This document shows positions 1-64,000 of a DNA stretch of 64,000 nt, piece after piece. The notes below the pieces were generated by a model, which was not told the DNA's origin, searched no databases, and saw only the letters and a program-made list of their open reading frames with translations. How positions within the stretch are numbered: the stretch's first letter is position 1; every line of letters begins with the position of its first letter. Origin of the DNA: a bacterium (GTDB lineage: Bacteria > UBA8248); assembly GCA_965261085.1 (NCBI GenBank), contig OZ253442.1, positions 3,968,001 to 4,032,000 of the forward strand, given 5' to 3'. A program made the translations under genes and the position numbers.

Positions 1-1
1 C

Positions 2-1351
2 CTGGCCCGCGTGAACCGCGTTTTAGACCTGAGTTGGCTGCGCGAGGAGGTGGCGGACTGCTATTGCGCGGACAACGGTCGTCCGGGGGTCGACCCGGAG
101 GTGGCGGTTCGCCTGATGCTGGCGGGCCTTCTGCTGGGGTTCGTGCACGACCGTCGGTTGATGCGCGAGGCGCAGGTGAACCTCGCGATCCGGTGGTTCA
201 TCGGTTACGGGCTGGAGGATCGGCTGCCGGACCATTCGAGCCTGACGCGGATACGGCAGCGCTGGGGGGAGGCCCGGTTCCGGGAGATATTCCGCCGCAC
301 GGTCCGTGCGTGCCTGGATGCGAAGGTGGCCAAGGCCGAAGTCGTGCACGTGGACGCCTCATTGATCCGCGCGGACGTGAGTTGGGAGAGTCTGGTGGAG
401 CGTCACGTGGACGAGGTGATGGCGGAGAACCCCTTGGAGGAGGAGGCCGGGAAGAAGGGTGGAGGAGGCCGCCGGGGCGGGGGTTCGGGGAAGGTGAGCC
501 GAACGGACCCGGACGCGCGCCTTGCGAGATCAGGCGGGCGCGGGGGATTCGAGCCGAGCTACAAGCAGCACGCGGCGGTGGACGACGCGAGAGGCGTTGT
601 GCTCGACGTTTCGGTGACGGATGGTACGGTGAACGAGCGGGAGGTGATCGAATCGCAGGTGGAAGCGGTATGCGAGGTATCGGGGCGCGCGCCCGCGATG
701 GTGACGGCGGACTCGGGCTACGCCTACTCGAAGGTCTACGGGGCTCTGGAGCGCAGAGGCGTCGCCGCGCTCATCCCGGCGAAGAAAGAACCCTCGCAGA
801 GCCGGGTTCCCTTGCGCCTGTTCCGCTACGACGCGCGGAACAACATCGTGAAGTGTCCGCGCGGCAAGACACTGAGCCCCCGGCGGGACACGGAGCGGGG
901 GCGCTACTATCGTTCGAGGACGCGTGATTGCGCGGGCTGCGCGCTTCGCGAGGATTGCCTGCCGAAGGCGTGGTCGAGCAAGGTGGTGTTGGTTCCGCAT
1001 GCGTATCCGGCGCTGTTGCGCGCGCGCCGGCGCCATGCGCGATGGGGCGAGGAGGAGCGGCGGATGTACCGGCGCCATATGTGGCGTTCGGAGGGCTATC
1101 ACGGCGAGGCGAAGACCTGGCACGGACTGGCGCGCGCGGTGCGGCGGGGACTTGAGAACATGAAGATACAGTCCTACCTGACGGCGGCGGCGATCAACCT
1201 CAAGCGGCTCGCCGCCGCTCTAGCGGCAAGGTTATTCGCCCTCTGGACGGCCCGCGTCGCCCGGAAACGCCGGCTGCATGTCTATCTCGCTCACCCGCGC
1301 CGTCATAGGCGTTCCTTCTACGACAGCCGGAAACCAGATGATGAGCGATGA
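2..1351 (+). mobile_element. IS1182-family transposase, copy 1 (5' part outside window; 3' end fused to unrelated sequence, no right IR seen)
   Basis: GRPGVDPE, WFIGYGLED..PDHSSL, VDAS, ADSGY and K..HGL.RA..RGL motifs; closely similar to copy 2 until about 1290, then diverges. Confidence 0.9.
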
Positions 1352-1711
1352 TTTCGCCGTAACGGCGGGCTGGGGACATTATGGAGCGGGGGACGCCGTG
1401 ATGCCTGGCGGAGGCCACGCCGTCGAGCGGGCCTATACGGAAGCAGAACGCGCCGCTCTCGGCGATGCGCTGCCCGTGCTTGGGCTAAGGCTTTCGACGT
1501 ATATCTGAACGAGCGAGCCTTGTGGCGGTGCATCCCCGCCGCCGTCTGGAACTACAAGCTAGGCAGCTATCAGGTCTTGAAGAAATGGCTCTCCTACCGC
1601 GAACAGGCCATCCTCAAATGCCCCTTGAAGCCGGAAGAAGTCCAGCACTTCATGGACACGGCAAGACACATCGCGGGGATTTTGATGCTGACAAATGGGG
1701 CGCATCCGTAA
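1298..1711 (+). pseudogene. C-terminal remnant of a type ISP (LlaBIII/LlaGI-like) restriction-modification enzyme, frameshifted
   Basis: ORFs 1278-1508 and 1520-1711 join if one G is added in GGG 1482-1484, giving VPSTTAGNQMMSDDFAVTAGWGH...FDVYLNERALWRCIPAAVWNYKLGSYQVLKKWLSYRE, which resembles the Type_ISP_C domain. Confidence 0.7.
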
Positions 1712-1790
1712 AGACGCATCCAAAACCAACAGGGAGAACACACAGGTTCTCCCCTACGAGGCGTTCAGATTGATCAATCCCTCCCTCATC

Positions 1791-3312
1791 GGGGTTGTTG
1801 AAAAACCCCTGACTCTATGCTTGGATGTATGGATATTACGCGCCCGAGAAGGGAATATCCGCGATGTTGGGACGCAAGAACCGCGCCCAGATGGATTTGT
1901 TCATCACCGGTTCGCTGGAGAGGTTGATTCCCGAGGATCACATATTGGCCCGCGTGAACCGCGTTCTGGACCTGAGTTGGCTGCGCGAGGAAGTGGCGGA
2001 TTGTTATTGCGCGGACAACGGCCGTCCTGGGATCGACCCCGAAGTGGCGGTTCGGTTGATGTTGGCGGGCCTTCTGCTGGGGTTCGTGCACGACCGTCGG
2101 TTGATGCGCGAGGCGCAGGTGAACATCGCGATCCGGTGGTTCATCGGTTACGGGCTGGAGGATCGGCTGCCGGATCATTCGAGCCTGACGCGGATACGGC
2201 AGCGCTGGGGGGAGGCCCGGTTCCGGGAGATATTCCGCCGCACGGTCCGTGCGTGCCTGGATGCGAAGGTGGCCAAGGCCGAAGTCGTGCACGTGGACGC
2301 CTCATTGATCCGCGCGGACGTGAGTTGGGAGAGTCTGGTGGAGCGTCACGTGGACGAGGTGATAGCGGAGAACCCCGTCGAGGAGGAGGCCGGGAAGAAG
2401 GGTGGAGGAGGCCGCCGTGGCGGGGGTTCCGGGAAGGTGAGCCGGACGGACCCGGACGCGCGGCTGGCGAGAACGGGCGGGGGATTCGAGCCGAGCTACA
2501 AGCAGCACGCTGTGGTGGACGACACGCGCGGGGTGGTGCTCGACGTATCGGTGACGGAGGGTACGGTGAACGAGCGTGAGGTGCTCGAATCGCAGGTGGA
2601 AGCGGTATGCGAGGTATCGGGGCGCGCGCCCGCGATGGTGACGGCGGACTCTGGCTACGCCTACTCGAAGGTCTACGCGGCCCTGGAGCGCCGGGGTGTG
2701 GCCGCGCTCATTCCGGCGAAGAGGGAACCCTCGCAGAGCCGTGTTCCGTTGCGCCTGTTCCGCTACGACGCGCGGCACGACATCGTGAAGTGTCCGCGCG
2801 GCAAGATACTGAGCCCCCGTCGGCCCGCAAAGGGGGGGCGTTATTATCGTTCGAAGACCCGTGATTGCGCGGGCTGCGCGCTTCGCGAGGATTGCCTGCC
2901 GAAGGCGTGGTCGAGCAAGGTGGTGTTGGTTCCGCATGCGTATCCGGCGCTGTTGCGCGCGCGCCGGCGCCATGCGCGATGGAGGGAGGAGGAGCGGCGG
3001 ATGTACCGGCGTCATATGTGGCGCTCGGAGGGCTACCACGGCGAGGCGAAGACCTGGCACGGGCTTGCGCGCGCGGTGCGGCGCGGTCTTGAGAACATGA
3101 AGATACAGTCCTACCTGACGGCGGCGGCGATCAACCTCAAGCGGCTCTCCGCCGCACTTGCTGCAAGGTTATTCGCCCTCTGGAGGGCCTGGTCGGCCCG
3201 GGAAGAGCCTCTGTGCGTCCATCGCGGCCTCGCAAGCTGCGCGGGCTTCCTGTCCGCCGCCGCGTGACCCTCCATACCGCCCGCTCCCGAAACCGGGTTA
3301 TTCAACAACCCC
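1791..3312 (+). mobile_element. Complete IS1182-family insertion sequence, copy 2
   Basis: IRL GGGGTTGTTGAAAAACCC (1791-1808) and IRR GGGTTATTCAACAACCCC (3295-3312) match 17/18 as inverted repeats; flanked by direct repeat TCATC (1786-1790, 3313-3317). Confidence 0.93.
1864..3267 (+). CDS. IS1182-family DDE transposase
   Basis: Likely start MLGRKNRAQMDLF; IPEDHIL..V, GRPGIDP, VDAS, ADSGY, Cys cluster C..C.LR..C. Confidence 0.93.
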   Translation: MLGRKNRAQMDLFITGSLERLIPEDHILARVNRVLDLSWLREEVADCYCADNGRPGIDPEVAVRLMLAGLLLGFVHDRRLMREAQVNIAIRWFIGYGLEDRLPDHSSLTRIRQRWGEARFREIFRRTVRACLDAKVAKAEVVHVDASLIRADVSWESLVERHVDEVIAENPVEEEAGKKGGGGRRGGGSGKVSRTDPDARLARTGGGFEPSYKQHAVVDDTRGVVLDVSVTEGTVNEREVLESQVEAVCEVSGRAPAMVTADSGYAYSKVYAALERRGVAALIPAKREPSQSRVPLRLFRYDARHDIVKCPRGKILSPRRPAKGGRYYRSKTRDCAGCALREDCLPKAWSSKVVLVPHAYPALLRARRRHARWREEERRMYRRHMWRSEGYHGEAKTWHGLARAVRRGLENMKIQSYLTAAAINLKRLSAALAARLFALWRAWSAREEPLCVHRGLASCAGFLSAAA

Positions 3313-3762
3313 TCATCGGTCGGGATTGACCCTCCCCCTCACCCATCGCGCCGCGCCGCGCAGCCTGCGCAGCCACGGGTAGAAAACGCGCACGCGCTTG
3401 GGATTCGAGGCGAACCATTTCGCGAGCGTCCTGAACCAGCCGCCTTCGCTCGTCATCGCTTCGAGCGCCGTCATCGCAGAAGCGCCCTGATAGCGCCGAC
3501 CGTCCAGGACGAGCGCCATCCCCTCCTCCACCTCGCACCCATCTTTGCGCAATTCGGCCACGAGGTCGGGCGCCCGGTTCGCGTCGATGAGCGTTAGAGG
3601 CCGCCCGGCCTGCGTCTTGAACCCCGATTTTCGCGCGTAGAAGCTGCAGAATGGACACTCGCCGTCATAGAGCAAAAAGTCGTCCTGAGAAGATGCGTCG
3701 GTAGGTTCGGTGCGCTCGGCTTCCGGTGAAGTCATCATCGCCTCCTCCTGTTCCACGCTCAT
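3313..3762 (-). CDS. DCC1/DUF393-family thiol-disulfide oxidoreductase
   Basis: LLYDGECPFC (DxxCxxC) motif, YQGASAM segment, typical size. Confidence 0.85.
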   Translation of the reverse strand: MSVEQEEAMMTSPEAERTEPTDASSQDDFLLYDGECPFCSFYARKSGFKTQAGRPLTLIDANRAPDLVAELRKDGCEVEEGMALVLDGRRYQGASAMTALEAMTSEGGWFRTLAKWFASNPKRVRVFYPWLRRLRGAARWVRGRVNPDR

Positions 3763-3883
3763 ATTCTCCGCGCGTAAGGGCGTCGAAGCAAGCGTTTGCG
3801 GCTGCGTGGCGGCTATTCACGCGCTGAAGAACAGAGGTCAAGAGGGGGATATGCGACCAAGGAGCAGAGCATTCTTGTAAATT

Positions 3884-4049
3884 ACTCCCCCCTTGAGGGG
3901 GAGTCGCAGAAGCCGAACTCTTTGAGTGAAGGCTGATGCGGTGGGGGGCGATTTCCGCAATTTCTCCCTCTTCGTTCAGGATTGACCCCCCACCGGCGCG
4001 ACTGCGGTCTTGCTCCCTTGTCTTGCCGACTCCCCCTCAAGGGGGGAGT
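3884..4049. repeat. Palindromic REP/MITE-like element, copy A
   Basis: Perfect 22-bp terminal inverted repeat ACTCCCCCCTTGAGGGGGAGTC / GACTCCCCCTCAAGGGGGGAGT plus inner pair CGGTGGGGGG / CCCCCCACCG. Confidence 0.85.
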
Positions 4050-4098
4050 GACAAGAGGTTCCCTTCTCGCCCAGTTCTCCTCCCAAGTCGGGTTTGCT

Positions 4099-4323
4099 CT
4101 ACCACTCCGCTGGGCAAGTTTGGGCTTCGAGTCGGCTCCGCTCTGACCGGAGGGTAACGAACACCTGATCTACCCGGCCAAGCAGGCTGCACAAAATCCG
4201 GTAATCCTCGGCTACGAATTGTTGCAGGCGACCATGCTTGGCGATGAACTCCTCCCCCACTCGGCCCACGATGAGCAGGATGAGGAGATTCGCGTCGATG
4301 AAGTACCCGGCCGGGGGCATCAA
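4099..4323 (-). pseudogene. Truncated PIN-domain toxin-like gene
   Basis: PIN start YFIDANLLILLIVG; PIN-like similarity ends at VFVT, where P.VL.E would be expected; only 74 aa. Confidence 0.65.
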
Positions 4324-4324
4324 A

Positions 4325-4609
4325 TCATTCGGAAACAGTAGGCAGGACGCGATCCGTGACCGACGACACGTTACCGCTATGCTTGTTAATGCTTACTACC
4401 TTATAGGAGCGCGCTTCGTGCTGTTTGCCGAACACGGTGGTCAAGGTGCCCCGCTGAGATAGCGGACGATAAAAACCGATGGTTATCTTCCAGTCGCTTG
4501 ACCCCATGTCGAGATCAACTTCTTCAAGGCCGACACCCGTGATCGCCTCATCGCCGAAAAGATCAATAATGTATTCTTTCGCTGTTTTCACGGCTTCCTT
4601 CACTTCCAT
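4325..4609 (-). CDS. Hypothetical protein, putative PIN partner or antitoxin
   Basis: 94 aa acidic ORF with GGAG RBS; abuts the PIN gene (1-bp gap). Confidence 0.65.
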   Translation of the reverse strand: MEVKEAVKTAKEYIIDLFGDEAITGVGLEEVDLDMGSSDWKITIGFYRPLSQRGTLTTVFGKQHEARSYKVVSINKHSGNVSSVTDRVLPTVSE

Positions 4610-4707
4610 TGGAGTCTCCTTTTCGCTTTTGGGTCCTCCAAGAACAATTCATAACACGGCCCAAGAGAGGAGACAAGAAAACACCCTTCTTCGCGGAAGA
4701 TCGCCTG

Positions 4708-6474
4708 CTACCACCCCACAGCATAGGATTCGCGCCTCGGGTCGGCCCCGCCGAGCAGGAAACCCGTTTCAGGGTCTTTCACGATGGCGCAGACGCTGCC
4801 GGGCGGCCAGCCGAAATCGGGCCACGAACCCATCTTGTAGCCCATCTCGGAGAGCGCGGGACCGACATCGCTCAGAAGCCGCGCCTCCGCTCGCGCGCTC
4901 GCAGGCTCATACTGATGGGGCCAGAACGAGTTGGGGAAATTGTAGGTAGCGGCTCTCGGCGCCTCGACCGCCATTTGGGGCATCATGCCGAAAAGGGCGT
5001 GGTTCAGGAAGACCTGCAGCATGACCTGGGGCTGGGCGTCGCCCCCCGGGGTGCCCAGCGTCATGTAGAACGCGCCGTCTTTGAGCGTGAGGGCCGGGTT
5101 GGGGGTTAGTCTCGGCCGCTTCCAGGGCGCCAGGCAGCTCGGATGCGCGGGGTCGAGCCAGCTTTGGGAACCGCGTCCCGAGACGGTCGCGCCTAAGCCG
5201 GGCACGAAGGGCATCGCGTTCGATGGGTCGGAAGGCGTGCAGGAAAAGGCATTGCCCTCAGAATCCACCGCCGTGCAGTAGGAGGTGTCGTGCTGGTACT
5301 CGGTCTCCGATTTTTTCGGAACGCGGTGCGCGCCGTCGTAACGCCAGGGATGCGCGCCGCCTTGATGCGCCCAGGGGTCTCCGGGTTCGGGCATGTCGGC
5401 AAAGGCGGCTCCTGCCTCGATTCGCTCAGCCTGCCGCGCGGCGTAATCTTTGGAGAGAAGGCCGTCCACCGGCACGTCCACGAACTCGGGGTCTCCGATG
5501 AAGGCCTCCCTGTCCGCAAACGCGAGATTGAGCGCGGCCATCATCGTGTGGAGGTAGGCGGGAGAATTGTGGCCCAGGGCCGTGAGGTCGAAGTTGGCGA
5601 GAATGTTCATCGCCTCTAACAGCGTCGGCCCCTGACACCAGGGACCGCAGGCGTACACCTCCTGGCCCAGGAATTCCGTCGCCACGGGCTCTTCTTCCAG
5701 AACGTGGAAATCGGCCAGATCACCCATCGTCATCAGTCCGCCGTTTCGCTGGATGAAGTCGATCATCAGGCGGGCCGTCTCTCCGGTGTAGACCTCATCG
5801 CGCGCCGCGCGCACGCCCCCGGCGCGACCGCCCGCCGCCCTTTGCTCCGCGCGCACCATGCGCCTCATCGTCTCGGCCAGATCGGGAATCCGCACCCGCC
5901 CGCCCACGGGGATGAGATGTCCTTTTGGAAAATAGATGGGCCGCGCCGATTCCCACCGGGCGTAGGATTCTTCCGCCGCCTTGATGTGGTCGTACATGAA
6001 ATGGTGCATGGGAAAACCGGCGTCCGCCAGGGAAATGGCGTCTTGGGCCACCTCGGCGAAGGTCATCGTGCCGTAGCACTCAAGCGCGGTGAGCCAGGCG
6101 TCCGCCGCCGCAGGGGTTACGGCCCGCCGGACTCCTGCGGGAATCTCGCCGCCGCAGTTTTTCTCGAACCAATCGATGGAGGCCGCCTTGGGCCAGCGGC
6201 CCAGACCGCTGATGGTCAAGACGCGTTTTTCTTTCGCCAGATAGATCATCGTGGGCGCGACGCCCAGGAACGACACCATGTCGGTCTGTAAGACGCTCAG
6301 GCAAATCCCCGCCGCGACGCCTGCGTCTATCGCGTTTCCGCCTTTTTCGAGGATCCTCAGTCCCGCCTGACTCGCGTAATGATGGCCGGATACGACCATC
6401 GCCTCACGCGCGGAAACCTGCGGCCTGTGGGAGATGTATTCGCGGCCTTCGGGAGTGGTGTGGCGAAACGCCAT
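4708..6474 (-). CDS. ggt: Gamma-glutamyltransferase family (Ntn-hydrolase)
   Basis: GGNAIDAGVA, nucleophile HDTSYCTAVD..GN, GTPGGD.QPQ, C-terminal GGADPRR. Confidence 0.92.
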   Translation of the reverse strand: MAFRHTTPEGREYISHRPQVSAREAMVVSGHHYASQAGLRILEKGGNAIDAGVAAGICLSVLQTDMVSFLGVAPTMIYLAKEKRVLTISGLGRWPKAASIDWFEKNCGGEIPAGVRRAVTPAAADAWLTALECYGTMTFAEVAQDAISLADAGFPMHHFMYDHIKAAEESYARWESARPIYFPKGHLIPVGGRVRIPDLAETMRRMVRAEQRAAGGRAGGVRAARDEVYTGETARLMIDFIQRNGGLMTMGDLADFHVLEEEPVATEFLGQEVYACGPWCQGPTLLEAMNILANFDLTALGHNSPAYLHTMMAALNLAFADREAFIGDPEFVDVPVDGLLSKDYAARQAERIEAGAAFADMPEPGDPWAHQGGAHPWRYDGAHRVPKKSETEYQHDTSYCTAVDSEGNAFSCTPSDPSNAMPFVPGLGATVSGRGSQSWLDPAHPSCLAPWKRPRLTPNPALTLKDGAFYMTLGTPGGDAQPQVMLQVFLNHALFGMMPQMAVEAPRAATYNFPNSFWPHQYEPASARAEARLLSDVGPALSEMGYKMGSWPDFGWPPGSVCAIVKDPETGFLLGGADPRRESYAVGW

Positions 6475-6563
6475 CAGGGAGCCTCCTTATCCAAGGAGAA
6501 TAGGTTAGTCGCCATATTGCCAGATGTTTTCGGATAAGCGCAAAGAGAGTTTTCGGGCGATTC

Positions 6564-7466
6564 CTACGCCATCGCCTCATCCACGAAGCGCATGTCCACC
6601 GCCTCTTCATAAGCGACGCCCGTCCCGATCAGCCCGCCGCTCAGGCAGGCGGCCCGGAGCCACTCGAAGCTCTCTTGCGCGAGGTGGGGATTCTGGTTCC
6701 AGAGACCGAGGCTCTTGTAGCGCGCGATAGCCTGAGCCAGAAGCTCGAAATCCATATCCTCGAACCAGGACTTCACGAGGCGGGCAATCGCCTCCGCGTC
6801 GTTATCTGCGAGCCAGCGCTCGGTCCTCAGTATGGCGCGCGTCATGCCGAGGGCGGATTCGGGGTTTTCTCTCAAAAACGAGGCCGACGCGTAAAACGCC
6901 GTATAGGTCGTCAGCCCCCGCTCCGCCGCCTGATACCAGACTTGGGGCCCGCCCTCTCGTATCAACTCCTCCGCAAAGGGCTGAAACACCTGGATGACGT
7001 CCACCTCGCCCGCGCGCAGGGCGTCTGCGTTCTCACCCATCGTCTTGTCCGGGATTCTCTCCAGCGCCGCCGGATCGAGCCCCGCCAGGCGCAAGTCGTG
7101 CTGAAGGCACATCCAGGGGGTGGGCACTTCGCTCACCGTGGCGATTTTGGGTCCCAACAGCTCGCTCATCCGGAATCCCGTGTTCGGCTCGCGACCGATG
7201 AGAAAAAACGGGTCGCGGCAGACGACCTCGCAGAACACCTTGAGGTCGCAATCCGGGTTTTTATCGTAGGCCACCATGACGCGCATGGGACCTCCCCAGC
7301 TCACCTGGGCGTCGCCGGACATGAGCAGGTTCGCGTTCTGGGCGGGATCGGGCGAGGTTTCCAGGCGAACGTCGACGCCCTGCTCTTCGAAGGCCCCCAA
7401 ACTGAAGGCGGCGTAGAACGGCGTATAGAAAACGGCCCTGAAATTCTCAAGCAGCGTGATACTCAA
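6564..7466 (-). CDS. ABC substrate-binding protein, NMT1/THI5/SsuA-like
   Basis: FYTPFYAA..LG.FEEQGVDV and G.VD.IQVFQPF motifs; TTG start 6 nt after GAGGAG. Confidence 0.85.
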   Translation of the reverse strand: MSITLLENFRAVFYTPFYAAFSLGAFEEQGVDVRLETSPDPAQNANLLMSGDAQVSWGGPMRVMVAYDKNPDCDLKVFCEVVCRDPFFLIGREPNTGFRMSELLGPKIATVSEVPTPWMCLQHDLRLAGLDPAALERIPDKTMGENADALRAGEVDVIQVFQPFAEELIREGGPQVWYQAAERGLTTYTAFYASASFLRENPESALGMTRAILRTERWLADNDAEAIARLVKSWFEDMDFELLAQAIARYKSLGLWNQNPHLAQESFEWLRAACLSGGLIGTGVAYEEAVDMRFVDEAMA

Positions 7467-7830
7467 ATCGATCTCCTCATGCGGAGCGACCGGCGCGGCG
7501 GCCCGCCTTGGCACTCGAAATCACTCCATCTTATTCATCATACCGCGACCGGATTTTCGACGTGGGCCGAGGTGTACACCCTAATCTCCCGAGGCCGTGT
7601 AGGCAACGAACGCCTGCCGCTTCTTGACAGTAGCCCATCGAGCCTGGGGTGGTGAAATACTGATTCGCCATGCACACCCCAAGCCACTATTTATATTTCA
7701 TGAATCCCCGTTTGTAGAGTTCATACTCCAGACGCAGCTTCACCTCTCGTGGGACGAATTTATATAATTTATATATGATTGTCGCTGCCACGCACAGAAT
7801 GACGATCGTTTCGATAATTGCACCCTCCGT

Positions 7831-7932
7831 CTAAGAGACCAAAGCCTTTTCCGCATAGGCCCCCAGTGCGAAGGCGGCGTAGAACGGCGTATAGAAAACG
7901 GCCCTGAAATTCTCAAGCAGCGTGATGCTCAC
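7831..7932 (-). pseudogene. Truncated duplicate of the 5' end of the adjacent SBP gene
   Basis: 57 bp identical (7870-7926 = 7404-7460); AGGAGG RBS plus GTG; MSITLLENFRAVFYTPFYAAFALGAYAEKALVS then TAG. Confidence 0.85.
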
Positions 7933-7980
7933 ATGAACCTCCTATGGGACGTGCATTACCCAGAGACGTAACGACTCTCC

Positions 7981-9204
7981 TCAAAGCATCGGCGTTATGG
8001 TTTTCATCATCAATTCACGCTCGTCGATCCCGAACACCCCGGCCAGCCAGTCGGCGAGAACCTCCTGGCCGATGGTGGGGTTGTCGTGCTGGCAGTGGTC
8101 GGCGCCCGTCTCCTCCTCATCGACGAGCCTGAGCGTCACGTCCACCCCCGCCACTTGGGCGGCCTCATACACCCTGCGCGCCTGGGCCACGCCGAGCACG
8201 TCGTAGCCCCCGTGGACGATGAGGAAGGGACACTTCATACGTCCGATGTGTCCTTCCAGCGTATAGGGGGCGAGCTTCTCGACCGCTTCTCGCACGCTCG
8301 CGGCGCCGAACACCCACTTGATGGAATCGGCCAGGCGGTGATCTTCGCCCGCGTCGCGCCACAGGTCCTGCAGGCTCCACCCGGCGGTGTGGGAGAGAGC
8401 GGCGGCGAGCCGAGATTCATAGCAGGCCGCCCGGGCGGCGAAATGGCCTCCGATTCCCCCGCCGCAGACGGCGATCCGGGAGGGGTCCACATCTGCCCGC
8501 GTCTCGAGATAATCGATGCAGCGGCCCACGGGCGCCTCGTAGTCGTGGCGGCTGGTGATGCCCCCCCGCCTGAGCGTGCCGCCCTGGCCGGGGCCGTCGA
8601 TCATCAAGACCGATATGCCGCGCTGCAAGAAGCCCCGGCCCGCCATGAACCACATTTCATCCTTATAGGCGTCCAAGCCGCCGAAGGAGATGAGGGCGGG
8701 TTGTTTCTCCACGCGGAATGGCGCGGGCGCGAAATAGGCGTCCAGATGCGCGCCGTTCTCATAAGGGACCTGCACCACCTCGCCGGGAGGTGTGAGATGG
8801 GCGAGAAACGCCTTGGAGCACGCCTCCACCTTCTCGAAAGTAGCGAGCCTGCGCGGATCGGCCGACTCGAGCCAGAATTCCGCACTCCTGTAGTAATCCA
8901 CAGCGCGCAGCCAGCAGTTGCGCGCCGTCTGGATGCGCCCCGCAGCGGCCGCCTCATCCCCGCGTGCGCGGTTGCGATCGCCCACGCGCGTCCACTCCAC
9001 GTACCAGCTCTCGTTGTCGCCGGGCGTCATGCGGCTCGCGGCCTGAAAGCACTCGCTCACCGAGCCGCCGCCTTCCTGGGTTTCGCCCAGAGCGCGGCGA
9101 AACTGATAGGACATCCAGGGATGCTCGGGCCAGTGGTGCCAGCCGTAGGGTTCGTAGTGCGGCCCCCGGGATTCGTCTATCCGGTCGATCGCTTTTTCTT
9201 CCAT
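7981..9204 (-). CDS. FrsA/DHPON-hydrolase-like alpha/beta hydrolase lacking the nucleophile Ser
   Basis: GGLD..K.E, IDGPGQG, RADVDPSRI, HGGYD, GADHCQ; nucleophile elbow reads CGGGIGG. Confidence 0.85.
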   Translation of the reverse strand: MEEKAIDRIDESRGPHYEPYGWHHWPEHPWMSYQFRRALGETQEGGGSVSECFQAASRMTPGDNESWYVEWTRVGDRNRARGDEAAAAGRIQTARNCWLRAVDYYRSAEFWLESADPRRLATFEKVEACSKAFLAHLTPPGEVVQVPYENGAHLDAYFAPAPFRVEKQPALISFGGLDAYKDEMWFMAGRGFLQRGISVLMIDGPGQGGTLRRGGITSRHDYEAPVGRCIDYLETRADVDPSRIAVCGGGIGGHFAARAACYESRLAAALSHTAGWSLQDLWRDAGEDHRLADSIKWVFGAASVREAVEKLAPYTLEGHIGRMKCPFLIVHGGYDVLGVAQARRVYEAAQVAGVDVTLRLVDEEETGADHCQHDNPTIGQEVLADWLAGVFGIDERELMMKTITPML

Positions 9205-9374
9205 GAGAAGACTCCCCCCAAAATCAGATCCAAATGGTGAAAGCGCCCGCTCGGCCAGCGGATGAAGGAGACTACCCCCGCGCGAGCGGAATCGAAATCA
9301 GATGGTGAGCGATACCTGCCTCTCCCTCATGCGAACCTCTCGGCCGACCGAGCGACTCGCCGGCCTCTGCACCC

Positions 9375-11348
9375 CTATGCGGAAGCGGCACCTCCCGCCA
9401 CGGCGGCGGGCGTGGGTTCGCCCTCCTCGGCGAGGCGTTTTTTCTGGATCAGGAAAACCGCGCCCAGCATGAGCGCGCCCAGCGCGTGGTTCCAGTATCC
9501 CGGCCAGAACAATAGCCCGGCGGTAAGGATGAGAAGCGCGCGCATCGGGGTCGAGAAGCGGAAATACATGAACCCGACCATGCCGGCGGACAGGGACTGG
9601 AAGCCGAGAAGCGCCGCGGCGAAAGTCTCGAGCGATAGCCAGGGCTGGCGGATGAGCAGAATCGGGGTGAATGCGAACATCATGGGCAGGATGTACATGC
9701 CCTTCGCCGTGCGGAAAGACGCCCAGGCGGCCTTCGCCGGGTTGGCGCCCGCTATCCCCGCCGCCGTATAGGCGGGCACGCACACGGGGGGCGTGAAGCA
9801 ACTGTCCAGGCTGTACCAGAACACGATGAGGTGGGCCGAGAGGAGCGAGAGCTTGTACGGCTCCCCGAGTTCCAGGAGCGCGGGCACGGCCATGATGGAC
9901 AAGACGATGTAGGCGGCGCTCGTCGGCAGGCCCATGCCGAGCACGAACGAAGCCACGCCCACCAGGAGAATCCCCAGGAACAGGTTGTCGCCCGCCAGAT
10001 TCGTGACCAAAGAGGAGAATTTAAGCCCCAGGCCGGTCTGGAACAACGCTCCCATGATGATGCCCACGGCGCCCACCGCCGCGCAGATGGGAAGCGACTG
10101 AATTGCGCCCTTCTCGAGCGCCAAGACAATGTTCCAAAGCCCCCTGGCCACTTCGCCGACAACCTCGCCTACGCTCGTGCCCTCCGTTCTGGCTTTTTCC
10201 CACAAAACGAGAGCACCCTTCAGCGCCGCCAGGAGCACGACGGAGAGAATGCCCGCCAAGCCCGCATAGGGAACGGTTCTGCCCGTCATGAGAATCGCCA
10301 TAATCACGATGGGGGGGAGAAGGTAGAACCACCCCTCCTTCATGATGGGACCCAGAGGGGGTATCAACTCCCTGGGCATACCCACCAGGCCCTCTTTTCT
10401 CGCTTCTAAATGCACGATCACATAGACGGAGAAGAAATACAAAACGGCGGGCAGAATCGATACCTTCACGATTTCCCAATACGATATACCGGTGAACTCC
10501 ACGATCAGGAACGCAGACGCTCCCATGACGGGCGGCATAATCTGCCCTCCCGTGGAGGCCGCCGTCTCGATGGCCGCCGCTATCTCGGGCTTGAAGCCGG
10601 TGCGCTTCATCATCGGGATGGTGAACGAACCCGTGGTGACCACGTTCGCGTTCGCGCTGCCCATGATAGTGCCCGTCATGGCGCTGGCGAACACCGCCGC
10701 CTTCGCCGGCCCGCCGCGCCGCCTGCCGGCGGCCGACATGGAGAGTTTCACGTAGAAATCCGCGGCCCCCATGCGGTCCAGAAACGCGCCGAACAGGATG
10801 AACAAGAAGATGTAGACCGAAAAGACGCTCAAAGGCGTCGTCCACAGGCCATCGTAGGTCATGTACTGATGATCCACGATGTGCGTGTAGGAGGCCCCCT
10901 TGTGCGCCAGATGCCAGGGAAAATAGGGGCCGAAATACGAATAGACGACGAAGAAAAGCGATATCATCGGAAGCGCCAGGTTGATGGTCCTTCGCGCCGC
11001 CTCGAAGGCGAGCACCAGAGCCACCGTGCCCAGGATCAGGTCCATGGGCATGAGCGGCTCGACGAAATGTAGGCGATCCAGATAATAGTCGGTGTTCAGT
11101 ATCGGGTAGGAGATGGAGACGACCGCCAGGAGGCAGACGACGGCCGATACAACAGCGCGCCACCTGCCTCCTCCGGGTTTCCTGTAGATGATGAATATCA
11201 GAGACATCCCGAACAGGTACGAGAGCGCCCTCTGGAAAAGCGGTTCATACCCTCCCGTATAGGCCACCTGGATATGAAAGACGGACATGCCGACCGCTAT
11301 CGCCAGGACAAGCCAATCCAGAGGGGTTCTTTCCTTTATATCGCTCAC
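9375..11348 (-). CDS. TRAP transporter fused 4TM/12TM permease (TAXI type)
   Basis: GGPAKAAV..S, ANVVTTG.FTIPMMK, ASTGGQIMPPVMG, GMGLPTSAAY, TPPV. Confidence 0.95.
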   Translation of the reverse strand: MSDIKERTPLDWLVLAIAVGMSVFHIQVAYTGGYEPLFQRALSYLFGMSLIFIIYRKPGGGRWRAVVSAVVCLLAVVSISYPILNTDYYLDRLHFVEPLMPMDLILGTVALVLAFEAARRTINLALPMISLFFVVYSYFGPYFPWHLAHKGASYTHIVDHQYMTYDGLWTTPLSVFSVYIFLFILFGAFLDRMGAADFYVKLSMSAAGRRRGGPAKAAVFASAMTGTIMGSANANVVTTGSFTIPMMKRTGFKPEIAAAIETAASTGGQIMPPVMGASAFLIVEFTGISYWEIVKVSILPAVLYFFSVYVIVHLEARKEGLVGMPRELIPPLGPIMKEGWFYLLPPIVIMAILMTGRTVPYAGLAGILSVVLLAALKGALVLWEKARTEGTSVGEVVGEVARGLWNIVLALEKGAIQSLPICAAVGAVGIIMGALFQTGLGLKFSSLVTNLAGDNLFLGILLVGVASFVLGMGLPTSAAYIVLSIMAVPALLELGEPYKLSLLSAHLIVFWYSLDSCFTPPVCVPAYTAAGIAGANPAKAAWASFRTAKGMYILPMMFAFTPILLIRQPWLSLETFAAALLGFQSLSAGMVGFMYFRFSTPMRALLILTAGLLFWPGYWNHALGALMLGAVFLIQKKRLAEEGEPTPAAVAGGAASA

Positions 11349-11372
11349 GCTCTCGCCTCTTCCCCGGGATGG

Positions 11373-12356
11373 TTACATCGACGCCCCGATCTCCTTGTAG
11401 AAGCGCTTGGCGCCATCATGCAGCGGCACTCCGATGTTCATGCTCGCCTTCTTGGGGTCCCAACTCTTATATATCTTGTGGACGCCACCGAGGAACTTCC
11501 GCTCGGCTTTCGCTATCTTGAGGATCGAATAAACCACATCGGCGCTCATCTTGGTCGTGGTGAGCAGCACGCCTGAAAGCCCCATCGAGTCCTTGGGATT
11601 GGGGTTTCCCTTGTAAATGCCGCCAGGAATCTGGCAGGGCGTGAAGCCGTGGCCCGCCAGCAACTTCTTCACGTCATCGGACATGTCCAGGAGCACGATA
11701 TTCCGGCCGAGGGCCGCCTGGATGCCCGAGCCGTTGGGGTCGCCCGAGTTATGGAAGTAGTAATCGATCTGGCGCCCCCTGATGGCGCGCGACATGCCGC
11801 CCACGCCGGCGAAGTTGAGCTTGTAGCCGCGCTTGGTGAGCGCCTTGTAGCTCGTGCCGTAGTGCTTGACGATCACGCTCCCCACGAACTCCGTGCTGGT
11901 TCCCTTCTTGGCCACGCCCACCTTCTGCGGTTTTTTCGCCTTGATGATGTCGCGCCAGGTCTTGATGCCGGAGTCGTAGAGTTCCTTGGCTGCGTACTGG
12001 TGGTAACAAGAATCCCAGAAAGTGGCGATGCCCCGGAGGTCCTTGTAGACCTTCTTGAAGGGGGACTTGCCGGCCAGCGCCGCGCCGGCGAAGTTCGAGA
12101 AAGAATAGCCGAAATCAGCACCTCCTCCTCCCACGCGCGCCGGGTTGGCGCGCCCGCCGCCGGGCACTACGCTGTAGATGACCTTGTTCTGTTTCCTGTT
12201 GAGAATTTCGCTGAGGCCCGCGCCCAGCCTGCCCATGGTGCCGCCCAGGGTGCCGACCGCGATGTCGTATTTCGCTGGCGCGCTGTAGGCGTCGCCCACC
12301 GCCAGAAACGGCGCGACCAGGGCCAGAATTCCGAACATCATGATGATTTTCTTCAT
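11373..12356 (-). CDS. TAXI-family TRAP solute-binding subunit
   Basis: Signal peptide MKKIIMMF..., GT.GGT, IPGGIYKG, VPLHDGAKRFYKE; upstream of the fused permease. Confidence 0.9.
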   Translation of the reverse strand: MKKIIMMFGILALVAPFLAVGDAYSAPAKYDIAVGTLGGTMGRLGAGLSEILNRKQNKVIYSVVPGGGRANPARVGGGGADFGYSFSNFAGAALAGKSPFKKVYKDLRGIATFWDSCYHQYAAKELYDSGIKTWRDIIKAKKPQKVGVAKKGTSTEFVGSVIVKHYGTSYKALTKRGYKLNFAGVGGMSRAIRGRQIDYYFHNSGDPNGSGIQAALGRNIVLLDMSDDVKKLLAGHGFTPCQIPGGIYKGNPNPKDSMGLSGVLLTTTKMSADVVYSILKIAKAERKFLGGVHKIYKSWDPKKASMNIGVPLHDGAKRFYKEIGASM

Positions 12357-12606
12357 TTTCCCTCTCCCTTGGTAAATGACGTAAGACTTCAAAAGGTGCT
12401 TCAACAGGCTTCCACTCATGAGAGACGTTTCAGTGAGAACAAACCCCCTCGATGCGTTCTCAATGAGCGCTCTTTTCTGTATGCTTGGGCCGGAATCTTA
12501 CAGACGGGAGCGTTTCGCGTCAACGAATCTTAGGTATCACGCGAGCGTTTCTGTCCCGAATTCTGGAACGACCCGAAAAATCGTATCTCCTGAAAGGAGC
12601 CGGAAC

Positions 12607-12957
12607 ATGCCGTTTTACCGTTGGGAGGAGATGAAGCGAAAAAACCTGGCGAGGCCGTCCGATTCAGAGGGCAGCATCATCATCGGCGAGCACGTCACCC
12701 TGAACCGTTCGGTGAGCCGGCCCGGCAAGCTGGCCCGCCCGCACACGCACGACTGCGAGCAAATCATCAACGTCGTCGAAGGAACCGCCTGGTTCCGGGT
12801 GGGGGATGAGGAAAAATCCGTCACCGCAGGCGACATCATCCATATTCCCGAGGGAACCGAGCACGAGTTCAAAAACGAGGACGAAGGCGAATTCATCTAC
12901 CTTTCGTTCAAGAACAAATCGGAGGGCTGGCCCCCGCCTACCGCCACGATGGACTAG
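12607..12957 (+). CDS. Cupin-domain protein
   Basis: PHTHDCEQ...G and GD.IHIP.G.EH motifs; AAGGAG RBS. Confidence 0.9.
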   Translation: MPFYRWEEMKRKNLARPSDSEGSIIIGEHVTLNRSVSRPGKLARPHTHDCEQIINVVEGTAWFRVGDEEKSVTAGDIIHIPEGTEHEFKNEDEGEFIYLSFKNKSEGWPPPTATMD

Positions 12958-14084
12958 TTTCTCGCCTTTAACCCTGCGTGCAACTCCTCGGGGTCGATGG
13001 GGAGTTTCACGACTTGCTTTCGCTTGGCGGATAAATCGCACGCCATGCAGAGCATGAGGTTCCGGTGTCCCTCCGCACCCGTGGCGTGGGGCATATCGGC
13101 TCCCGTGTAGACGTGCGAGAGCCAGGCGATGGACTCATCGCGCATCGGCCCCCAGAACTGCCCTTTGGACATATCTCCCGCCGGGTAGCTCTCGAGCAGA
13201 TGCACGTGGCGCTCCTCTCCCCGGTGGGAGGCGAGCGGGTTCTCCGACGCCATGATGAAATCGGCATGGGTGTCGTCGATGGTGAGCGCGCCCTCCGTGC
13301 CCACTACGCTGATGGTGACGCCATAGGTCGAGGCGGGCCAGATGGTGGGCATCCCCCAGTTGCACTCCATGCTCCAGATGGTTCCATCATCAAAAGTGAA
13401 GATGCTGAAGGTGGCGTCTTGCGTGCCGATGCTCGTCATCACCCGCGATATCGAGCGTGAGACGACTTCGACGGGCCTTTTCTCCGGCCCCATCACGAAC
13501 AGCATGACGTCCAGCGCATGGGTGCCGGATATCACCATGGGCGTAAGTGCGGAGCGATCCTCGTTCTTCGACAACCGGGTGATGCCGACCTGGCGGTTGA
13601 GCAGCGCGCGCGTCGTCGCGGAGGTAACTTCGCCCAAGACCCCCGACTGCACGTGCTCACGCGCCGTGAGCCAGCGCCTCCTGAAACGCTGGGTGTAGCC
13701 CACCAGAAGTTCCACGCCCGCCGCTTCGGCGGCCTCCACGATTTTCGCCGATTCCACCACGCTCGTGGCCAGCGGTTTCTCCACCAAAATCCTGTGGCCC
13801 TGCTCAATCGATTCCCAAAGCGGCTTCGCGTGCCACTCCTCATCCGTGGCGATGATGACGGCGTTGACCTCGGGCCTCTGGATGAGCTCCGTGAAATCGG
13901 TCGTGAAAAAATCGGCCCCGAACTCCTCGGCCATCGCCCTGCCCTTTTTCTCGTCGATGTCGCAGCAGCCGAGCCACTCCGTTCCCGGATACTCTCTGGC
14001 GCAGCGCGCGCGAATGCGCCCCACCCGGCCACAGCCGACCACGGCCAGACCAATCGGGTTTTTCTCGCCCCCAAAAACCGCCAT
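12954..14084 (-). CDS. Gfo/Idh/MocA-family oxidoreductase (paralog 1)
   Basis: AVVGCGRVG, EKPLA, GYTQRF, GTHALD. Confidence 0.92.
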   Translation of the reverse strand: MAVFGGEKNPIGLAVVGCGRVGRIRARCAREYPGTEWLGCCDIDEKKGRAMAEEFGADFFTTDFTELIQRPEVNAVIIATDEEWHAKPLWESIEQGHRILVEKPLATSVVESAKIVEAAEAAGVELLVGYTQRFRRRWLTAREHVQSGVLGEVTSATTRALLNRQVGITRLSKNEDRSALTPMVISGTHALDVMLFVMGPEKRPVEVVSRSISRVMTSIGTQDATFSIFTFDDGTIWSMECNWGMPTIWPASTYGVTISVVGTEGALTIDDTHADFIMASENPLASHRGEERHVHLLESYPAGDMSKGQFWGPMRDESIAWLSHVYTGADMPHATGAEGHRNLMLCMACDLSAKRKQVVKLPIDPEELHAGLKARN

Positions 14085-14255
14085 CACCCTCTCCCGTAAA
14101 TTTATCAAGACGTATAAAAAACGCGCCGGAGTCCAATCCGACGCCGTTTGGATTCCCTTTTCATACCAGCTTCCGTGGATAGGCGCATCTTCACTCGCCC
14201 ACCGCGTTTCGCATTTACAAGGACCAACTCCGACAATACGTGCGGGACTTAGAAA

Positions 14256-14432
14256 TCACTCCCCCCTTGAGGGTCATTCCTGACCGGGAAGGGAGGGAAT
14301 GTCGCAAAAACCGAGCGTTTTGCGTGAAGGTTGATGCGGTGGGGGGTATGATTCTAAAATAAAAGCTCCCCCCACCGGTTCGCTTGCGGGCTTACGCCCT
14401 TACCTCACCGACTCCCCCTCAAGGGGGGAGTG
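14256..14432. repeat. Palindromic REP/MITE-like element, copy B (left arm interrupted)
   Basis: CACTCCCCCCTTGAGGG...GATGCGGTGGGGGG...CCCCCCACCGG...GACTCCCCCTCAAGGGGGGAGTG, same architecture as copy A. Confidence 0.8.
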
Positions 14433-14540
14433 GTTTTTTGCTCTCAGCATGTGTTGTCGGTATAGACCCTCAAAGGAAAGTGATCCTCCTAAACAGTCTC
14501 CACACGAAGAGGGAGAAAGGGCGATATACGGCCCTAAAGA

Positions 14541-15182
14541 CTAGCGGCGGTCCCGCATGAACAAGCCCGTGTCGGCGAGGGCCGCCTTGACGACCTCATC
14601 CTTTAGAGAACCGGCGGGGAGCGGCGCCTCGAAACGAAGCCTTATCCGCTCCTTCAAGAAGGGAAGCATGAAGCCGGTGCGCATCAGCTCCGCGTTATCG
14701 AGCCTTAATAAACCCTCCGCCGTCCGCTGAACCCGTATCTGGAACAGGGCGAACTCCTTGCCCTTCACGAAAAGGTAGGTAACCGGCCCAGGCGCGTGAC
14801 GCAAGGCGCTCAGTTCGCGGTACCGGCCCTCCGGAATATCCTCGGGCACGATGAAAAAGTGCTGCGCCGTGCACCGCATGCAGGGGACGTCGCTGGCTCG
14901 TCTGCGCTCGGTAGTAGTCACGCCCGAAGGCGCGGCGGTGATCATCACCCGAAGCGGAACCCCGCTTCGCCACTCCTGCGGCACGTCCATATTCTCGGGC
15001 GGCGGGGGCAGTTGCTGAACAACCGCATAGAGCGCCGCTTTATCCTGGCGGTCCTGCGCCGGATAGACGCCGACGATCGGGGCGTCCGGAGCCTGCGGAT
15101 ACACCGGGAGCGAGGTGAAAACCAGCGACGCCGCCAACGCCGCCGCTTGAAGCAGACGTATCCGCAATGAGCGAGGATTCAC
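14541..15182 (-). CDS. Hypothetical exported protein
   Basis: N-terminal basic plus hydrophobic signal-like segment; start abuts the upstream stop codon; CMRC motif. Confidence 0.6.
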   Translation of the reverse strand: MNPRSLRIRLLQAAALAASLVFTSLPVYPQAPDAPIVGVYPAQDRQDKAALYAVVQQLPPPPENMDVPQEWRSGVPLRVMITAAPSGVTTTERRRASDVPCMRCTAQHFFIVPEDIPEGRYRELSALRHAPGPVTYLFVKGKEFALFQIRVQRTAEGLLRLDNAELMRTGFMLPFLKERIRLRFEAPLPAGSLKDEVVKAALADTGLFMRDRR

Positions 15183-16292
15183 TTATTCAAAATCCTCAGG
15201 CGAGACCGGGAGCGAAACCGCTTGTCCGGTTTTGGCCGAATGATCCATCGCCAGGCACAGCATGAGGTTCTCGTGCGCCTCCCGCGCGGTGGTGTGCGGC
15301 GTGGGGACGCCCAGATAGATTCTGTCGAACCAGGAACGCGTCTCCTCGCGCATGGGCCCCCATAGCTGATCGAACACCAGATCCCCCGGTGGATAGCTGG
15401 TGAGAAAACTCACGTTGCGCTCCTGTTTCAAGCGCGCGGATTCGTGCGGCTCCGCAGTGGCGAAGACGATGTCGCGGTGCGTGTCGTCTATCGTGAGCAC
15501 GCCTCCCGTACCCACGATGCCCAGTTCGAGCGAATAGACCTCCGCCGGCCAGACGCGCGGCAGCGCCCAGCTCACGTTCATGCTCCATATCGTCCCGTCC
15601 TCATAGGTGACGATAGCGAACGTGGAATCCTTTGTGAGGTAGGGCGCCATCGCCTTATCCACCGAGCGCGCGTACACTTCCACCGGCCGCAGCCCCTCCA
15701 GGAGCCAGGAGCATAAATCCACGCTGTGGGTGCCGGAGATGACCATGGGGGTGAATTTCGTCGGAAATTCGGTTTTGGTGGAATTCGCCACCGGGTTCAT
15801 GCGGTTCAAAAAGGCGCGGCCCGTCACGGAGGAGATATCACCCAACTCTCCTGAGCGAATCTTCTCCTTCGCCACCAGAAAGCGGCGGCGGAACCGCTGC
15901 GTATAGCCCAGGACGGCGTCGACCCCCGCCTCGTCGATGGCGCTCACCAGGTTTTCGGACACGTCGGCGTCCACCGCCAGGGGCTTTTCGATCAGCATCC
16001 GGTGCCCACGCTCCACGCCGATGAGGATGGGTTCTAACCGCTCGTTCGCGTAGGTGGCCAAAACCGTGCTGTTCACCTCATCGCGCTTCAGAAGTTCGCG
16101 GTAATCGGTGGTGAAAAAATCGGCCTCTACGTCTTCAGCCAGTTTTCGGCCCACCTTCTCGTCGATATCGCACAACCCCATCCATTCGACCGCCGCGTTC
16201 TGGCGCGCGAATTCCGCTCGGATGCGCCCGATCTTTCCGCATCCCACCACAGCCAGGCCGATGGGCCTTCTCGTATCAACCGATAAGTTCAT
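15183..16292 (-). CDS. Gfo/Idh/MocA-family oxidoreductase (paralog 2)
   Basis: AVVGCGKIG, EKPLA, GYTQRFRRR, TPMVISGTH and TIDDTH shared with paralog 1. Confidence 0.92.
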   Translation of the reverse strand: MNLSVDTRRPIGLAVVGCGKIGRIRAEFARQNAAVEWMGLCDIDEKVGRKLAEDVEADFFTTDYRELLKRDEVNSTVLATYANERLEPILIGVERGHRMLIEKPLAVDADVSENLVSAIDEAGVDAVLGYTQRFRRRFLVAKEKIRSGELGDISSVTGRAFLNRMNPVANSTKTEFPTKFTPMVISGTHSVDLCSWLLEGLRPVEVYARSVDKAMAPYLTKDSTFAIVTYEDGTIWSMNVSWALPRVWPAEVYSLELGIVGTGGVLTIDDTHRDIVFATAEPHESARLKQERNVSFLTSYPPGDLVFDQLWGPMREETRSWFDRIYLGVPTPHTTAREAHENLMLCLAMDHSAKTGQAVSLPVSPEDFE

Positions 16293-16404
16293 GAGCGTCA
16301 CCTTGATCAGAGAGCGTCGATTCCAAAGCCGGGCGCACTTCAATTGACTCGGGGAAAACCGAACCGAGTCGCCTGGGAACGGACTCGTCAAGCAGCAGTT
16401 TCAT
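16276..16404 (-). pseudogene. Truncated DUF5615 (VapC45-like PIN) toxin
   Basis: Not in the ORF track: MKLLLDESVPRRLGSVFPESIEVR... stops after 42 aa; overlaps the 3' end of the DUF433 gene. Confidence 0.75.
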
Positions 16405-16612
16405 TCGCACCGTTGGTGAGCATCACCTTTGTGAGATCGAGCGCTTTAAGCGCCTGTTCTCGTGATACCGTCGGGAAGTCTTCCAAAAAATCGTCGAGCC
16501 GATCACCCGCTTCGAGATGCTCCATCAGAGTGCGCACCGGAACCCTGGTGCCTGAGAAAACCGGAGTCCCGCCGAGGATATCCGGGTTCCTCTCGATAGG
16601 CGTGTCGGTCAT
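16388..16612 (-). CDS. DUF433-family antitoxin (VapB45-like)
   Basis: I...PDILGGTPVF.GTRVPV..L...L.AG....DFLEDFP. Confidence 0.92.
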   Translation of the reverse strand: MTDTPIERNPDILGGTPVFSGTRVPVRTLMEHLEAGDRLDDFLEDFPTVSREQALKALDLTKVMLTNGANETAA

Positions 16613-16820
16613 CGCTCACTCCTTCGTTTTGGCATATCAAAGAGTATCAAACGGCGCTCATGGCTTCTATTCTTCACCAAATGTTCCTCTCTTCACAACT
16701 GCCGCTCAAGCCTGGCATCGCGGTATTCTAAGGGCAAAGCCCGCTCTGGTTCCAAAAATTCGCATTTCATCGGAAGATGGGCCATTCTCTTGAAACCTGA
16801 ATCCCGAAAGGAGTGACACC

Positions 16821-17471
16821 GTGTCCCGCGTACCCATGCTCGAATCCGGCGCCGACGACCCCGTTGTGAACCACCTCTTCGACCACGCGGGTGTTCTGCT
16901 GAACCGAATCCCCAACGCCTGGCGAGTGATGGCGAATCAACCCTACATCACGAAGTTCATGCTGCCGCTCACCTCATCGCTCCTGCGCCAGGGCCTTGGT
17001 TCGGCCCTCGAAACGAAGATAAAAGAACTGGCCATCATCAAGACCAGCCAACTCAACAACTGCGCCTACTGACTGGCGCACAACACGCCGGTTGGTCAAT
17101 CGGTGGGAATCACGGAAAGCCAGATAGCGGCCATCAGCGAGGGTGACTACAGCCCCTTCACCGAAAAAGAGCGCGCCGTCCTGCTCTGGGCGGAACACGT
17201 CACTCTCAATACGGCCAGGGAGCGGGACGACGTTTTCGAGGAAGTCAAAAAGCATTTCAGCGACTCTGAAATCGTGGAACTCACCATGGTCATCACCTAT
17301 TTCAACATGAGAAACAAATTCAACGACGCGCTGGGGATTCCCATCGAGGCGCAAGAAGAGATCGACAGGAACAAGATTCGCCGCAAAGACCCCGATGATC
17401 TCAAGGCGTATCTCGAAGCCCTGCTCGCCGACTGGCCGGATGAATTCCCCGAGGCGGGAAGCGGAGCATGA
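16821..17471 (+). CDS. AhpD/carboxymuconolactone-decarboxylase-family selenoprotein candidate (C-A-Y-U)
   Basis: Two in-frame ORFs separated only by TGA 17070-17072 in KELAI..TS.LNNCAY*LAH; downstream EKERA.L.WAE.VT and FSDSEIVELT continue the same domain. Confidence 0.85.
17087..17104 (+). promoter_or_regulatory. Bacterial SECIS-like hairpin
   Basis: Stem GCCGGTT/AATCGGT with GGTC loop, beginning 14 nt after the in-frame TGA. Confidence 0.7.
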
Positions 17472-18862
17472 CGAAAACTCTCATCCGTAACGCGACGGTT
17501 CTCTCGATGGACCCCCATGTCGGGGAGATCGAGTGCGGCGACGTCTTAATCGAGGGCGAGCGCATTTCCGCAGTGGGCGAGAAACTCGACGCAACAGACG
17601 CTGAGACCATCGACGCTGCGGGCATGATCCTCATGCCCGGCCTCGTGAACGCGCACATGCACACCTGGCAGACCGCGCTTCGCGGCCTGGGCGGAGACTG
17701 GGGAGGGCGCAGCTATTTCGAGATCGCACACGAGACCCTGGCGCCGCGCTACCGGCCCGAGGACATCTACATCGCAACGCTCACGGGCGCGTGGGCGCAG
17801 ATGGAAGCAGGCGCCACGACGCTGTTCGACTGGTGCCACAACAACCCCACGCCCGAGCATACCGACGCAGGAATAGACGCATTGGAGGAATCCGGCATCC
17901 GCGCCCTTTTCGGACACGGAACGCCCAAACCTCAGCCTCAGGAGGGCGAACTCCATTACTCGCAAATCCCGCATCCGGCGAGTGAGATCAAGCGTTTGCG
18001 AACGGGGCGTCTTTCCGACGACGAAGGACTCATTACGCTTGCGATGGCCATTCTGGGGGCCGACTACTCCCCGCTGGAAGTCGCGCTGCACGACATGCGC
18101 CTCGCGCGGGAATACGGGCTCCTATCGAGCGCTCACATCTGGGGCGACGCGAGCCGAAAGGTGAAGGGCGGCTACCACACGCTGGCCGCAGAGGGGGTTC
18201 TGGGTCCTGATCACAACCTCGTGCACTGCAACTACGTGGAGGATGAGGAACTCCGGGTGATTCTGGATTCTGGCGCTTCCATCACGGCCACTCCCTCCGC
18301 CGAGATGCAGACGAACAGGGGAGAGGCCGTCTGCGGGCGCGTGAGCGCGCTGGGCGGCAGGCCCTCCATCGGCGTGGATCTCAAAACCTACGTCAGTGGG
18401 AACATGCTCCACGCGATGCGCCACGCTCTTCAGGTCCAAAGGATTTTTGACAACCGCCGCCTGGATGCGGACACCTACAGGGCGCCCGCCCTCGCCTTCT
18501 CGGCGCGCGATGCGCTCGCCTGGGCCACCATCAATAACGCGCACGCGATGGGCATGGCGGAGAGAATCGGTTCCATCACGCCCGGCAAGCAGGCCGACCT
18601 CATCCTCATCCGAAAAAACGACCTCAATATGACGCCTGCTGCGGACGCAGCCCGCGCCGTCGTCTTCTATGCGGAGCGCTCGAACGTGGATACCGTCTTC
18701 ATCGCAGGAGAGAAGGTGAAAGCGGGCGGAAAGCTGCTCGTAGACCCAGGCAAAATCGCCCAAGCGAAGGAGCGGCTCACAGAATCCGCGCGGTGGATTA
18801 CGGGAGCGGCTTCAAGCGGAGATGGACAAACTTTCCCGACCGCCGGAAGAAGGAATTCGTAG
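17468..18862 (+). CDS. Metal-dependent amidohydrolase/deaminase superfamily protein
   Basis: PGLVNAHMH, SAH, LVHCN, IGVD, GSITPGKQADLI; ATGA overlap with the upstream gene. Confidence 0.92.
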   Translation: MTKTLIRNATVLSMDPHVGEIECGDVLIEGERISAVGEKLDATDAETIDAAGMILMPGLVNAHMHTWQTALRGLGGDWGGRSYFEIAHETLAPRYRPEDIYIATLTGAWAQMEAGATTLFDWCHNNPTPEHTDAGIDALEESGIRALFGHGTPKPQPQEGELHYSQIPHPASEIKRLRTGRLSDDEGLITLAMAILGADYSPLEVALHDMRLAREYGLLSSAHIWGDASRKVKGGYHTLAAEGVLGPDHNLVHCNYVEDEELRVILDSGASITATPSAEMQTNRGEAVCGRVSALGGRPSIGVDLKTYVSGNMLHAMRHALQVQRIFDNRRLDADTYRAPALAFSARDALAWATINNAHAMGMAERIGSITPGKQADLILIRKNDLNMTPAADAARAVVFYAERSNVDTVFIAGEKVKAGGKLLVDPGKIAQAKERLTESARWITGAASSGDGQTFPTAGRRNS

Positions 18863-19490
18863 GGACGGACCTCCGCGCGCATCCTGAACACAGAGGTGCG
18901 GTCCGTGAGCAGGTCGAACTTTGGGAGACAGACACAGAGACCGACCCTATGCAATGCTCACTCCGTGATGCTCATGCCCCGCTCGTCAACGGCGGGAGCT
19001 TGCTCCTCGTGTTTCGCAAGAGTTTAAGAACGCCTCCGATTGCCTTCGCAACCGGCACCGTAAAATCATTATCCGTCCAATAGGCTTTGTGCGAGAAAGG
19101 ATTCCAGAAGGTCATAAGCCCGGATAAACTCGAACTAACAATAAGATGACCTTTAGGCATTTATTCCCTATGTAAATGAGTTCGTGGGCCAACACAACTT
19201 GGGTAACCTTGACAGTATTGACCTATAAAGCGCTGATATAATCCTTCGAAGGTAAACGATTGCCTTGGAAAAACTGACTTCAAGCTGACATACTGTATAT
19301 ATCAGAAAGAGTTCCGATCACTTTGAAAAGTCTATCAAGAAGAAATTTTTCTTCTTTTCCACCGCATCAAACTTCGTTGCTATGTGTGTTCGAAATTCGG
19401 CAACATCACTCTCTGTCTTGTCGAATCGCTTCGCTATCTTAGCAAAGGTTTTTTCGGTTTACCTCGTAATTCCGCCTCCACTGCTTTAAT

Positions 19491-19751
19491 TTAATCAGAT
19501 CCCTCCTCATCTTGTCCGTCTTCTTCTTGATTTTGACCAAAAAACCCGGGTGGCAGGAAGTTGGAATAATAAGAACGCCCATCGGATAAATAGAATCTAT
19601 AACCCTCTAGGTGGAAGTGTATTATACTTGTAATCTGAGATATTTGAATATATACGGTATCTTGGCTACTTATACCTGTAGTTCCTTTTATCCATCCATA
19701 CGGCGCACCATCAACTGGCTCAATTAATTCACGATTTATTCTTAGATCCAT
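19491..19751 (-). CDS. Hypothetical protein (AT-rich orphan)
   Basis: 86 aa ORF with purine-rich RBS and a candidate promoter upstream. Confidence 0.5.
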   Translation of the reverse strand: MDLRINRELIEPVDGAPYGWIKGTTGISSQDTVYIQISQITSIIHFHLEGYRFYLSDGRSYYSNFLPPGFFGQNQEEDGQDEEGSD

Positions 19752-19862
19752 TCTCTCTCTCCATTAACAGTGGGTTTTAAGAATCATACATATAATTTCC
19801 CAACCACAGATCTGCACTGATATCAACTTTCGACTAAACTAAACAATAATCTAATTTACTTT

Positions 19863-19891
19863 ACATTACTTTAATATAATGCAATTGTCAA
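19863..19891 (-). promoter_or_regulatory. Putative sigma70 promoter
   Basis: TTGACA-N17-TAATGT on the minus strand, upstream of 19751. Confidence 0.45.
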
Positions 19892-20196
19892 TAAGTTTCG
19901 GCTCCACCCAAAATATTCACCCCCTCGCCGATCACCCAGCGCACTCCCCCCTCACACGCGCGAGCCGGCGCACCGGCGGCTGCATGAAGTCACGTGTCCT
20001 ATGATTCGCGTACGAGAGGTTGCACTACACAAGAGACGTGGTGGAGAGGGAATATCAGCGAATCACGGGAGACGGCCCGTGCGCAAACCGGTGGGGCATT
20101 CCGTAAGCTATCGAAACACCTGTGGAAATTTTATGAGCGCTTAGGTCAAGTCGTAGGGTTTGAGGTCGTAATACCTTTATCGTCGATGCTCAACAA

Positions 20197-20481
20197 TCAA
20201 CTCCCATTGTTCCGCACACCGCGTTTATCTCTCTCGTCGTTGCCCTTGTGGGTCACATGGATGACCAGCACGATCAGGGCCTCATCTTGCACTTCGTATA
20301 CCACGCGGTAGTCGTCTACGCGTAGCCGCCTGAGCCCCCGCTCTTCTCCCTTGAGCGCATTGCCCAGCAAAGGGTGTTCCGCCAGCCGGTCAATGGCTTC
20401 TATGATCCGTGCGCGATCTGCTTTAGCGACACGCTCTAATTCCCTGGCTGCGCTGCGTTTAATCCGTATCGAGAAATTCAC
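20197..20481 (-). CDS. relE: RelE/ParE-family toxin with aberrant C-terminus
   Basis: A.RELERV, I.EAIDRLAEHP, LKG, RLRVDDYRVVY; the usual HR..VY ending is absent. Confidence 0.8.
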   Translation of the reverse strand: MNFSIRIKRSAARELERVAKADRARIIEAIDRLAEHPLLGNALKGEERGLRRLRVDDYRVVYEVQDEALIVLVIHVTHKGNDERDKRGVRNNGS

Positions 20482-20680
20482 GCTTTATTTGATCCCAATC
20501 GAGCATTGGATCGCTTGGATCACGCAACCGATCAACAGCCACCGAGAGATCATCGAATTCTTCGAGATAACGCTCGATCGCCTGACGGATTATTTCCGCT
20601 CGGCTACGCTTAAGCCGACTAGCTGCCTCGTCCAGCGCGTCGACTACCGCATCTGGCAAACGTGCGGTGATTTGTGTCAT
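20459..20680 (-). CDS. Ribbon-helix-helix (CopG/RelB-like) antitoxin
   Basis: ITARLPD.V..ALD.AA..LKRSRAEIIRQAIERYLE; overlaps the toxin start. Confidence 0.88.
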   Translation of the reverse strand: MTQITARLPDAVVDALDEAASRLKRSRAEIIRQAIERYLEEFDDLSVAVDRLRDPSDPMLDWDQIKREFLDTD

Positions 20681-20782
20681 CCTACCTCCAACGCAATATG
20701 AAGTCAAACACATTACATCTATGCGGTTCTCTAGTCAACAAGAAAATCCCACCACCCTACCATCCTACCACTCGTCCCTCCA

Positions 20783-22246
20783 TCAATATCCATCCTCCGC
20801 ATATCCGCCCGGAGTGGGCGTGGCGCCTGTTTTGGCCGTTTCGATGACGTGGGCGCGTCCGCCGAGGCGCTCGATGAGCGCCGCCTGATCGCGCTTGGCG
20901 CGCCTATCCACCTCTTCGGGGTCGAGGATTTCGAGCAGAGCGCTTTCGAGTTCATTGATGAACGGTTTGCTCTCGGGCTTGCCCGAGATGTCGTTTTGTT
21001 CTTCGGGGTCGTTCTCGAGGTCGTACAACTCGGGCGGATAGTCCACGTAGTGGATGTACTTCATCCGGCCTTTTCGGATGAGGTAGGCCGCCGTCTCGGC
21101 GCCCGAGGCGTGGTATTCACTGAAAACGACGCTTTCCGCGTCATAAGGCGCGCGCGCGATTCCGTAGAGCGAGCAGCCTGTGCGGGTTTGGTCCTCTTCA
21201 TCAGGCGCAACGCCCACCGATTCGAGGATGGTGGGATAGAAATCGAGAAGCGATACGGGTGTTTCAGCCACTGCGCCCGCTTCCAGGTCCGGCCCGGCCA
21301 TCATGAGCGGCACGGCGGCCGATTCCTGGTACATGGTGCCCTTGCCCCAGGTGCCTCTGGCTCCTAAGTTCTCGCCGTGATCGCTCGCGAAGAATACGCG
21401 GGTGGAATCCGCGAGACCCGAGCGCTCAAGGCTTTCCAGCACGCGGCCTACCTGATCGTCTAAAAACGTGCAAAGCCCAAAATATGAGGCGATGGCGACG
21501 CGCCTTTTTTCATCGTCGAAAAAGCTGTCCGAGGGCACGTATTTGCGGTACGCCTCTATCCACGGATGCCGGGGGCGGCCATCGAGCGCGTGGGCTTTCG
21601 GCATGGGCACGGAATCAGTCGGATACATGTCAAAATACGCTTGCGGCGCCATCAAGGGAAAATGAGGCGACACGAAGGAGACGAACGTCATCCAGGGTTT
21701 CCGTGGGTCTCCGTATTTTTGCGCGTCGTTCTCGAGCCACGCGCACGCCTTCTCGGTGATGTCCAGATCGTAATTCGAATAACTCGTCTCGCCCGGGCCG
21801 ATCTCGCGCGCGAGCTTATCCGCCTTCTGGACGATCAGCTCATCGCGGATGGAGCCCAGCACGCTGCCCACGCCGCCGTCGCGCGCGTGCATGGGCACGA
21901 TTTGCTCATCGAAACCGGTGGGGTCGGTGGGGTTCCTGTAGTGGAGTTTACCGATGGAAGTGACGCGGTGGCCCTCGGCCTGCAGTCGATGCCCCCAGCC
22001 GGCGGGAATTCCGGTGTAAGGGCTGGCGTTGTCCCAGTTGCCGATTTCATGCACGTAGCGGCCCGTGGCGAAGCTCGCCCGCGCGGCCGTGCAAATCGGG
22101 GAATTCGTATAAGCGCCCGTAAACCGCACGCCCGAGGCCGCCAGACGGTCGATGTTCGGCGTTTGCACCATCGGGTGTCCGTAGCATCCAAGTGTTCGTA
22201 CACTCAACTCATCCGCCATGATGATGAGCAAATTCATCGGTTTCAT
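20783..22246 (-). CDS. Sulfatase (choline-sulfatase-like)
   Basis: IMADE, TPNIDRLA, SPICTAARAS, GKLH, PHFP, SDHGE. Confidence 0.92.
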   Translation of the reverse strand: MKPMNLLIIMADELSVRTLGCYGHPMVQTPNIDRLAASGVRFTGAYTNSPICTAARASFATGRYVHEIGNWDNASPYTGIPAGWGHRLQAEGHRVTSIGKLHYRNPTDPTGFDEQIVPMHARDGGVGSVLGSIRDELIVQKADKLAREIGPGETSYSNYDLDITEKACAWLENDAQKYGDPRKPWMTFVSFVSPHFPLMAPQAYFDMYPTDSVPMPKAHALDGRPRHPWIEAYRKYVPSDSFFDDEKRRVAIASYFGLCTFLDDQVGRVLESLERSGLADSTRVFFASDHGENLGARGTWGKGTMYQESAAVPLMMAGPDLEAGAVAETPVSLLDFYPTILESVGVAPDEEDQTRTGCSLYGIARAPYDAESVVFSEYHASGAETAAYLIRKGRMKYIHYVDYPPELYDLENDPEEQNDISGKPESKPFINELESALLEILDPEEVDRRAKRDQAALIERLGGRAHVIETAKTGATPTPGGYAEDGY

Positions 22247-22398
22247 ACGAAAAGCTCTCTCCTGAAGGGAAATGTTGTGTCGAGAAATTCAGGGATGGCG
22301 GCGGAACTCAATGGTTTCATTCGGGTTTTGTTTGGTTCATTCACCAAAGACTACGCCGGTATGAAAACGATTTCAACACCGCCCCCTCACCAGAAGAC

Positions 22399-23274
22399 CT
22401 ACATGTGCGGCCACACCGGGTCGGTTCGGTTGTTCAAGGGACCCGAGGGGTGTTCTTCGAGATAATCGTAGATGTTGCCGAGCCCTCCCCTTCTCAGCAT
22501 GGTGAGCCTCTCGCCCAGGTGATCCATGCTGTTGAGGTCGGTCTCATACACTTCGAACACCTTATCCTGCACCTCCTCGCGGCTGAGTCCACCACTTTTC
22601 AGTACCCTGACCTTGTCGATCAACTCATGGAGCTTTTCCCGCTGGCGAGGTATCTCGCTTTTTTGACAAGGCCTCCCGTGCCCGGGCACGTACCAGTCCA
22701 CGTCCAGGGCTTCGAGCACGCCCAGGGACTGGAACCAGCCCCACACGTCGGCCGAATGGCACGCCACGTTGAAGGCGGGTGTGAGGTTGTCCGCCGTGAA
22801 TGCGACGCGGTCCTCCACCGCGTGGACGACGGTCTGCCCGCGCGTGTGACCGGGAGATTCGATGAGGATGAACGTCTTACCGCCCAGGCGAATCGTCATC
22901 CGCCCCTTGTAGGTAATGTCGGGGGGCCTGAGCTCGAAGCCCTCGAGCAGCGCCTCGTTTTCGGGGTCGTACTTGAGCATGCGTTCTTTGCCTTCTTCCG
23001 GCGTGGCGATGGAGGTGTAGAAATCCGCATAAGTTATCTCGCTCGAAATGATCCGCTCGGGCTCCAGGAACCAGTTCGCCGCAATATGATCCTGGTGATG
23101 CTCGGTGTTGATGAGATAGCGAAGCGGGCCCTTCTCCCGAATGAAGTCACGCCAGGCAATGGCTTCAGAAGGCCGCATGGGGCCGTCTATCGCGATGACG
23201 CCATCCTCAGTCACCACCATACCCACCGTGGGGTAGCAATCATAAAAAAAGACGTTTTCGCTCAACTGTTCCAA
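22399..23274 (-). CDS. MBL-fold metallo-hydrolase (cyclase-like)
   Basis: INTEHHQDH, PGHT, FTAD, VPGHG; TTG start after AGGAGG. Confidence 0.88.
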   Translation of the reverse strand: MEQLSENVFFYDCYPTVGMVVTEDGVIAIDGPMRPSEAIAWRDFIREKGPLRYLINTEHHQDHIAANWFLEPERIISSEITYADFYTSIATPEEGKERMLKYDPENEALLEGFELRPPDITYKGRMTIRLGGKTFILIESPGHTRGQTVVHAVEDRVAFTADNLTPAFNVACHSADVWGWFQSLGVLEALDVDWYVPGHGRPCQKSEIPRQREKLHELIDKVRVLKSGGLSREEVQDKVFEVYETDLNSMDHLGERLTMLRRGGLGNIYDYLEEHPSGPLNNRTDPVWPHM

Positions 23275-23315
23275 TCGTCCATCCTCCTGAACGGCATCCG
23301 GTAAGATAGCCTCAC

Positions 23316-24200
23316 TTAATCGCTCAAACCCGCCTCGCGGTCGAACCATTCGCGAATGACGCCCTGATCCAGAGCCCCAAGTCCCATATCCATCGCGCCC
23401 TGATACGCTCTTTGGACCGCATCCGCCACCGGCGTGGCGGCGGCGTTTGAGCGGGCGAACTGCTCAATGAGTCCCAAATCCTTGTGCATGAGGGCGAGTG
23501 CGAATTTTACGGGTTCATATTCTTTTTTTCTCAAGCCCCGGCCGCGCGTTTTCATCACGCGAAACACCGTGCTCGAATAGAGATATCCCATCATCTGGTC
23601 GGGGTCCAAGCCCGATTTCACCCCGAGGGTGAAGCCTTCCGCCAGAGCGCATAGCTGGGCGGAGACGAGATGGTTCGTGATGAGCTTCATCCTCAGCCCC
23701 GAACCGTTGGGGCCGAAATAATCGAGCAATTCACACGCGCTCTCCAGCACCGCGCGGTGTGCGTCCAGCACTTCCTTATCCCCTCCCACCATGAAGCCGA
23801 TTTTCGCATCGCGCGCGATAATGGCGTTACCGCTGATGGGGGCATCCAGAAAATGAAAACCGCGGCTCGCAGCTTCTTCGGCAACGGCGATGCTCTCCTC
23901 GGGCAGGATGGTGGAGAAATCAAAACAGACGGCCCCCTCCTTCGCTGTGAGCAACGCGCCCTTCTCGCCGAGATAGGCGTCACGCACGTGCTCGCCCCTG
24001 GGTACCGAGCTACAAACGTAGTCCGCCCCCCGGGCCGTCTCCGCAGGAGAATCGAAGACGGGGATGCCCGCCTCTCTCGCCGCCTCCTGCGCGGCAGGAC
24101 TCGGGTCGTAGCCTACGACCTCGTAGCCCGCCTTCAGCATATTGGCGGCGACGGCTCCGCCCATGTTGCCGAGCCCTAGAAATGCGATTCTCTTGGCCAC
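23316..24200 (-). CDS. 3-hydroxyisobutyrate-dehydrogenase-family NAD(P)-dependent oxidoreductase
   Basis: FLGLGNMG, LDAPISG, MVGGD, MKL.TN, KDLGL. Confidence 0.92.
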   Translation of the reverse strand: MAKRIAFLGLGNMGGAVAANMLKAGYEVVGYDPSPAAQEAAREAGIPVFDSPAETARGADYVCSSVPRGEHVRDAYLGEKGALLTAKEGAVCFDFSTILPEESIAVAEEAASRGFHFLDAPISGNAIIARDAKIGFMVGGDKEVLDAHRAVLESACELLDYFGPNGSGLRMKLITNHLVSAQLCALAEGFTLGVKSGLDPDQMMGYLYSSTVFRVMKTRGRGLRKKEYEPVKFALALMHKDLGLIEQFARSNAAATPVADAVQRAYQGAMDMGLGALDQGVIREWFDREAGLSD

Positions 24201-24212
24201 ATCCGCTCCTCC

Positions 24213-25298
24213 TCAAACGCCATATCGCCGTATGGCCTCTTCCGTGAATTCCACCCCGTGTCCGGGCGCATCGGGAACCTCCATGCAGCCGTCCACGACG
24301 GGGAAATCCTGCGTGAGGACGTCTGGAGGCAACAATTCCACGTACTCCACCATGTAGCCGCTCGGTGTTGCGGCGAGAAGGCTCACGGACACCTCCTGGA
24401 GCAGATGCGCGCACAACGAGAGATTGTAGGCTTCCGCCAGGTGGGCCGCCTTTCGAAACTCCGTCACGCCGCCGCAGCGGCCCACGTCGGGCTGCAGGTA
24501 AGCCGCCGCCCTTCTCTCGCAAATCTCCCGAAACCCCCAGCGCATGTATGCGTTTTCGCCCGCGGCGATGGGCACGGGACTCCTTTCGGCCACGTCCGCC
24601 ATATCGTCCACCGAATCGGCGAGCACCGGCTCCTCGAACCAGCGCACGTCGTATTCGGCGAGCATGGCTGCTACCTCCAAAGCCTCGCGCGGGTTGTACT
24701 TCTGGTTGGCGTCCGCAAACAAGACGACCGACTCGCCCACTTCTTTTCTCAAGAGGCGGATGCGCTCCTCATCCCGGTTGGTCCCCAGCTTCAGCTTGTA
24801 CGCGCCGATCCCTTTCTCCATGAAGCCCATACATTCATCCACCATCTCGGCATCCGTGAACGTGAGCCACCCTCCGCTGCCGTATACGGGAACCATATCC
24901 CTGAAACCGCCCAGGATCCGGCAAAGCGGCAACCCCGCCGCCTTGGCGAGCGCGTCCCAGCAAGCGGTATCCACCGCGGAGAGCGCCTGAACGCCCAGCC
25001 CGCCGCGCATTCTCGGCTTGTTCGGTCCCCACAGACGCTCCCAAAGCGCCTCGGGCGCAAGGGCATCCTGGCCCACCGCCAGCGGAGCCAGTTCTTTTTC
25101 GATGTAGGGAACGAGCGTCGTCGAGGTCTCCCCGCCCAGACCCATCACGAAGCCGCAGCCCGTCGGGCCGTTTTCGGTGTGGAGAAAGACCAACAGATAA
25201 TCGAGTTCCGACTTCGTGCTGTTGGCACTTCCTATCGGGCGGGCCAGGGGCACCTTGAGCGAATTCGCTTCTATTTTCGTGATTTTCAGTTCAGCCAT
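24213..25298 (-). CDS. Mandelate racemase/muconate lactonizing enzyme family protein
   Basis: KLK, DAN, FEEP, AGE, QPDVGRCGG, H, PGHG. Confidence 0.92.
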   Translation of the reverse strand: MAELKITKIEANSLKVPLARPIGSANSTKSELDYLLVFLHTENGPTGCGFVMGLGGETSTTLVPYIEKELAPLAVGQDALAPEALWERLWGPNKPRMRGGLGVQALSAVDTACWDALAKAAGLPLCRILGGFRDMVPVYGSGGWLTFTDAEMVDECMGFMEKGIGAYKLKLGTNRDEERIRLLRKEVGESVVLFADANQKYNPREALEVAAMLAEYDVRWFEEPVLADSVDDMADVAERSPVPIAAGENAYMRWGFREICERRAAAYLQPDVGRCGGVTEFRKAAHLAEAYNLSLCAHLLQEVSVSLLAATPSGYMVEYVELLPPDVLTQDFPVVDGCMEVPDAPGHGVEFTEEAIRRYGV

Positions 25299-25394
25299 GC
25301 GTCACAAGCCCACCAAATCATGCGCTCCAATACGACAAAGGCTGCGGAGGCATTCACGAACGCCTCCGCAGCCCCGGGAAACAAGTCGAAAAAC

Positions 25395-26405
25395 TTAGTT
25401 CATCTTCATGCTGGCCAGCGCCTTGGTGAGCGGGCCTCTCTCGATGCCCTCACCCCCTGCGAAATCGGGCAGGCGACGAATCTTGCGCCGGCCCTTTTGG
25501 ACCTTGGCCGTCGCGTTCAGCGCGTTGATGATGCGCGGGGTGATTTTATACAGAGGACGCACCACGTTGATGGAGCGTCTGGCGATGGAATAATCCACCT
25601 TGCGGCCCTTCGCAATCAGCCACTTGTGATAGACCTTGGCGAACTTGTCGGGGTCTTTCTTCCAAAGCTGCGCGGATTTGAGATAAGCCCGCAGGTACTT
25701 CACCACGCCGCCCGGGTTGCTCTTGAGCGTTCTGGGGTTGGCGAGTTCGATGAAGATCATCGCCGGCGGATTGTCGTATTTACAGTAATCCACGATGGGA
25801 CGGCCCCATTTCATGTCTATGAGGCGGAACGAGGTGGGCGCGCCGATGACCATCGCGGAAACCACCTTGGCCCTGAAGGCCGAGAGCCGCTCCGCCGTGG
25901 TGGTGTTCATGATCTTGATGTCGCCCGGCTTCATGCCGAACGCGGGCAGGATACCGTTATCAAAAACAAAATGGGTGGATGTGCCTTTTTTCTCGGCGAT
26001 TGTCTTGCCCTTGAGGTCGGCCATCGTCTTGATCGGGGAATCTATCGGCACCCATATGGACATCGATTTACACCACGAGGAACTGGCGGAAACCATCACC
26101 AGACCCGCCTTTTTGGCCACCCCGTCCACGAAGGGCCGCGTGGCGCCATGTCCCACGTCGAGACTGCGCGAGAGCAGCGCCTCGATGACGAGCTTGCCCT
26201 GCGCGAAAACTTTCACCTCCCAATTGCCTTTTCCGAATTCCTCATCGAAATAGCCCATCCCCATGGCGACCGCTGTAAAGGAGCCGAACGTCTGGCGGTG
26301 CATGCCGATGCGGAACTTGGCCGCCTCGGCGTCGGTCGTCGAGAAGCCGACTGGCACGAGGCTCAATGCGAGAATCAGACTTAAAAACCCGAACCACTTT
26401 CTCAT
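25395..26405 (-). CDS. ABC substrate-binding protein, SsuA/NMT1-like
   Basis: Signal peptide MRKWFG..., GYFDEEFG, SPIKTMADLKGKTIA..KGT. Confidence 0.88.
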   Translation of the reverse strand: MRKWFGFLSLILALSLVPVGFSTTDAEAAKFRIGMHRQTFGSFTAVAMGMGYFDEEFGKGNWEVKVFAQGKLVIEALLSRSLDVGHGATRPFVDGVAKKAGLVMVSASSSWCKSMSIWVPIDSPIKTMADLKGKTIAEKKGTSTHFVFDNGILPAFGMKPGDIKIMNTTTAERLSAFRAKVVSAMVIGAPTSFRLIDMKWGRPIVDYCKYDNPPAMIFIELANPRTLKSNPGGVVKYLRAYLKSAQLWKKDPDKFAKVYHKWLIAKGRKVDYSIARRSINVVRPLYKITPRIINALNATAKVQKGRRKIRRLPDFAGGEGIERGPLTKALASMKMN

Positions 26406-26595
26406 CTTGTTTCTCCTCTCGGAAAATGAAAATAGATAGCTTACCTCACGAAAAAGTGAGCGACTATTTTGAAACGGATGGGCAGAGTATGTCACAGGCG
26501 CGATTCCTTTGCATCAGGAGAAAATAAAATATCCCCTTTCAAGAACCCCTCCAGGGAGTTCAAACCACCAACGCTCTTCGGAGAAGACGCCGGAT

Positions 26596-27411
26596 TCAAA
26601 GCCGCATCAAATCCTCGCCGGCGACGATGGGACCTGCGAAATAAGGGGCTATCGCCTCCTTTACCTTTTAATCCGGTGCCAAAGGAGGGACGACGTGCGA
26701 GAAAACGAGCATCCCGACGCCGGCCTCTGTAGCTGTTTTCCCGACTTCTTCCGCCGTGGCGTGATGGGCCGCCACAATCTTCGCCGTGCCTCTGAATCCG
26801 CCGAAATTCTCGTCTATCAGCTCAGGTAGGCAGGGGTGCATCACCAAAACATCCGCCCCTCGCGCGAGTGGAACCAGCTTATCCGTGGGACTGCCGTCGC
26901 TCGCGATGACGATTTTTCTGCCCTCCGCCGTAAATGCGTAGGAGATGATCTGATCCACGTTGCCGTGGCGCGTACCCTTCTCCACATGGATACCGATGCC
27001 GTCCACCTCGAACGCATCGCCGGGCTCAAGAACGGACACTTCGATTCCGGTCCCGGCCCTGGGTTTTCCCTCGTTCGCCCTGAGATCGATGTCGTACTCG
27101 TAATAATGGAGCATCCGTTCGACCATCTCCTCAACAGGCGACGGGCCATAGACCTTCAGAGGCGTCGCCGCGCCCATGATCCAGCGCGAGATGAAGAACT
27201 CCCCGAAGCCCGTGTAGTGATCGGAGTGAAAATGCGTGAAAAACAGATGACCCACGTCACTCACGCGAAAACCCGACTTCGCGATTTGAGTCGCGGCATG
27301 GCGGGCGGCGTCCACCAGATAAAGTTTCCCGCCTTTGACGATGGCGTTGCACGGGCCGCTTTTTTGAGGAGTAGGCGGCGGCGCGCCCACGCCCAGGAGT
27401 ATGAGTTCCAA
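26596..27411 (-). pseudogene. RNase Z/AtsA-like MBL-fold hydrolase with a premature TAA
   Basis: LLG.GAP.P, THFHSDH, SDG, H.T, FSH; TAA at 26668-26670 is followed in frame by KVKEAIAPYFAGPIVAGEDLMRL. Confidence 0.75.
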
Positions 27412-27525
27412 AACGGGTTTCCTCCCCTTCACGAAAGTAGATATGTGTCTTGCCGGAATGGATTCTTGGGGGTATTCTTGCGCGAATATCCTCATTCACG
27501 TCAACCAAAAGAAAAAGAGGCCGCT

Positions 27526-28386
27526 ATGGATCGTCTGTCCGAACATCTATACGCAGAAACCGCCTATGATTGGGCGAACGTGGGCGCCGCAGTCACGGAA
27601 AGCGGCGTCGTGCTCTTCGACTCCCCGGTGCGGCCGAGCGATTCGCGCAAGTGGCAAGAAGAAGTCTCTTCTTTAAGTCCGCTGGGCGTGCGCTACCTCA
27701 TCGCCACCGATTATCACGGCGACCACACGACGGGCTCCTCCTTCATCAAGGGGGACGTCGCCCGCATCGCCCCTCAATACGTCTACGATGAAATATCGAA
27801 GGGCGATAACGCTTTCTCCAAGGAAATTTTCGTGAAAACGCTGAGAGACTTAGGCTTCGTCGAGGAGGCGGATGAAATCGAAAACACCGCCGTTCCGCTG
27901 CCTCAGTTTTGTTTTGAAGACAGTCTGATCCTGCATCTGCCGCCTCTCACGTTCGAGATTCACCGCAAGGGCGGCCACTCCCCCGCGTGCACTTCGGTTC
28001 TCGTGCCCGAGGAGGGCGTGCTCTTCTCCGGAGACGTCGTCATCAACGGCCCCTCGGCCGGCATGCGCGACGCCTACGTGCGCGAGTGGATAGAGGCGCT
28101 CACCTGGGTGGAGAATCTCGACATCGAGACCATCGTCCCCGGCCACGGCGATTTATGCGGCAAAGAGGTTGCCACGGAGCTCAAAGATCGCCTGAGCGGG
28201 ATGATGGAGATCATGGCAGAGGTCATCAGTTCCGGAAAACAGAAGGCGGAAGCCGTCGAAGATCCGAAATTCCTCCAGTATTTCCATGCCGACGAATCGC
28301 GCGGCGCATACTGGTTTCAGCAAAGGAAAGACACCTTCCGTGATGGTCTGGAGCGCCTGTTTGACGAGGTCGTCGCTGAGACCTAG
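27526..28386 (+). CDS. MBL-fold metallo-hydrolase (cyclase-like)
   Basis: ANVGAV, TDYHGDH, GGHS, FSGD, VPGHG; ATG after AGAGG. Confidence 0.88.
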   Translation: MDRLSEHLYAETAYDWANVGAAVTESGVVLFDSPVRPSDSRKWQEEVSSLSPLGVRYLIATDYHGDHTTGSSFIKGDVARIAPQYVYDEISKGDNAFSKEIFVKTLRDLGFVEEADEIENTAVPLPQFCFEDSLILHLPPLTFEIHRKGGHSPACTSVLVPEEGVLFSGDVVINGPSAGMRDAYVREWIEALTWVENLDIETIVPGHGDLCGKEVATELKDRLSGMMEIMAEVISSGKQKAEAVEDPKFLQYFHADESRGAYWFQQRKDTFRDGLERLFDEVVAET

Positions 28387-28423
28387 AGCAGACGAGGACT
28401 TCATCACCGAAAAGGAGACCTAG

Positions 28424-28849
28424 ATGAGAGTAGAAGAAAAGAAATTGGGCCGCATCTTCCGCGTCACGCTCGAGGACGGAGATAATTTCTATACGAATTT
28501 ATGCAACCTCGTGAAGGAGAAGAACATCCGGGCGGGTTCGGTTTTTCTCATTGGCGCTCTTTCAGAAACGGATATGATATCGGGCTTCAAGAGCATGGAC
28601 GGCTACGACGTCGACCGCTTGCACTTCGAGGGCTGGCGCGAACTCGTGGCTCTCGGAAACATCACCTGGCCGGACGCCCCACCCCTGGCCCTCGGCGACG
28701 TGAGTTGGGATGAACCCCAGCCCTACGTCCACGTGCACATGGCCATCAGCGGCGGCCCGGGCGAGCCGGAAAAGGTCCTGGCGGGACACCTGAGCGACGG
28801 CACCATCAAAGGCATGGTCGTCGAAATCTATGAGCACTTAGAAGCCTAG
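28424..28849 (+). CDS. PPC/DUF296-domain protein
   Basis: IGAL, E...LGNI, HVHMAI, GHL. Confidence 0.85.
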   Translation: MRVEEKKLGRIFRVTLEDGDNFYTNLCNLVKEKNIRAGSVFLIGALSETDMISGFKSMDGYDVDRLHFEGWRELVALGNITWPDAPPLALGDVSWDEPQPYVHVHMAISGGPGEPEKVLAGHLSDGTIKGMVVEIYEHLEA

Positions 28850-28910
28850 ATGCGTTCGTGATCCCCACCGGTTCATGGCGGCTTGAGAGTGTTTCCCACA
28901 GAATGGGACG

Positions 28911-30062
28911 ATGAACGTCACACCCCTCGAAAATCTCCCCTTCGCGCCCAGCGAAGACCCTTTTGTCGTGGAGCACGGCGGGTTCTACCGGCGATGGTTC
29001 TACATGATCGAGGACATTGAGGAACTCAAGAGCGCCGTCGCCTCCCTTGAGGGAACCACCGACGACCTCTGGGTACCCGTTTGGCTTAAGATAGGCCAAC
29101 GCTATGAAAAACTCGCGGAAGAACTCGCCGTCGGTGGGGACGCTTCCGTCGCGCGCGAGAAATTTCTCCTCGCCAAGACCTACTACAGCCTCGCGCGGTT
29201 TCCCCGCCCCCTCACACCGCTCAAGGAACAAGCCAATCAGGCCTGCATACGCGCATACCTGAAATCGTGCGAGTTCCTCGACCCGCCGCTGGAAGTAGTC
29301 GGCGTGGAGTGCGCGGGAAAAACCATCACTTCTCATTTTCGCTCGCCAACCGACGCGGACGCTGCAAACCCCGCGCCCGCCGTCCTCATCATGTGCGGCG
29401 GAGACATGTTCAAGGAAGATCGAGGCTGGGCGGGCGAAATGGCCCTGGAACACGGCCTCGCCACCTTGGTGATGGACGGCCCCGGCACGGGGGAGAACCC
29501 TTTTCCCTACGAACCAGAATCCGTGGTCGCGTGGAAGGCGGCGGTCGACTATCTCGTCGCGCGTCCCGAGGTGGATGCAGGGCGCATCGGCGCGTTCGGC
29601 ATTAGCCGGGGCGGGCATTCCGTGATGCTGCTCGCAGGTTCTTATCCCGAGAAGGTGCGCGCGGCCGTCGCCAGTGCGGGCCATCACTTCGGCTACCGCA
29701 TGACGCAGGCGGAGATGGAGAACTACGTCGCCAACAGGAACAGGCGCGCCTCCTACATCTTCGGCGCGCCGGGAGACGGCCCCTCTTTTCCCGAAACCAC
29801 AATCGAGAAAGAAGAGGAACTATTCGAGCGATGGTCGCTCAGCGAACTGGATCTCGTGGAGAAAATCGTCTGCCCCGTCTTGATGATCAACGGAAAGCAG
29901 GATCACTTGGCCCCCATCGGGAACATCTATTACATGCTCGAGCACGGCCCCGTCACCGGCAAGGAGGCGCGCATCTACCCCGACGATGGGCACTGCGCCT
30001 TCAAATACTTCGAGCAATGGGCGCCCGAATCTTTCAGATGGCTGAGGGAGAAGCTATCATAA
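28911..30062 (+). CDS. FrsA/DUF1100-like alpha/beta hydrolase
   Basis: CGGD.FKED, MDGPGTG, GISRGG nucleophile elbow, NGKQD, GH. Confidence 0.88.
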   Translation: MNVTPLENLPFAPSEDPFVVEHGGFYRRWFYMIEDIEELKSAVASLEGTTDDLWVPVWLKIGQRYEKLAEELAVGGDASVAREKFLLAKTYYSLARFPRPLTPLKEQANQACIRAYLKSCEFLDPPLEVVGVECAGKTITSHFRSPTDADAANPAPAVLIMCGGDMFKEDRGWAGEMALEHGLATLVMDGPGTGENPFPYEPESVVAWKAAVDYLVARPEVDAGRIGAFGISRGGHSVMLLAGSYPEKVRAAVASAGHHFGYRMTQAEMENYVANRNRRASYIFGAPGDGPSFPETTIEKEEELFERWSLSELDLVEKIVCPVLMINGKQDHLAPIGNIYYMLEHGPVTGKEARIYPDDGHCAFKYFEQWAPESFRWLREKLS

Positions 30063-30339
30063 GGCTCATTATAACAACACCTTAAGACTTACGAAATTTA
30101 TCGAAAAACATCGTGAATTTATCTATATTTATCGTATTTTTCGCTATTTCCAGAAATTCATTTCCTGACCCATCCTTCTGAACGCGACGCGCTCCATACC
30201 GAAGCCCGAGATTTGGCGGCCTACTGCAAATGCGGGGTGGTGCGCTTCAAATTCTTGCGGAATTTCTCGTGACGAGAAAAAACTGAACACATGAACGGAG
30301 TGAAACAAAATCTATAGCAGCAATAAGAATATCTTTTCC

Positions 30340-32847
30340 TTACGTCTCTGTATTTACCCGTATACCGATTTGGTTAGCTACTGCGGTGTAGAGATCTATA
30401 TCAGATTCCGGTGCGTTGATACTTATGACTAGGGCGTATCGCGCGCTCTGATCATACCGTTTGAGTGCATGGCGTGTTTTCCACCAACCCTGAGTGGGAT
30501 AGACGGCGATGTTCCCTCGGCTCCCCAGATCGGCTGCGGTTCCCCGCCATATATCGCCATGTAGCGAGCCTCTGTGCCGGCCCTGTTTTCCAACCAACCA
30601 CGCTGGGTCCCCAGTGCTTTCACTAGTTCCTTCTTCTTCCCGAGCTGCGGCATTTATGCGACTGCGAAATGCGTTGATCGTCTCCAGTGGCTGCTTAACA
30701 TCAAAACGGAGGCCGTGAGACTCATATCTATAACGCGATCGAACACCCCTTCGAGACGGATTAGGTTCAATGAAATAAGAGAGCGTAACTCTCATTTCGA
30801 CCTGTGTTTCTCCTAGGCTTTCCAGAACATCTTGTGGCCAGGGCAAATGATGGAGGTGCATGTCGCAAGCTGAGGGCCTATATTTTCCTGCCTCTAACTT
30901 GAAAGGATGAAGACTTTCCTGAATGACCATAGTCAGCGAATTCGCGACGCTCCAGAGCGCACGGTCGATATCCGGCACACCGAAACCGCAACGCCGCAGG
31001 AGGCGTACATAGTCTTGTTTTGATGGAGTCCGAGTTGCAGGAAGAAACGAGCCTTTCATGGCATCTGTCCATTCCGCCGAATGTACGATCAGGGCGCGCA
31101 CCGTCTCGGGCCACAACTCAGGATAGACCGCCAAAATTTGAGCGGCTAGCCGAGATGCAAGCGCCGCAGCAGCGCTAGTAGCGTTAGCCGTGGTGAATAG
31201 ACGTTCGACAGGACGGTGATGAGTGGTCAGTAAACTGAGGCTGGGCATCGAGACGGCGCTCAATGAATCCTTCGCCGCATTACCACCTTCAAACACCACA
31301 TCCGGTTTCAGCGGCCAATGCGGCTCCCATATCAGGGAAGTGGTGCTGAAAGGACTCAAGCCACCCTTCGGTGCGATTGGCGAAAAACTACTCGCATCGG
31401 GCTCAGTAATCCGCACGAGGTCTGTCCAACCTCCTACTGTAAGTACATTCCAAGCCTGGGCGGGATCATGAACTCCGTCAGTGTCGTTGCTACCCGGGTA
31501 TTCAGACCATGCGTTGCTATCGTCGATATTACCGGCGGATACGACAAGCAGGCGCGGATGTGCTCCGTCTCCGTCGTCATCACTTGCCAAGGAGTCGAGC
31601 GCGGAGGACCATGCGGAAGGTTGTCCCCTATCCCGATTATCTCGAGCCGTAATGGTCATCCCGAAGATTCTTTGCCGTGATGGAGCGGTGATTTCGGGCC
31701 TAGCCACAGCTTCCACCGTCAAATATCCATGGTGATTGGGGTCCGTTCCGGTTGCGCCATCTTGGGGTAGTAGTTTTACAGATTCAAGGCGATGGTTAAT
31801 TTCAACACGGCCTTGCCCAACAAGAAGTTCCGTCAAGTTTCCCACGAGAGCCAACCCTGCCATTTGAGTCCCATGGCCAACCATATCGTCGGTTCCCCAG
31901 GCAGGCTCAACTGTATGTAGATCGTCTTCGGCTAATGCAGAGGCAAGCAGTGGATGCCCACGATTGATACCCGTATCAAGTAAGCAGACATAGGGAGTCT
32001 TAGCACCGTTAGACGAAAATCGAGTCCGAGACTGAAACTCTTCTAGCCACTCATGCTGCTCATCTCGGCTCATCGAATCAAAGAAATCCGCCGTCTCTTT
32101 CGGCCGCCTTAACTCAGCAATGCTGTTAAGCACAAGCATCGAACTCTGCATCTGCTCGAAGGAAGCGCGGACCATCAGTACTGTTCGCTCCGGAAAGGTT
32201 AAGTGCTCTTGCGCGACCTCCATTCCCTGGGCTTTAGCTAGCTCACAAAAAGCCGCAAGTACAGCTTGACGGTCCCGCCGAACCGGTAGCCACACTTCCC
32301 ACCACAACGGACCTTCATCCACGGCTGGAAAAACTTCCGAAGTATCAGTCCATAGTGCTCGAAGGCTCGCTACCCGAATCTGTTGGATTGCATCTAAGAG
32401 CCGTCTATTATCACGGGGACGTCCAATTCTATCCTGTTTCTTTGCCAAATAGTCGCGAATTAAGTTTTCAAAATGTTCGAGCTTTCCGTCAGGCACGAAC
32501 ACAGTGGCTTGGATTCGATTATTCTCATGACGAACATTAAGAAGTTCAATGCCCCAATGTTCTCGGGCGAGACTCTCGAAAGCCAGTTCAATACCGGGGA
32601 AACTCTCGAACTCGATCTGAAGCCCTAGCCCTTCCTCCAAGCCTGCGGCCTGCTGGGCATCTCGAGCGGAGTCCGCCTCCGCTCGAAGGTTTTCGAGTTG
32701 CCGTCGCAACGCCCCACCGTGTTGCTCTCTGTTTCGTTCCCGCACATGCGACCGCCCACCGCTTTGTTGCGGAGAACGATAAATCTCCGTCTCAGTGACT
32801 CCACTAAGGATGAAGTGTCGATTTTTCCCTTCGGTTCCGTTCGTCAT
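30340..32847 (-). CDS. ietS: S8-family serine protease (IetS/Y4bN-like)
   Basis: Catalytic triad LLDTG, GHGT.MAG, ATSAA; SAGN, KPDVV.EGGN, R.TLSYFIEPNP. Confidence 0.88.
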   Translation of the reverse strand: MTNGTEGKNRHFILSGVTETEIYRSPQQSGGRSHVRERNREQHGGALRRQLENLRAEADSARDAQQAAGLEEGLGLQIEFESFPGIELAFESLAREHWGIELLNVRHENNRIQATVFVPDGKLEHFENLIRDYLAKKQDRIGRPRDNRRLLDAIQQIRVASLRALWTDTSEVFPAVDEGPLWWEVWLPVRRDRQAVLAAFCELAKAQGMEVAQEHLTFPERTVLMVRASFEQMQSSMLVLNSIAELRRPKETADFFDSMSRDEQHEWLEEFQSRTRFSSNGAKTPYVCLLDTGINRGHPLLASALAEDDLHTVEPAWGTDDMVGHGTQMAGLALVGNLTELLVGQGRVEINHRLESVKLLPQDGATGTDPNHHGYLTVEAVARPEITAPSRQRIFGMTITARDNRDRGQPSAWSSALDSLASDDDGDGAHPRLLVVSAGNIDDSNAWSEYPGSNDTDGVHDPAQAWNVLTVGGWTDLVRITEPDASSFSPIAPKGGLSPFSTTSLIWEPHWPLKPDVVFEGGNAAKDSLSAVSMPSLSLLTTHHRPVERLFTTANATSAAAALASRLAAQILAVYPELWPETVRALIVHSAEWTDAMKGSFLPATRTPSKQDYVRLLRRCGFGVPDIDRALWSVANSLTMVIQESLHPFKLEAGKYRPSACDMHLHHLPWPQDVLESLGETQVEMRVTLSYFIEPNPSRRGVRSRYRYESHGLRFDVKQPLETINAFRSRINAAAREEEGTSESTGDPAWLVGKQGRHRGSLHGDIWRGTAADLGSRGNIAVYPTQGWWKTRHALKRYDQSARYALVISINAPESDIDLYTAVANQIGIRVNTET

Positions 32848-32850
32848 TGA

Positions 32851-33840
32851 TTACGCTTTCTTCTTGCTTAACTTGTCGGCGATGCTCTTGCGCTCGGCGA
32901 GCATGGCTTGGATGTCTTCTTCATAAACTCGTGCACGTTTACGGATTAATACATCTTTGAGAACCTCATTCGTAGCGCGCGTGATTTCTGCATAGTTCAA
33001 CCCAACGGCCGAGGTCGCGAGAGTTAGCCAGCGGGTCTTCTTGAGAGCGGTCCCCACGAGGCGCGTCTTCAGCAGTTCTGCAATTTGCAATTTGTCCGGC
33101 AGGTCATAATGCAGAACATCGTCGAAGCGGCGGAAAAGCGCCGAGTCGAGGATATCGGGGTGGTTGGTCGCCGCCATGACAAGGCTGTGAGAGTGGTCTT
33201 GCTCGATCATCTGCAGAAAGCTGTTCAGCACCCGGCGGATCTCACCCACATCGTTGGCGAGTCCACGCTGCGATCCGATTGCGTCGAATTCATCGAAGAA
33301 ATAGACGCCCCGGGTCTGGTTGGTAGCATCGAAGACCTGCCTCAGCTTGGCCGCGGTCTCTCCCATATATTTTGTGATGAGCCCATCTAGCCGGACTTGC
33401 AGAAGAGGAAGGCCTAACTCCCCGGCGAGGACTGAGGCTGTCAATGTCTTGCCTGTACCAGGCGGACCTACTAACAGTAGTTTGCGCCTTGGGGAGAGTC
33501 CATGTTCGAGTATTTCACTGGCGTGACGTTGCTCGCGGATGACACGCTTGATTTGATCCGCTAGATCCTTTTCGAGGATCATTTCTCCCAGTCGGGTCTT
33601 CGGATAGGAAACTTCCAAGAGATTCGTCAACTCGCCGCGCGGGCGACTAATCGGTACCGGCGGTCTCGCGCCTTGCTGGCTTTTCGCAGCATCGATCATG
33701 GCGCGCAATTCCTTGGCAAGATTGCCATGGCCTAGCCTCGCTTCATGAGCGGCAACTTGCATGGCGACCGAGAAAAACCGGTCGTCGTCCCCTTCAAGAT
33801 GCGATCTCAGCAATGCCTTGAGATGCTCAGCACTAGCCAT
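32851..33840 (-). CDS. ietA: AAA+ ATPase (IetA-like)
   Basis: Walker A GPPGTGKT, Walker B FFDEFD, AATN, ALFRRFD; 3 bp upstream of the S8 protease. Confidence 0.9.
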   Translation of the reverse strand: MASAEHLKALLRSHLEGDDDRFFSVAMQVAAHEARLGHGNLAKELRAMIDAAKSQQGARPPVPISRPRGELTNLLEVSYPKTRLGEMILEKDLADQIKRVIREQRHASEILEHGLSPRRKLLLVGPPGTGKTLTASVLAGELGLPLLQVRLDGLITKYMGETAAKLRQVFDATNQTRGVYFFDEFDAIGSQRGLANDVGEIRRVLNSFLQMIEQDHSHSLVMAATNHPDILDSALFRRFDDVLHYDLPDKLQIAELLKTRLVGTALKKTRWLTLATSAVGLNYAEITRATNEVLKDVLIRKRARVYEEDIQAMLAERKSIADKLSKKKA

Positions 33841-33973
33841 GAGATAACTCCCGCCAGTATGTGAAACACTTCATACGCGGAACATGTCCATCACTTTTTC
33901 CCCAAGCGGCGGTGTCAGTCTCTACCCAACCATGAGACAACGGATTATTATTTCCTTTCTCCTCATAGGGGCC

Positions 33974-34002
33974 AAAATAGGGAGGCGTTAAAAGTAAGTC
34001 AA
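33974..34002 (-). promoter_or_regulatory. Putative sigma70 promoter for ietAS
   Basis: TTGACT-N17-TATTTT. Confidence 0.35.
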
Positions 34003-34139
34003 GGCGGAATTAGTCTTCTATCCTACACGATGACCCAAAAAGCAAGCAAAAACCTCGAAACGATGTATAATCCCTCCACCGCACCGGCCGCCTGGTGCCC
34101 TTCATCTTTTTTCATTATCTCAAACCAGGAGGAATACCG

Positions 34140-35027
34140 ATGGAACGCATACAGGTGAGTGATTTCGACCAGGAATTGTTGAATCTGTTCGATGAGTACG
34201 TGCACGGGATCATCGAGCGCAGGGAGTTTCTCGACAAAGCGGCCAAGTTCGCCGTGGGGGGACTCACCGCCGCCGCTCTTCTCGACTTGCTCTCGCCCGA
34301 TTACGCCCTGGCGAAACAAGTCGAGGAAAACGACTCGCGCATCAAGGGGGAGACGATTGAGTACGCCTCACCCAAGGGGCACGGAAAAATCAAGGGCTAT
34401 CTCGTTCGCCCCGCGGGCGGGGGCAAGCGCGGCGGCGTGGTCGTCGTGCACGAGAACAGGGGATTCAATCCCTATATCGCGGACGTGGCCCGCCGCGTGG
34501 CCGTGGCCGGCTTCACCGCTCTTGCGCCAGACGGCCTCACCCCACTGGGCGGATACCCCGGAAACGACCCCGACGGAAAGGTCATGCAGCGTAAACTCGA
34601 CAAGGCGAAACTGCTGCAGGATTTCTTCGCCGCCTTCGATCACTTAAAAGCCGACGCGAACGCGAACGGCAAAATTGGCGTGGTGGGCTTTTGCTACGGA
34701 GGCGGCGTCTCGAACGCCATGGCCGTCCACAAGGCGGACTTGGCCGCGTCTGTTCCCTTCTACGGCCGCCAGCCCAAGACCGAAGCGGAGGTCGCAAAAA
34801 TCAAGGCGCCCTTACTGATCCACTTGGGCGAGTTGGATAAGCGAGTCAACAAGGGCTGGCCCGCCTATGAGGCCGCGCTCAAGAAACACGGCAAGGAATA
34901 CACCGCGCATTTTTATCCCAAGGCCAACCACGGCTTTCACAACGACACCACGCCGCGCTACGACAAAGCCGCCGCCGAACTCGCCTGGAAGCGCACGATT
35001 AGCTTTTTCCGGGCGAAGCTTGGGTAG
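34140..35027 (+). CDS. Dienelactone hydrolase family (YghX-like)
   Basis: [36 protein letters not shown]; AGGAGG RBS. Confidence 0.92.
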
Positions 35028-35043
35028 ACCGATTCCAATTGAG

Positions 35044-35080
35044 GAAGACGGCCTTCCCCGAGAGGGGGAGGTTGTTCTTC
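35044..35080 (+). terminator. Putative terminator hairpin
   Basis: GGCCTTCCCC-GAGA-GGGGGAGGTT with a GNRA loop just after the stop codon; weak U-tract. Confidence 0.45.
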
Positions 35081-35230
35081 GTCTTAAGGGAGTGTGCGCG
35101 AACCCCAAGACGAAGACGCAACTTCCCCGCACCCCCCTTCTCTGCCATAATGTGTGCGCCATGAGGACCCCTGTTCGGTCGAGCAGTTTCTCGACCCCTC
35201 GTATTCACAGAGACAGGGACTCCCGACCTC

Positions 35231-35986
35231 ATGCTCGCCCTGCCGGGAAAATTCATCGACTTCAATAAATACCTCTCCAAGCGTTTCGATGCGGTGCTGC
35301 CCGAGAAATTCCGGGTGGATGGGCACACCCATTTCCGAAAAGAATTCGCGCCGCCCCACATCCCCGAAGGCGCACTGGTCTACGAAGTGGGCGGGGGGAA
35401 ACATCCCCTCCACTCCAGGGAGGAGAAGACGCGGCGGGGCCTTCGCATCATCGGCCTCGACATCGACCACGGAGAACTAATCTGCGCGTCATGCGGGGCG
35501 TATGATGAGACCATCCGCGCCGACATCACCGAATACCGGGGACGCGCAGACGCCGACGCGGTGATTTGCCGGGCAATGCTCGAGCACGTCATCGACACCC
35601 CGGCTGCCTTCGCGGGTCTGGCGAGCATACTGAAGAAAGGAGGCGTCGCCCTCCTCTTCACGCCATCGAGAAACGCCCTCTACGCACGGGTGAACCTCCT
35701 CATCCCCGAGAGACTCAAGCGGAATCTACTGAGGTTCTTCTATCCCGAACTCGCGGAGAAGTCCGGTTTTCCGGGACGTTACTATCGCTGCACATTGCCC
35801 GAATTCGAAGAAATGGCGCACGGGCAAGGCTTATCCGTCATTCAGAAAAAGGCCTATTATTACAGTAAGTATTTCAGCTTCTTTGCGCCTCTGCACGTTC
35901 TCTGGCGGGCGTGGCTTTGGATCTTCTTTCTCCTGGCGCGCGAGCGGGCGGCGGAGACCTTCAGCCTCGCACTGCGCAAAAAATAA
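35231..35986 (+). CDS. Class I SAM-dependent methyltransferase
   Basis: YEVGGG, IGLDI, ADI, LEHV.D, LKKGG...FTP. Confidence 0.85.
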   Translation: MLALPGKFIDFNKYLSKRFDAVLPEKFRVDGHTHFRKEFAPPHIPEGALVYEVGGGKHPLHSREEKTRRGLRIIGLDIDHGELICASCGAYDETIRADITEYRGRADADAVICRAMLEHVIDTPAAFAGLASILKKGGVALLFTPSRNALYARVNLLIPERLKRNLLRFFYPELAEKSGFPGRYYRCTLPEFEEMAHGQGLSVIQKKAYYYSKYFSFFAPLHVLWRAWLWIFFLLARERAAETFSLALRKK

Positions 35987-36039
35987 GGCTGGGAACCAGG
36001 GCGCGCTTCGATTCATCGGCTTTCGGTTGAGTAGACATC

Positions 36040-37986
36040 ATGTGCGGCGTTGCGGGTTTTCTCTTCACGCATCAGGAGACGGACGACCCCCGAGACATCG
36101 TTTTGAGGATGGCGGAGAGCCTGCGCCACCGGGGGCCCGACGATGGAGGTAGCTGGGTAGACGAGACGGCGGGCGTTGCTCTGGGGCACCGTAGGCTCTC
36201 CGTCATCGACCTGAGCGCGGATGGCCGACAACCGATGATTTCGCACGGGGGGCGATACGTCCTCTCCTACAACGGTGAAATCTATAATTTTCTGGAACTG
36301 CGCGATGAATTGACGCGCGAGGGGGTGCGCTTCAAGGGAGGTTCGGACACCGAGGTCCTCCTCGCCGCAGTGGAAACGTGGGGGCTGGAGACGGTGATAG
36401 AGCGATTCGTCGGCATGTTCGCCTTCGCACTGTGGGATCGCGCAGAAAAAACGCTGCACCTCGCGCGCGACCGGATGGGCGAAAAACCTCTGTATTACGG
36501 CTGGTGCGGAAAATCTTTTCTTTTCGGCTCGGAACTCAAATCCCTCCGCGCGCACCCCGATTGGAAAGGCGAGATTTCCACCGACGCGCTGGCCCTTTAC
36601 ATGAAACTCGGCTGCGTGCCCGGCCCGTACTCCATCTACCGGGGAATCCATAAGCTGCCGCCCGCCTCCATCTTGAGCCTCAGCACTTCGGCTCCGCCCG
36701 GGCATCTACCCGAACCGCGCACGTATTGGCGCGCGGAAGACACCGTGAAGCGCGCATCCGTAGACAGACGGGCGCTCTCCGATGATGAGGCGCTCGACCA
36801 ACTAGAAGAGGTGCTCAAGCGCTCCGTGCGCCAGATGCTGCGCTCGGATGCGCCGCTCGGCGCGTTTCTCTCGGGCGGGGTCGATTCCTCGACCGTGGCT
36901 GCCCTGATGAAGGCGGAGAGCGGCGCTCCCATCCGGACGTTTTCCATCGGATTTCATGAGAAAGGCTACGATGAAGCCCACCATGCGCGCGAGATGGCCC
37001 GCCACCTCCAAACGGATCACACCGAACTCTACGCAGGCCCGAGAGAAGCGCTCGAAGTCATCCCGCGCCTGCCCCGGCTCTATGACGAACCGTTTGCGGA
37101 TCCTTCCCAGATTCCCACATTCTTGCTATGCGCCCTGACGCGCGAATTCGTGACGGTCGCCCTCTCGGGCGATGGGGGCGATGAGCTTTTCGGCGGCTAT
37201 AACCGCTATTTCTGGGCGCCCAGGGTCTGGAAGTGGAACAATCGGCTGCCGGAGGGAGTGAAAGCGCGAATCGCGAACGGATTGGTGACGCGGCATCCCG
37301 CACTGGCGCGATATTATAAAAAAATATCTCCTCTGCTGCCGAGGCGCTGTCGAGTCGAGATGGCCGGAGAGAAGCTCCTTAAACTGGCGAATCTCTTTGG
37401 CGCAGCGAATCTGGATGAGATGTATGAGCGCCTGAGAGCGCACGGGAACACTTCGGTTTGCCTGAGTGGGCATCGGGATAAGGAGGGTGCATTCACCTCA
37501 GAAACCGTCCCGCGCGGTCTTCATCCCGCCGAGAGGATGATGTACCGTGACATGGTGGAATATCTGCCCGATGATATTCTGGTGAAAGCGGACAGGGCGA
37601 GCATGGGAGCGAGCCTCGAATTGAGAGCGCCCTACCTGGATCACCGGGTCGTAGAGTTCGTCTGGAGTCTCCCGCTGCGGCTGAAGCTGCGGGGAGGCGA
37701 AGGAAAATGGATTTTAAGGCGCTTGTTGTCCCGCTACGCTCCCGCCTCGCTGATTCAAAGGCCTAAAATGGGGTTCGCCGTCCCTATCGGCGAATGGCTG
37801 AGAGGCCCTCTTGAGAACTGGGCGGAAGATTTGTTAAGAGAATCGCGCCTTAAGGGAGAGGACTTTTTTCACGCAAAAACCATTCGCAAAATGTGGGAGC
37901 AGCACGCATCCGGTGACAAGGATTGGCAATTCCGCCTTTGGAACGTGTTGATGTTTCAGGCCTGGCTGGAAGAGCAAGGGCGATGA
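36040..37986 (+). CDS. asnB: Asparagine-synthase-like amidotransferase (glycan-modifying)
   Basis: MCGVAG, HRGPD, NGEIYN, SGGVDSS, SGDGGDELFGGY. Confidence 0.93.
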   Translation: MCGVAGFLFTHQETDDPRDIVLRMAESLRHRGPDDGGSWVDETAGVALGHRRLSVIDLSADGRQPMISHGGRYVLSYNGEIYNFLELRDELTREGVRFKGGSDTEVLLAAVETWGLETVIERFVGMFAFALWDRAEKTLHLARDRMGEKPLYYGWCGKSFLFGSELKSLRAHPDWKGEISTDALALYMKLGCVPGPYSIYRGIHKLPPASILSLSTSAPPGHLPEPRTYWRAEDTVKRASVDRRALSDDEALDQLEEVLKRSVRQMLRSDAPLGAFLSGGVDSSTVAALMKAESGAPIRTFSIGFHEKGYDEAHHAREMARHLQTDHTELYAGPREALEVIPRLPRLYDEPFADPSQIPTFLLCALTREFVTVALSGDGGDELFGGYNRYFWAPRVWKWNNRLPEGVKARIANGLVTRHPALARYYKKISPLLPRRCRVEMAGEKLLKLANLFGAANLDEMYERLRAHGNTSVCLSGHRDKEGAFTSETVPRGLHPAERMMYRDMVEYLPDDILVKADRASMGASLELRAPYLDHRVVEFVWSLPLRLKLRGGEGKWILRRLLSRYAPASLIQRPKMGFAVPIGEWLRGPLENWAEDLLRESRLKGEDFFHAKTIRKMWEQHASGDKDWQFRLWNVLMFQAWLEEQGR

Positions 37987-37987
37987 G

Positions 37988-39160
37988 ATGAGCAAGACGC
38001 TGTTTTTGCTGGATCTGGAAGACAGATACTTCTTGAGCCACAGGCGCGCGCTCGCGCTGGCGGCCAAGGATGCGGGATATCGCGTCGTCATATGCGTGAG
38101 AATAGGCGGGAAATACATGGAGCGGATTCGCGAAGAGGGATTCGAGTGTTTCGCTTTGGGGAGTGAAAACAAAGAGGGCCTCTCTTTACGGAGGGAATTT
38201 GTCGCCCTATTCAAGCTTGTTCGCGCCTACCGGAAGTATCGGCCCCGAATCGCCCACCATTTCGGAGTCAGGAATCTTCTTCACGGTTCGCTCGCCGCGC
38301 GCCTCACCAAAACGCCCTTCGTCGTTAACTCATTTCTGGGACTGGGTTCGTTGTTTTCCGAAGATTCTCTGAAACTGCATGTATTGAGAAGAATCGTTTT
38401 GGTTCTGCTCAAGTATTTTCACCGGGCGAAAAACACCCGCGTGATCGTGCAGAACGACGACGATAAAGAGATGATTCTGAAAAACGTGCTTCCCGATGAA
38501 TCCCGCCTGAGCGTCATCCGAGGCTCCGGCGTCGACGTTCACTCATTTCATCCCGCACCGGAGCCTGCGGGCGCGCCCCTGGCGGTACTCGCCTCCCGGA
38601 TGCTGGCGGAAAAAGGGGTGCATGAATTCGTGGAAGCGGCGGCCCTGCTGAAAAAAGAGGGCATGAAAATTCGCATGGCGCTGGTGGGAAGCCCGGACCC
38701 AAAGAACCTATCTTCCATTCCCGAATCGACGCTTTCTGAATGGAACCGCAGGGCCCAAATCGAATGGTGGGGCTACAGAGAGGAGATGGCTGAGGTTTGG
38801 AGAGGCTGCCACATCGCCGTTTTGCCGACGTATTACAAAGAGGGACTTCCGAGAAGCCTGCTGGAGGCGGCGGCTTGCGCCCGCCCGCTGGTGGCCACCG
38901 ACGTTCCGGGATGCCGGGATATCGTGAAAGACGGCGTGAACGGACTCCACGTCGCACCCCGTGACGCCAAGAACTTGGCCGACGCCATCGGCAAGCTGGC
39001 CCGGGACGCTGCACTCCGGCAAAGAATGGGCGAGGCGGGACGGAGAATCGTGGAAAAAGAGTTTTCCGATGAAATCGTGTCAGAAGCAATTCTGAAACTC
39101 TATGAGCGCATTAGCGCGGCTGAAAAAGAATCGGGAAGAAGTAAAGAGAGTTTCGGGTAG
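37988..39160 (+). CDS. Glycosyltransferase family 4
   Basis: GSGVD, R...EKG, EGLPRSLLEA.A. Confidence 0.92.
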   Translation: MSKTLFLLDLEDRYFLSHRRALALAAKDAGYRVVICVRIGGKYMERIREEGFECFALGSENKEGLSLRREFVALFKLVRAYRKYRPRIAHHFGVRNLLHGSLAARLTKTPFVVNSFLGLGSLFSEDSLKLHVLRRIVLVLLKYFHRAKNTRVIVQNDDDKEMILKNVLPDESRLSVIRGSGVDVHSFHPAPEPAGAPLAVLASRMLAEKGVHEFVEAAALLKKEGMKIRMALVGSPDPKNLSSIPESTLSEWNRRAQIEWWGYREEMAEVWRGCHIAVLPTYYKEGLPRSLLEAAACARPLVATDVPGCRDIVKDGVNGLHVAPRDAKNLADAIGKLARDAALRQRMGEAGRRIVEKEFSDEIVSEAILKLYERISAAEKESGRSKESFG

Positions 39161-39205
39161 CCTGACGGATGGAGGAGGAAGCCTCTCGCCAGGTGAGATG
39201 ACGGC

Positions 39206-39889
39206 CTAGGCGCCAGTGCCCCGCAGGCGCAAAAAAGCGAGCGCCGTCAGGAAAATCACCCGCAGGTCCAACCAGAGCGAGTAATTCAGAATGTAGTATA
39301 AATCGTGCTCCAGTTTGATTCTGTAATCTTCAATCTGATCGACGTGGCCCTGCCGAATCTGCGCCCACCCCGTGATTCCCGCCAGAACGAGTTCGCGATA
39401 TTCGAATTCAGGATAATGTTCTTTGGCTATTTCCAGCGTCTTGATGTATTCCGCCCTCGGACCGACGATGCTCATATCCCCCTTGATGACGTTCCAGAGT
39501 TGGGGAAATTCATCGAAATGATACCGGCGCAGGAAACGCCCGAATGGATAGATTCTCGGGTCGTTTTCTTTCGTCGACATGGTTCCCTGCGGCTGATCGG
39601 CATTCACGCGCATGGTCCGGAATTTATAGAGCGTGAAGAATCTCCCGCCCTGAGTGACTCGGAGTTGAGAAAAAAATATCGGTCCCTCGCTCACGAGCTT
39701 GATCAGGATGGCGATGAGGAGTCCGAAAGGAGCGAACAAGATCAAAACAGTGATGCTGAACCCCAAATCAAACACGCGCTTGCATAGATACTGGCGCCGG
39801 CTCAAGACCCGCTTGCTCTTCAGGGCGGATAATATCCCGGTACCGGAGATGGACTCCAAAGGAACGCGGTCCTCCATGAGAGAACTCAA
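39206..39889 (-). CDS. Initiating phosphoglycosyl transferase (Bac_transf family)
   Basis: KRVFD, YKFRTM, DPRI..FGRFLR..H.DE.PQL.NV.KGDMS.VGPR, GITGWAQ. Confidence 0.93.
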   Translation of the reverse strand: MSSLMEDRVPLESISGTGILSALKSKRVLSRRQYLCKRVFDLGFSITVLILFAPFGLLIAILIKLVSEGPIFFSQLRVTQGGRFFTLYKFRTMRVNADQPQGTMSTKENDPRIYPFGRFLRRYHFDEFPQLWNVIKGDMSIVGPRAEYIKTLEIAKEHYPEFEYRELVLAGITGWAQIRQGHVDQIEDYRIKLEHDLYYILNYSLWLDLRVIFLTALAFLRLRGTGA

Positions 39890-40689
39890 GCCATTTCATG
39901 AGCGCAGGGAGCTTGATGCGCCGAATGTGCGCCCAAACCAGAAGCGATTGCGCATTCGCGCTTTACACTCAGACAGATTTCCCTTATATTCGTGCATAAA
40001 GCGAAAGTAATACGAAATTCCTGTTGATCCACTAAAGCAGACACCATTTTCCACCATAAGGTCAGAAAATACGACATGACTTTACGCAAAGCAAAACTGA
40101 TGAGAATGAGGAAAGAATCTTGGTGCAAAACGAATAGCCTGTTGTTTTTAGCGGGCTGCAGGGAAGGTGATGAGACGTGTATTTTCCTTCTATCAGAGAA
40201 GGCATTAGTCCGCAGACTTGGTTTTCAGATGAGAGCAGTGATGACAAAAACCCATGAAACGTCGAACTCCTCCCGAATAGTGGCGCAAAAAAGTGAGTTT
40301 GAGTCCTCGAGCCTTACACGGGCTGGTCGGCACACAATCCACTTCCGGTGAAAGTGGTTTCACGCCTATTCCGACTTTTTGGAGCCGTCTTTGTATTCAG
40401 CGAGCAGCCCGTGAATCTACGCGCATGAATTGTATGCCAGTCAATATATTCTAATGAAAAATTGGAGTTGTCAACCCATAAACGAAGCAAAAATAATTTG
40501 GGGAGCATACGCGCTTTTCTCAATAATGGAGTTGTCAAGTTTTCGGTCCTTTTCGGGGAGGTTTCTGCTCACGCGCAGCTTCTTTTTGTGAAACCACCTC
40601 ACTATGGGGACGCATGACACGCCAATTCACGCCGCCGGTTGACACCTCATTTTCCGGACCCTCGTTTGCTTGGAGGCCATTTTTCCGTG

Positions 40690-42162
40690 ATGGATCCTTC
40701 CTTCCTGGCTTATGGCGCCATGGCTATCGGCGCTGCCGCGATCATCTTCACGAGCCTATACAACCTCGGAGCCGCAGGCGCGCTGTTCTTGTTCCTGAAC
40801 CCACTCGTGAACATCGAGGTCGCTTTCGGCAATACGGGAAGAAGCATCTCATACGACAAAATAGCAATCTTTGCCCTTGCCTCGGGGTTCGCGTGGCATA
40901 TTCTGAGAAACAGAAAACACGTCCGTATCACGAGGAAACCGATTTTCTGCTACATCTGGATCGTCTATATCGCCTGGAGTCTCGTTGCGGCATGGCTGAG
41001 CGGCGCTCCTGGAAAACAACAATTCTGGGGTCTCGCCGAAACGATCGCCTATTTCATCATCTTCCTGGTTTTTCTTTATATTTGCGCGGACGAAACCTCG
41101 CGCAACCGGATACTGAAAGCCATCCTCTACGGCGGCATCATCATGCTTGCGACGGTCTTGTGCCAAAATCTGGCCTATCAAATCACCTGGAAAATCTGGG
41201 GGCCGCACAACAGCTTCCGCACCGATTTGTTGTACTCGCCATTTCCCCGGATGTTCTTTCACTCGCGGCCCGGCCCGATCGGACATCCGAATTTTCTCGC
41301 CGCCTATCTGGTTCTATGGGGCACGCTTTACCCTTTGCTTTTCCGCACATTCTCCCGTCTAGCGGGGTTCACCATCTTCGCCGCACACCTCATCGTATTG
41401 GCGTCGATGCGCAGCTATGGAGGAGCTTTGGGCTTCGCCATCTGCTGTTCGGTGGTTTTGTATTTCACAAAGCCATGCCCCACGAACATGGTTTCCAGCC
41501 GCGTTTCCCATTCCAGAGCCCGGCTCCTTCGGCATGTCCTGGCCGCTATTCTCATTCTGTCAGTAGGGACCATTGCCGCCAATGACGGAGATTTCATGGA
41601 CCTGTCGCTGCTCCCTAGAATTTATATTCATCGCGTCGGTGGAAAAATGCTCGCAGAGCGACCTCTGGCGGGCTATGGAAATGGCCTTTTCCCCCAGGCA
41701 TTTCAAAAAAAGGAGAGCGTGTATATAAAAAGCGAAGGACTGAAAGCGCCACCATGGCGAATTAAGGGTTCCGATTCCGCGAGAGCCGACAAGGGCCGGG
41801 GAAAGGCGCATTCCAGCGAAAGACATGAAAATCTCCCGACGCTTTCGGCCCATTCCTCTTATCTCAAAGCCTTCGTCGAATCAGGCTTTCCGGGAGGTTT
41901 TCTTTTTCTTTGCCTGGTTGCGGGAGCACTCATAGAGGTATTTCTTCATTTGAGGAAAACAGGGCGACTTTCGATACGCTCGCCGGAAGCCTGGGGGTGG
42001 GCCGCCTGCATCGGTGTATGTTTTCAGGCCGGAGCCGAGAATATCTTTTCGTCCCCTAAAATTTTCGTTCTCTACTGGGCCATCACGGCGTATTGCCTGA
42101 CGGCAAAATCCACACGAACGAAAAGCCCCTTAGACGACCTTCGCCAGAACTTCACGATATAG
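40690..42162 (+). CDS. O-antigen ligase/Wzy-like membrane protein
   Basis: Many TM segments, HPN.LA, P..GYG.G.F, AHSSYL...VESG; start uncertain (40639 or 40690). Confidence 0.75.
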   Translation: MDPSFLAYGAMAIGAAAIIFTSLYNLGAAGALFLFLNPLVNIEVAFGNTGRSISYDKIAIFALASGFAWHILRNRKHVRITRKPIFCYIWIVYIAWSLVAAWLSGAPGKQQFWGLAETIAYFIIFLVFLYICADETSRNRILKAILYGGIIMLATVLCQNLAYQITWKIWGPHNSFRTDLLYSPFPRMFFHSRPGPIGHPNFLAAYLVLWGTLYPLLFRTFSRLAGFTIFAAHLIVLASMRSYGGALGFAICCSVVLYFTKPCPTNMVSSRVSHSRARLLRHVLAAILILSVGTIAANDGDFMDLSLLPRIYIHRVGGKMLAERPLAGYGNGLFPQAFQKKESVYIKSEGLKAPPWRIKGSDSARADKGRGKAHSSERHENLPTLSAHSSYLKAFVESGFPGGFLFLCLVAGALIEVFLHLRKTGRLSIRSPEAWGWAACIGVCFQAGAENIFSSPKIFVLYWAITAYCLTAKSTRTKSPLDDLRQNFTI

Positions 42163-43560
42163 GCTGCGCACGAAACAGAGCAAGATGGCGAACAGCCAGT
42201 AGGGATAAAAGTGGGCCGTGGTGGAAACACCGACGAACAAGGCAGCTACGGTAGAGAAAATGACGGCGAAAGGCATCACGATTTCGAGTGAACCTTCATG
42301 GGGTGGCAAGCGCATGATTCTGAAAAAATACATCAAACCCGTGGCGAGCAAGGCCATCAGCAAAACGAGACCCAGCAATCCCAAGTCCACGATGAAATTC
42401 ACCGGCAGGCTGTGCAGGGAAACCGGTGCGCTCTTTCTCGGATTTTCCTGAAACAAATCTGCAGTCGACCATCCCCGAATACCCGATTCATACCGGGTGA
42501 TGTCGCCGTAAAAATACGCAGAGAACGTGGCCGGCGTATCTTTGGAATATCCATAGAAAAACCCCTGGCGCGGCCCGCCTCCCAAGAAAGGCCGCTCGAA
42601 AAACACATCCGATGCCCGCGCGTACTGAAAGAGCCGCTCCTTGACGCTCGTAGAAATGTTCGACACTTCGATGAACTCCTCTCGCACCGTCGTCCCCACC
42701 ATCACCGAAACGCAAATACACACCAGGAAAACCGAGGTCGTGAAACAACAAACGCGAAAAGACTTTATCTTCTTGCTTGCGCCTGAGGACCCTCTGAACT
42801 TCACGAAAAAGACGAGAAGGAAGAACGCGCCCAGGAACAACGCGAAAATCGGAACCCGGCGCCATGTGGATAAAAGCATGAGTGTTCCGGTGAGCGACGC
42901 GAGCAAGTAAAACCAGCCGCCTCTTCTACAGAAAAAATAAAAGGCGACGCCCGCCAGTATCAGCCCGAGCCTGCTGGCAACGATGTGGTGCCGCGCGAAC
43001 ATGCCGAGAAAAAACCGTCCCTCATGATTGAGCGAATACGGGTTGGGGATGCTCAGATAATAGAACAGGATGCTCTCGATACCCATTGCGAAGGCGACCC
43101 AGAATACACTCCCGAGCGCGCCTTCAAACTCCTCACTCCCCCACCGGTTGTTTTGAATCAAATACCATACGAGCATACCGTCGGCGTAGGGTACGGCATC
43201 GGCCAGAATCCGGTAGAGGGGCACGGACGTCTTGATGGGGTCATCCTGCATGTAGCCATGGATAATCCCTCCCCAGAATATCACCCAAAACCAAAGGGCG
43301 GCGACGGTAAACCCCGGCGTCGGTTTTCTTGCCCCGAACCGAATAACCTCTACCACCCATGCGGAGCACAACAAAACGAAAAGGATCATGTAGACCTTAT
43401 AGGGACCCAGGGCTTGACCCGGGAAGTAAGGAACACGCTCCCATGGGATAAGAAAATAAACCGCGTGCAGACGAATGACTGAATTGGTGAGTTGAAAAGA
43501 AAAGGGGTTCTTTTCACTTGAAACAGGGTGGACATTTGAAGCCGCGCGGTCCACGTTCAA
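42130..43560 (-). CDS. O-antigen ligase/Wzy-like membrane protein
   Basis: Multi-TM, ERL.QY, PFLGGG, LHS..VN..VDLGLLG. Confidence 0.72.
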   Translation of the reverse strand: MNVDRAASNVHPVSSEKNPFSFQLTNSVIRLHAVYFLIPWERVPYFPGQALGPYKVYMILFVLLCSAWVVEVIRFGARKPTPGFTVAALWFWVIFWGGIIHGYMQDDPIKTSVPLYRILADAVPYADGMLVWYLIQNNRWGSEEFEGALGSVFWVAFAMGIESILFYYLSIPNPYSLNHEGRFFLGMFARHHIVASRLGLILAGVAFYFFCRRGGWFYLLASLTGTLMLLSTWRRVPIFALFLGAFFLLVFFVKFRGSSGASKKIKSFRVCCFTTSVFLVCICVSVMVGTTVREEFIEVSNISTSVKERLFQYARASDVFFERPFLGGGPRQGFFYGYSKDTPATFSAYFYGDITRYESGIRGWSTADLFQENPRKSAPVSLHSLPVNFIVDLGLLGLVLLMALLATGLMYFFRIMRLPPHEGSLEIVMPFAVIFSTVAALFVGVSTTAHFYPYWLFAILLCFVRSLYREVLAKVV

Positions 43561-43566
43561 GGAAAA

Positions 43567-44388
43567 CTACTCCGGCGCGCCTGGGCGTCTGGAAAAATAG
43601 CCTCTCTTCACCCACATGCGCACCTTGTGCGGCAACATGCGATATGAAAACCAAAGCGGCAACAATGCGCGATGCGGGAACCCTCCCCCCAAGGCGCGAA
43701 TCGCCCTGTTTTGCAGCACAACCCCATCGAGCACATAGCGAAGCCTGGCGCCCCGCTCGAAGAACTGTCTCGCGTGGATTCTTTTCGCCGCCACGGGAAC
43801 CTCCAACGCCCCGAGCTTCATTCCGTTTTCATACAATCGCACATAGAGGTCCCAGTCGAGTTGGCCGGCGCGACTCTCGTCGTAGCCTCGGATTTTCTGC
43901 ATAGCCTCGCCTCTCACGAACAATGACGTGTGAACCACAGGATTAAAAAGCATGAGTTTCCTTCGAACATCCCTCAACGAGGGCTTTTTTTCCTCCGAAC
44001 CGAATGCGGGCCAATGTGGAACGTCTTCCGCATGAAAGGCGAACAGGGGGGAAACGACAGCAGAATAATCAGGAAAACGCTGCATCACTGCTTTTTGAAT
44101 TTCAAATCTTCTGGGGTGGGACAAATCGTCGGCGTCATGCCGGGCAATGAATTCACCCCTGCTCTCGCGCATCCCGAGGTTGAGTGCTCTCGCGAGTCCG
44201 ATTCTTCCCGCTTCTATCAGGCGAATTCTAGAATCGCTAAATTTTTCGACGATTCGAATCGTATCGTCCGTGGAGCCGTCGTCGATGACGACGCATTCAA
44301 AATCGGATTCCGTCTGCGCGAGTATACTCTTCACGGCGTCGGCGATGTATTCCTCGGCGTTGTAAGACGTCATCAATACGCTTATCAC
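43567..44388 (-). CDS. Glycosyltransferase family 2
   Basis: ISVLMTSYN, DDGSTD, RHDADD; GTG start after GAGGA. Confidence 0.9.
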   Translation of the reverse strand: MISVLMTSYNAEEYIADAVKSILAQTESDFECVVIDDGSTDDTIRIVEKFSDSRIRLIEAGRIGLARALNLGMRESRGEFIARHDADDLSHPRRFEIQKAVMQRFPDYSAVVSPLFAFHAEDVPHWPAFGSEEKKPSLRDVRRKLMLFNPVVHTSLFVRGEAMQKIRGYDESRAGQLDWDLYVRLYENGMKLGALEVPVAAKRIHARQFFERGARLRYVLDGVVLQNRAIRALGGGFPHRALLPLWFSYRMLPHKVRMWVKRGYFSRRPGAPE

Positions 44389-44425
44389 GTCTGATTCCTC
44401 TTCTTGGGGCCTATTTTGCGAAAAA

Positions 44426-46351
44426 TCAATCGCCCGCCGAACGATGAGCGTCCAGCATCTCCCGAAACCATAGCTCCAAAACCACCAAAAACCATATAAG
44501 GGGATAGGAGGCTCTCCCCGCTCTGAAACGGGCATACAACCTGCGGACCTCCTTGGGTGAGAAAATACCTCTTCTGCGAAGCGACTCCTCACTGAGCGCA
44601 TCCTCGAGGATTTCTCGCAAATCTTCTTTCATCCACTTCGCCATCGGAAGGGCGAAGCCCTGTTTTCTCCTGGCGGAAATCTCAGGGGGAATGACGTCGT
44701 GAAGCGACGCCTCAAGCAATCTCTTCGGATGTCCCCATTTTTGCTCCCACCCGGGAGGCAGGCCACAGACGAATTCCACTACATGATGATCGACGAACGG
44801 CACCCGCACTTCCAGGGAATGGGCCATGCTCATCACGTCGACATCGCGCAAACATCGCCACCCCATATACACTTGCATTTCGAGTTCGCTCAGAATGCTC
44901 CAGGGCCTCTCACCAACGTGGACTAACGAGTCGAGTATCGCGAAAATATCCTCATCCGCCTTACACTCGCGAAAGTAGGTCTGCATTTGCGGGGAATACA
45001 AAGCTCTCTTCTCCTCGGGCCACAACAAAAGACGCGCCAGGGCGTACAATCCCAGCGGCGATTCCACCCATTGCAGCCGACGAAGCTTTTCAGTGCGCTC
45101 CGTAGACATGTTCGAGCCGAAGCGGAGTATCAGCGAGATGAGCGACACGAGGATTTTTCTCGTCGCCAAAGGCAATTTTCCCCATTTGGCCGATAATCGC
45201 CACAAAGGCGGTATCAGGCGAAACGAGCCGTATCCGCCGAAAAGCTCATCCGCCCCAAGGCCGGACAAGGCGACGGTTACGCCATCTTGCTTCACCGCAT
45301 GGGATAGGAGATAGGTATTGATTCCATCGAAACTTGGCTGGTCCAGATGCCGCACGATGCGGGGAAGCTCCCCTGCCACCTTCGAGCCTTTGATCACGAA
45401 CTCCAAGTGGCGCGTTGAAAAGGATTGCGCCGCAGTTCTCGCATATTTTCTCTCATCGTATCCTTCAGGAGCATCATCGAAACCGATGGAATAGGTCCTT
45501 ACGGGTTTATCCGCCCGGCGGGACATCAACCCCACAATCGCCGAAGAATCCAGACCACCACTCAAAAATGCCCCTATGGGAACATCGCTTATTTGATGGA
45601 GTTCGACGCTTTCCTCCAATAAACCACGTAGACGGGGAACGATTTCCTCATCGGCGCATCGCGTCGTTCCGGGTGCCGGTATCTCCCACCACTGCTCGAT
45701 GGATGCACCCTTTTCGGTGATGCGCATTCGGTGCCCCGGAGGCAAAGCCTTCACGCCTCTCAATAGCGTGCGTGCACCGGGAACGAAGCCCAGAGAAAGG
45801 CTGAGGTCAAGAGAATTCAGGTCGAGTTCGGGGCGAATCGCGCCGCTTCTCACCAGCGCTCCCAATTCCGAGGCGAACGCCCATCCACCCGCGATCGGCG
45901 CGTAGTACAAAGGTTTCACGCCGAGCCGGTCACGCGTCAAGAGCAAGATTCTTCGGCCGGCGTCCACGATCGCGAATGAAAACATCCCCCTTAAAAAACG
46001 GGCGCACCCCTCCCCTTCCTCCTCGTAAAGGCGCAGAAGAACCTCCGTATCGGAGTTCGATCTGAAGGCGTGGCCTCGACTCGCCAGATGCTCCCTCAAT
46101 CGTCTGAAATTATAGATTTCCCCGTTCAACGCAACGCAGGTTCTCCCATCTTCGCTGGTCATGGGTTGTTTCGCCGCCGAACTCGGGTCGATGACGCTCA
46201 GACGCCTCACCCCAATGCAGGTTCCTCCAAAACGCCAAAGCCCCACATCGTCTGGGCCGCGATGCGTCATCGCATCGCACATCCGCGCAACATTCTCCTC
46301 CATCAAGGACGGTGAGAGTTCGGTCGAGGTGATTCCGCAAATTCCGCACAT
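44426..46351 (-). CDS. asnB: Asparagine-synthase-like amidotransferase (second copy)
   Basis: MCGICG, HRGPD, NGEIYN, SGGLDSS, SGLGADELFGGY. Confidence 0.93.
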   Translation of the reverse strand: MCGICGITSTELSPSLMEENVARMCDAMTHRGPDDVGLWRFGGTCIGVRRLSVIDPSSAAKQPMTSEDGRTCVALNGEIYNFRRLREHLASRGHAFRSNSDTEVLLRLYEEEGEGCARFLRGMFSFAIVDAGRRILLLTRDRLGVKPLYYAPIAGGWAFASELGALVRSGAIRPELDLNSLDLSLSLGFVPGARTLLRGVKALPPGHRMRITEKGASIEQWWEIPAPGTTRCADEEIVPRLRGLLEESVELHQISDVPIGAFLSGGLDSSAIVGLMSRRADKPVRTYSIGFDDAPEGYDERKYARTAAQSFSTRHLEFVIKGSKVAGELPRIVRHLDQPSFDGINTYLLSHAVKQDGVTVALSGLGADELFGGYGSFRLIPPLWRLSAKWGKLPLATRKILVSLISLILRFGSNMSTERTEKLRRLQWVESPLGLYALARLLLWPEEKRALYSPQMQTYFRECKADEDIFAILDSLVHVGERPWSILSELEMQVYMGWRCLRDVDVMSMAHSLEVRVPFVDHHVVEFVCGLPPGWEQKWGHPKRLLEASLHDVIPPEISARRKQGFALPMAKWMKEDLREILEDALSEESLRRRGIFSPKEVRRLYARFRAGRASYPLIWFLVVLELWFREMLDAHRSAGD

Positions 46352-46464
46352 ATGATCACCGAGCCATCTTTTTACCCGCAAAAGAAACCCATATCGCCTA
46401 TCTGATGGCGATGGGTCTCGAAGTCGGGGAGAACCGAAACGTCCGGGGAATTTCCCGGATCACC

Positions 46465-48228
46465 TTACGACTGCAATTCCACGAATTTTCGATATCGGCC
46501 TTCCATCCGCATGAGAGAGGGGTGGTCTCCTTCCTCGACGATTCTCCCGCTCTCGAGAACCAGAATTTTGTCCGCATTTCTTATTGTAGAGAGACGATGC
46601 GCGACGATCAGGATGGTCATCCGCCCGCTGAGATTCCGCACAGCCTCCTGGATGAGACGCTCGAACCCGCTGTCGAGCGAACTCGTCGCTTCGTCCAGGA
46701 CCAATATCCGGGGGGAGCGAACCAAAGCTCTCGCAAGGGCCAGACGCTGTTTTTGCCCGCCGGATAACTTGAACCCCCGATTCCCGATGATCGTTCGGTA
46801 CCCCTCGGGCAATTCCGTGATGTATTCATGGGCATAGGCGATTTCCGCGGCCTTTCGCACCTCCCCTTCATCCGCGCTCAAGTTTCCATAGCGGATGTTG
46901 TTGTAAACCATGTCGTTGAAGAGATAGGGATCCTGCTCCACCACCCCGATTCGGCTTCGCCATTCACTCGCGGACACGTCTTTCAAATCTACGTCATCGA
47001 CATAGATGACGCCCTGCGTCGGATCATGAAGACGCAAGAAAAGATCGACGAAAGTCGTCTTCCCGCTTCCTGAAGAACCCACGAGCGCCGTCGTCGTATC
47101 CTTTTCGATCGATACGTTTATTCCGCTCAGCGCATCACCCCGCGCTTCCGGATATGTGAACGACACGTTTTCAAACCTGACTCCTTTTTGCAGAGAACCG
47201 ATAGAAGCGATTCCTTCCGGCAAGCATTCCAGGCTTTTGCCTTCAGCGTATTCGCGAACCCTCGCCATGTGGGGAGCGAATTCGTTCACGATGAGCCAGT
47301 AATTGCCTATCAGCTTGAGCTTGGGGAGAACTTGCAAAAAGATCGCCAAAAACACCGTGAGGGTGAAAAAGGGAATCTCCAGAAATTTGACCGAAACAAT
47401 CAAGCAGAAAACCATCATCAAGAAAATCAACGGCTCGTAGAAGAACGACGCAATGATTCTGTTGTGCATGATCTGGACACAGACCCGGTGATACCCATTT
47501 GCGCGCATCGTATAATTTTCGATGTGATGCGCGAGGTTTCCAAACACTTTCACCGTCTTGATTCCCGAGAAAACATCGTGGAGATAGGAACTGATGTTCT
47601 CCACGCCCTCCGATTCTTTCGCGCCCTCCGCATAGGCCTTGCGAAACCACGGAAGTAGAAAAAACCAGGAAATCGACGAGAGGCCGAGGACCAGAACACT
47701 CAGCGAAAAAGAAACCATCAAATTCAGGATCAGATACAAAATACAGAAAAAAATGGCGTTCATGATGAGCATCACGTGTTCGAAAACAAAACCGCAATTG
47801 TTCGCAGAAGTGAATTGAACAGAGACGAGATCGCCGATTTTTCTTCGGTAAAAAAACGAGAGGGGAAGATCCATGAAGTTTCGAAATATTTTTTCTCTCA
47901 TGTCGCATGCGATTCTCGAACTCAGCACCCTCGCGAAGCGCATGGAGCTCGCAACCAGAGCATATTTGACCAGCATGGCGAACGAGAACAAGGCGATGAG
48001 ATTGAGGAGTGAAAACTCCAAGCCGACGACGCCGAATCCCCATTCGGCGTACGCCGTGAGGATGTGGTTCGTTGCGATGCCCTGAATTGTCTGAAATATG
48101 GGCATCAGCAGTCCCAAGCCGACGCTCTCGAACATCGTCGCCAGAATTAGGATGAACAAATACAAGAACAGGAAATCCTTGTAATCCCGTGCGACGGCGA
48201 GAATATATCTTTGTTTATCGTTCCACAT
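46465..48228 (-). CDS. MsbA/PglK-like ABC exporter (glycan flippase candidate)
   Basis: TM domain plus GSSGSGKT, LSGGQKQR, LDEATS, AHRL; start uncertain (48228 or 48261). Confidence 0.9.
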   Translation of the reverse strand: MWNDKQRYILAVARDYKDFLFLYLFILILATMFESVGLGLLMPIFQTIQGIATNHILTAYAEWGFGVVGLEFSLLNLIALFSFAMLVKYALVASSMRFARVLSSRIACDMREKIFRNFMDLPLSFFYRRKIGDLVSVQFTSANNCGFVFEHVMLIMNAIFFCILYLILNLMVSFSLSVLVLGLSSISWFFLLPWFRKAYAEGAKESEGVENISSYLHDVFSGIKTVKVFGNLAHHIENYTMRANGYHRVCVQIMHNRIIASFFYEPLIFLMMVFCLIVSVKFLEIPFFTLTVFLAIFLQVLPKLKLIGNYWLIVNEFAPHMARVREYAEGKSLECLPEGIASIGSLQKGVRFENVSFTYPEARGDALSGINVSIEKDTTTALVGSSGSGKTTFVDLFLRLHDPTQGVIYVDDVDLKDVSASEWRSRIGVVEQDPYLFNDMVYNNIRYGNLSADEGEVRKAAEIAYAHEYITELPEGYRTIIGNRGFKLSGGQKQRLALARALVRSPRILVLDEATSSLDSGFERLIQEAVRNLSGRMTILIVAHRLSTIRNADKILVLESGRIVEEGDHPSLMRMEGRYRKFVELQS

Positions 48229-48424
48229 GGGGCTTTTTTGCTTAAGCCGGAAATTGCCCAAAACATGAACGATTTCAGCAGGCCGAAAGCCCCGGGCGCA
48301 TCAGAATCACTCATGCTCCTCGGAGGTCACGCCATGCGTTTCATCGTCGCTCATCCTTGGGTCGGGGTCGATATTTCCGGACCTTTGCCTCGTGGTGGGT
48401 CGTCTTTATCTCGTGGAGTGGCGT

Positions 48425-49831
48425 TTATGGATTTTGAATTTCAGGTAGTTTCTCAGACGAAGCCGTTTCCATCCACTCAGCCGCAATTTTCTCCGCTAGC
48501 CAAAACTCATACGCCGAATTGATTCTCACGCTTTCCTCTGGAAGCATCGTGATATGCCCTATTTTTTCTCCTAAAAATTTTCCGGATAGAATCGAATCCA
48601 CCCGGTTCAGGTAAATCGCGCCGTTTTCCTTGAACAACGCTTCTCTCTCAAGACGGAACGTTCTTTGGAAAGATCCGTTGACGGGGGTGAGGCCATGTTT
48701 ACCGTGATGATAGAAGAATGAAATATCCTCGGTGATGGATATCACGGAATCGACACCGAAAATCGTCATGGTGTCCACGGCTTTATCGATGTGCCTGCCC
48801 CGGCGAAAAGGGGTGTTGATATAGCATATGCAAACAGCATCGGGGACATATCCATGCTCCTCCAGCGTCCTCAAAACATGAAGCGTCGTATCCGCTATCT
48901 TGGCAGTCCGTTCCGCCAGCGCTTCGGGCCTAAGGAGGCCATCCACTCCCTCGAAACGCTCTAAATAAGCCAACACGCCTTCATCGTTGGAGGACACGAC
49001 TATCTTGTCGATGGAGCGCGCTTCCTTGATTTGCTCCAGGGTTCCTTTCAACAGCGGCTTTCCCATGAATTGCGTAAGAGGATTCGCGAGCTCGCATCCC
49101 CCATCCACGACTACGGGAACGAGCGCCAATACTTTTGGTTGGCGGGAAAGATTCATTTCCTCCACCACCCGCCTTTTGATTTTGCGGCGCGTCTCCAGGA
49201 GCAGGCCCCGGGATTTCGACAAACTCTCGCCGTGACGACGATAATAAAACAGGGGCAGATTCACGTTATAGGGATAATGCCGCTGAATGAATTTCAGCCA
49301 CAGCCCGTAACCGTCCTGACGATCGAACTCCTCGAAATAACCGCCTATTTCCGCGAGAATTTCCTTGCGGATCATGGTGCATGCGCCATGCGCCGGAAGA
49401 TCGAGCAAATCGATCTCTTCTCCTATTTTCTGGCGACGAACGATTTCGATGATCTCTCCATCCTCGTCCACGTGATAATAATCCGGGTACACCAGACCTA
49501 CGCCGGGTTTCGTGTCCAGGATGTTGGAGAGAACCAGCAGAATGTTCTCATCCAGAAAATCATCCGCATCCAGCCGCATCAGGTATTCGCCCTCGGCGGC
49601 GCGCAAGGCGATGTTGTTCGTGAAATTCAAACCCTTGTTCTCTTGCTCAAGAATGCGAATCTTGGGATACGCTCTGTAGGGTTCGAGTATTTCCGCCGTG
49701 TTGTCCGTCGAGCCGTCATTGATGACGATCAACTCCCAATCATCCATGGTCTGCTTCAAAACGCTTTGTATCGCGGCGTCGAGAAAACGGGCGTAGTTGT
49801 AGGTAGGAATGTAAACCGTAATTTTAGGCAT
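48425..49831 (-). CDS. GT2 glycosyltransferase fused to a degenerate NeuA-like cytidylyltransferase domain
   Basis: N-terminal IPTYN, NDGSTD, LDADD; C-terminal GKPLL, IVVSS.D, TPFR, ENGAIY. Confidence 0.85.
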   Translation of the reverse strand: MPKITVYIPTYNYARFLDAAIQSVLKQTMDDWELIVINDGSTDNTAEILEPYRAYPKIRILEQENKGLNFTNNIALRAAEGEYLMRLDADDFLDENILLVLSNILDTKPGVGLVYPDYYHVDEDGEIIEIVRRQKIGEEIDLLDLPAHGACTMIRKEILAEIGGYFEEFDRQDGYGLWLKFIQRHYPYNVNLPLFYYRRHGESLSKSRGLLLETRRKIKRRVVEEMNLSRQPKVLALVPVVVDGGCELANPLTQFMGKPLLKGTLEQIKEARSIDKIVVSSNDEGVLAYLERFEGVDGLLRPEALAERTAKIADTTLHVLRTLEEHGYVPDAVCICYINTPFRRGRHIDKAVDTMTIFGVDSVISITEDISFFYHHGKHGLTPVNGSFQRTFRLEREALFKENGAIYLNRVDSILSGKFLGEKIGHITMLPEESVRINSAYEFWLAEKIAAEWMETASSEKLPEIQNP

Positions 49832-49870
49832 GATGAATCAACCCAAATGGAATGAATCCGGCCGCCATGA

Positions 49871-51463
49871 TTATTCCACCATGTCTATGAAGAGGGACTG
49901 ATCCGCCTGGATGTCCGTTTGTGCTCGTCTGCCGATCAATTCATCCATCATCCAGCCCGGAAGGCCGTCGGCGGGCCTTTTCATGCCCAGCATGGAAGAT
50001 TCTATGGTCTCTCCACTCCCAATATCCCGCTCGGCTACGATGCTGCGCCGGGCACTGTCGCGGGCGGCGTGTTCTCCCTCGGCGACTCCGAGCGCACCGT
50101 CTCCCAAAACGCTCTCAGCAAGGCGAACGTTTTGCACTATCTTCTTCAAATCTTTCGGGTTCATCGAGAAGAAATGGCCTGAATCACTCAACTCTCGATC
50201 CAGAGTGTAGTGTTTTTCAATGACCTTCGCTCCCAGAGCCACGCCCAGGGAAGGTATGACCATGTTCGCATCCGGTTCAGTATGATCGGAAAGACCAACG
50301 ATGAGACCGGGGTATCTTTCTTTCAAAGAGCGGATACGCAGAAGATTCGCATCTTTGTTCGGCGCCGGATAACTCAACATACAGGCCATGAGGATGAGTT
50401 GATGGTTGCCCGTAGCGAAAATGGTGGTGATGGCCCGCTCGATCTCCTCGACCATAGAACCCCCGCTTGAAAGAATAACGGGCTTGCCGAAACCGGCCAC
50501 GCACCTGAGCAACCGGCTGTCGGGAAGATCACATGAGGCGATTTTGAAAAGCGGTGCGTCCAAATCGTTCAGCATCTCGGCGCTTTCAACGTCGAACGGC
50601 GTGGAGAACGTGATGATGCCCTTCTCGAAACCGTATGCGAAAAGCGCTTCATATTCAGGCGCGCCGAAGCGATCGAGTTTCCGATAATACTCAATTTGCG
50701 GAATCTGTTTCCCGCGCCAGTAAGTCATCGCTCCTTTGCGCGTCAGGCGTTCGGCCTTATAGGTCTGGAACTTGATAGCATCCGCCCCGGCTTCGGCGGC
50801 GAGGTCGATCATCTCCTTGCCCATGCCTAAGTCACACATGTGATTGCAGGCGGCTTCGGCAATCACGAAGGCGGGATGGCCCTCCCCTATCATCCTGTCA
50901 CCGACGGCGATTTCCTTCGAATACGGACTCATCTCATGCGCGGCCATGGCGAGGTCGAATGAAGAGTGGATGTTGACGCAATCATCTTGAACTGCGGATG
51001 AATACAGGGGCGGGTCCGCCATCAACGCCCTCATGCTCATGATGCGAAGCGCCCCGTTTCGCTTTCCATGGCGATCCACCGTACACAAATCGTCGATCCG
51101 GTTGTCTTTGACGTATTGCAACAGGGCGTCCAAGTCGCTTTTTCTGTTCGGATGATCGGGTTGAACCCCGACAAGGAAAGACACGTTCACACGGCCCAAT
51201 TCCCTGGCGACGTCCCGGTACACCTCGACCAAGGGCGTTTCGCCGCTCAGCCCATCGCCCCTGAAATGAACCATCACCCTGTTGCGCCTGCCGATCTCGG
51301 CAATTTCTTCGGAATCGGTGGATACGACGATTTTGTCCACACTCCGAAATTTCCTGGCGTAGTGAATGGCATGCACCACCAGAGAAAGGCCGTTGATTTC
51401 CAACAAATTCTTGTCCGCCAGACGATCCGAATGCCGCTTGGCCGGTATGACGGCGACGATCAA
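49871..51463 (-). CDS. neuB: NeuA-like cytidylyltransferase fused to NeuB-family nonulosonate synthase with SAF domain
   Basis: IPAKRHSDRLADKN, VVSTD; IAEA..NH, KFQTY, STPFD, KIAS.D, GLSDHT, IEKH.TL, RRSIVA, KRPA.G. Confidence 0.9.
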   Translation of the reverse strand: MIVAVIPAKRHSDRLADKNLLEINGLSLVVHAIHYARKFRSVDKIVVSTDSEEIAEIGRRNRVMVHFRGDGLSGETPLVEVYRDVARELGRVNVSFLVGVQPDHPNRKSDLDALLQYVKDNRIDDLCTVDRHGKRNGALRIMSMRALMADPPLYSSAVQDDCVNIHSSFDLAMAAHEMSPYSKEIAVGDRMIGEGHPAFVIAEAACNHMCDLGMGKEMIDLAAEAGADAIKFQTYKAERLTRKGAMTYWRGKQIPQIEYYRKLDRFGAPEYEALFAYGFEKGIITFSTPFDVESAEMLNDLDAPLFKIASCDLPDSRLLRCVAGFGKPVILSSGGSMVEEIERAITTIFATGNHQLILMACMLSYPAPNKDANLLRIRSLKERYPGLIVGLSDHTEPDANMVIPSLGVALGAKVIEKHYTLDRELSDSGHFFSMNPKDLKKIVQNVRLAESVLGDGALGVAEGEHAARDSARRSIVAERDIGSGETIESSMLGMKRPADGLPGWMMDELIGRRAQTDIQADQSLFIDMVE

Positions 51464-52755
51464 CTCTCCTCTCCTCTCGTTTTCATGCGCGAAATTACCG
51501 GCATGATTTGTCCCGCCTGCCGAAGCACAATGAGCTTCGAATTTGGTCCCGTCGAATCCAAGGCTCTCTCGACCGCCGCCTCTATCGACTCGGCCCAGCC
51601 GAATCCCATCCCGTTCGCCTCCTCACGGTCGATATGGGGGGAAACCAATACCCCCTTCACGCGCTTGGAAATGATTCTGCCGATGGCGACCAGCGTATAG
51701 GCCAGGAGTTTTTCACGAAATTCACCCATTTTAACCTTTCGGTAAAGCGCGTCGGGGTCTTTGAAACCATACCGCTCAAAATTGGGGAATTGCGGCGAAA
51801 CGCCTTCCCGGCAATCCGCGGCTAGGATGATCACCCCGTTGTCCCGGCAGACGAGGTCCGCCGCGCACACGGCTTTAATGGACTGGCGCAGATCGATGTC
51901 AGCCGGGTAGGCTTCCGCAACGACGACTTCCGCCTTTGCGGCGACCGGCACACCATATAGATCCAGACATCGCTCACAGCCCACTTCGTGGGCCGATTCC
52001 AAGTCTCCGGCAACGGCGTCATAAATTCTTTCCTCATCCATCATGATTGTGTTGACGATGAAACGCAGCCTGACCCGACGCGCGATGCGAACAAACGCTT
52101 CTCTCACCTTGTTGTCGAAGTGGCCGAGAATTTCTCTCATCTCATAGTCCAGAGCGGCCCAATGGGTCTCTTCTATCGTGGCCTCTCCGCAAATGCCGGG
52201 CATCACGCTCTTCGCCCCGCCGGAGAAGCCCGCCGTCGCATGAGGTATGATGCTGCCGACGGATATAGTGAGATCCGTTTTCAGGATTTCCTTGTTCATC
52301 AGCACGTCAAAACCCAACCCGCTCTTCCCCAATGAAATAAGCTTTAAGGGGTTTTTCCATTCATGGTTGAGAATCTCGAATCGCGCGACCAGATCGTCTC
52401 CAAACTTGCGCCGTATCTCCTCATCCGTCATGGCGCGGTGCGTACCCAAGCCGATCAGAATACGGATGGAAGAATCGGAGACGCCCGCCTCGGCAAGTTC
52501 CTCCAGAATGAGGGGAAGTACGCGATGAAGCGGGGTATGGCGCGTATTGTCGTCGGTGACGATCAACACCCTCCCGGCGCCTTTGGAAATCTCCCGGAGA
52601 GGGGGAGCGCCGATCGGGTTTCGAATCCGCTCCCGCAGGGCTTCGTCATCAAGCCCCCCGCCTCTTGATAGTGAGGGACCATAGACCCCTATCAGCCGCC
52701 CATCTTCGACTTCAAAATCGCCGAACAGATCATTCGTCAGAGATATCCTCGCCAT
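51460..52755 (-). CDS. larA: LarA-family nickel-pincer-dependent racemase/epimerase
   Basis: NPIGAPPL, DDNTR.TP, GLGTHR.MT, NH, PH..AGFSGGAK...PG, THW, Q..K; substrate unknown. Confidence 0.88.
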   Translation of the reverse strand: MARISLTNDLFGDFEVEDGRLIGVYGPSLSRGGGLDDEALRERIRNPIGAPPLREISKGAGRVLIVTDDNTRHTPLHRVLPLILEELAEAGVSDSSIRILIGLGTHRAMTDEEIRRKFGDDLVARFEILNHEWKNPLKLISLGKSGLGFDVLMNKEILKTDLTISVGSIIPHATAGFSGGAKSVMPGICGEATIEETHWAALDYEMREILGHFDNKVREAFVRIARRVRLRFIVNTIMMDEERIYDAVAGDLESAHEVGCERCLDLYGVPVAAKAEVVVAEAYPADIDLRQSIKAVCAADLVCRDNGVIILAADCREGVSPQFPNFERYGFKDPDALYRKVKMGEFREKLLAYTLVAIGRIISKRVKGVLVSPHIDREEANGMGFGWAESIEAAVERALDSTGPNSKLIVLRQAGQIMPVISRMKTRGEES

Positions 52756-54641
52756 CAGCGCGCCTCCGCCTCATCGGTTCGCCATAATTTCGAATCAGGC
52801 GAAGAGAAAATATCCACCCATTCTGAGCGCCAGTTCTTGTTGTTGCGATAATAACGAATCGCAAATTCATCGACGGCTTCCCGCGTGCTGCGATCCTCCC
52901 ACCACGAATCGACATCAGGCCAGATGGCGTTCAGATGCCTCGCCGCACTCTCGCCGGATGAATGATGAACGTGCACACTGATAAGTTTCTTGATGCCCGG
53001 TTTCGCAAAACGGGAAACGCGCCAGGCGTTAGCCCCCCCGAAGAAAAGGGTCGGAATGCCCGCCGCCATCGTGAATGCCGCCGTCGTTCCCGGGCGATCG
53101 AGAACACAAACGCCGCATCCCGCTAACGCACGCGAGAGCTTGGTCGGCATGTATCTCACCAATTTTCCGCGAAGGATTTTCACGTCAGGGTATTTCTTTT
53201 CGATATAGGCCTGATCGTATTGATTGTTCCTCCTGCGCGTATACGGCCTGTACCACAAGGCGGAGCGAGGCGCGTCGCCCAAGTGTTCGATGAAACTCGT
53301 CTTCCCCATCATGTATTGCGCGATGTCTTCGGGAAGGGAGTCCGCCGCCAGCCATTTCATATGGGGGGTGAGTTCGGAGCTGACCAGAATGATGAATGAG
53401 TTCCGCTTCTTGCTCCTCCTCATTTTTGAGAGAAAAGGAGAAACCGCCGGCACGGCGTTTATTCGATAATCGGATTGACGCCTCCACCCCCACGATATGA
53501 ACCGATCGGCCGTCTTATACTCCGCAAGGTGATGCCAAGGCGCCGACTCGATGACGCCGTAGTTCCCCCCATGCTGATTGATAACCAGCCTTGCCGGGCG
53601 TTTTTCTAGGAGAGCGGCCACGTAAAAATTCGACTGATCGTCATTTCCCAGATGGCCATAGGCGATGGTATCCGTCCAGGGCGCCGTCGCCTTTACCTTC
53701 AACCGGGCTTTTTTCTCGTTTTCCAGATAATGATGTGTGAAAATCTTTGGCATCATCTCCACAACGAGCCCATCCAAAACACTCAGGAAAATCACGGCTT
53801 CCGTAGCGGTGATGTCCCGGAACGATTGGAGTTCATCAACCACGTCGTTCCTGGTGAGGTTCCCCTTTTCCGCTTCGGACGTTTCATCAAACGATTTAGC
53901 GGCCTCTTTCCAGCCTCTTCTGTTTCGAAACAGCATGCGCAAGGAAATGTAAAAAGCATCCAGCGGACTCAATCCATGCACTTTATGGAATTGTACGCAC
54001 CCCATGTTGGAAGAGAGGATGCTCGCCCAGCGATACACCTCCATTTTTCTTTGCACTTTTTTGAAAACGGCATAGTTTTCCGTTGAAGTCGCGCCGGATG
54101 AGTGGTCCGAGGAGAAATACGCATCTCCCGGGGCGGGAGCACCGTCTCGCACCACCCAATCTCGGGGCTGGAATGCGCGGATGAATTTACTGAATATCAG
54201 CCGGTTCAAAGGATCGTCGATAAGCATCTGATTAAAATGGGGCGTCGTGATGGATGAAAGGCTTTCATCCTCAGGGGAGAGATATACGAGATACGGCACA
54301 CGGCTTCTGACCCGATTTCTGACGCGCAAAAACCGTTCGAATGCGCACATGACCAGATTGATGAGCCACGGCATCAACAAGATGCGCCAGTAGCGATTCG
54401 AATAAGAACGCCCGTGTCTTTCGTTTTGCCGGATATTCAACCTAGAGAGATAGAATTCACAAACCTTCTCAAGCCTTCTGGAGACGAAGTGAACCTCCTC
54501 GCTTTTGAGCGCCGGCTCGATTTCGTATTTTTTCCATTCCCACTCAAAAAGCTGAGACTCCGAAAGTGACCAGGGGCCTAAATGCTCGGCCTGTCGCTCG
54601 TTCGGGATGGAATCGATTTTCGTCAGCACGAGTTGTTTCAT
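52755..54641 (-). CDS. LIC12162-family putative glycan transferase
   Basis: LGPW, YWRILLMPWL, QHGGNYG, HLAEY...D.FISWGW, IPTL, HL..IW.DV.SWW; the ORF-track start runs through the tRNA, so MKQLVLT is preferred. Confidence 0.75.
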   Translation of the reverse strand: MKQLVLTKIDSIPNERQAEHLGPWSLSESQLFEWEWKKYEIEPALKSEEVHFVSRRLEKVCEFYLSRLNIRQNERHGRSYSNRYWRILLMPWLINLVMCAFERFLRVRNRVRSRVPYLVYLSPEDESLSSITTPHFNQMLIDDPLNRLIFSKFIRAFQPRDWVVRDGAPAPGDAYFSSDHSSGATSTENYAVFKKVQRKMEVYRWASILSSNMGCVQFHKVHGLSPLDAFYISLRMLFRNRRGWKEAAKSFDETSEAEKGNLTRNDVVDELQSFRDITATEAVIFLSVLDGLVVEMMPKIFTHHYLENEKKARLKVKATAPWTDTIAYGHLGNDDQSNFYVAALLEKRPARLVINQHGGNYGVIESAPWHHLAEYKTADRFISWGWRRQSDYRINAVPAVSPFLSKMRRSKKRNSFIILVSSELTPHMKWLAADSLPEDIAQYMMGKTSFIEHLGDAPRSALWYRPYTRRRNNQYDQAYIEKKYPDVKILRGKLVRYMPTKLSRALAGCGVCVLDRPGTTAAFTMAAGIPTLFFGGANAWRVSRFAKPGIKKLISVHVHHSSGESAARHLNAIWPDVDSWWEDRSTREAVDEFAIRYYRNNKNWRSEWVDIFSSPDSKLWRTDEAEAR

Positions 54642-54784
54642 GCGTCGAGCACTTTTCCCACACCTCATCGCATACGCATAAGGCGTGAACGGAGTAACGG
54701 CGCAAATGGCCGTCCCCCCAAGGCGCGCGTTAAACACCCTCGCGCCGCTCGACTTGACGGGAAAGGAATTTCTACAGCAACGGT

Positions 54785-54862
54785 TGGCGTCCCCAAGGGG
54801 ATTCGAACCCCTGTTGCCGGCGTGAAAGGCCAGTGTCCTGGGCCAGGCTAGACGATGGGGAC
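54785..54862 (-). tRNA. tRNA-Glu (TTC)
   Basis: Acceptor stem GTCCCCA/TGGGGAC, anticodon loop CTTTCAC, GGTTCGAATCC T-arm, encoded CCA. Confidence 0.97.
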
Positions 54863-54916
54863 AAGTAAAAATCCAGGAAGGCCAAGGAATGAATTCCCGG
54901 ACCTTCAAGGGGTCGA

Positions 54917-54945
54917 TTTATACTGGTTTTCGGGCTGGAAGTCCA
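54917..54945 (-). promoter_or_regulatory. Putative sigma70 promoter of tRNA-Glu
   Basis: TGGACT-N17-TATAAA. Confidence 0.5.
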
Positions 54946-54960
54946 TCCCGCTCCACCACT

Positions 54961-55830
54961 TCAAACGCGCAAGACGACGAGGATGACTCCACTCACGGTG
55001 AGGGCCGCTCCTGCAGGCTCGCGCCAGGTGATGGATTCGACCCGCCTGAGAAAAATCACGCTGAAAAGCACGGTGAACAAAGGGCTAGTCTGCACCATCG
55101 GCACCACCCTGAAAACCTGGCTTTCCTGTAATGCGGACATGAAAAGAAAAATCCCCATCCCTGCCGCTACGCCACCCAGTAGATACGGCCAAAACGCTCG
55201 CTTCACGTCGCCCGCGTCCTCTTTGCGCAAAGCATAGCAGGTATAGGCGCCCACTACGACGAGAGCGGCGGCGGCGCCTATCAGCGAAGCGGCAAGTGCG
55301 CTTTGGAAAGCGACCACGCCTTTTTTCCAGGACATAGCTCCAAACCCCGATATCATCGCCGCGAACACGGGCCAACGGGCGTCCCAGCGGCTCCATCGCC
55401 CTTCCGTCTTTCCCGATACGAGCAACACGATGCCGCCCACCACGAACACAACGCCCATTAGATGGTACCAGGCCGGCTCCTCTCCCAGAAAAATGACCGC
55501 CAAAAGGGCGGCGAATATGGGGGACATCCCCTTTATCGGCGCCGCGCGCGCCACACCGATCCGGTGAATGCCGATCAGAAAAAAGATGAGGAAAAGCCCT
55601 GGGTTGCACAGGCCGCCAATCATCACCCACAGATAATGCGGGCCCATTTCCGGGAAGGGAGAACCTAAAAGGAAGACCAACGGAATTAAGAGAACCAACT
55701 CTCCCACCAGCGTGATGGTGGCGCCCACGAAATGGTTGGCGTACTGCAAGCCCTTGCGCGCGAAGAAATCAGCGCATGTAAAAGAGAGCGCCGCGCCCAG
55801 AGCGAAAAGAACAAATGGCTCAATCAACAA
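54961..55830 (-). CDS. DMT/EamA-family transporter
   Basis: Two repeated 5-TM halves (SPIFAALLA..FLGE; SPLFTVLFS..FL..E). Confidence 0.88.
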   Translation of the reverse strand: MLIEPFVLFALGAALSFTCADFFARKGLQYANHFVGATITLVGELVLLIPLVFLLGSPFPEMGPHYLWVMIGGLCNPGLFLIFFLIGIHRIGVARAAPIKGMSPIFAALLAVIFLGEEPAWYHLMGVVFVVGGIVLLVSGKTEGRWSRWDARWPVFAAMISGFGAMSWKKGVVAFQSALAASLIGAAAALVVVGAYTCYALRKEDAGDVKRAFWPYLLGGVAAGMGIFLFMSALQESQVFRVVPMVQTSPLFTVLFSVIFLRRVESITWREPAGAALTVSGVILVVLRV

Positions 55831-55893
55831 AATGCAATTCTCCGCTCGTAGACGGCGACCGAAATATCTCTCCCCAAAGACCCCCTGAAAAAT

Positions 55894-57114
55894 CTAGGCG
55901 AGGTATTTTTCTGAATTTTTCAGGAACTCGACCACGGCCTGAGCGAAAACGCTCACGCCTACCGGCAGCGCCTCCTCATCCAGGTCGAACAGATCGGAAT
56001 GCAGCCCGTGCACAAAGCCTTTTGCTTCGTTCGATATGCCCACGCGGTACAAGGCGCCGGGCCGTTTCTCCGCCATGTAGGAGAAATCCTCGGCCCCCAT
56101 CGAAAGTGGCATCTCTTTTACGTTCTCTGCGCCGAGAACCTGAACGCCGGCATTTTCGATGAGCTCAGTAGCCGCCTTGTGGTTCACAAGAGCGGGATAT
56201 CCCGGCGTGATATCGAGGTCGATTCGCACGTCGAAGGCTTCGGCCACCCCACGCGCTACCGCCCGCGCGCGCTCGGCTATCTTCACCCTGACCTTCGGAT
56301 CATGCGTGCGGATAGTTCCCTGAATCTTGACGTCGCGCGGCACGATGTTGACAGCGACGCCGGCTTCGAACGTCGTAATGGAAAGAACACCGGACTCGAA
56401 GGGGCCGAGGTTTCTGCTCACGATGCTTTGCAGTGCGGTCACCAGATGGCAGGCCGCCAGCAGGGCGTCCTTGGATTGGTGGGGATACGCCGCGTGCGAA
56501 CTTTCGCCCCTGACGTGAATGAGAAGTTTATCCCCCGCCGCCAGGACGGGACCCGAGCGTGTGCCGATATGGCCCGCCGGCATGTCGGGCCACACGTGCG
56601 CGGCGATGAGGAGATCCACCCGCGGCTCCTCGAGAACGCCTTCTTCCACCATCCTCTTTCCACCGGCCTTTCCCTCCTCCGCCGGTTGAAAGATGAATTT
56701 GACATTGCCGCCCAGGCCCTCAAGCCAACTCTTGTTCTCGGAAAGCAGGCGCGCCGCGCCCAGCAACATGCTCACATGGGCGTCATGACCACAGGCGTGC
56801 ATTTTCCCCGGACGGCGGCTCTTGTAGGGCACGTCGTTCGACTCGTCGATGGAGAGCGCATCCATATCAGCGCGAATGCCGATGGTGGGGCCGGGACGTC
56901 CCGTCTCGAGCAGACCGATCACCCCTGTTTCCGCGATACCGGCATGTGCATCAAGACCGAAACTCTCGAGATTCTCTACGATGAGGCGGGAAGTATCATG
57001 CTCCTCGTAGCCGAGTTCGGGATTCATATGAATGGTGCGCCTGGTTTCTGAAAGCCATGGCAGCAGGGCCAAAGAGGCATCCCGTATCGATTCAGACATA
57101 TCGTCAGACCTCAT
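55894..57114 (-). CDS. M20D amidohydrolase
   Basis: H.NPELGYEE, RADMDAL, MHACGHD.H, FQPAEE, EDFS, LHS; start may be 57099. Confidence 0.93.
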   Translation of the reverse strand: MRSDDMSESIRDASLALLPWLSETRRTIHMNPELGYEEHDTSRLIVENLESFGLDAHAGIAETGVIGLLETGRPGPTIGIRADMDALSIDESNDVPYKSRRPGKMHACGHDAHVSMLLGAARLLSENKSWLEGLGGNVKFIFQPAEEGKAGGKRMVEEGVLEEPRVDLLIAAHVWPDMPAGHIGTRSGPVLAAGDKLLIHVRGESSHAAYPHQSKDALLAACHLVTALQSIVSRNLGPFESGVLSITTFEAGVAVNIVPRDVKIQGTIRTHDPKVRVKIAERARAVARGVAEAFDVRIDLDITPGYPALVNHKAATELIENAGVQVLGAENVKEMPLSMGAEDFSYMAEKRPGALYRVGISNEAKGFVHGLHSDLFDLDEEALPVGVSVFAQAVVEFLKNSEKYLA

Positions 57115-57292
57115 GAATTCGCTTCACCCATCATGCCCTGTCAGTACGCTGAACCCGCATCAAGGGAGAACGGAAAACTTTTTTTTGAAATTCTTCAATG
57201 AAGGCTAGATATCACAAACAAAGGAGATAAACCATTTGGTTAACCGGTTCTCGGCTTCTCACTGTGTCGATATGCCACCCCATCCCCAACAA

Positions 57293-58969
57293 TCAAAAAT
57301 CATTCGGCGAGAATCCGGGCCGCCCCCTCAATATCGCCTTGATGTCCTCACGCTTGTGTTTGCGCGTGGTGGTTCTGGGTAATTCCTCCTCGGGCCAGAG
57401 GAAAAACCCGGCCACCCTCTTGTAATCCGCAAGGTGCGTGCTCAAGCGCTTGAGTTCGGAATCGGCCAGGGCCGCGCGCTTCTGCTCTTCTTGTGGAAGA
57501 TCAGCTTCGGGGTCTAGCACCACGACGGCGAACACCTCCTCACCGCCGCGAGACGTCTTCCTGCCGATGACGCATACGTCCTGAAACCACTCACTCTCGA
57601 GAAGCTGCTCCTCCACCTCTTCGGGATATATGTTTTTTCCCGCCTCGGAGATAATAACGTTTTTGGATCGGCCGCATATCGTGAGGTAGCCGTCCGCATC
57701 CAGACGACCAATATCCCCGGTATGAAACCACCCATCGCGCAAAACCTCCACCGTCAACTCCGGGTTTTCAAAATAGCCCTGCATCACGTTCGGCCCGCGT
57801 ATCAGGATTTCGCCCTCTCCTTCGCCCGCTCCCTCCACGGGTTCGATCCGAGCCTCGACCCCCGGAATCGGCGGGCCGACTGTTCCGATTCTGTTCGGAG
57901 TTCCCGACGGATTTGCGTGGGTGACGGGAGAGGTTTCCGTCAACCCATATCCCTGAAGCACCTCGATCCCCAAAACGAGCAAATCACGAGCGATTTTCGG
58001 GTCGAGTGCGGCTCCCCCGCTCGCGAAATAGCGTAAATTCTCGCCGAGATTCTTCTTCACCTGAGATAACAACAAACCCCCGACGCGAAAACCCATGGAC
58101 AGGCAAATCCCGGAAATACCGAAAAGGAACTTAAAAACGATTTTCTTCGCCCCGCTCAGCGATTCCACGTTCGACATGATCCGCTTATGGATGAGCCGCG
58201 CAAGTGCCGGCACCATCAGGCAGATGGTGATGCCCTCTTTTTTCATGGTCTCCGCGAGGAGGCGCGGGTTCAGAGAAGATAGGTAGTGCACGCGGGCGCC
58301 GGCCGCTAACGGAACCAGAAAACCTCCCGTGCTCTCGAACATGTGGTGAAGCGGCAGAATCGAGAGAAAACCATCGCCCTCCCCGGCGTCGAACGGCTCG
58401 AGCACGGCGCGCACATTGGAGGTGATGTTCCCGTGAGAGAGCATCACTCCTTTGGGCGTTCCCGTCGTTCCCGATGAGAACGACACCAGCGCCAAATCGT
58501 CCGGGCTTCGCTCCGCGCCCGGCAGCGCGTCCAGCGAAGCAGAGGGAGTGGGCTCTCTCACCTCATCAATGCGCAACACCGCGCAGACCGACGCGAGATC
58601 GCCCGCAAGCGTTCCGGCGCGCTCCTCTTCCCGAGCGTCCGTCATCAGGCAAACGGGCCTGGCTTTTTCCAGAATGTTCGCGATCTCCCCTTCTTTCAGG
58701 TTCACGTCCAACGGCACGAGAACGCCACCGGCGAGAAGCGCCCCGAAATAACCCACCCCCCATTCGGGTTGATTCGGAGCCAGCAACGCGACGAAATCTC
58801 CCGGCTTCACGCCTGAATCCATCAGTTCACGGGCCAAGGCGGCCGCTTTGCCGCATAGTTCTATTCTCGTGAGCACCACCCGTCCACGTCCTTCCACATC
58901 GCCTTCTAGGGCGATCGAGTCTGGAAATTTCGCGGTTGCTTCTTTCAGGATATTAATCAGCGTATCCAT
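57293..58969 (-). CDS. Long-chain acyl-CoA synthetase-like AMP-binding enzyme
   Basis: SSGTTGTPKG, GYGLTET, GWFHTGDIG, GKNIYPEE. Confidence 0.92.
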   Translation of the reverse strand: MDTLINILKEATAKFPDSIALEGDVEGRGRVVLTRIELCGKAAALARELMDSGVKPGDFVALLAPNQPEWGVGYFGALLAGGVLVPLDVNLKEGEIANILEKARPVCLMTDAREEERAGTLAGDLASVCAVLRIDEVREPTPSASLDALPGAERSPDDLALVSFSSGTTGTPKGVMLSHGNITSNVRAVLEPFDAGEGDGFLSILPLHHMFESTGGFLVPLAAGARVHYLSSLNPRLLAETMKKEGITICLMVPALARLIHKRIMSNVESLSGAKKIVFKFLFGISGICLSMGFRVGGLLLSQVKKNLGENLRYFASGGAALDPKIARDLLVLGIEVLQGYGLTETSPVTHANPSGTPNRIGTVGPPIPGVEARIEPVEGAGEGEGEILIRGPNVMQGYFENPELTVEVLRDGWFHTGDIGRLDADGYLTICGRSKNVIISEAGKNIYPEEVEEQLLESEWFQDVCVIGRKTSRGGEEVFAVVVLDPEADLPQEEQKRAALADSELKRLSTHLADYKRVAGFFLWPEEELPRTTTRKHKREDIKAILRGRPGFSPNDF

Positions 58970-59055
58970 GCGCGTCTCCTCCCACCTCGGCCCGCACGAA
59001 GGATTCTACGGGTCGGACAAGGACTACCAACACTCAATTCCAACGAGCGTTTCGG

Positions 59056-59847
59056 CTATATCAAGCGTTTCCTGACTTGCCATGCGGCGAACTCTCCCGC
59101 GAAAACCAGGGCGATGATGGCCAGCACCAGCACACCTGATTTTTGCCACTGAAACTGCTTCACATACAAAAACACGTAAAACCCCAGGCCTCCCGCACCG
59201 ACAAGGCCCAAAATCGTGGAATCACGCAGATTCATCTCGAAACGTATGGCCAGATGCGCGACCATCTGAGGCAGAACCTGTGGAATTAGGCCGTGTTGGA
59301 TAACCTGAACGGACGAGGCGCCAGTACCCTGCAATGCGAGCAGGGGTTTCGGATCGGTCGCCTCGATTTCCTCAGCCACGAACCGGCCGAGGACCCCGAC
59401 GGAGTGCACCGCCAGCGCCAACACGCCGGGAAAGGGGCCGAGTCCCACGGCAGAGACGAACAACAATGCGAGAAGTAGCAAAGGGATGGAGCGGACGAAC
59501 GCCATCAGCGCCTTGATGGGCAAATGCACCCAAACCGGCGTCCAGTTCGACGCTGCCAGCACGCCCAGTGGATAGGCGAACAGGGCGCCCAGAAAAGTGC
59601 CCGCGATGGTGGTTTGCAGCGTTTCGATCGCCGAGGTCAGCAAAACATCCCAGACCGACCAGTCCGGCGGCGTCATCCGGCCAAAGAAATGAATCAACTG
59701 GGGAATACCGCGCCAGAATTGCTTGAGTGAAAACTCAGAACCTTGAAAGGACCAGAATAAGAGTGCGCTAACCGCCAGGAAGAGGCTGGCCCTGGTAGCC
59801 ATACGCCCAGGTGGAAGCGCTTCTGCTTGCTCTCGCTCCGTTCTCAT
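59056..59847 (-). CDS. phnE: PhnE/PtxC-like ABC permease
   Basis: RSIP, GLGP.PGVLAL, E.IE, FE.N.R.STILGLVGAGG.G. Confidence 0.9.
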   Translation of the reverse strand: MRTEREQAEALPPGRMATRASLFLAVSALLFWSFQGSEFSLKQFWRGIPQLIHFFGRMTPPDWSVWDVLLTSAIETLQTTIAGTFLGALFAYPLGVLAASNWTPVWVHLPIKALMAFVRSIPLLLLALLFVSAVGLGPFPGVLALAVHSVGVLGRFVAEEIEATDPKPLLALQGTGASSVQVIQHGLIPQVLPQMVAHLAIRFEMNLRDSTILGLVGAGGLGFYVFLYVKQFQWQKSGVLVLAIIALVFAGEFAAWQVRKRLI

Positions 59848-60613
59848 TCACGACTCCGTTCGTTCCCATGAATTCGTAGATTTCATATATCTTATCATTC
59901 GAGAGAGAATCCGAAGAACCATCCCACATGATTTTTCCGTCTTTCATCGCGAGAATCCTATCCGCATACTTTCGTGCAAGTTCAGAAATATGTAGGCTCA
60001 TCATGAGCGTCAGTTGATAGGCGTCGCAAACCGATACGAGAAGATCCATGATATCTTCGGCCAACGCGGGGTCCAGGCTCGATACGGGTTCATCGGCCAG
60101 GAAAATCGCCGGCTCCTGCGCCAATGCCCGGGCAATGGCCACGCGCTGTTGCTCCCCGCCGGAGAGCGTGCGGGCAAAGCGGCGTTGCTTGTCGTCGAGA
60201 TGCACTTCGTGAATGGCCTGTGCGCAGATTTGCAAATCACGCTCCGAGCAGATCCCCAACATGCTTTTCAGCAAAGACACATAACCAAGCCTTCCGTGAT
60301 AGACGTTTTGCCAAACGGTCTCCCGGCCTATCAGGTCGAAATGCTGATGAATCATGCCGATATGCCGGTGATGGGATTTCATCTTTTGCGTCTCCTTGAT
60401 GGGAAAAATATCCCCCATCACGACCACTTGACCCTCATTGCAAGACACATAGCCCTTGAGCATCCGCATCAGGGTCGTCTTGCCGGAACCACTGTTGCCG
60501 ATGATGGCCACTCTCTCTCCACGAAAGATGTCGAGATGATCGATGGAAAGAATCGTCCGTCCCCCCATCTCCACGCGTGCATCTTCGATTTGGATGACCA
60601 CTTCTTTCGACAT
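59768..60613 (-). CDS. phnC: PhnC/PtxA-like ABC ATPase
   Basis: [45 protein letters not shown]. Confidence 0.9.
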
Positions 60614-60617
60614 TTCC

Positions 60618-61541
60618 CTACTCCTTCAAAAAGCCATACTTTCGAGCCATATCGGCCACCGATCGATAACTGCTGTGGTCGACCCTGATGTAACCTTCCG
60701 TTCCGTAAAGAGCCCGCAGCAACCCGCGATTCTCGGGCCGGTTCATCTTCATCATCGCCGAAATGAACTTTTGCTTAATGTCAGGCTCCAGACCTCTGCG
60801 AACCACCACGTTGTGGCTGGGAATTCTGGCCGACTGCGCAATGGCGATAATTTTGCCCCGCTGCTCGGGGCGGAGAAGATTGAGAGCGTATTGGCTGACG
60901 CCGGCGGCATCGACGAAGCCGCCGAACATCGAGTTGATCGCCTGTTGATCTCCACCGGCGAAATATACTCTTCGGAAAAACCCGCCCTCTGGTTTTCCCA
61001 CTCCCCCATTCACGAGGCCGGAACGAACAAAAATATCGTGGGGATACATGAAGCCAGAACTCGAAATGGGGTCGACATAAGCGATGGTTTTGCCCTTCAG
61101 ATCGGAGAGCTTTTTGATGCCGCTGTCCTTACGAACGAAAATCCTCGAATAATAATAGGATTTTCCGTCGTATATCTCTCCGAGAACCGCCTCGACCCCC
61201 GAATACTTGTTCGCCAGTACATAGGGCAGCGGAGACATGAAGCTCACATCCGTATTTTTCGAGATCATGGCCTCCACTGCGGCCAAGTAGTTCAAGGTAA
61301 TGAAATAGCGAACCTTGCGCCCCATTTCTTTTTCCAGGAAGTTCATCGCCGGCTTCACGTTGCTGATGAGTTTCTCGGGATTCTCGAGCGGAATGAACGC
61401 GACCCGAAGTTCTCCATCGACCGCCCGGGCAGGAGCCGAAGCAAACAAAAACATGGAGAAGGCGAGGAGAACCGCTCCCGGGAAACCGACACCCGGCGCT
61501 TTCGACAATAATTTGCGTATGAAATGCATGGCGTTGTTCAT
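60618..61541 (-). CDS. phnD: PhnD/PtxB-like substrate-binding protein with atypical ligand residues
   Basis: LRVAFIP.E, NY.AAVEAM, YYS, DLKGK.IA..DP.SSSG.MYP. Confidence 0.85.
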   Translation of the reverse strand: MNNAMHFIRKLLSKAPGVGFPGAVLLAFSMFLFASAPARAVDGELRVAFIPLENPEKLISNVKPAMNFLEKEMGRKVRYFITLNYLAAVEAMISKNTDVSFMSPLPYVLANKYSGVEAVLGEIYDGKSYYYSRIFVRKDSGIKKLSDLKGKTIAYVDPISSSGFMYPHDIFVRSGLVNGGVGKPEGGFFRRVYFAGGDQQAINSMFGGFVDAAGVSQYALNLLRPEQRGKIIAIAQSARIPSHNVVVRRGLEPDIKQKFISAMMKMNRPENRGLLRALYGTEGYIRVDHSSYRSVADMARKYGFLKE

Positions 61542-63499
61542 TTGAGTTTATCCACATTTTTCTCATAAAGCGCGTGATAATCCGCTATTTTGCTGTCAGT
61601 CATCTCCACGTCGCCGGCAAGGTGAGCGCTCAAGGCTTCGCTTAATTTTTTCTCCATATCATGGAGAATCGGCAGATTTCCCTTGTCTTGAACATCCCAC
61701 TTATGGGCCTGCACTTCGCGCACTACTGTTTTCAACAAGACGGTGATCAGTTCTTTCTTCTTTCTCTGCTTCAAACGCTCATATGTGGAGAGGAAAAACT
61801 TGAATTCCTCCAGTTCCGAATCCAATGTGTAAACCGTATCTTCAATGCCCTGGACGCCATCGCCCACGGCCTCCACATAATTAGTGAGGTCGTCGATACT
61901 CTTTCGGCTGAGCCCAAGCCCGAACTGCCTGTTGAACCATTCGCTCACCGCCCGCAGGGTAGGCAGGCTGCCATTATGAAAATAAGGGGCCGAGAATTTC
62001 GATGAGAGCAGAGTGGGCGTGTCCAGGCCGCCCACGTGGAAGGGCTGGTTCCCTGCTCCCGTGGAGCCGATGTTATGGCGTTTGTGGTCCACGAAGTTCG
62101 CGTTTGGTATGTGGCAACTCGCACAACTCATGCCGCCCATCATCTGCGGAAATTTCCGGTGAAATATCTTCTCGCCCCGAAGCGCCGCTTTGGAAACCTT
62201 CTCGGGGTCGAGTCTTCCGCTTTTTTTCAGTTTCGGGTTCGGCAAGAACTCGAACTCGTTCATATAGGCGATCATCCCGTCCATAATCATCGGGTCGGGT
62301 TCTGGCCCATTGAACTCATTCACGATGACGTTGCGAACGAATTCCCTGAGCGAGGCGAAACGCCCGTTCCGGCCGTAGGGGGCCGTGAAGCGAATCCCCC
62401 GCAAGTCGGGTGTGTCCAGCGGATCGTGCAAGCCGTTGTTGGCGTGGCCGGCGAAGAAACTGTTCGACACGTCCATTCCGCCTTTTTCCCTGGAAAGTCC
62501 CGGGATGAAGAGCTTGGGATTCGTCACCCCCTTGTTGTGGCAAGTGTTGCAACTGACCCCCAAGCTGCGCGCGGGCTCCCCGAATATCTCCGGGCTGTCG
62601 AAAGCCATATCCCCCAAAGCGATGAGAAAGGTTTCCGCCTCGTTCGCTCCACGCACCGCCATTCCGAGAATCTGGCGGGGACGGGGGAGTTGCTTGTTGA
62701 TGTTGGCGCCGGGCGGCAGGCGCCACGGCACTCTAGCCGTTTTGAGGTATGTTTCGCTCGTCTTCGGGCGCGGCAGAAGCCTGTACCACTTCCCGGCCCG
62801 GAACCCGGAAAAATTCGAGTAGAAATAACGGCGGATGAAAGCGGTATTCTCACGAATTTTCTCCAGATTCATCGGCCTTGCGCCGATACCCATCACGCCG
62901 GCCGCCCCGAGGTGGGAATTCGCTTCCAGCCAATGGATTTGCATCTTTTTCCACCCTTTCGGGTCCAGATGCGGCAAGGTCTCGGCAAAGGCCAGAAAAA
63001 CTCTTCGCGCTTCATTTAGATGGTTTTTCACCTCAGATCTCTTTGATCCCGGCTTGATCCGATCTATGCGAGAAATCAGCAACAAAGTGACTCCCCGTGT
63101 CGCCAGGGAAAAGACCAAACGCCTCCCGTTTCGCCGCGCGGCGACCATGTCCGGCTCTTCATCGCCTCTCGCCAAGGGGTGGGCCACACGTCTTCCGGTA
63201 ACCAACTCCTCCGAGAACTTCCTCGCGCCAAGAGGGTCCACAACTTTTAGCGCTTCCTCGATACGCTTCAAATCGAGCCAGACCTGTGGCCAGAACACGG
63301 GATTCAGATTCAAGATGAAACTGGCGCGACGATAACTTTCGGCAACGGGGTGTAATTCTTCGGGGGGGACGATGTGCGCCGAAGCCGGACTGAAATTCAT
63401 CATCAGCAACCCGGCGGCAAGAAGCCACGTCGACATCGCTAAGGAATTTTTCACACGCAGAGCAAGCCTCGCCCCGGGCGTTTTGAGGCCGCATATCAT
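61538..63499 (-). CDS. Secreted di-haem cytochrome c, MauG/bacterial CcP superfamily, with long N- and C-terminal extensions
   Basis: Signal peptide ending ASA-H; CNTCH and CASCH; DTPDLRG, TPTL...APYFHNG..PTL; start may lie slightly downstream. Confidence 0.85.
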   Translation of the reverse strand: MICGLKTPGARLALRVKNSLAMSTWLLAAGLLMMNFSPASAHIVPPEELHPVAESYRRASFILNLNPVFWPQVWLDLKRIEEALKVVDPLGARKFSEELVTGRRVAHPLARGDEEPDMVAARRNGRRLVFSLATRGVTLLLISRIDRIKPGSKRSEVKNHLNEARRVFLAFAETLPHLDPKGWKKMQIHWLEANSHLGAAGVMGIGARPMNLEKIRENTAFIRRYFYSNFSGFRAGKWYRLLPRPKTSETYLKTARVPWRLPPGANINKQLPRPRQILGMAVRGANEAETFLIALGDMAFDSPEIFGEPARSLGVSCNTCHNKGVTNPKLFIPGLSREKGGMDVSNSFFAGHANNGLHDPLDTPDLRGIRFTAPYGRNGRFASLREFVRNVIVNEFNGPEPDPMIMDGMIAYMNEFEFLPNPKLKKSGRLDPEKVSKAALRGEKIFHRKFPQMMGGMSCASCHIPNANFVDHKRHNIGSTGAGNQPFHVGGLDTPTLLSSKFSAPYFHNGSLPTLRAVSEWFNRQFGLGLSRKSIDDLTNYVEAVGDGVQGIEDTVYTLDSELEEFKFFLSTYERLKQRKKKELITVLLKTVVREVQAHKWDVQDKGNLPILHDMEKKLSEALSAHLAGDVEMTDSKIADYHALYEKNVDKLK

Positions 63500-63540
63500 C
63501 TTTTCTGTCTCTCCGCAGCAGAAACCATATCAGACAAGAA

Positions 63541-63570
63541 ATTGTATTTCTATCTAAGAAATAAAGTCAA
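63541..63570 (-). promoter_or_regulatory. Sigma70 promoter with overlapping palindromic operator
   Basis: TTGACT-N18-TACAAT; inverted repeat TATTTCT-N5-AGAAATA (63545-63563) covers the spacer and part of the -10. Confidence 0.65.
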
Positions 63571-63698
63571 CCCGTATTGAATAAATTTTCAGGCATATCT
63601 AAATTTAAAAAGAACACCAATATCAATATAAACAAACGCTTCAGGCAGTTTATTGAAAATAACGCATCAAAATTGGGATATTTTAGAGATTCGAGCAC

Positions 63699-63727
63699 AA
63701 AAAACCGGCCCTGAAACAGGACCGGTT
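63699..63727 (-). terminator. Rho-independent terminator after the P-II gene
   Basis: AACCGG.CCTG-AAA-CAGG.CCGGTT hairpin with a T-run on the minus strand. Confidence 0.7.
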
Positions 63728-63852
63728 CTTTGAAAGTGTGAGGTTTCGTTTTTCTAGGAATCGAACTGAAGCCGGGTTCGGAATACTATAAAGTCTCCAA
63801 ACCTATCGTCCCCGCTCCACCATTCAAACGATTCCGCTACGAAACAGATTGC

Positions 63853-64000
63853 CTAGATGGCGCCATCGCCTCTATCTCCAGTGCGTATGCGCACACAATC
63901 TTCCACCGCCTGGACGAATATTTTTCCGTCCCCTATCTGCCCTGAATTCGCCGCATCACAAATCGCCGTGACGATGGCGTCAGCGTTCTCGTCTTGCGTC
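63853..64000 (-). CDS. P-II nitrogen regulatory protein (GlnB/GlnK), 3' part
   Basis: Not in the ORF track: ...AANSGQIGDGKIFVQAVEDCVRIRTGDRGDGAI-stop. Confidence 0.93.
   Translation of the reverse strand, partial: TQDENADAIVTAICDAANSGQIGDGKIFVQAVEDCVRIRTGDRGDGAI

Follow-up and report, generated by a model that had tools for sequence, protein, structure and literature searches.

The window, a 64,000-nucleotide stretch of bacterial DNA, carries a row of minus-strand genes that includes a LarA-family gene (51460-52755; 431 aa, with Lar_N and LarA_C domains). Immediately upstream is a gene for a LIC12162-family transferase (52755-54641), recognized by TIGR04331; its longest frame spans 52755-54908, and the ATG at 54641 corresponds to the first residue conserved among LIC12162 homologues. 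Downstream of larA lies a 530-aa fusion (49871-51463) in which Pfam places an N-terminal NeuA/KdsB-like CTP_transf_3 half-domain ahead of NeuB and SAF domains. Directly after it is a 468-aa fusion of a GT2 glycosyltransferase with a NeuA-like C-terminal domain (48425-49831; Glycos_transf_2 and CTP_transf_3), a third conserved partner about which the first-pass annotation of this DNA was silent. The row continues with an ABC exporter of the MsbA/HepA/PglK type (46465-48261; ABC_membrane and ABC_tran, with a HepA-family model scoring 401.7 bits, under its cut-off), an AsnB-type glutamine amidotransferase or carboxylate-amidating enzyme (44426-46381; Asn_synthase 294 bits, plus GATase_7) and a GT2 glycosyltransferase (43567-44601; Glycos_transf_2 102 bits). 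The frame of this last gene shares 176 nt with the AsnB frame, which makes a start site further downstream probable. A Wzy_C/O-antigen-ligase-like membrane protein (42130-43560; Wzy_C, 35.2 bits against a cut-off of 31.7) closes the same-strand row. Pfam matches at 35231-39889 mark further glycan genes: a methyltransferase, a second AsnB-like enzyme, a GT1 and a Bac_transf initiating phosphoglycosyl transferase.

The genes around larA are tightly joined. Read from the DNA, the LIC12162 stop and the larA start have one base in common (TGATG), and the larA stop and the TTG start of the neuA-neuB fusion have four (TTGA), preceded by a purine-rich stretch. These readings confirm the overlaps of 1 bp at 52755 and 4 bp at 51460-51463 reported in the first-pass annotation, and the LarA motifs it had listed as DxTR, GTH, PH and GG.K are present as DDNTR, GLGTHR, IIPH and GGAK.

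Family membership of the LarA protein is secure: Lar_N (PF09861) scored 185.6 bits (E=8e-55) and LarA_C (PF21113) 48.4 bits (E=1e-12), both above their cut-offs, and LarA entries in the PDB matched with E-values from 1e-53 to 5e-36. Its database annotation reads "nickel-dependent lactate racemase". The reference structures were L. plantarum LarA (5HUQ/6C1W), Mar2 (6D6Z) and LarA_Ip (9EIA). Alignment placed window residues D68, R72, H106, H172, K182, H198, Q291 and K294 opposite L. plantarum D72, R75, H108, H174, K184, H200, Q295 and K298. Kept among these, and present in 35/35 members of the clade defined below, are the NPN-tethering Lys (K184, here K182), the Ni-binding His (H200, here H198), the catalytic His pair (H108 and H174, here H106 and H172) and the carboxylate-binding R75, Q295 and K298 (here R72, Q291 and K294); the LarA_Ip paper describes these roles (PMC11851776).

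A genome-wide profile search found no Lar_N gene in the 4.27-Mb genome other than the one in the window, which is therefore the only LarA-family protein there that could use the NPN cofactor. The first-pass annotation had noted the lack of larB, larC and larE in the window, which we confirmed, and had regarded a genome without them as fatal to a nickel-dependent role. All three are present, adjacent to one another at C1:2262081-2264844, 1.75 Mb from larA, with scores of 293.5 bits (NF033503), 447.7 bits (PF01969) and 344.7 bits (TIGR00268), each above its cut-off. The cassette LarA is the only LarA-family user of larBCE in this genome and its relatives; LarC was detected in 3/5 other carrier MAGs, which may be incomplete. 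By its residues and by the cofactor genes, the window LarA should be a competent NPN enzyme, its activity being predicted from these features. It shares with the LarA superfamily the two-domain fold, the tethering Lys, the Ni-binding His, the catalytic His pair, the carboxylate-binding Arg/Gln/Lys and a genome that encodes larBCE; it differs in context, which is glycan assembly here and catabolism or fermentation elsewhere. To our knowledge, the roles so far characterized for LarA-family enzymes all lie in free hydroxy acid metabolism. No protein that fuses NeuA with LarA turned up among the 150 best representatives, as the single match of a search for longer homologues, or in 201 Thermoplasmatota genomes.

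We then asked whether this arrangement recurs. Public loci were sorted by the identity of their LarA to that of the window into a group at 44% or more (n=36, from at least six phyla) and a group at 41% or less (n=28), and partners were sought within 10 kb. A NeuB partner was found in 34/36 loci of the closer group and a GT2/NeuA-like partner in 32/36, whereas each was found in 0/28 of the distant loci. Both NeuB misses (L024 and L048) are contigs that end inside or beside larA; the GT2 misses are the short contigs L024 and L069, plus L023 and L027. When 19 representative loci were clustered all-against-all, only the cassette genes were common to 19/19, and the flanking genes varied from locus to locus. 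The suggestion that this LarA clade might recur beside neuAB in other genomes is thus borne out. In a tree of 62 rows the linked LarAs form one clade (SH-aLRT 98). Some cassette loci hold two or three NeuBs; 15 cassette NeuBs form a clade of their own (support 98) that excludes 4 further NeuBs found in these loci, and its internal topology resembles that of the linked LarAs.

Other neighbors are less constant. LIC12162 homologues were found only in the 21 closest loci, and in distant loci the large proteins of unknown function showed no detectable homology to the LIC12162 protein. The LIC12162 gene, paired with larA in the first-pass annotation, is therefore a partner only within the window's lineage; NeuB and the GT2/NeuA-like fusion are the partners that persist beyond it. 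Conservation of the AsnB-type enzyme is likewise confined to the window's lineage. In L029 and L025 the GT2 fusion is likewise followed by an ABC exporter, and methyltransferase genes adjoin larA in L036, L037 and L032. Loci from Omnitrophota and Planctomycetia have a complete set of Leg-like precursor genes next to the cassette, and their only NeuB is that of the cassette. The pattern suggests that LarA, a NeuB-type synthase and the GT2/NeuA-like fusion make up a mobile three-gene cassette that has probably spread horizontally. Our literature search found no paper that describes a link between LarA and NeuB or surface-glycan genes; the main texts of PMC7583248 and PMC11770544 contain none of the terms sialic, neuB, neuraminic, polysaccharide or glycosyl.

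The partner proteins resemble nonulosonic acid enzymes. The 49871-51463 fusion carries a short KdsB/NeuA-like cytidylyltransferase domain at about residues 1-185, covering CTP_transf_3 profile positions 1-120, and its N-terminal IPAKRHSDRLADKN motif lines up with the start of KdsB. The NeuB portion belongs to the broader NeuB Pfam family (236.8 bits), and it fell under the cut-offs of both TIGR03569 (NeuB/LegI; 281.3 bits vs 399.65) and TIGR03586 (PseI; 259.7 vs 340.25), as did all 12 cassette NeuBs tested, the window's included. The GT2 fusion has a Glycos_transf_2 domain (100.4 bits) with the DxD motif LDADD; in the PDB it matches chondroitin polymerase best, at the C-terminal GT domain of that enzyme. 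The C-terminal domain of the fusion scored 22.0 bits with CTP_transf_3, against a cut-off of 22.6. Over residues 23-222 of N. meningitidis NeuA it aligns with "ESVRIN" opposite "DSIDID". In NeuA and KdsB an N-terminal Arg/Lys motif binds the nucleotide, and the DID (Asp-x-Asp) motif of NeuA has a role in metal binding. At the first Asp position, 10/10 homologues of the fusion have K, R or Q, and the N-terminal Arg/Lys motif varies among them. With the Asp-x-Asp motif lacking and the Arg/Lys motif variable, this domain does not fit a canonical CMP-sugar-acid synthetase of the NeuA/KdsB type. The LIC12162 protein scored 274.6 bits with TIGR04331 (cut-off 225) over profile positions 1-583 of 585, and matched no Pfam family.

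Our search of the window's genome for canonical precursor genes found no NeuC/LegG-type epimerase (Epimerase_2), no PseB-type dehydratase and no PseG; its Polysacc_synt_2 matches were weak (42.8 bits), and Epimerase_2 was found in 0/9 related carrier genomes. The label "nonulosonic-acid operon", given to the locus in the first-pass annotation, is insecure because Neu/Leg/Pse precursor genes are absent and the NeuB lies below the cut-offs. The cassette thus has in common with the canonical Neu, Leg and Pse pathways a NeuB-family synthase with SAF, NeuA/KdsB-like domains and, in the Omnitrophota and Planctomycetia loci, Leg-like genes, but its NeuB belongs to a separate paralogue clade, and genes of the NeuC/LegG, PseB and PseG types are missing from the window's genome. 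No nonulosonic acid pathway that uses a LarA enzyme was found in the literature.

The substrate pocket sets the linked LarAs apart. At the specificity positions the window protein has A, T, Y, T (A173, T174, Y353, T354), together with R290, and A173, T174, W199, R290, F323, Y353, T354 and R360 are invariant in 35/35 NeuB-linked LarAs; such invariance argues for one defined substrate. Of 27 unlinked relatives, 25 have W at 290, 25 have H at 323 and 20 have A at 353. Residues F175 and F176 of L. plantarum LarA are replaced by the small A173 and T174. R290 sits at the position of Tyr294, and in LarA_Ip, according to PMC11851776, the Tyr at that position hydrogen-bonds the 2-OH of the substrate.

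Described LarA groups have their own signatures: F,F,W,E/Q for lactate racemase, H/Q and K at the W358/T359 positions for malate racemase, Y,F,H/Q,T for 2-hydroxyglutarate racemase and E,V,A,H for GntE, with Y at the W358 position a loose mark of broad "hydrophobic 2-hydroxyacid racemases" (PMC11770544). None of them combines A,T,Y,T with an Arg at the Tyr294 position, and the window LarA lies below every curated NCBIfam equivalog cut-off in the family. With the model of lactate racemase proper (NF033504) it scored 280.8 bits against 460, and it has A,T,Y,T in place of F,F,W,E/Q. For malate racemase the scores were 297.2 bits against 500 (NF052593, LarAH6) and 231.5 against 462 (NF052595, LarAH5); Mar2, a malate racemase, aligns with Y,K at 173/174, Y at 290 and H,K at 353/354 in window numbering. 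LarAH6 is nonetheless the best-scoring curated model, with near full-length coverage, but unlinked relatives score about equally, which makes it only the nearest landmark. The 2-hydroxyglutarate signature agrees with A,T,Y,T at its last position only, and no model of that racemase is among the NCBIfam matches. A sister LarA sequence (L046) has nearly the same pocket signature and, at this single locus, a fumarase-class lyase and an aconitase-family protein as neighbors.

Taken together, the cassette linkage, the larBCE genes and a pocket that differs from that of lactate racemases strongly support a predicted nickel-pincer-dependent step, not previously described, tied to surface-glycan synthesis. 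The first-pass annotation proposed such a step; these observations support the core of its reading, while the substrate and the place in the glycan stay putative. If a LarA clade is tied to both a glycosyltransferase and a NeuB-type synthase, the nickel-pincer cofactor would take part in building the cell surface, and surface-glycan structure would then depend on nickel supply. The clade would also offer a candidate role for many "orphan" LarA homologues and a candidate gene for making D-hydroxy-acid residues or unusual sugar acids of marine O-antigens.

The reading we favor, tentatively, is that LarA racemizes an alpha-hydroxy (di)acid that is built into the glycan beside an ulosonic acid. 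LarA would invert C2 of an alpha-hydroxy carboxylic acid by the proton-coupled hydride transfer typical of its family, and the cassette would serve an ulosonic-acid-containing surface glycan and not central metabolism. The substrate would resemble malate or 2-hydroxyglutarate, small alpha-hydroxy acids that carry a second anionic group; Arg in place of Tyr at 290, the LarAH6 model and the L046 neighbors hint at this second acid group. The D-(R) isomer supplied by LarA would sit beside the ulosonic acid as a non-sugar component of the glycan, its 2-OH glycosylated, plausibly by the GT2/NeuA-like protein. In the window's lineage the AsnB-type enzymes, with an inferred part in amide formation, would plausibly join the other carboxylate of the acid in an amide bond. 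Products of the predicted class exist. In PMC3210612, (R)-2-hydroxyglutaric or (R)-malic acid joins the nonulosonic acid in O-polysaccharides of Flexibacter (Tenacibaculum) maritimum and Shewanella algae BrY, as D-type alpha-hydroxy diacids that are O-glycosylated and amide-linked; in F. maritimus a 2-hydroxyglutaric acid residue connects the nonulosonic acid to an amino sugar, given there once as S and once as R. Those polysaccharides are known without assigned genes, and their D-acid may arise otherwise. Against the favored reading, the pocket fits neither the malate (H/Q, K) nor the 2-hydroxyglutarate (Y, F, H/Q, T) signature and the scores lie under the cut-offs. No obvious acid-activating enzyme, the AsnB type included, is conserved beyond the window's lineage, which places the attachment chemistry outside the conserved core. 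Nor does a small free acid obviously explain the strict co-evolution of LarA with one NeuB paralogue, and the detection of LarC in just 3/5 other carrier MAGs also weighs against this reading.

That co-evolution, maintained even where two or three NeuBs are present, speaks for a rival in which LarA epimerizes the alpha-carbon of a sugar acid within a new ulosonic acid pathway, a possibility we consider real though doubtful. LarA would act on a free hexuronic acid, at C5, ahead of its condensation with PEP by NeuB, or at the distal alpha-hydroxy-acid end of the dicarboxylic "ulosaric" acid that results, and the product would be a CMP-activated sugar acid other than Neu, Leg, Pse or Kdn. With Epimerase_2 and PseG lacking and Polysacc_synt_2 matches weak in the window's genome, and with Epimerase_2 found in 0/9 related carrier genomes, the cassette NeuB would have to take a non-canonical aldose; 12/12 cassette NeuBs tested lie below the NeuB/LegI and PseI cut-offs. 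We know of no dicarboxylic "ulosaric" acid or other sugar acid of this cassette type. A173 and T174 in place of F175 and F176 would enlarge the pocket, and the LarA family already includes gluconate 2-epimerases (PMC11770544), but the GntE signature E,V,A,H is not matched. Because ulosonic acids carry no hydrogen at C2, the usual carboxylate end is closed to LarA; a uronate-forming dehydrogenase is not among the conserved neighbors of the cassette, the one instance being a 128-aa fragment in L032; and the Leg-like set with a single NeuB in Omnitrophota and Planctomycetia fits an ordinary nonulosonic acid there. We consider it rather unlikely that the cassette product is a CMP-activated sugar acid new to science, "ulosaric" or an ulosonic acid derived from an epimerized uronic acid, with its stereochemistry set by a nickel-pincer epimerase. 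If it is, the NPN cofactor would for the first time be seen to serve nucleotide-sugar or glycan biosynthesis, and NeuB-type sugars would have a fourth route, separate from those through NeuC, LegG and PseG and horizontally spread over many environmental phyla.

Less probable still is racemization of a simple monocarboxylic hydroxy acid (lactate, glycerate or 2-hydroxybutyrate), its D-form serving for N- or O-acyl decoration of the sugar acid, as in the D-lactyl or glyceryl substituent suggested in the first-pass annotation. N-glyceroyl nonulosonic acids exist. Methyltransferase genes lie next to larA in L036, L037 and L032, Y at the W358 position is the broad hydrophobic-racemase mark, and LarA-group enzymes that prefer glycerate or 2-hydroxybutyrate have been described (PMC11770544). 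However, the lactate racemase signature F,F,W,E/Q is missing, an invariant extra R290 is unexpected for a neutral side chain, and clustering of the 19 loci revealed no conserved acyl-activating enzyme. We consider it improbable that the LarA scaffold serves other chemistry, either a redox-neutral isomerization or a non-catalytic binding subunit: PMC12611868 describes LarA homologues with altered active sites and reactions not known, the neighboring NeuA-like domain looks non-canonical and LarC was missed in 2/5 carrier MAGs, but those MAGs may be incomplete, and the catalytic His pair, tethering Lys and Ni-binding His are kept in 35/35, as in working racemases and epimerases. Finally, an ordinary metabolic lactate or malate racemase placed in a glycan locus by chance, as its database name might suggest, is very improbable, given overlapping stop and start codons, a clade-specific pocket, scores below every equivalog cut-off and three genes that stay linked in at least six phyla while all flanks change. 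The first-pass annotation had named a linkage unique to this genome, with an ordinary lactate racemase, as what would overturn its proposal; the linkage recurs in 34/36 related loci, and the protein has A,T,Y,T where lactate racemases have F,F,W,E/Q.

The larA homologue lies in a same-strand gene row that runs on the minus strand from ~54.9 kb to 42.1 kb of the window. The row begins with a LIC12162-family transferase (52755-54641, minus; TIGR04331, 274.6 bits vs 225), for which the longest ORF extends to 54908; the first-pass annotation had given 54641 as its end coordinate, a position that coincides with an ATG and with the first residue conserved among LIC12162 homologues. The LarA homologue follows (431 aa, 51460-52755, minus, from its ORF and domains), then a 530-aa protein in which a short KdsB/NeuA-like domain is fused to NeuB and SAF domains (49871-51463, minus) and, after a 39-nt gap, a 468-aa protein joining a GT2 glycosyltransferase to a NeuA-like domain (48425-49831, minus). 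The overlaps reported for larA at both of its ends were borne out: the LIC12162/larA stop-start junction reads TGATG, and the larA/neuA-neuB junction reads TTGA, with TTG as the neuA-neuB start codon. The row continues, also on the minus strand, with an MsbA/HepA-like ABC exporter, an AsnB-type amidotransferase (44426-46381, longest ORF), a second GT2 gene (43567-44601, longest ORF) and a Wzy_C-like protein, last in the row, to ~42.1 kb. The longest ORFs of these GT2 and AsnB-like genes overlap by 176 nt; as the GT2 Pfam domain begins only at residue 74, the gene encoding it probably starts downstream of the position given here. Towards the window start, at 35-40 kb, are genes for a methyltransferase, a second AsnB-like enzyme, a GT1 and an initiating transferase of the Bac_transf type. 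A scan of 41500-57500 found no promoter-like site on the minus strand and only weak terminator-like sites. The G+C content is 0.51-0.56 over 40-56 kb and higher, 0.60-0.66, at the window start.

The linkage of larA with neuAB, seen at first in this single window, is real and conserved. Scanning one genome per prokaryotic species with an alignment of 22 homologues gave 64 loci, found through two peptide patterns so that divergent members may be missing, and these were compared by tblastn with the window's proteins over 10-kb flanks. LarA was at least 44% identical to that of the window in 36 loci. A NeuB(-NeuA) homologue (46-89% identity) lay within the flanks of 34 of these 36, kindred loci not being independent samples; in the other two, L024 and L048, the contig runs out at or inside larA. 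The GT2/NeuA-like fusion, whole or as its GT2 part alone, was found in 32 of 36, the misses being L024 and L069 (3.2- and 2.3-kb contigs) and L023 and L027, two loci with a separate CTP_transf_3 gene in its place. None of the 28 loci with a LarA at most 41% identical had a NeuB or GT2/NeuA-like partner. All-against-all ORF clustering of 19 representative loci left only LarA and the NeuB/GT2-NeuA-like group present in all 19. Carriers are named in the records as Nitrospinota, Bacteroidota, Verrucomicrobiota, Desulfobacterales, Omnitrophota, Planctomycetota (Anammoxibacter, Pirellulales, Planctomycetia), a 'Deltaproteobacteria' MAG and Candidatus Zymogenus. Within the window's phylum, LarA matches at E ≤1e-80 occurred in 23 of 51 genomes, its own counted and one match being a different LarA (36% identical); 19 of the 22 other genomes of the genus had such a match, and the distribution elsewhere in the phylum was patchy. 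On these comparisons, the cassette is conserved and horizontally spread.

Phylogenies were built for both enzymes. In a maximum-likelihood tree of 62 LarA sequences (quick search, LG+G4; short rows L048, L069 and L071 dropped), all 35 linked LarAs, L024 being counted among them though its contig is too short to show partners, fell on one side of a branch (SH-aLRT 98). The order of phyla inside this clade departs from taxonomy, which fits horizontal transfer. Fifteen cassette NeuB domains likewise split from four other NeuBs of the same loci (support 98), and their internal groupings resemble those of the LarA tree; both trees come from quick searches, have SH-aLRT as their sole support measure and include long branches. 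LarA and its partners evolved together. Eight residues in or near the pocket (A173, T174, W199, R290, Y353, T354, R360 and F323) are invariant in the 35 linked LarAs. The 27 unlinked LarAs differ: 25 have W at 290, 20 have A at 353 and 25 have H at 323. Catalytic and cofactor residues are common to both sets. This is the pattern expected if the whole linked clade acts on one defined substrate, unlike that of its relatives. A sister of the clade, in a Planctomycetota MAG (L046:5941-7245), carries nearly the same signature (G,T,W,R,Y,T,E,F) and lies on a 13.8-kb contig that lacks the NeuB and GT2 partners; encoded around it are a fumarase-class lyase, an aconitase-family protein, an enolase-superfamily protein, a creatininase, a polysaccharide deacetylase and a sugar ABC transporter.

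The linked LarA is a distinct clade with intact catalytic residues and a predicted enzyme. Structure matches of the window's protein were to L. plantarum LarA (E=1e-53), Mar2 (3e-51) and the broad-spectrum enzyme LarA_Ip (5e-36); matches in the ESM Atlas were to generic LarA clusters only. Aligned pairs between the window and L. plantarum enzymes were D68/D72, R72/R75, H106/H108, H172/H174, K182/K184, H198/H200, Q291/Q295 and K294/K298. According to PMC11770544 and PMC11851776, the two His serve catalysis, R75, K184 and H200 bind the nickel-pincer nucleotide (NPN), and the substrate carboxylate is held by Arg, Gln, Lys and both His. The first-pass annotation had called for larB, larC and larE elsewhere; in the genome, a single contig of 4,267,820 bp (completeness 96.27), they are adjacent to one another at 2262081-2264844 and all score above their curated cut-offs, and the window's larA is the sole Lar_N match. 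The protein has the build of a working enzyme, and its cofactor machinery is present in the genome. Five carrier MAGs from other phyla, which may be incomplete, have one to three Lar_N genes each; LarC was found in three and not in the Cytophagia and Omnitrophota genomes searched.

The type of LarA is less familiar. Every NCBIfam equivalog cut-off was missed (LarAH6 malate racemase 297/500, lactate racemase 281/460, LarAH10 272 vs 540, LarAH5 231 vs 462). The LarAH6 best match is only a weak hint, because the outgroup LarAs also score best there, all below cut-off. Specificity is predicted from four LarA1 positions, F175, F176, W358 and T359: lactate racemases have F,F,W,E/Q, gluconate epimerases E,V,A,H, 2-hydroxyglutarate racemases Y,F,H/Q,T and malate racemases H/Q,K at the last two (PMC11770544). 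The window's LarA has A,T,Y,T, unlike the malate racemase Mar2 (Y,K...H,K); and where a Tyr of LarA_Ip hydrogen-bonds the substrate 2-OH (PMC11851776), it has Arg290. By these residues and scores it is outside the described LarA types.

The partner enzymes also depart from familiar forms. In the NeuA-NeuB fusion, the N-terminal domain has retained a KdsB-like IPAKRHSDRLADKN motif and aligns to KdsB over the first ~100 residues only. In the other fusion, the GT2 domain has an LDADD motif, and its closest similarity is to the C-terminal transferase domain of chondroitin polymerase; the NeuA-like domain can be aligned with residues 23-222 of N. meningitidis NeuA, with ESVRIN opposite DSIDID. In 10 of 10 homologues K, R or Q takes the place of the first Asp, while the basic residues at the N-terminus are variable. 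If the Asp residues of DSIDID bind the catalytic metal, as we assume, this domain would bind, rather than make, a (CMP-)sugar acid. NCBIfam scores were of no use for telling cassette NeuBs from other NeuBs, since both kinds fell below cut-off, all 12 cassette NeuBs tested being under the NeuB/LegI and PseI cut-offs; the tree separated them instead. The window's genome contains no Epimerase_2 (NeuC/LegG/WecB type), no PseG and only weak Polysacc_synt_2 matches (best 42.8 bits), and tblastn with the precursor enzymes of the Omnitrophota locus returned a generic dehydratase and one DegT elsewhere, nothing more. Epimerase_2 was present in 0 of 9 related carrier genomes, against 5 of 5 carriers from other phyla. 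Because Epimerase_2 and PseG are absent and the precursor searches near-empty, the canonical Neu, Leg and Pse routes, judged by gene content, cannot feed the cassette NeuB in the window's lineage.

Which acid does LarA act upon? The C1/C2 end of an ulosonic acid has no C2-H and is excluded on that ground; because the carboxylate-binding residues and the two His are conserved, we argue for an α-hydroxy carboxylate with a C2-H as the predicted substrate. We tentatively prefer a reading in which LarA would supply a small hydroxy acid for incorporation into the glycan. Among curated models, that of a malate racemase comes nearest, and the sister LarA in L046 adjoins a fumarase-class lyase and an aconitase-family protein. 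Arg290 suggests a second negative group on the acid, and the AsnB-type enzymes of the locus could form an amide. LarA-family racemases give D-malate and D-2-hydroxyglutarate from common L-forms or metabolism (PMC11770544). As described in PMC3210612, the O-polysaccharide of Flexibacter maritimus contains a nonulosonic acid and an amino sugar acylated with 2-hydroxyglutaric acid, and the R-2-hydroxyglutaric acid residue takes part in the linkage; the T. maritimum O-antigen paper gives no gene-level information on the functions at issue.

Alternatively, LarA may act on a sugar acid en route to, or derived from, the NeuB product, for example on a uronic acid that would be epimerised at C5 before its condensation with PEP. 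Such a role would better explain the strict co-evolution with NeuB and the missing precursor genes than incorporation of a small hydroxy acid does, but no such product is known to date, and we regard it as possible though doubtful. Simple decoration with lactate or glycerate is improbable, the four specificity residues being A,T,Y,T and not the F,F,W,E/Q of lactate racemases; other chemistry on the LarA scaffold, with the catalytic and cofactor residues retained, is quite improbable. That a metabolic racemase merely hitch-hikes with genes it accompanies in so many phyla can hardly be credited.

Outside the core, the flanks of the cassette vary. Omnitrophota and Planctomycetia loci carry Leg-like precursor genes, B12-radical-SAM enzymes, methyltransferases and a BFO_1060-like protein; Anammoxibacter loci carry a sulfotransferase, a carbamoyltransferase and an ABC exporter, which in one (L029) is followed by a 592-aa protein (14691-16469) with HMGL-like (pyruvate aldolase/carboxylase type) and MptE-like (Maf-type, DUF115) domains. 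Loci L025 and L027 have extra NeuB paralogues and Pse-like genes. L027 holds three NeuB paralogues within 21 kb (2863-3945, 6963-8078 and 19621-21213), of which only the last, NeuA-like-fused, falls in the LarA-linked clade; larA is separated from it by an amidase, a GNAT and a DegT aminotransferase. Upstream AMP-binding, M20 and EamA genes, considered as acid activators, were treated as flank, because in L025 ~6 kb of other genes part them from larA and they occur in the window's lineage only. LIC12162 was rejected as a conserved partner: among the compared loci, tblastn confined its homologues to the window's lineage, and hhalign against the large cassette-adjacent proteins of other phyla gave probabilities of at most 2.5. 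The large proteins of Omnitrophota type have a BFO_1060-like C-terminus.

A full-text literature search found no link of LarA, nickel-pincer or lactate racemase with sialic, legionaminic, pseudaminic or other nonulosonic acids, NeuB, exopolysaccharide or O-antigen. In PMC8397731, the only paper to mention both sides, LarA concerns lactate use and nonulosonic acids appear in the reference list only; PMC6679464, the sole paper naming LIC12162, places it beside neu genes without LarA. The terms sialic, neuB, neuraminic, polysaccharide and glycosyl are absent from the main texts of the LarA superfamily surveys (PMC7583248, PMC11770544).

LarA domains were found in fusions elsewhere. None of the best 150 of 6234 LarA representatives had the length expected of a NeuA-LarA fusion. 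Lar_N was present in 105 of 201 Thermoplasmatota genomes searched, and in the two long frames, L079:5604-7955 (genome G107; 783 aa) and one in genome G112 (C1, near 1032617-1033198), a complete LarA with both Lar_N and LarA_C is fused to a 4Fe-4S dicluster domain plus a pair of cysteine-rich CCG domains. These LarA-Fer4-CCG proteins look like a racemase combined with an oxidoreductase subunit of LutA/GlcF type, and adjoin EF-2, EF-1alpha and a pterin-binding enzyme. The single match in a search for longer LarA proteins, P0122 (911 aa; 36% identity over 69% of the window's LarA), is a PAS/HisKA/HATPase sensor kinase with Lar_N, LarA_C and DUF362 domains, in which the LarA-like domain may be a sensor module.

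Elsewhere in the window, 9375-26495 has the appearance of organic-acid/sugar-acid uptake and catabolism, with no relation to the glycan row: a TRAP DctM fusion, NMT1-like binding proteins, two GFO/IDH/MocA oxidoreductases, an enolase-superfamily (MR_MLE) protein, a 3-hydroxyisobutyrate-dehydrogenase-like protein and a sulfatase. The window opens with a tandem pair of transposase genes (11-1351 and 1825-3267, plus; 446 and 480 aa) that are of one type (DUF772 plus DDE_Tnp_1_6/DDE_Tnp_1). Near its other end, a 653-aa protein with CCP_MauG (di-haem cytochrome c peroxidase) and RoxA-like cytochrome c domains (61538-63499, minus) is encoded directly upstream of a phosphonate-type ABC transporter operon (59056-61541).
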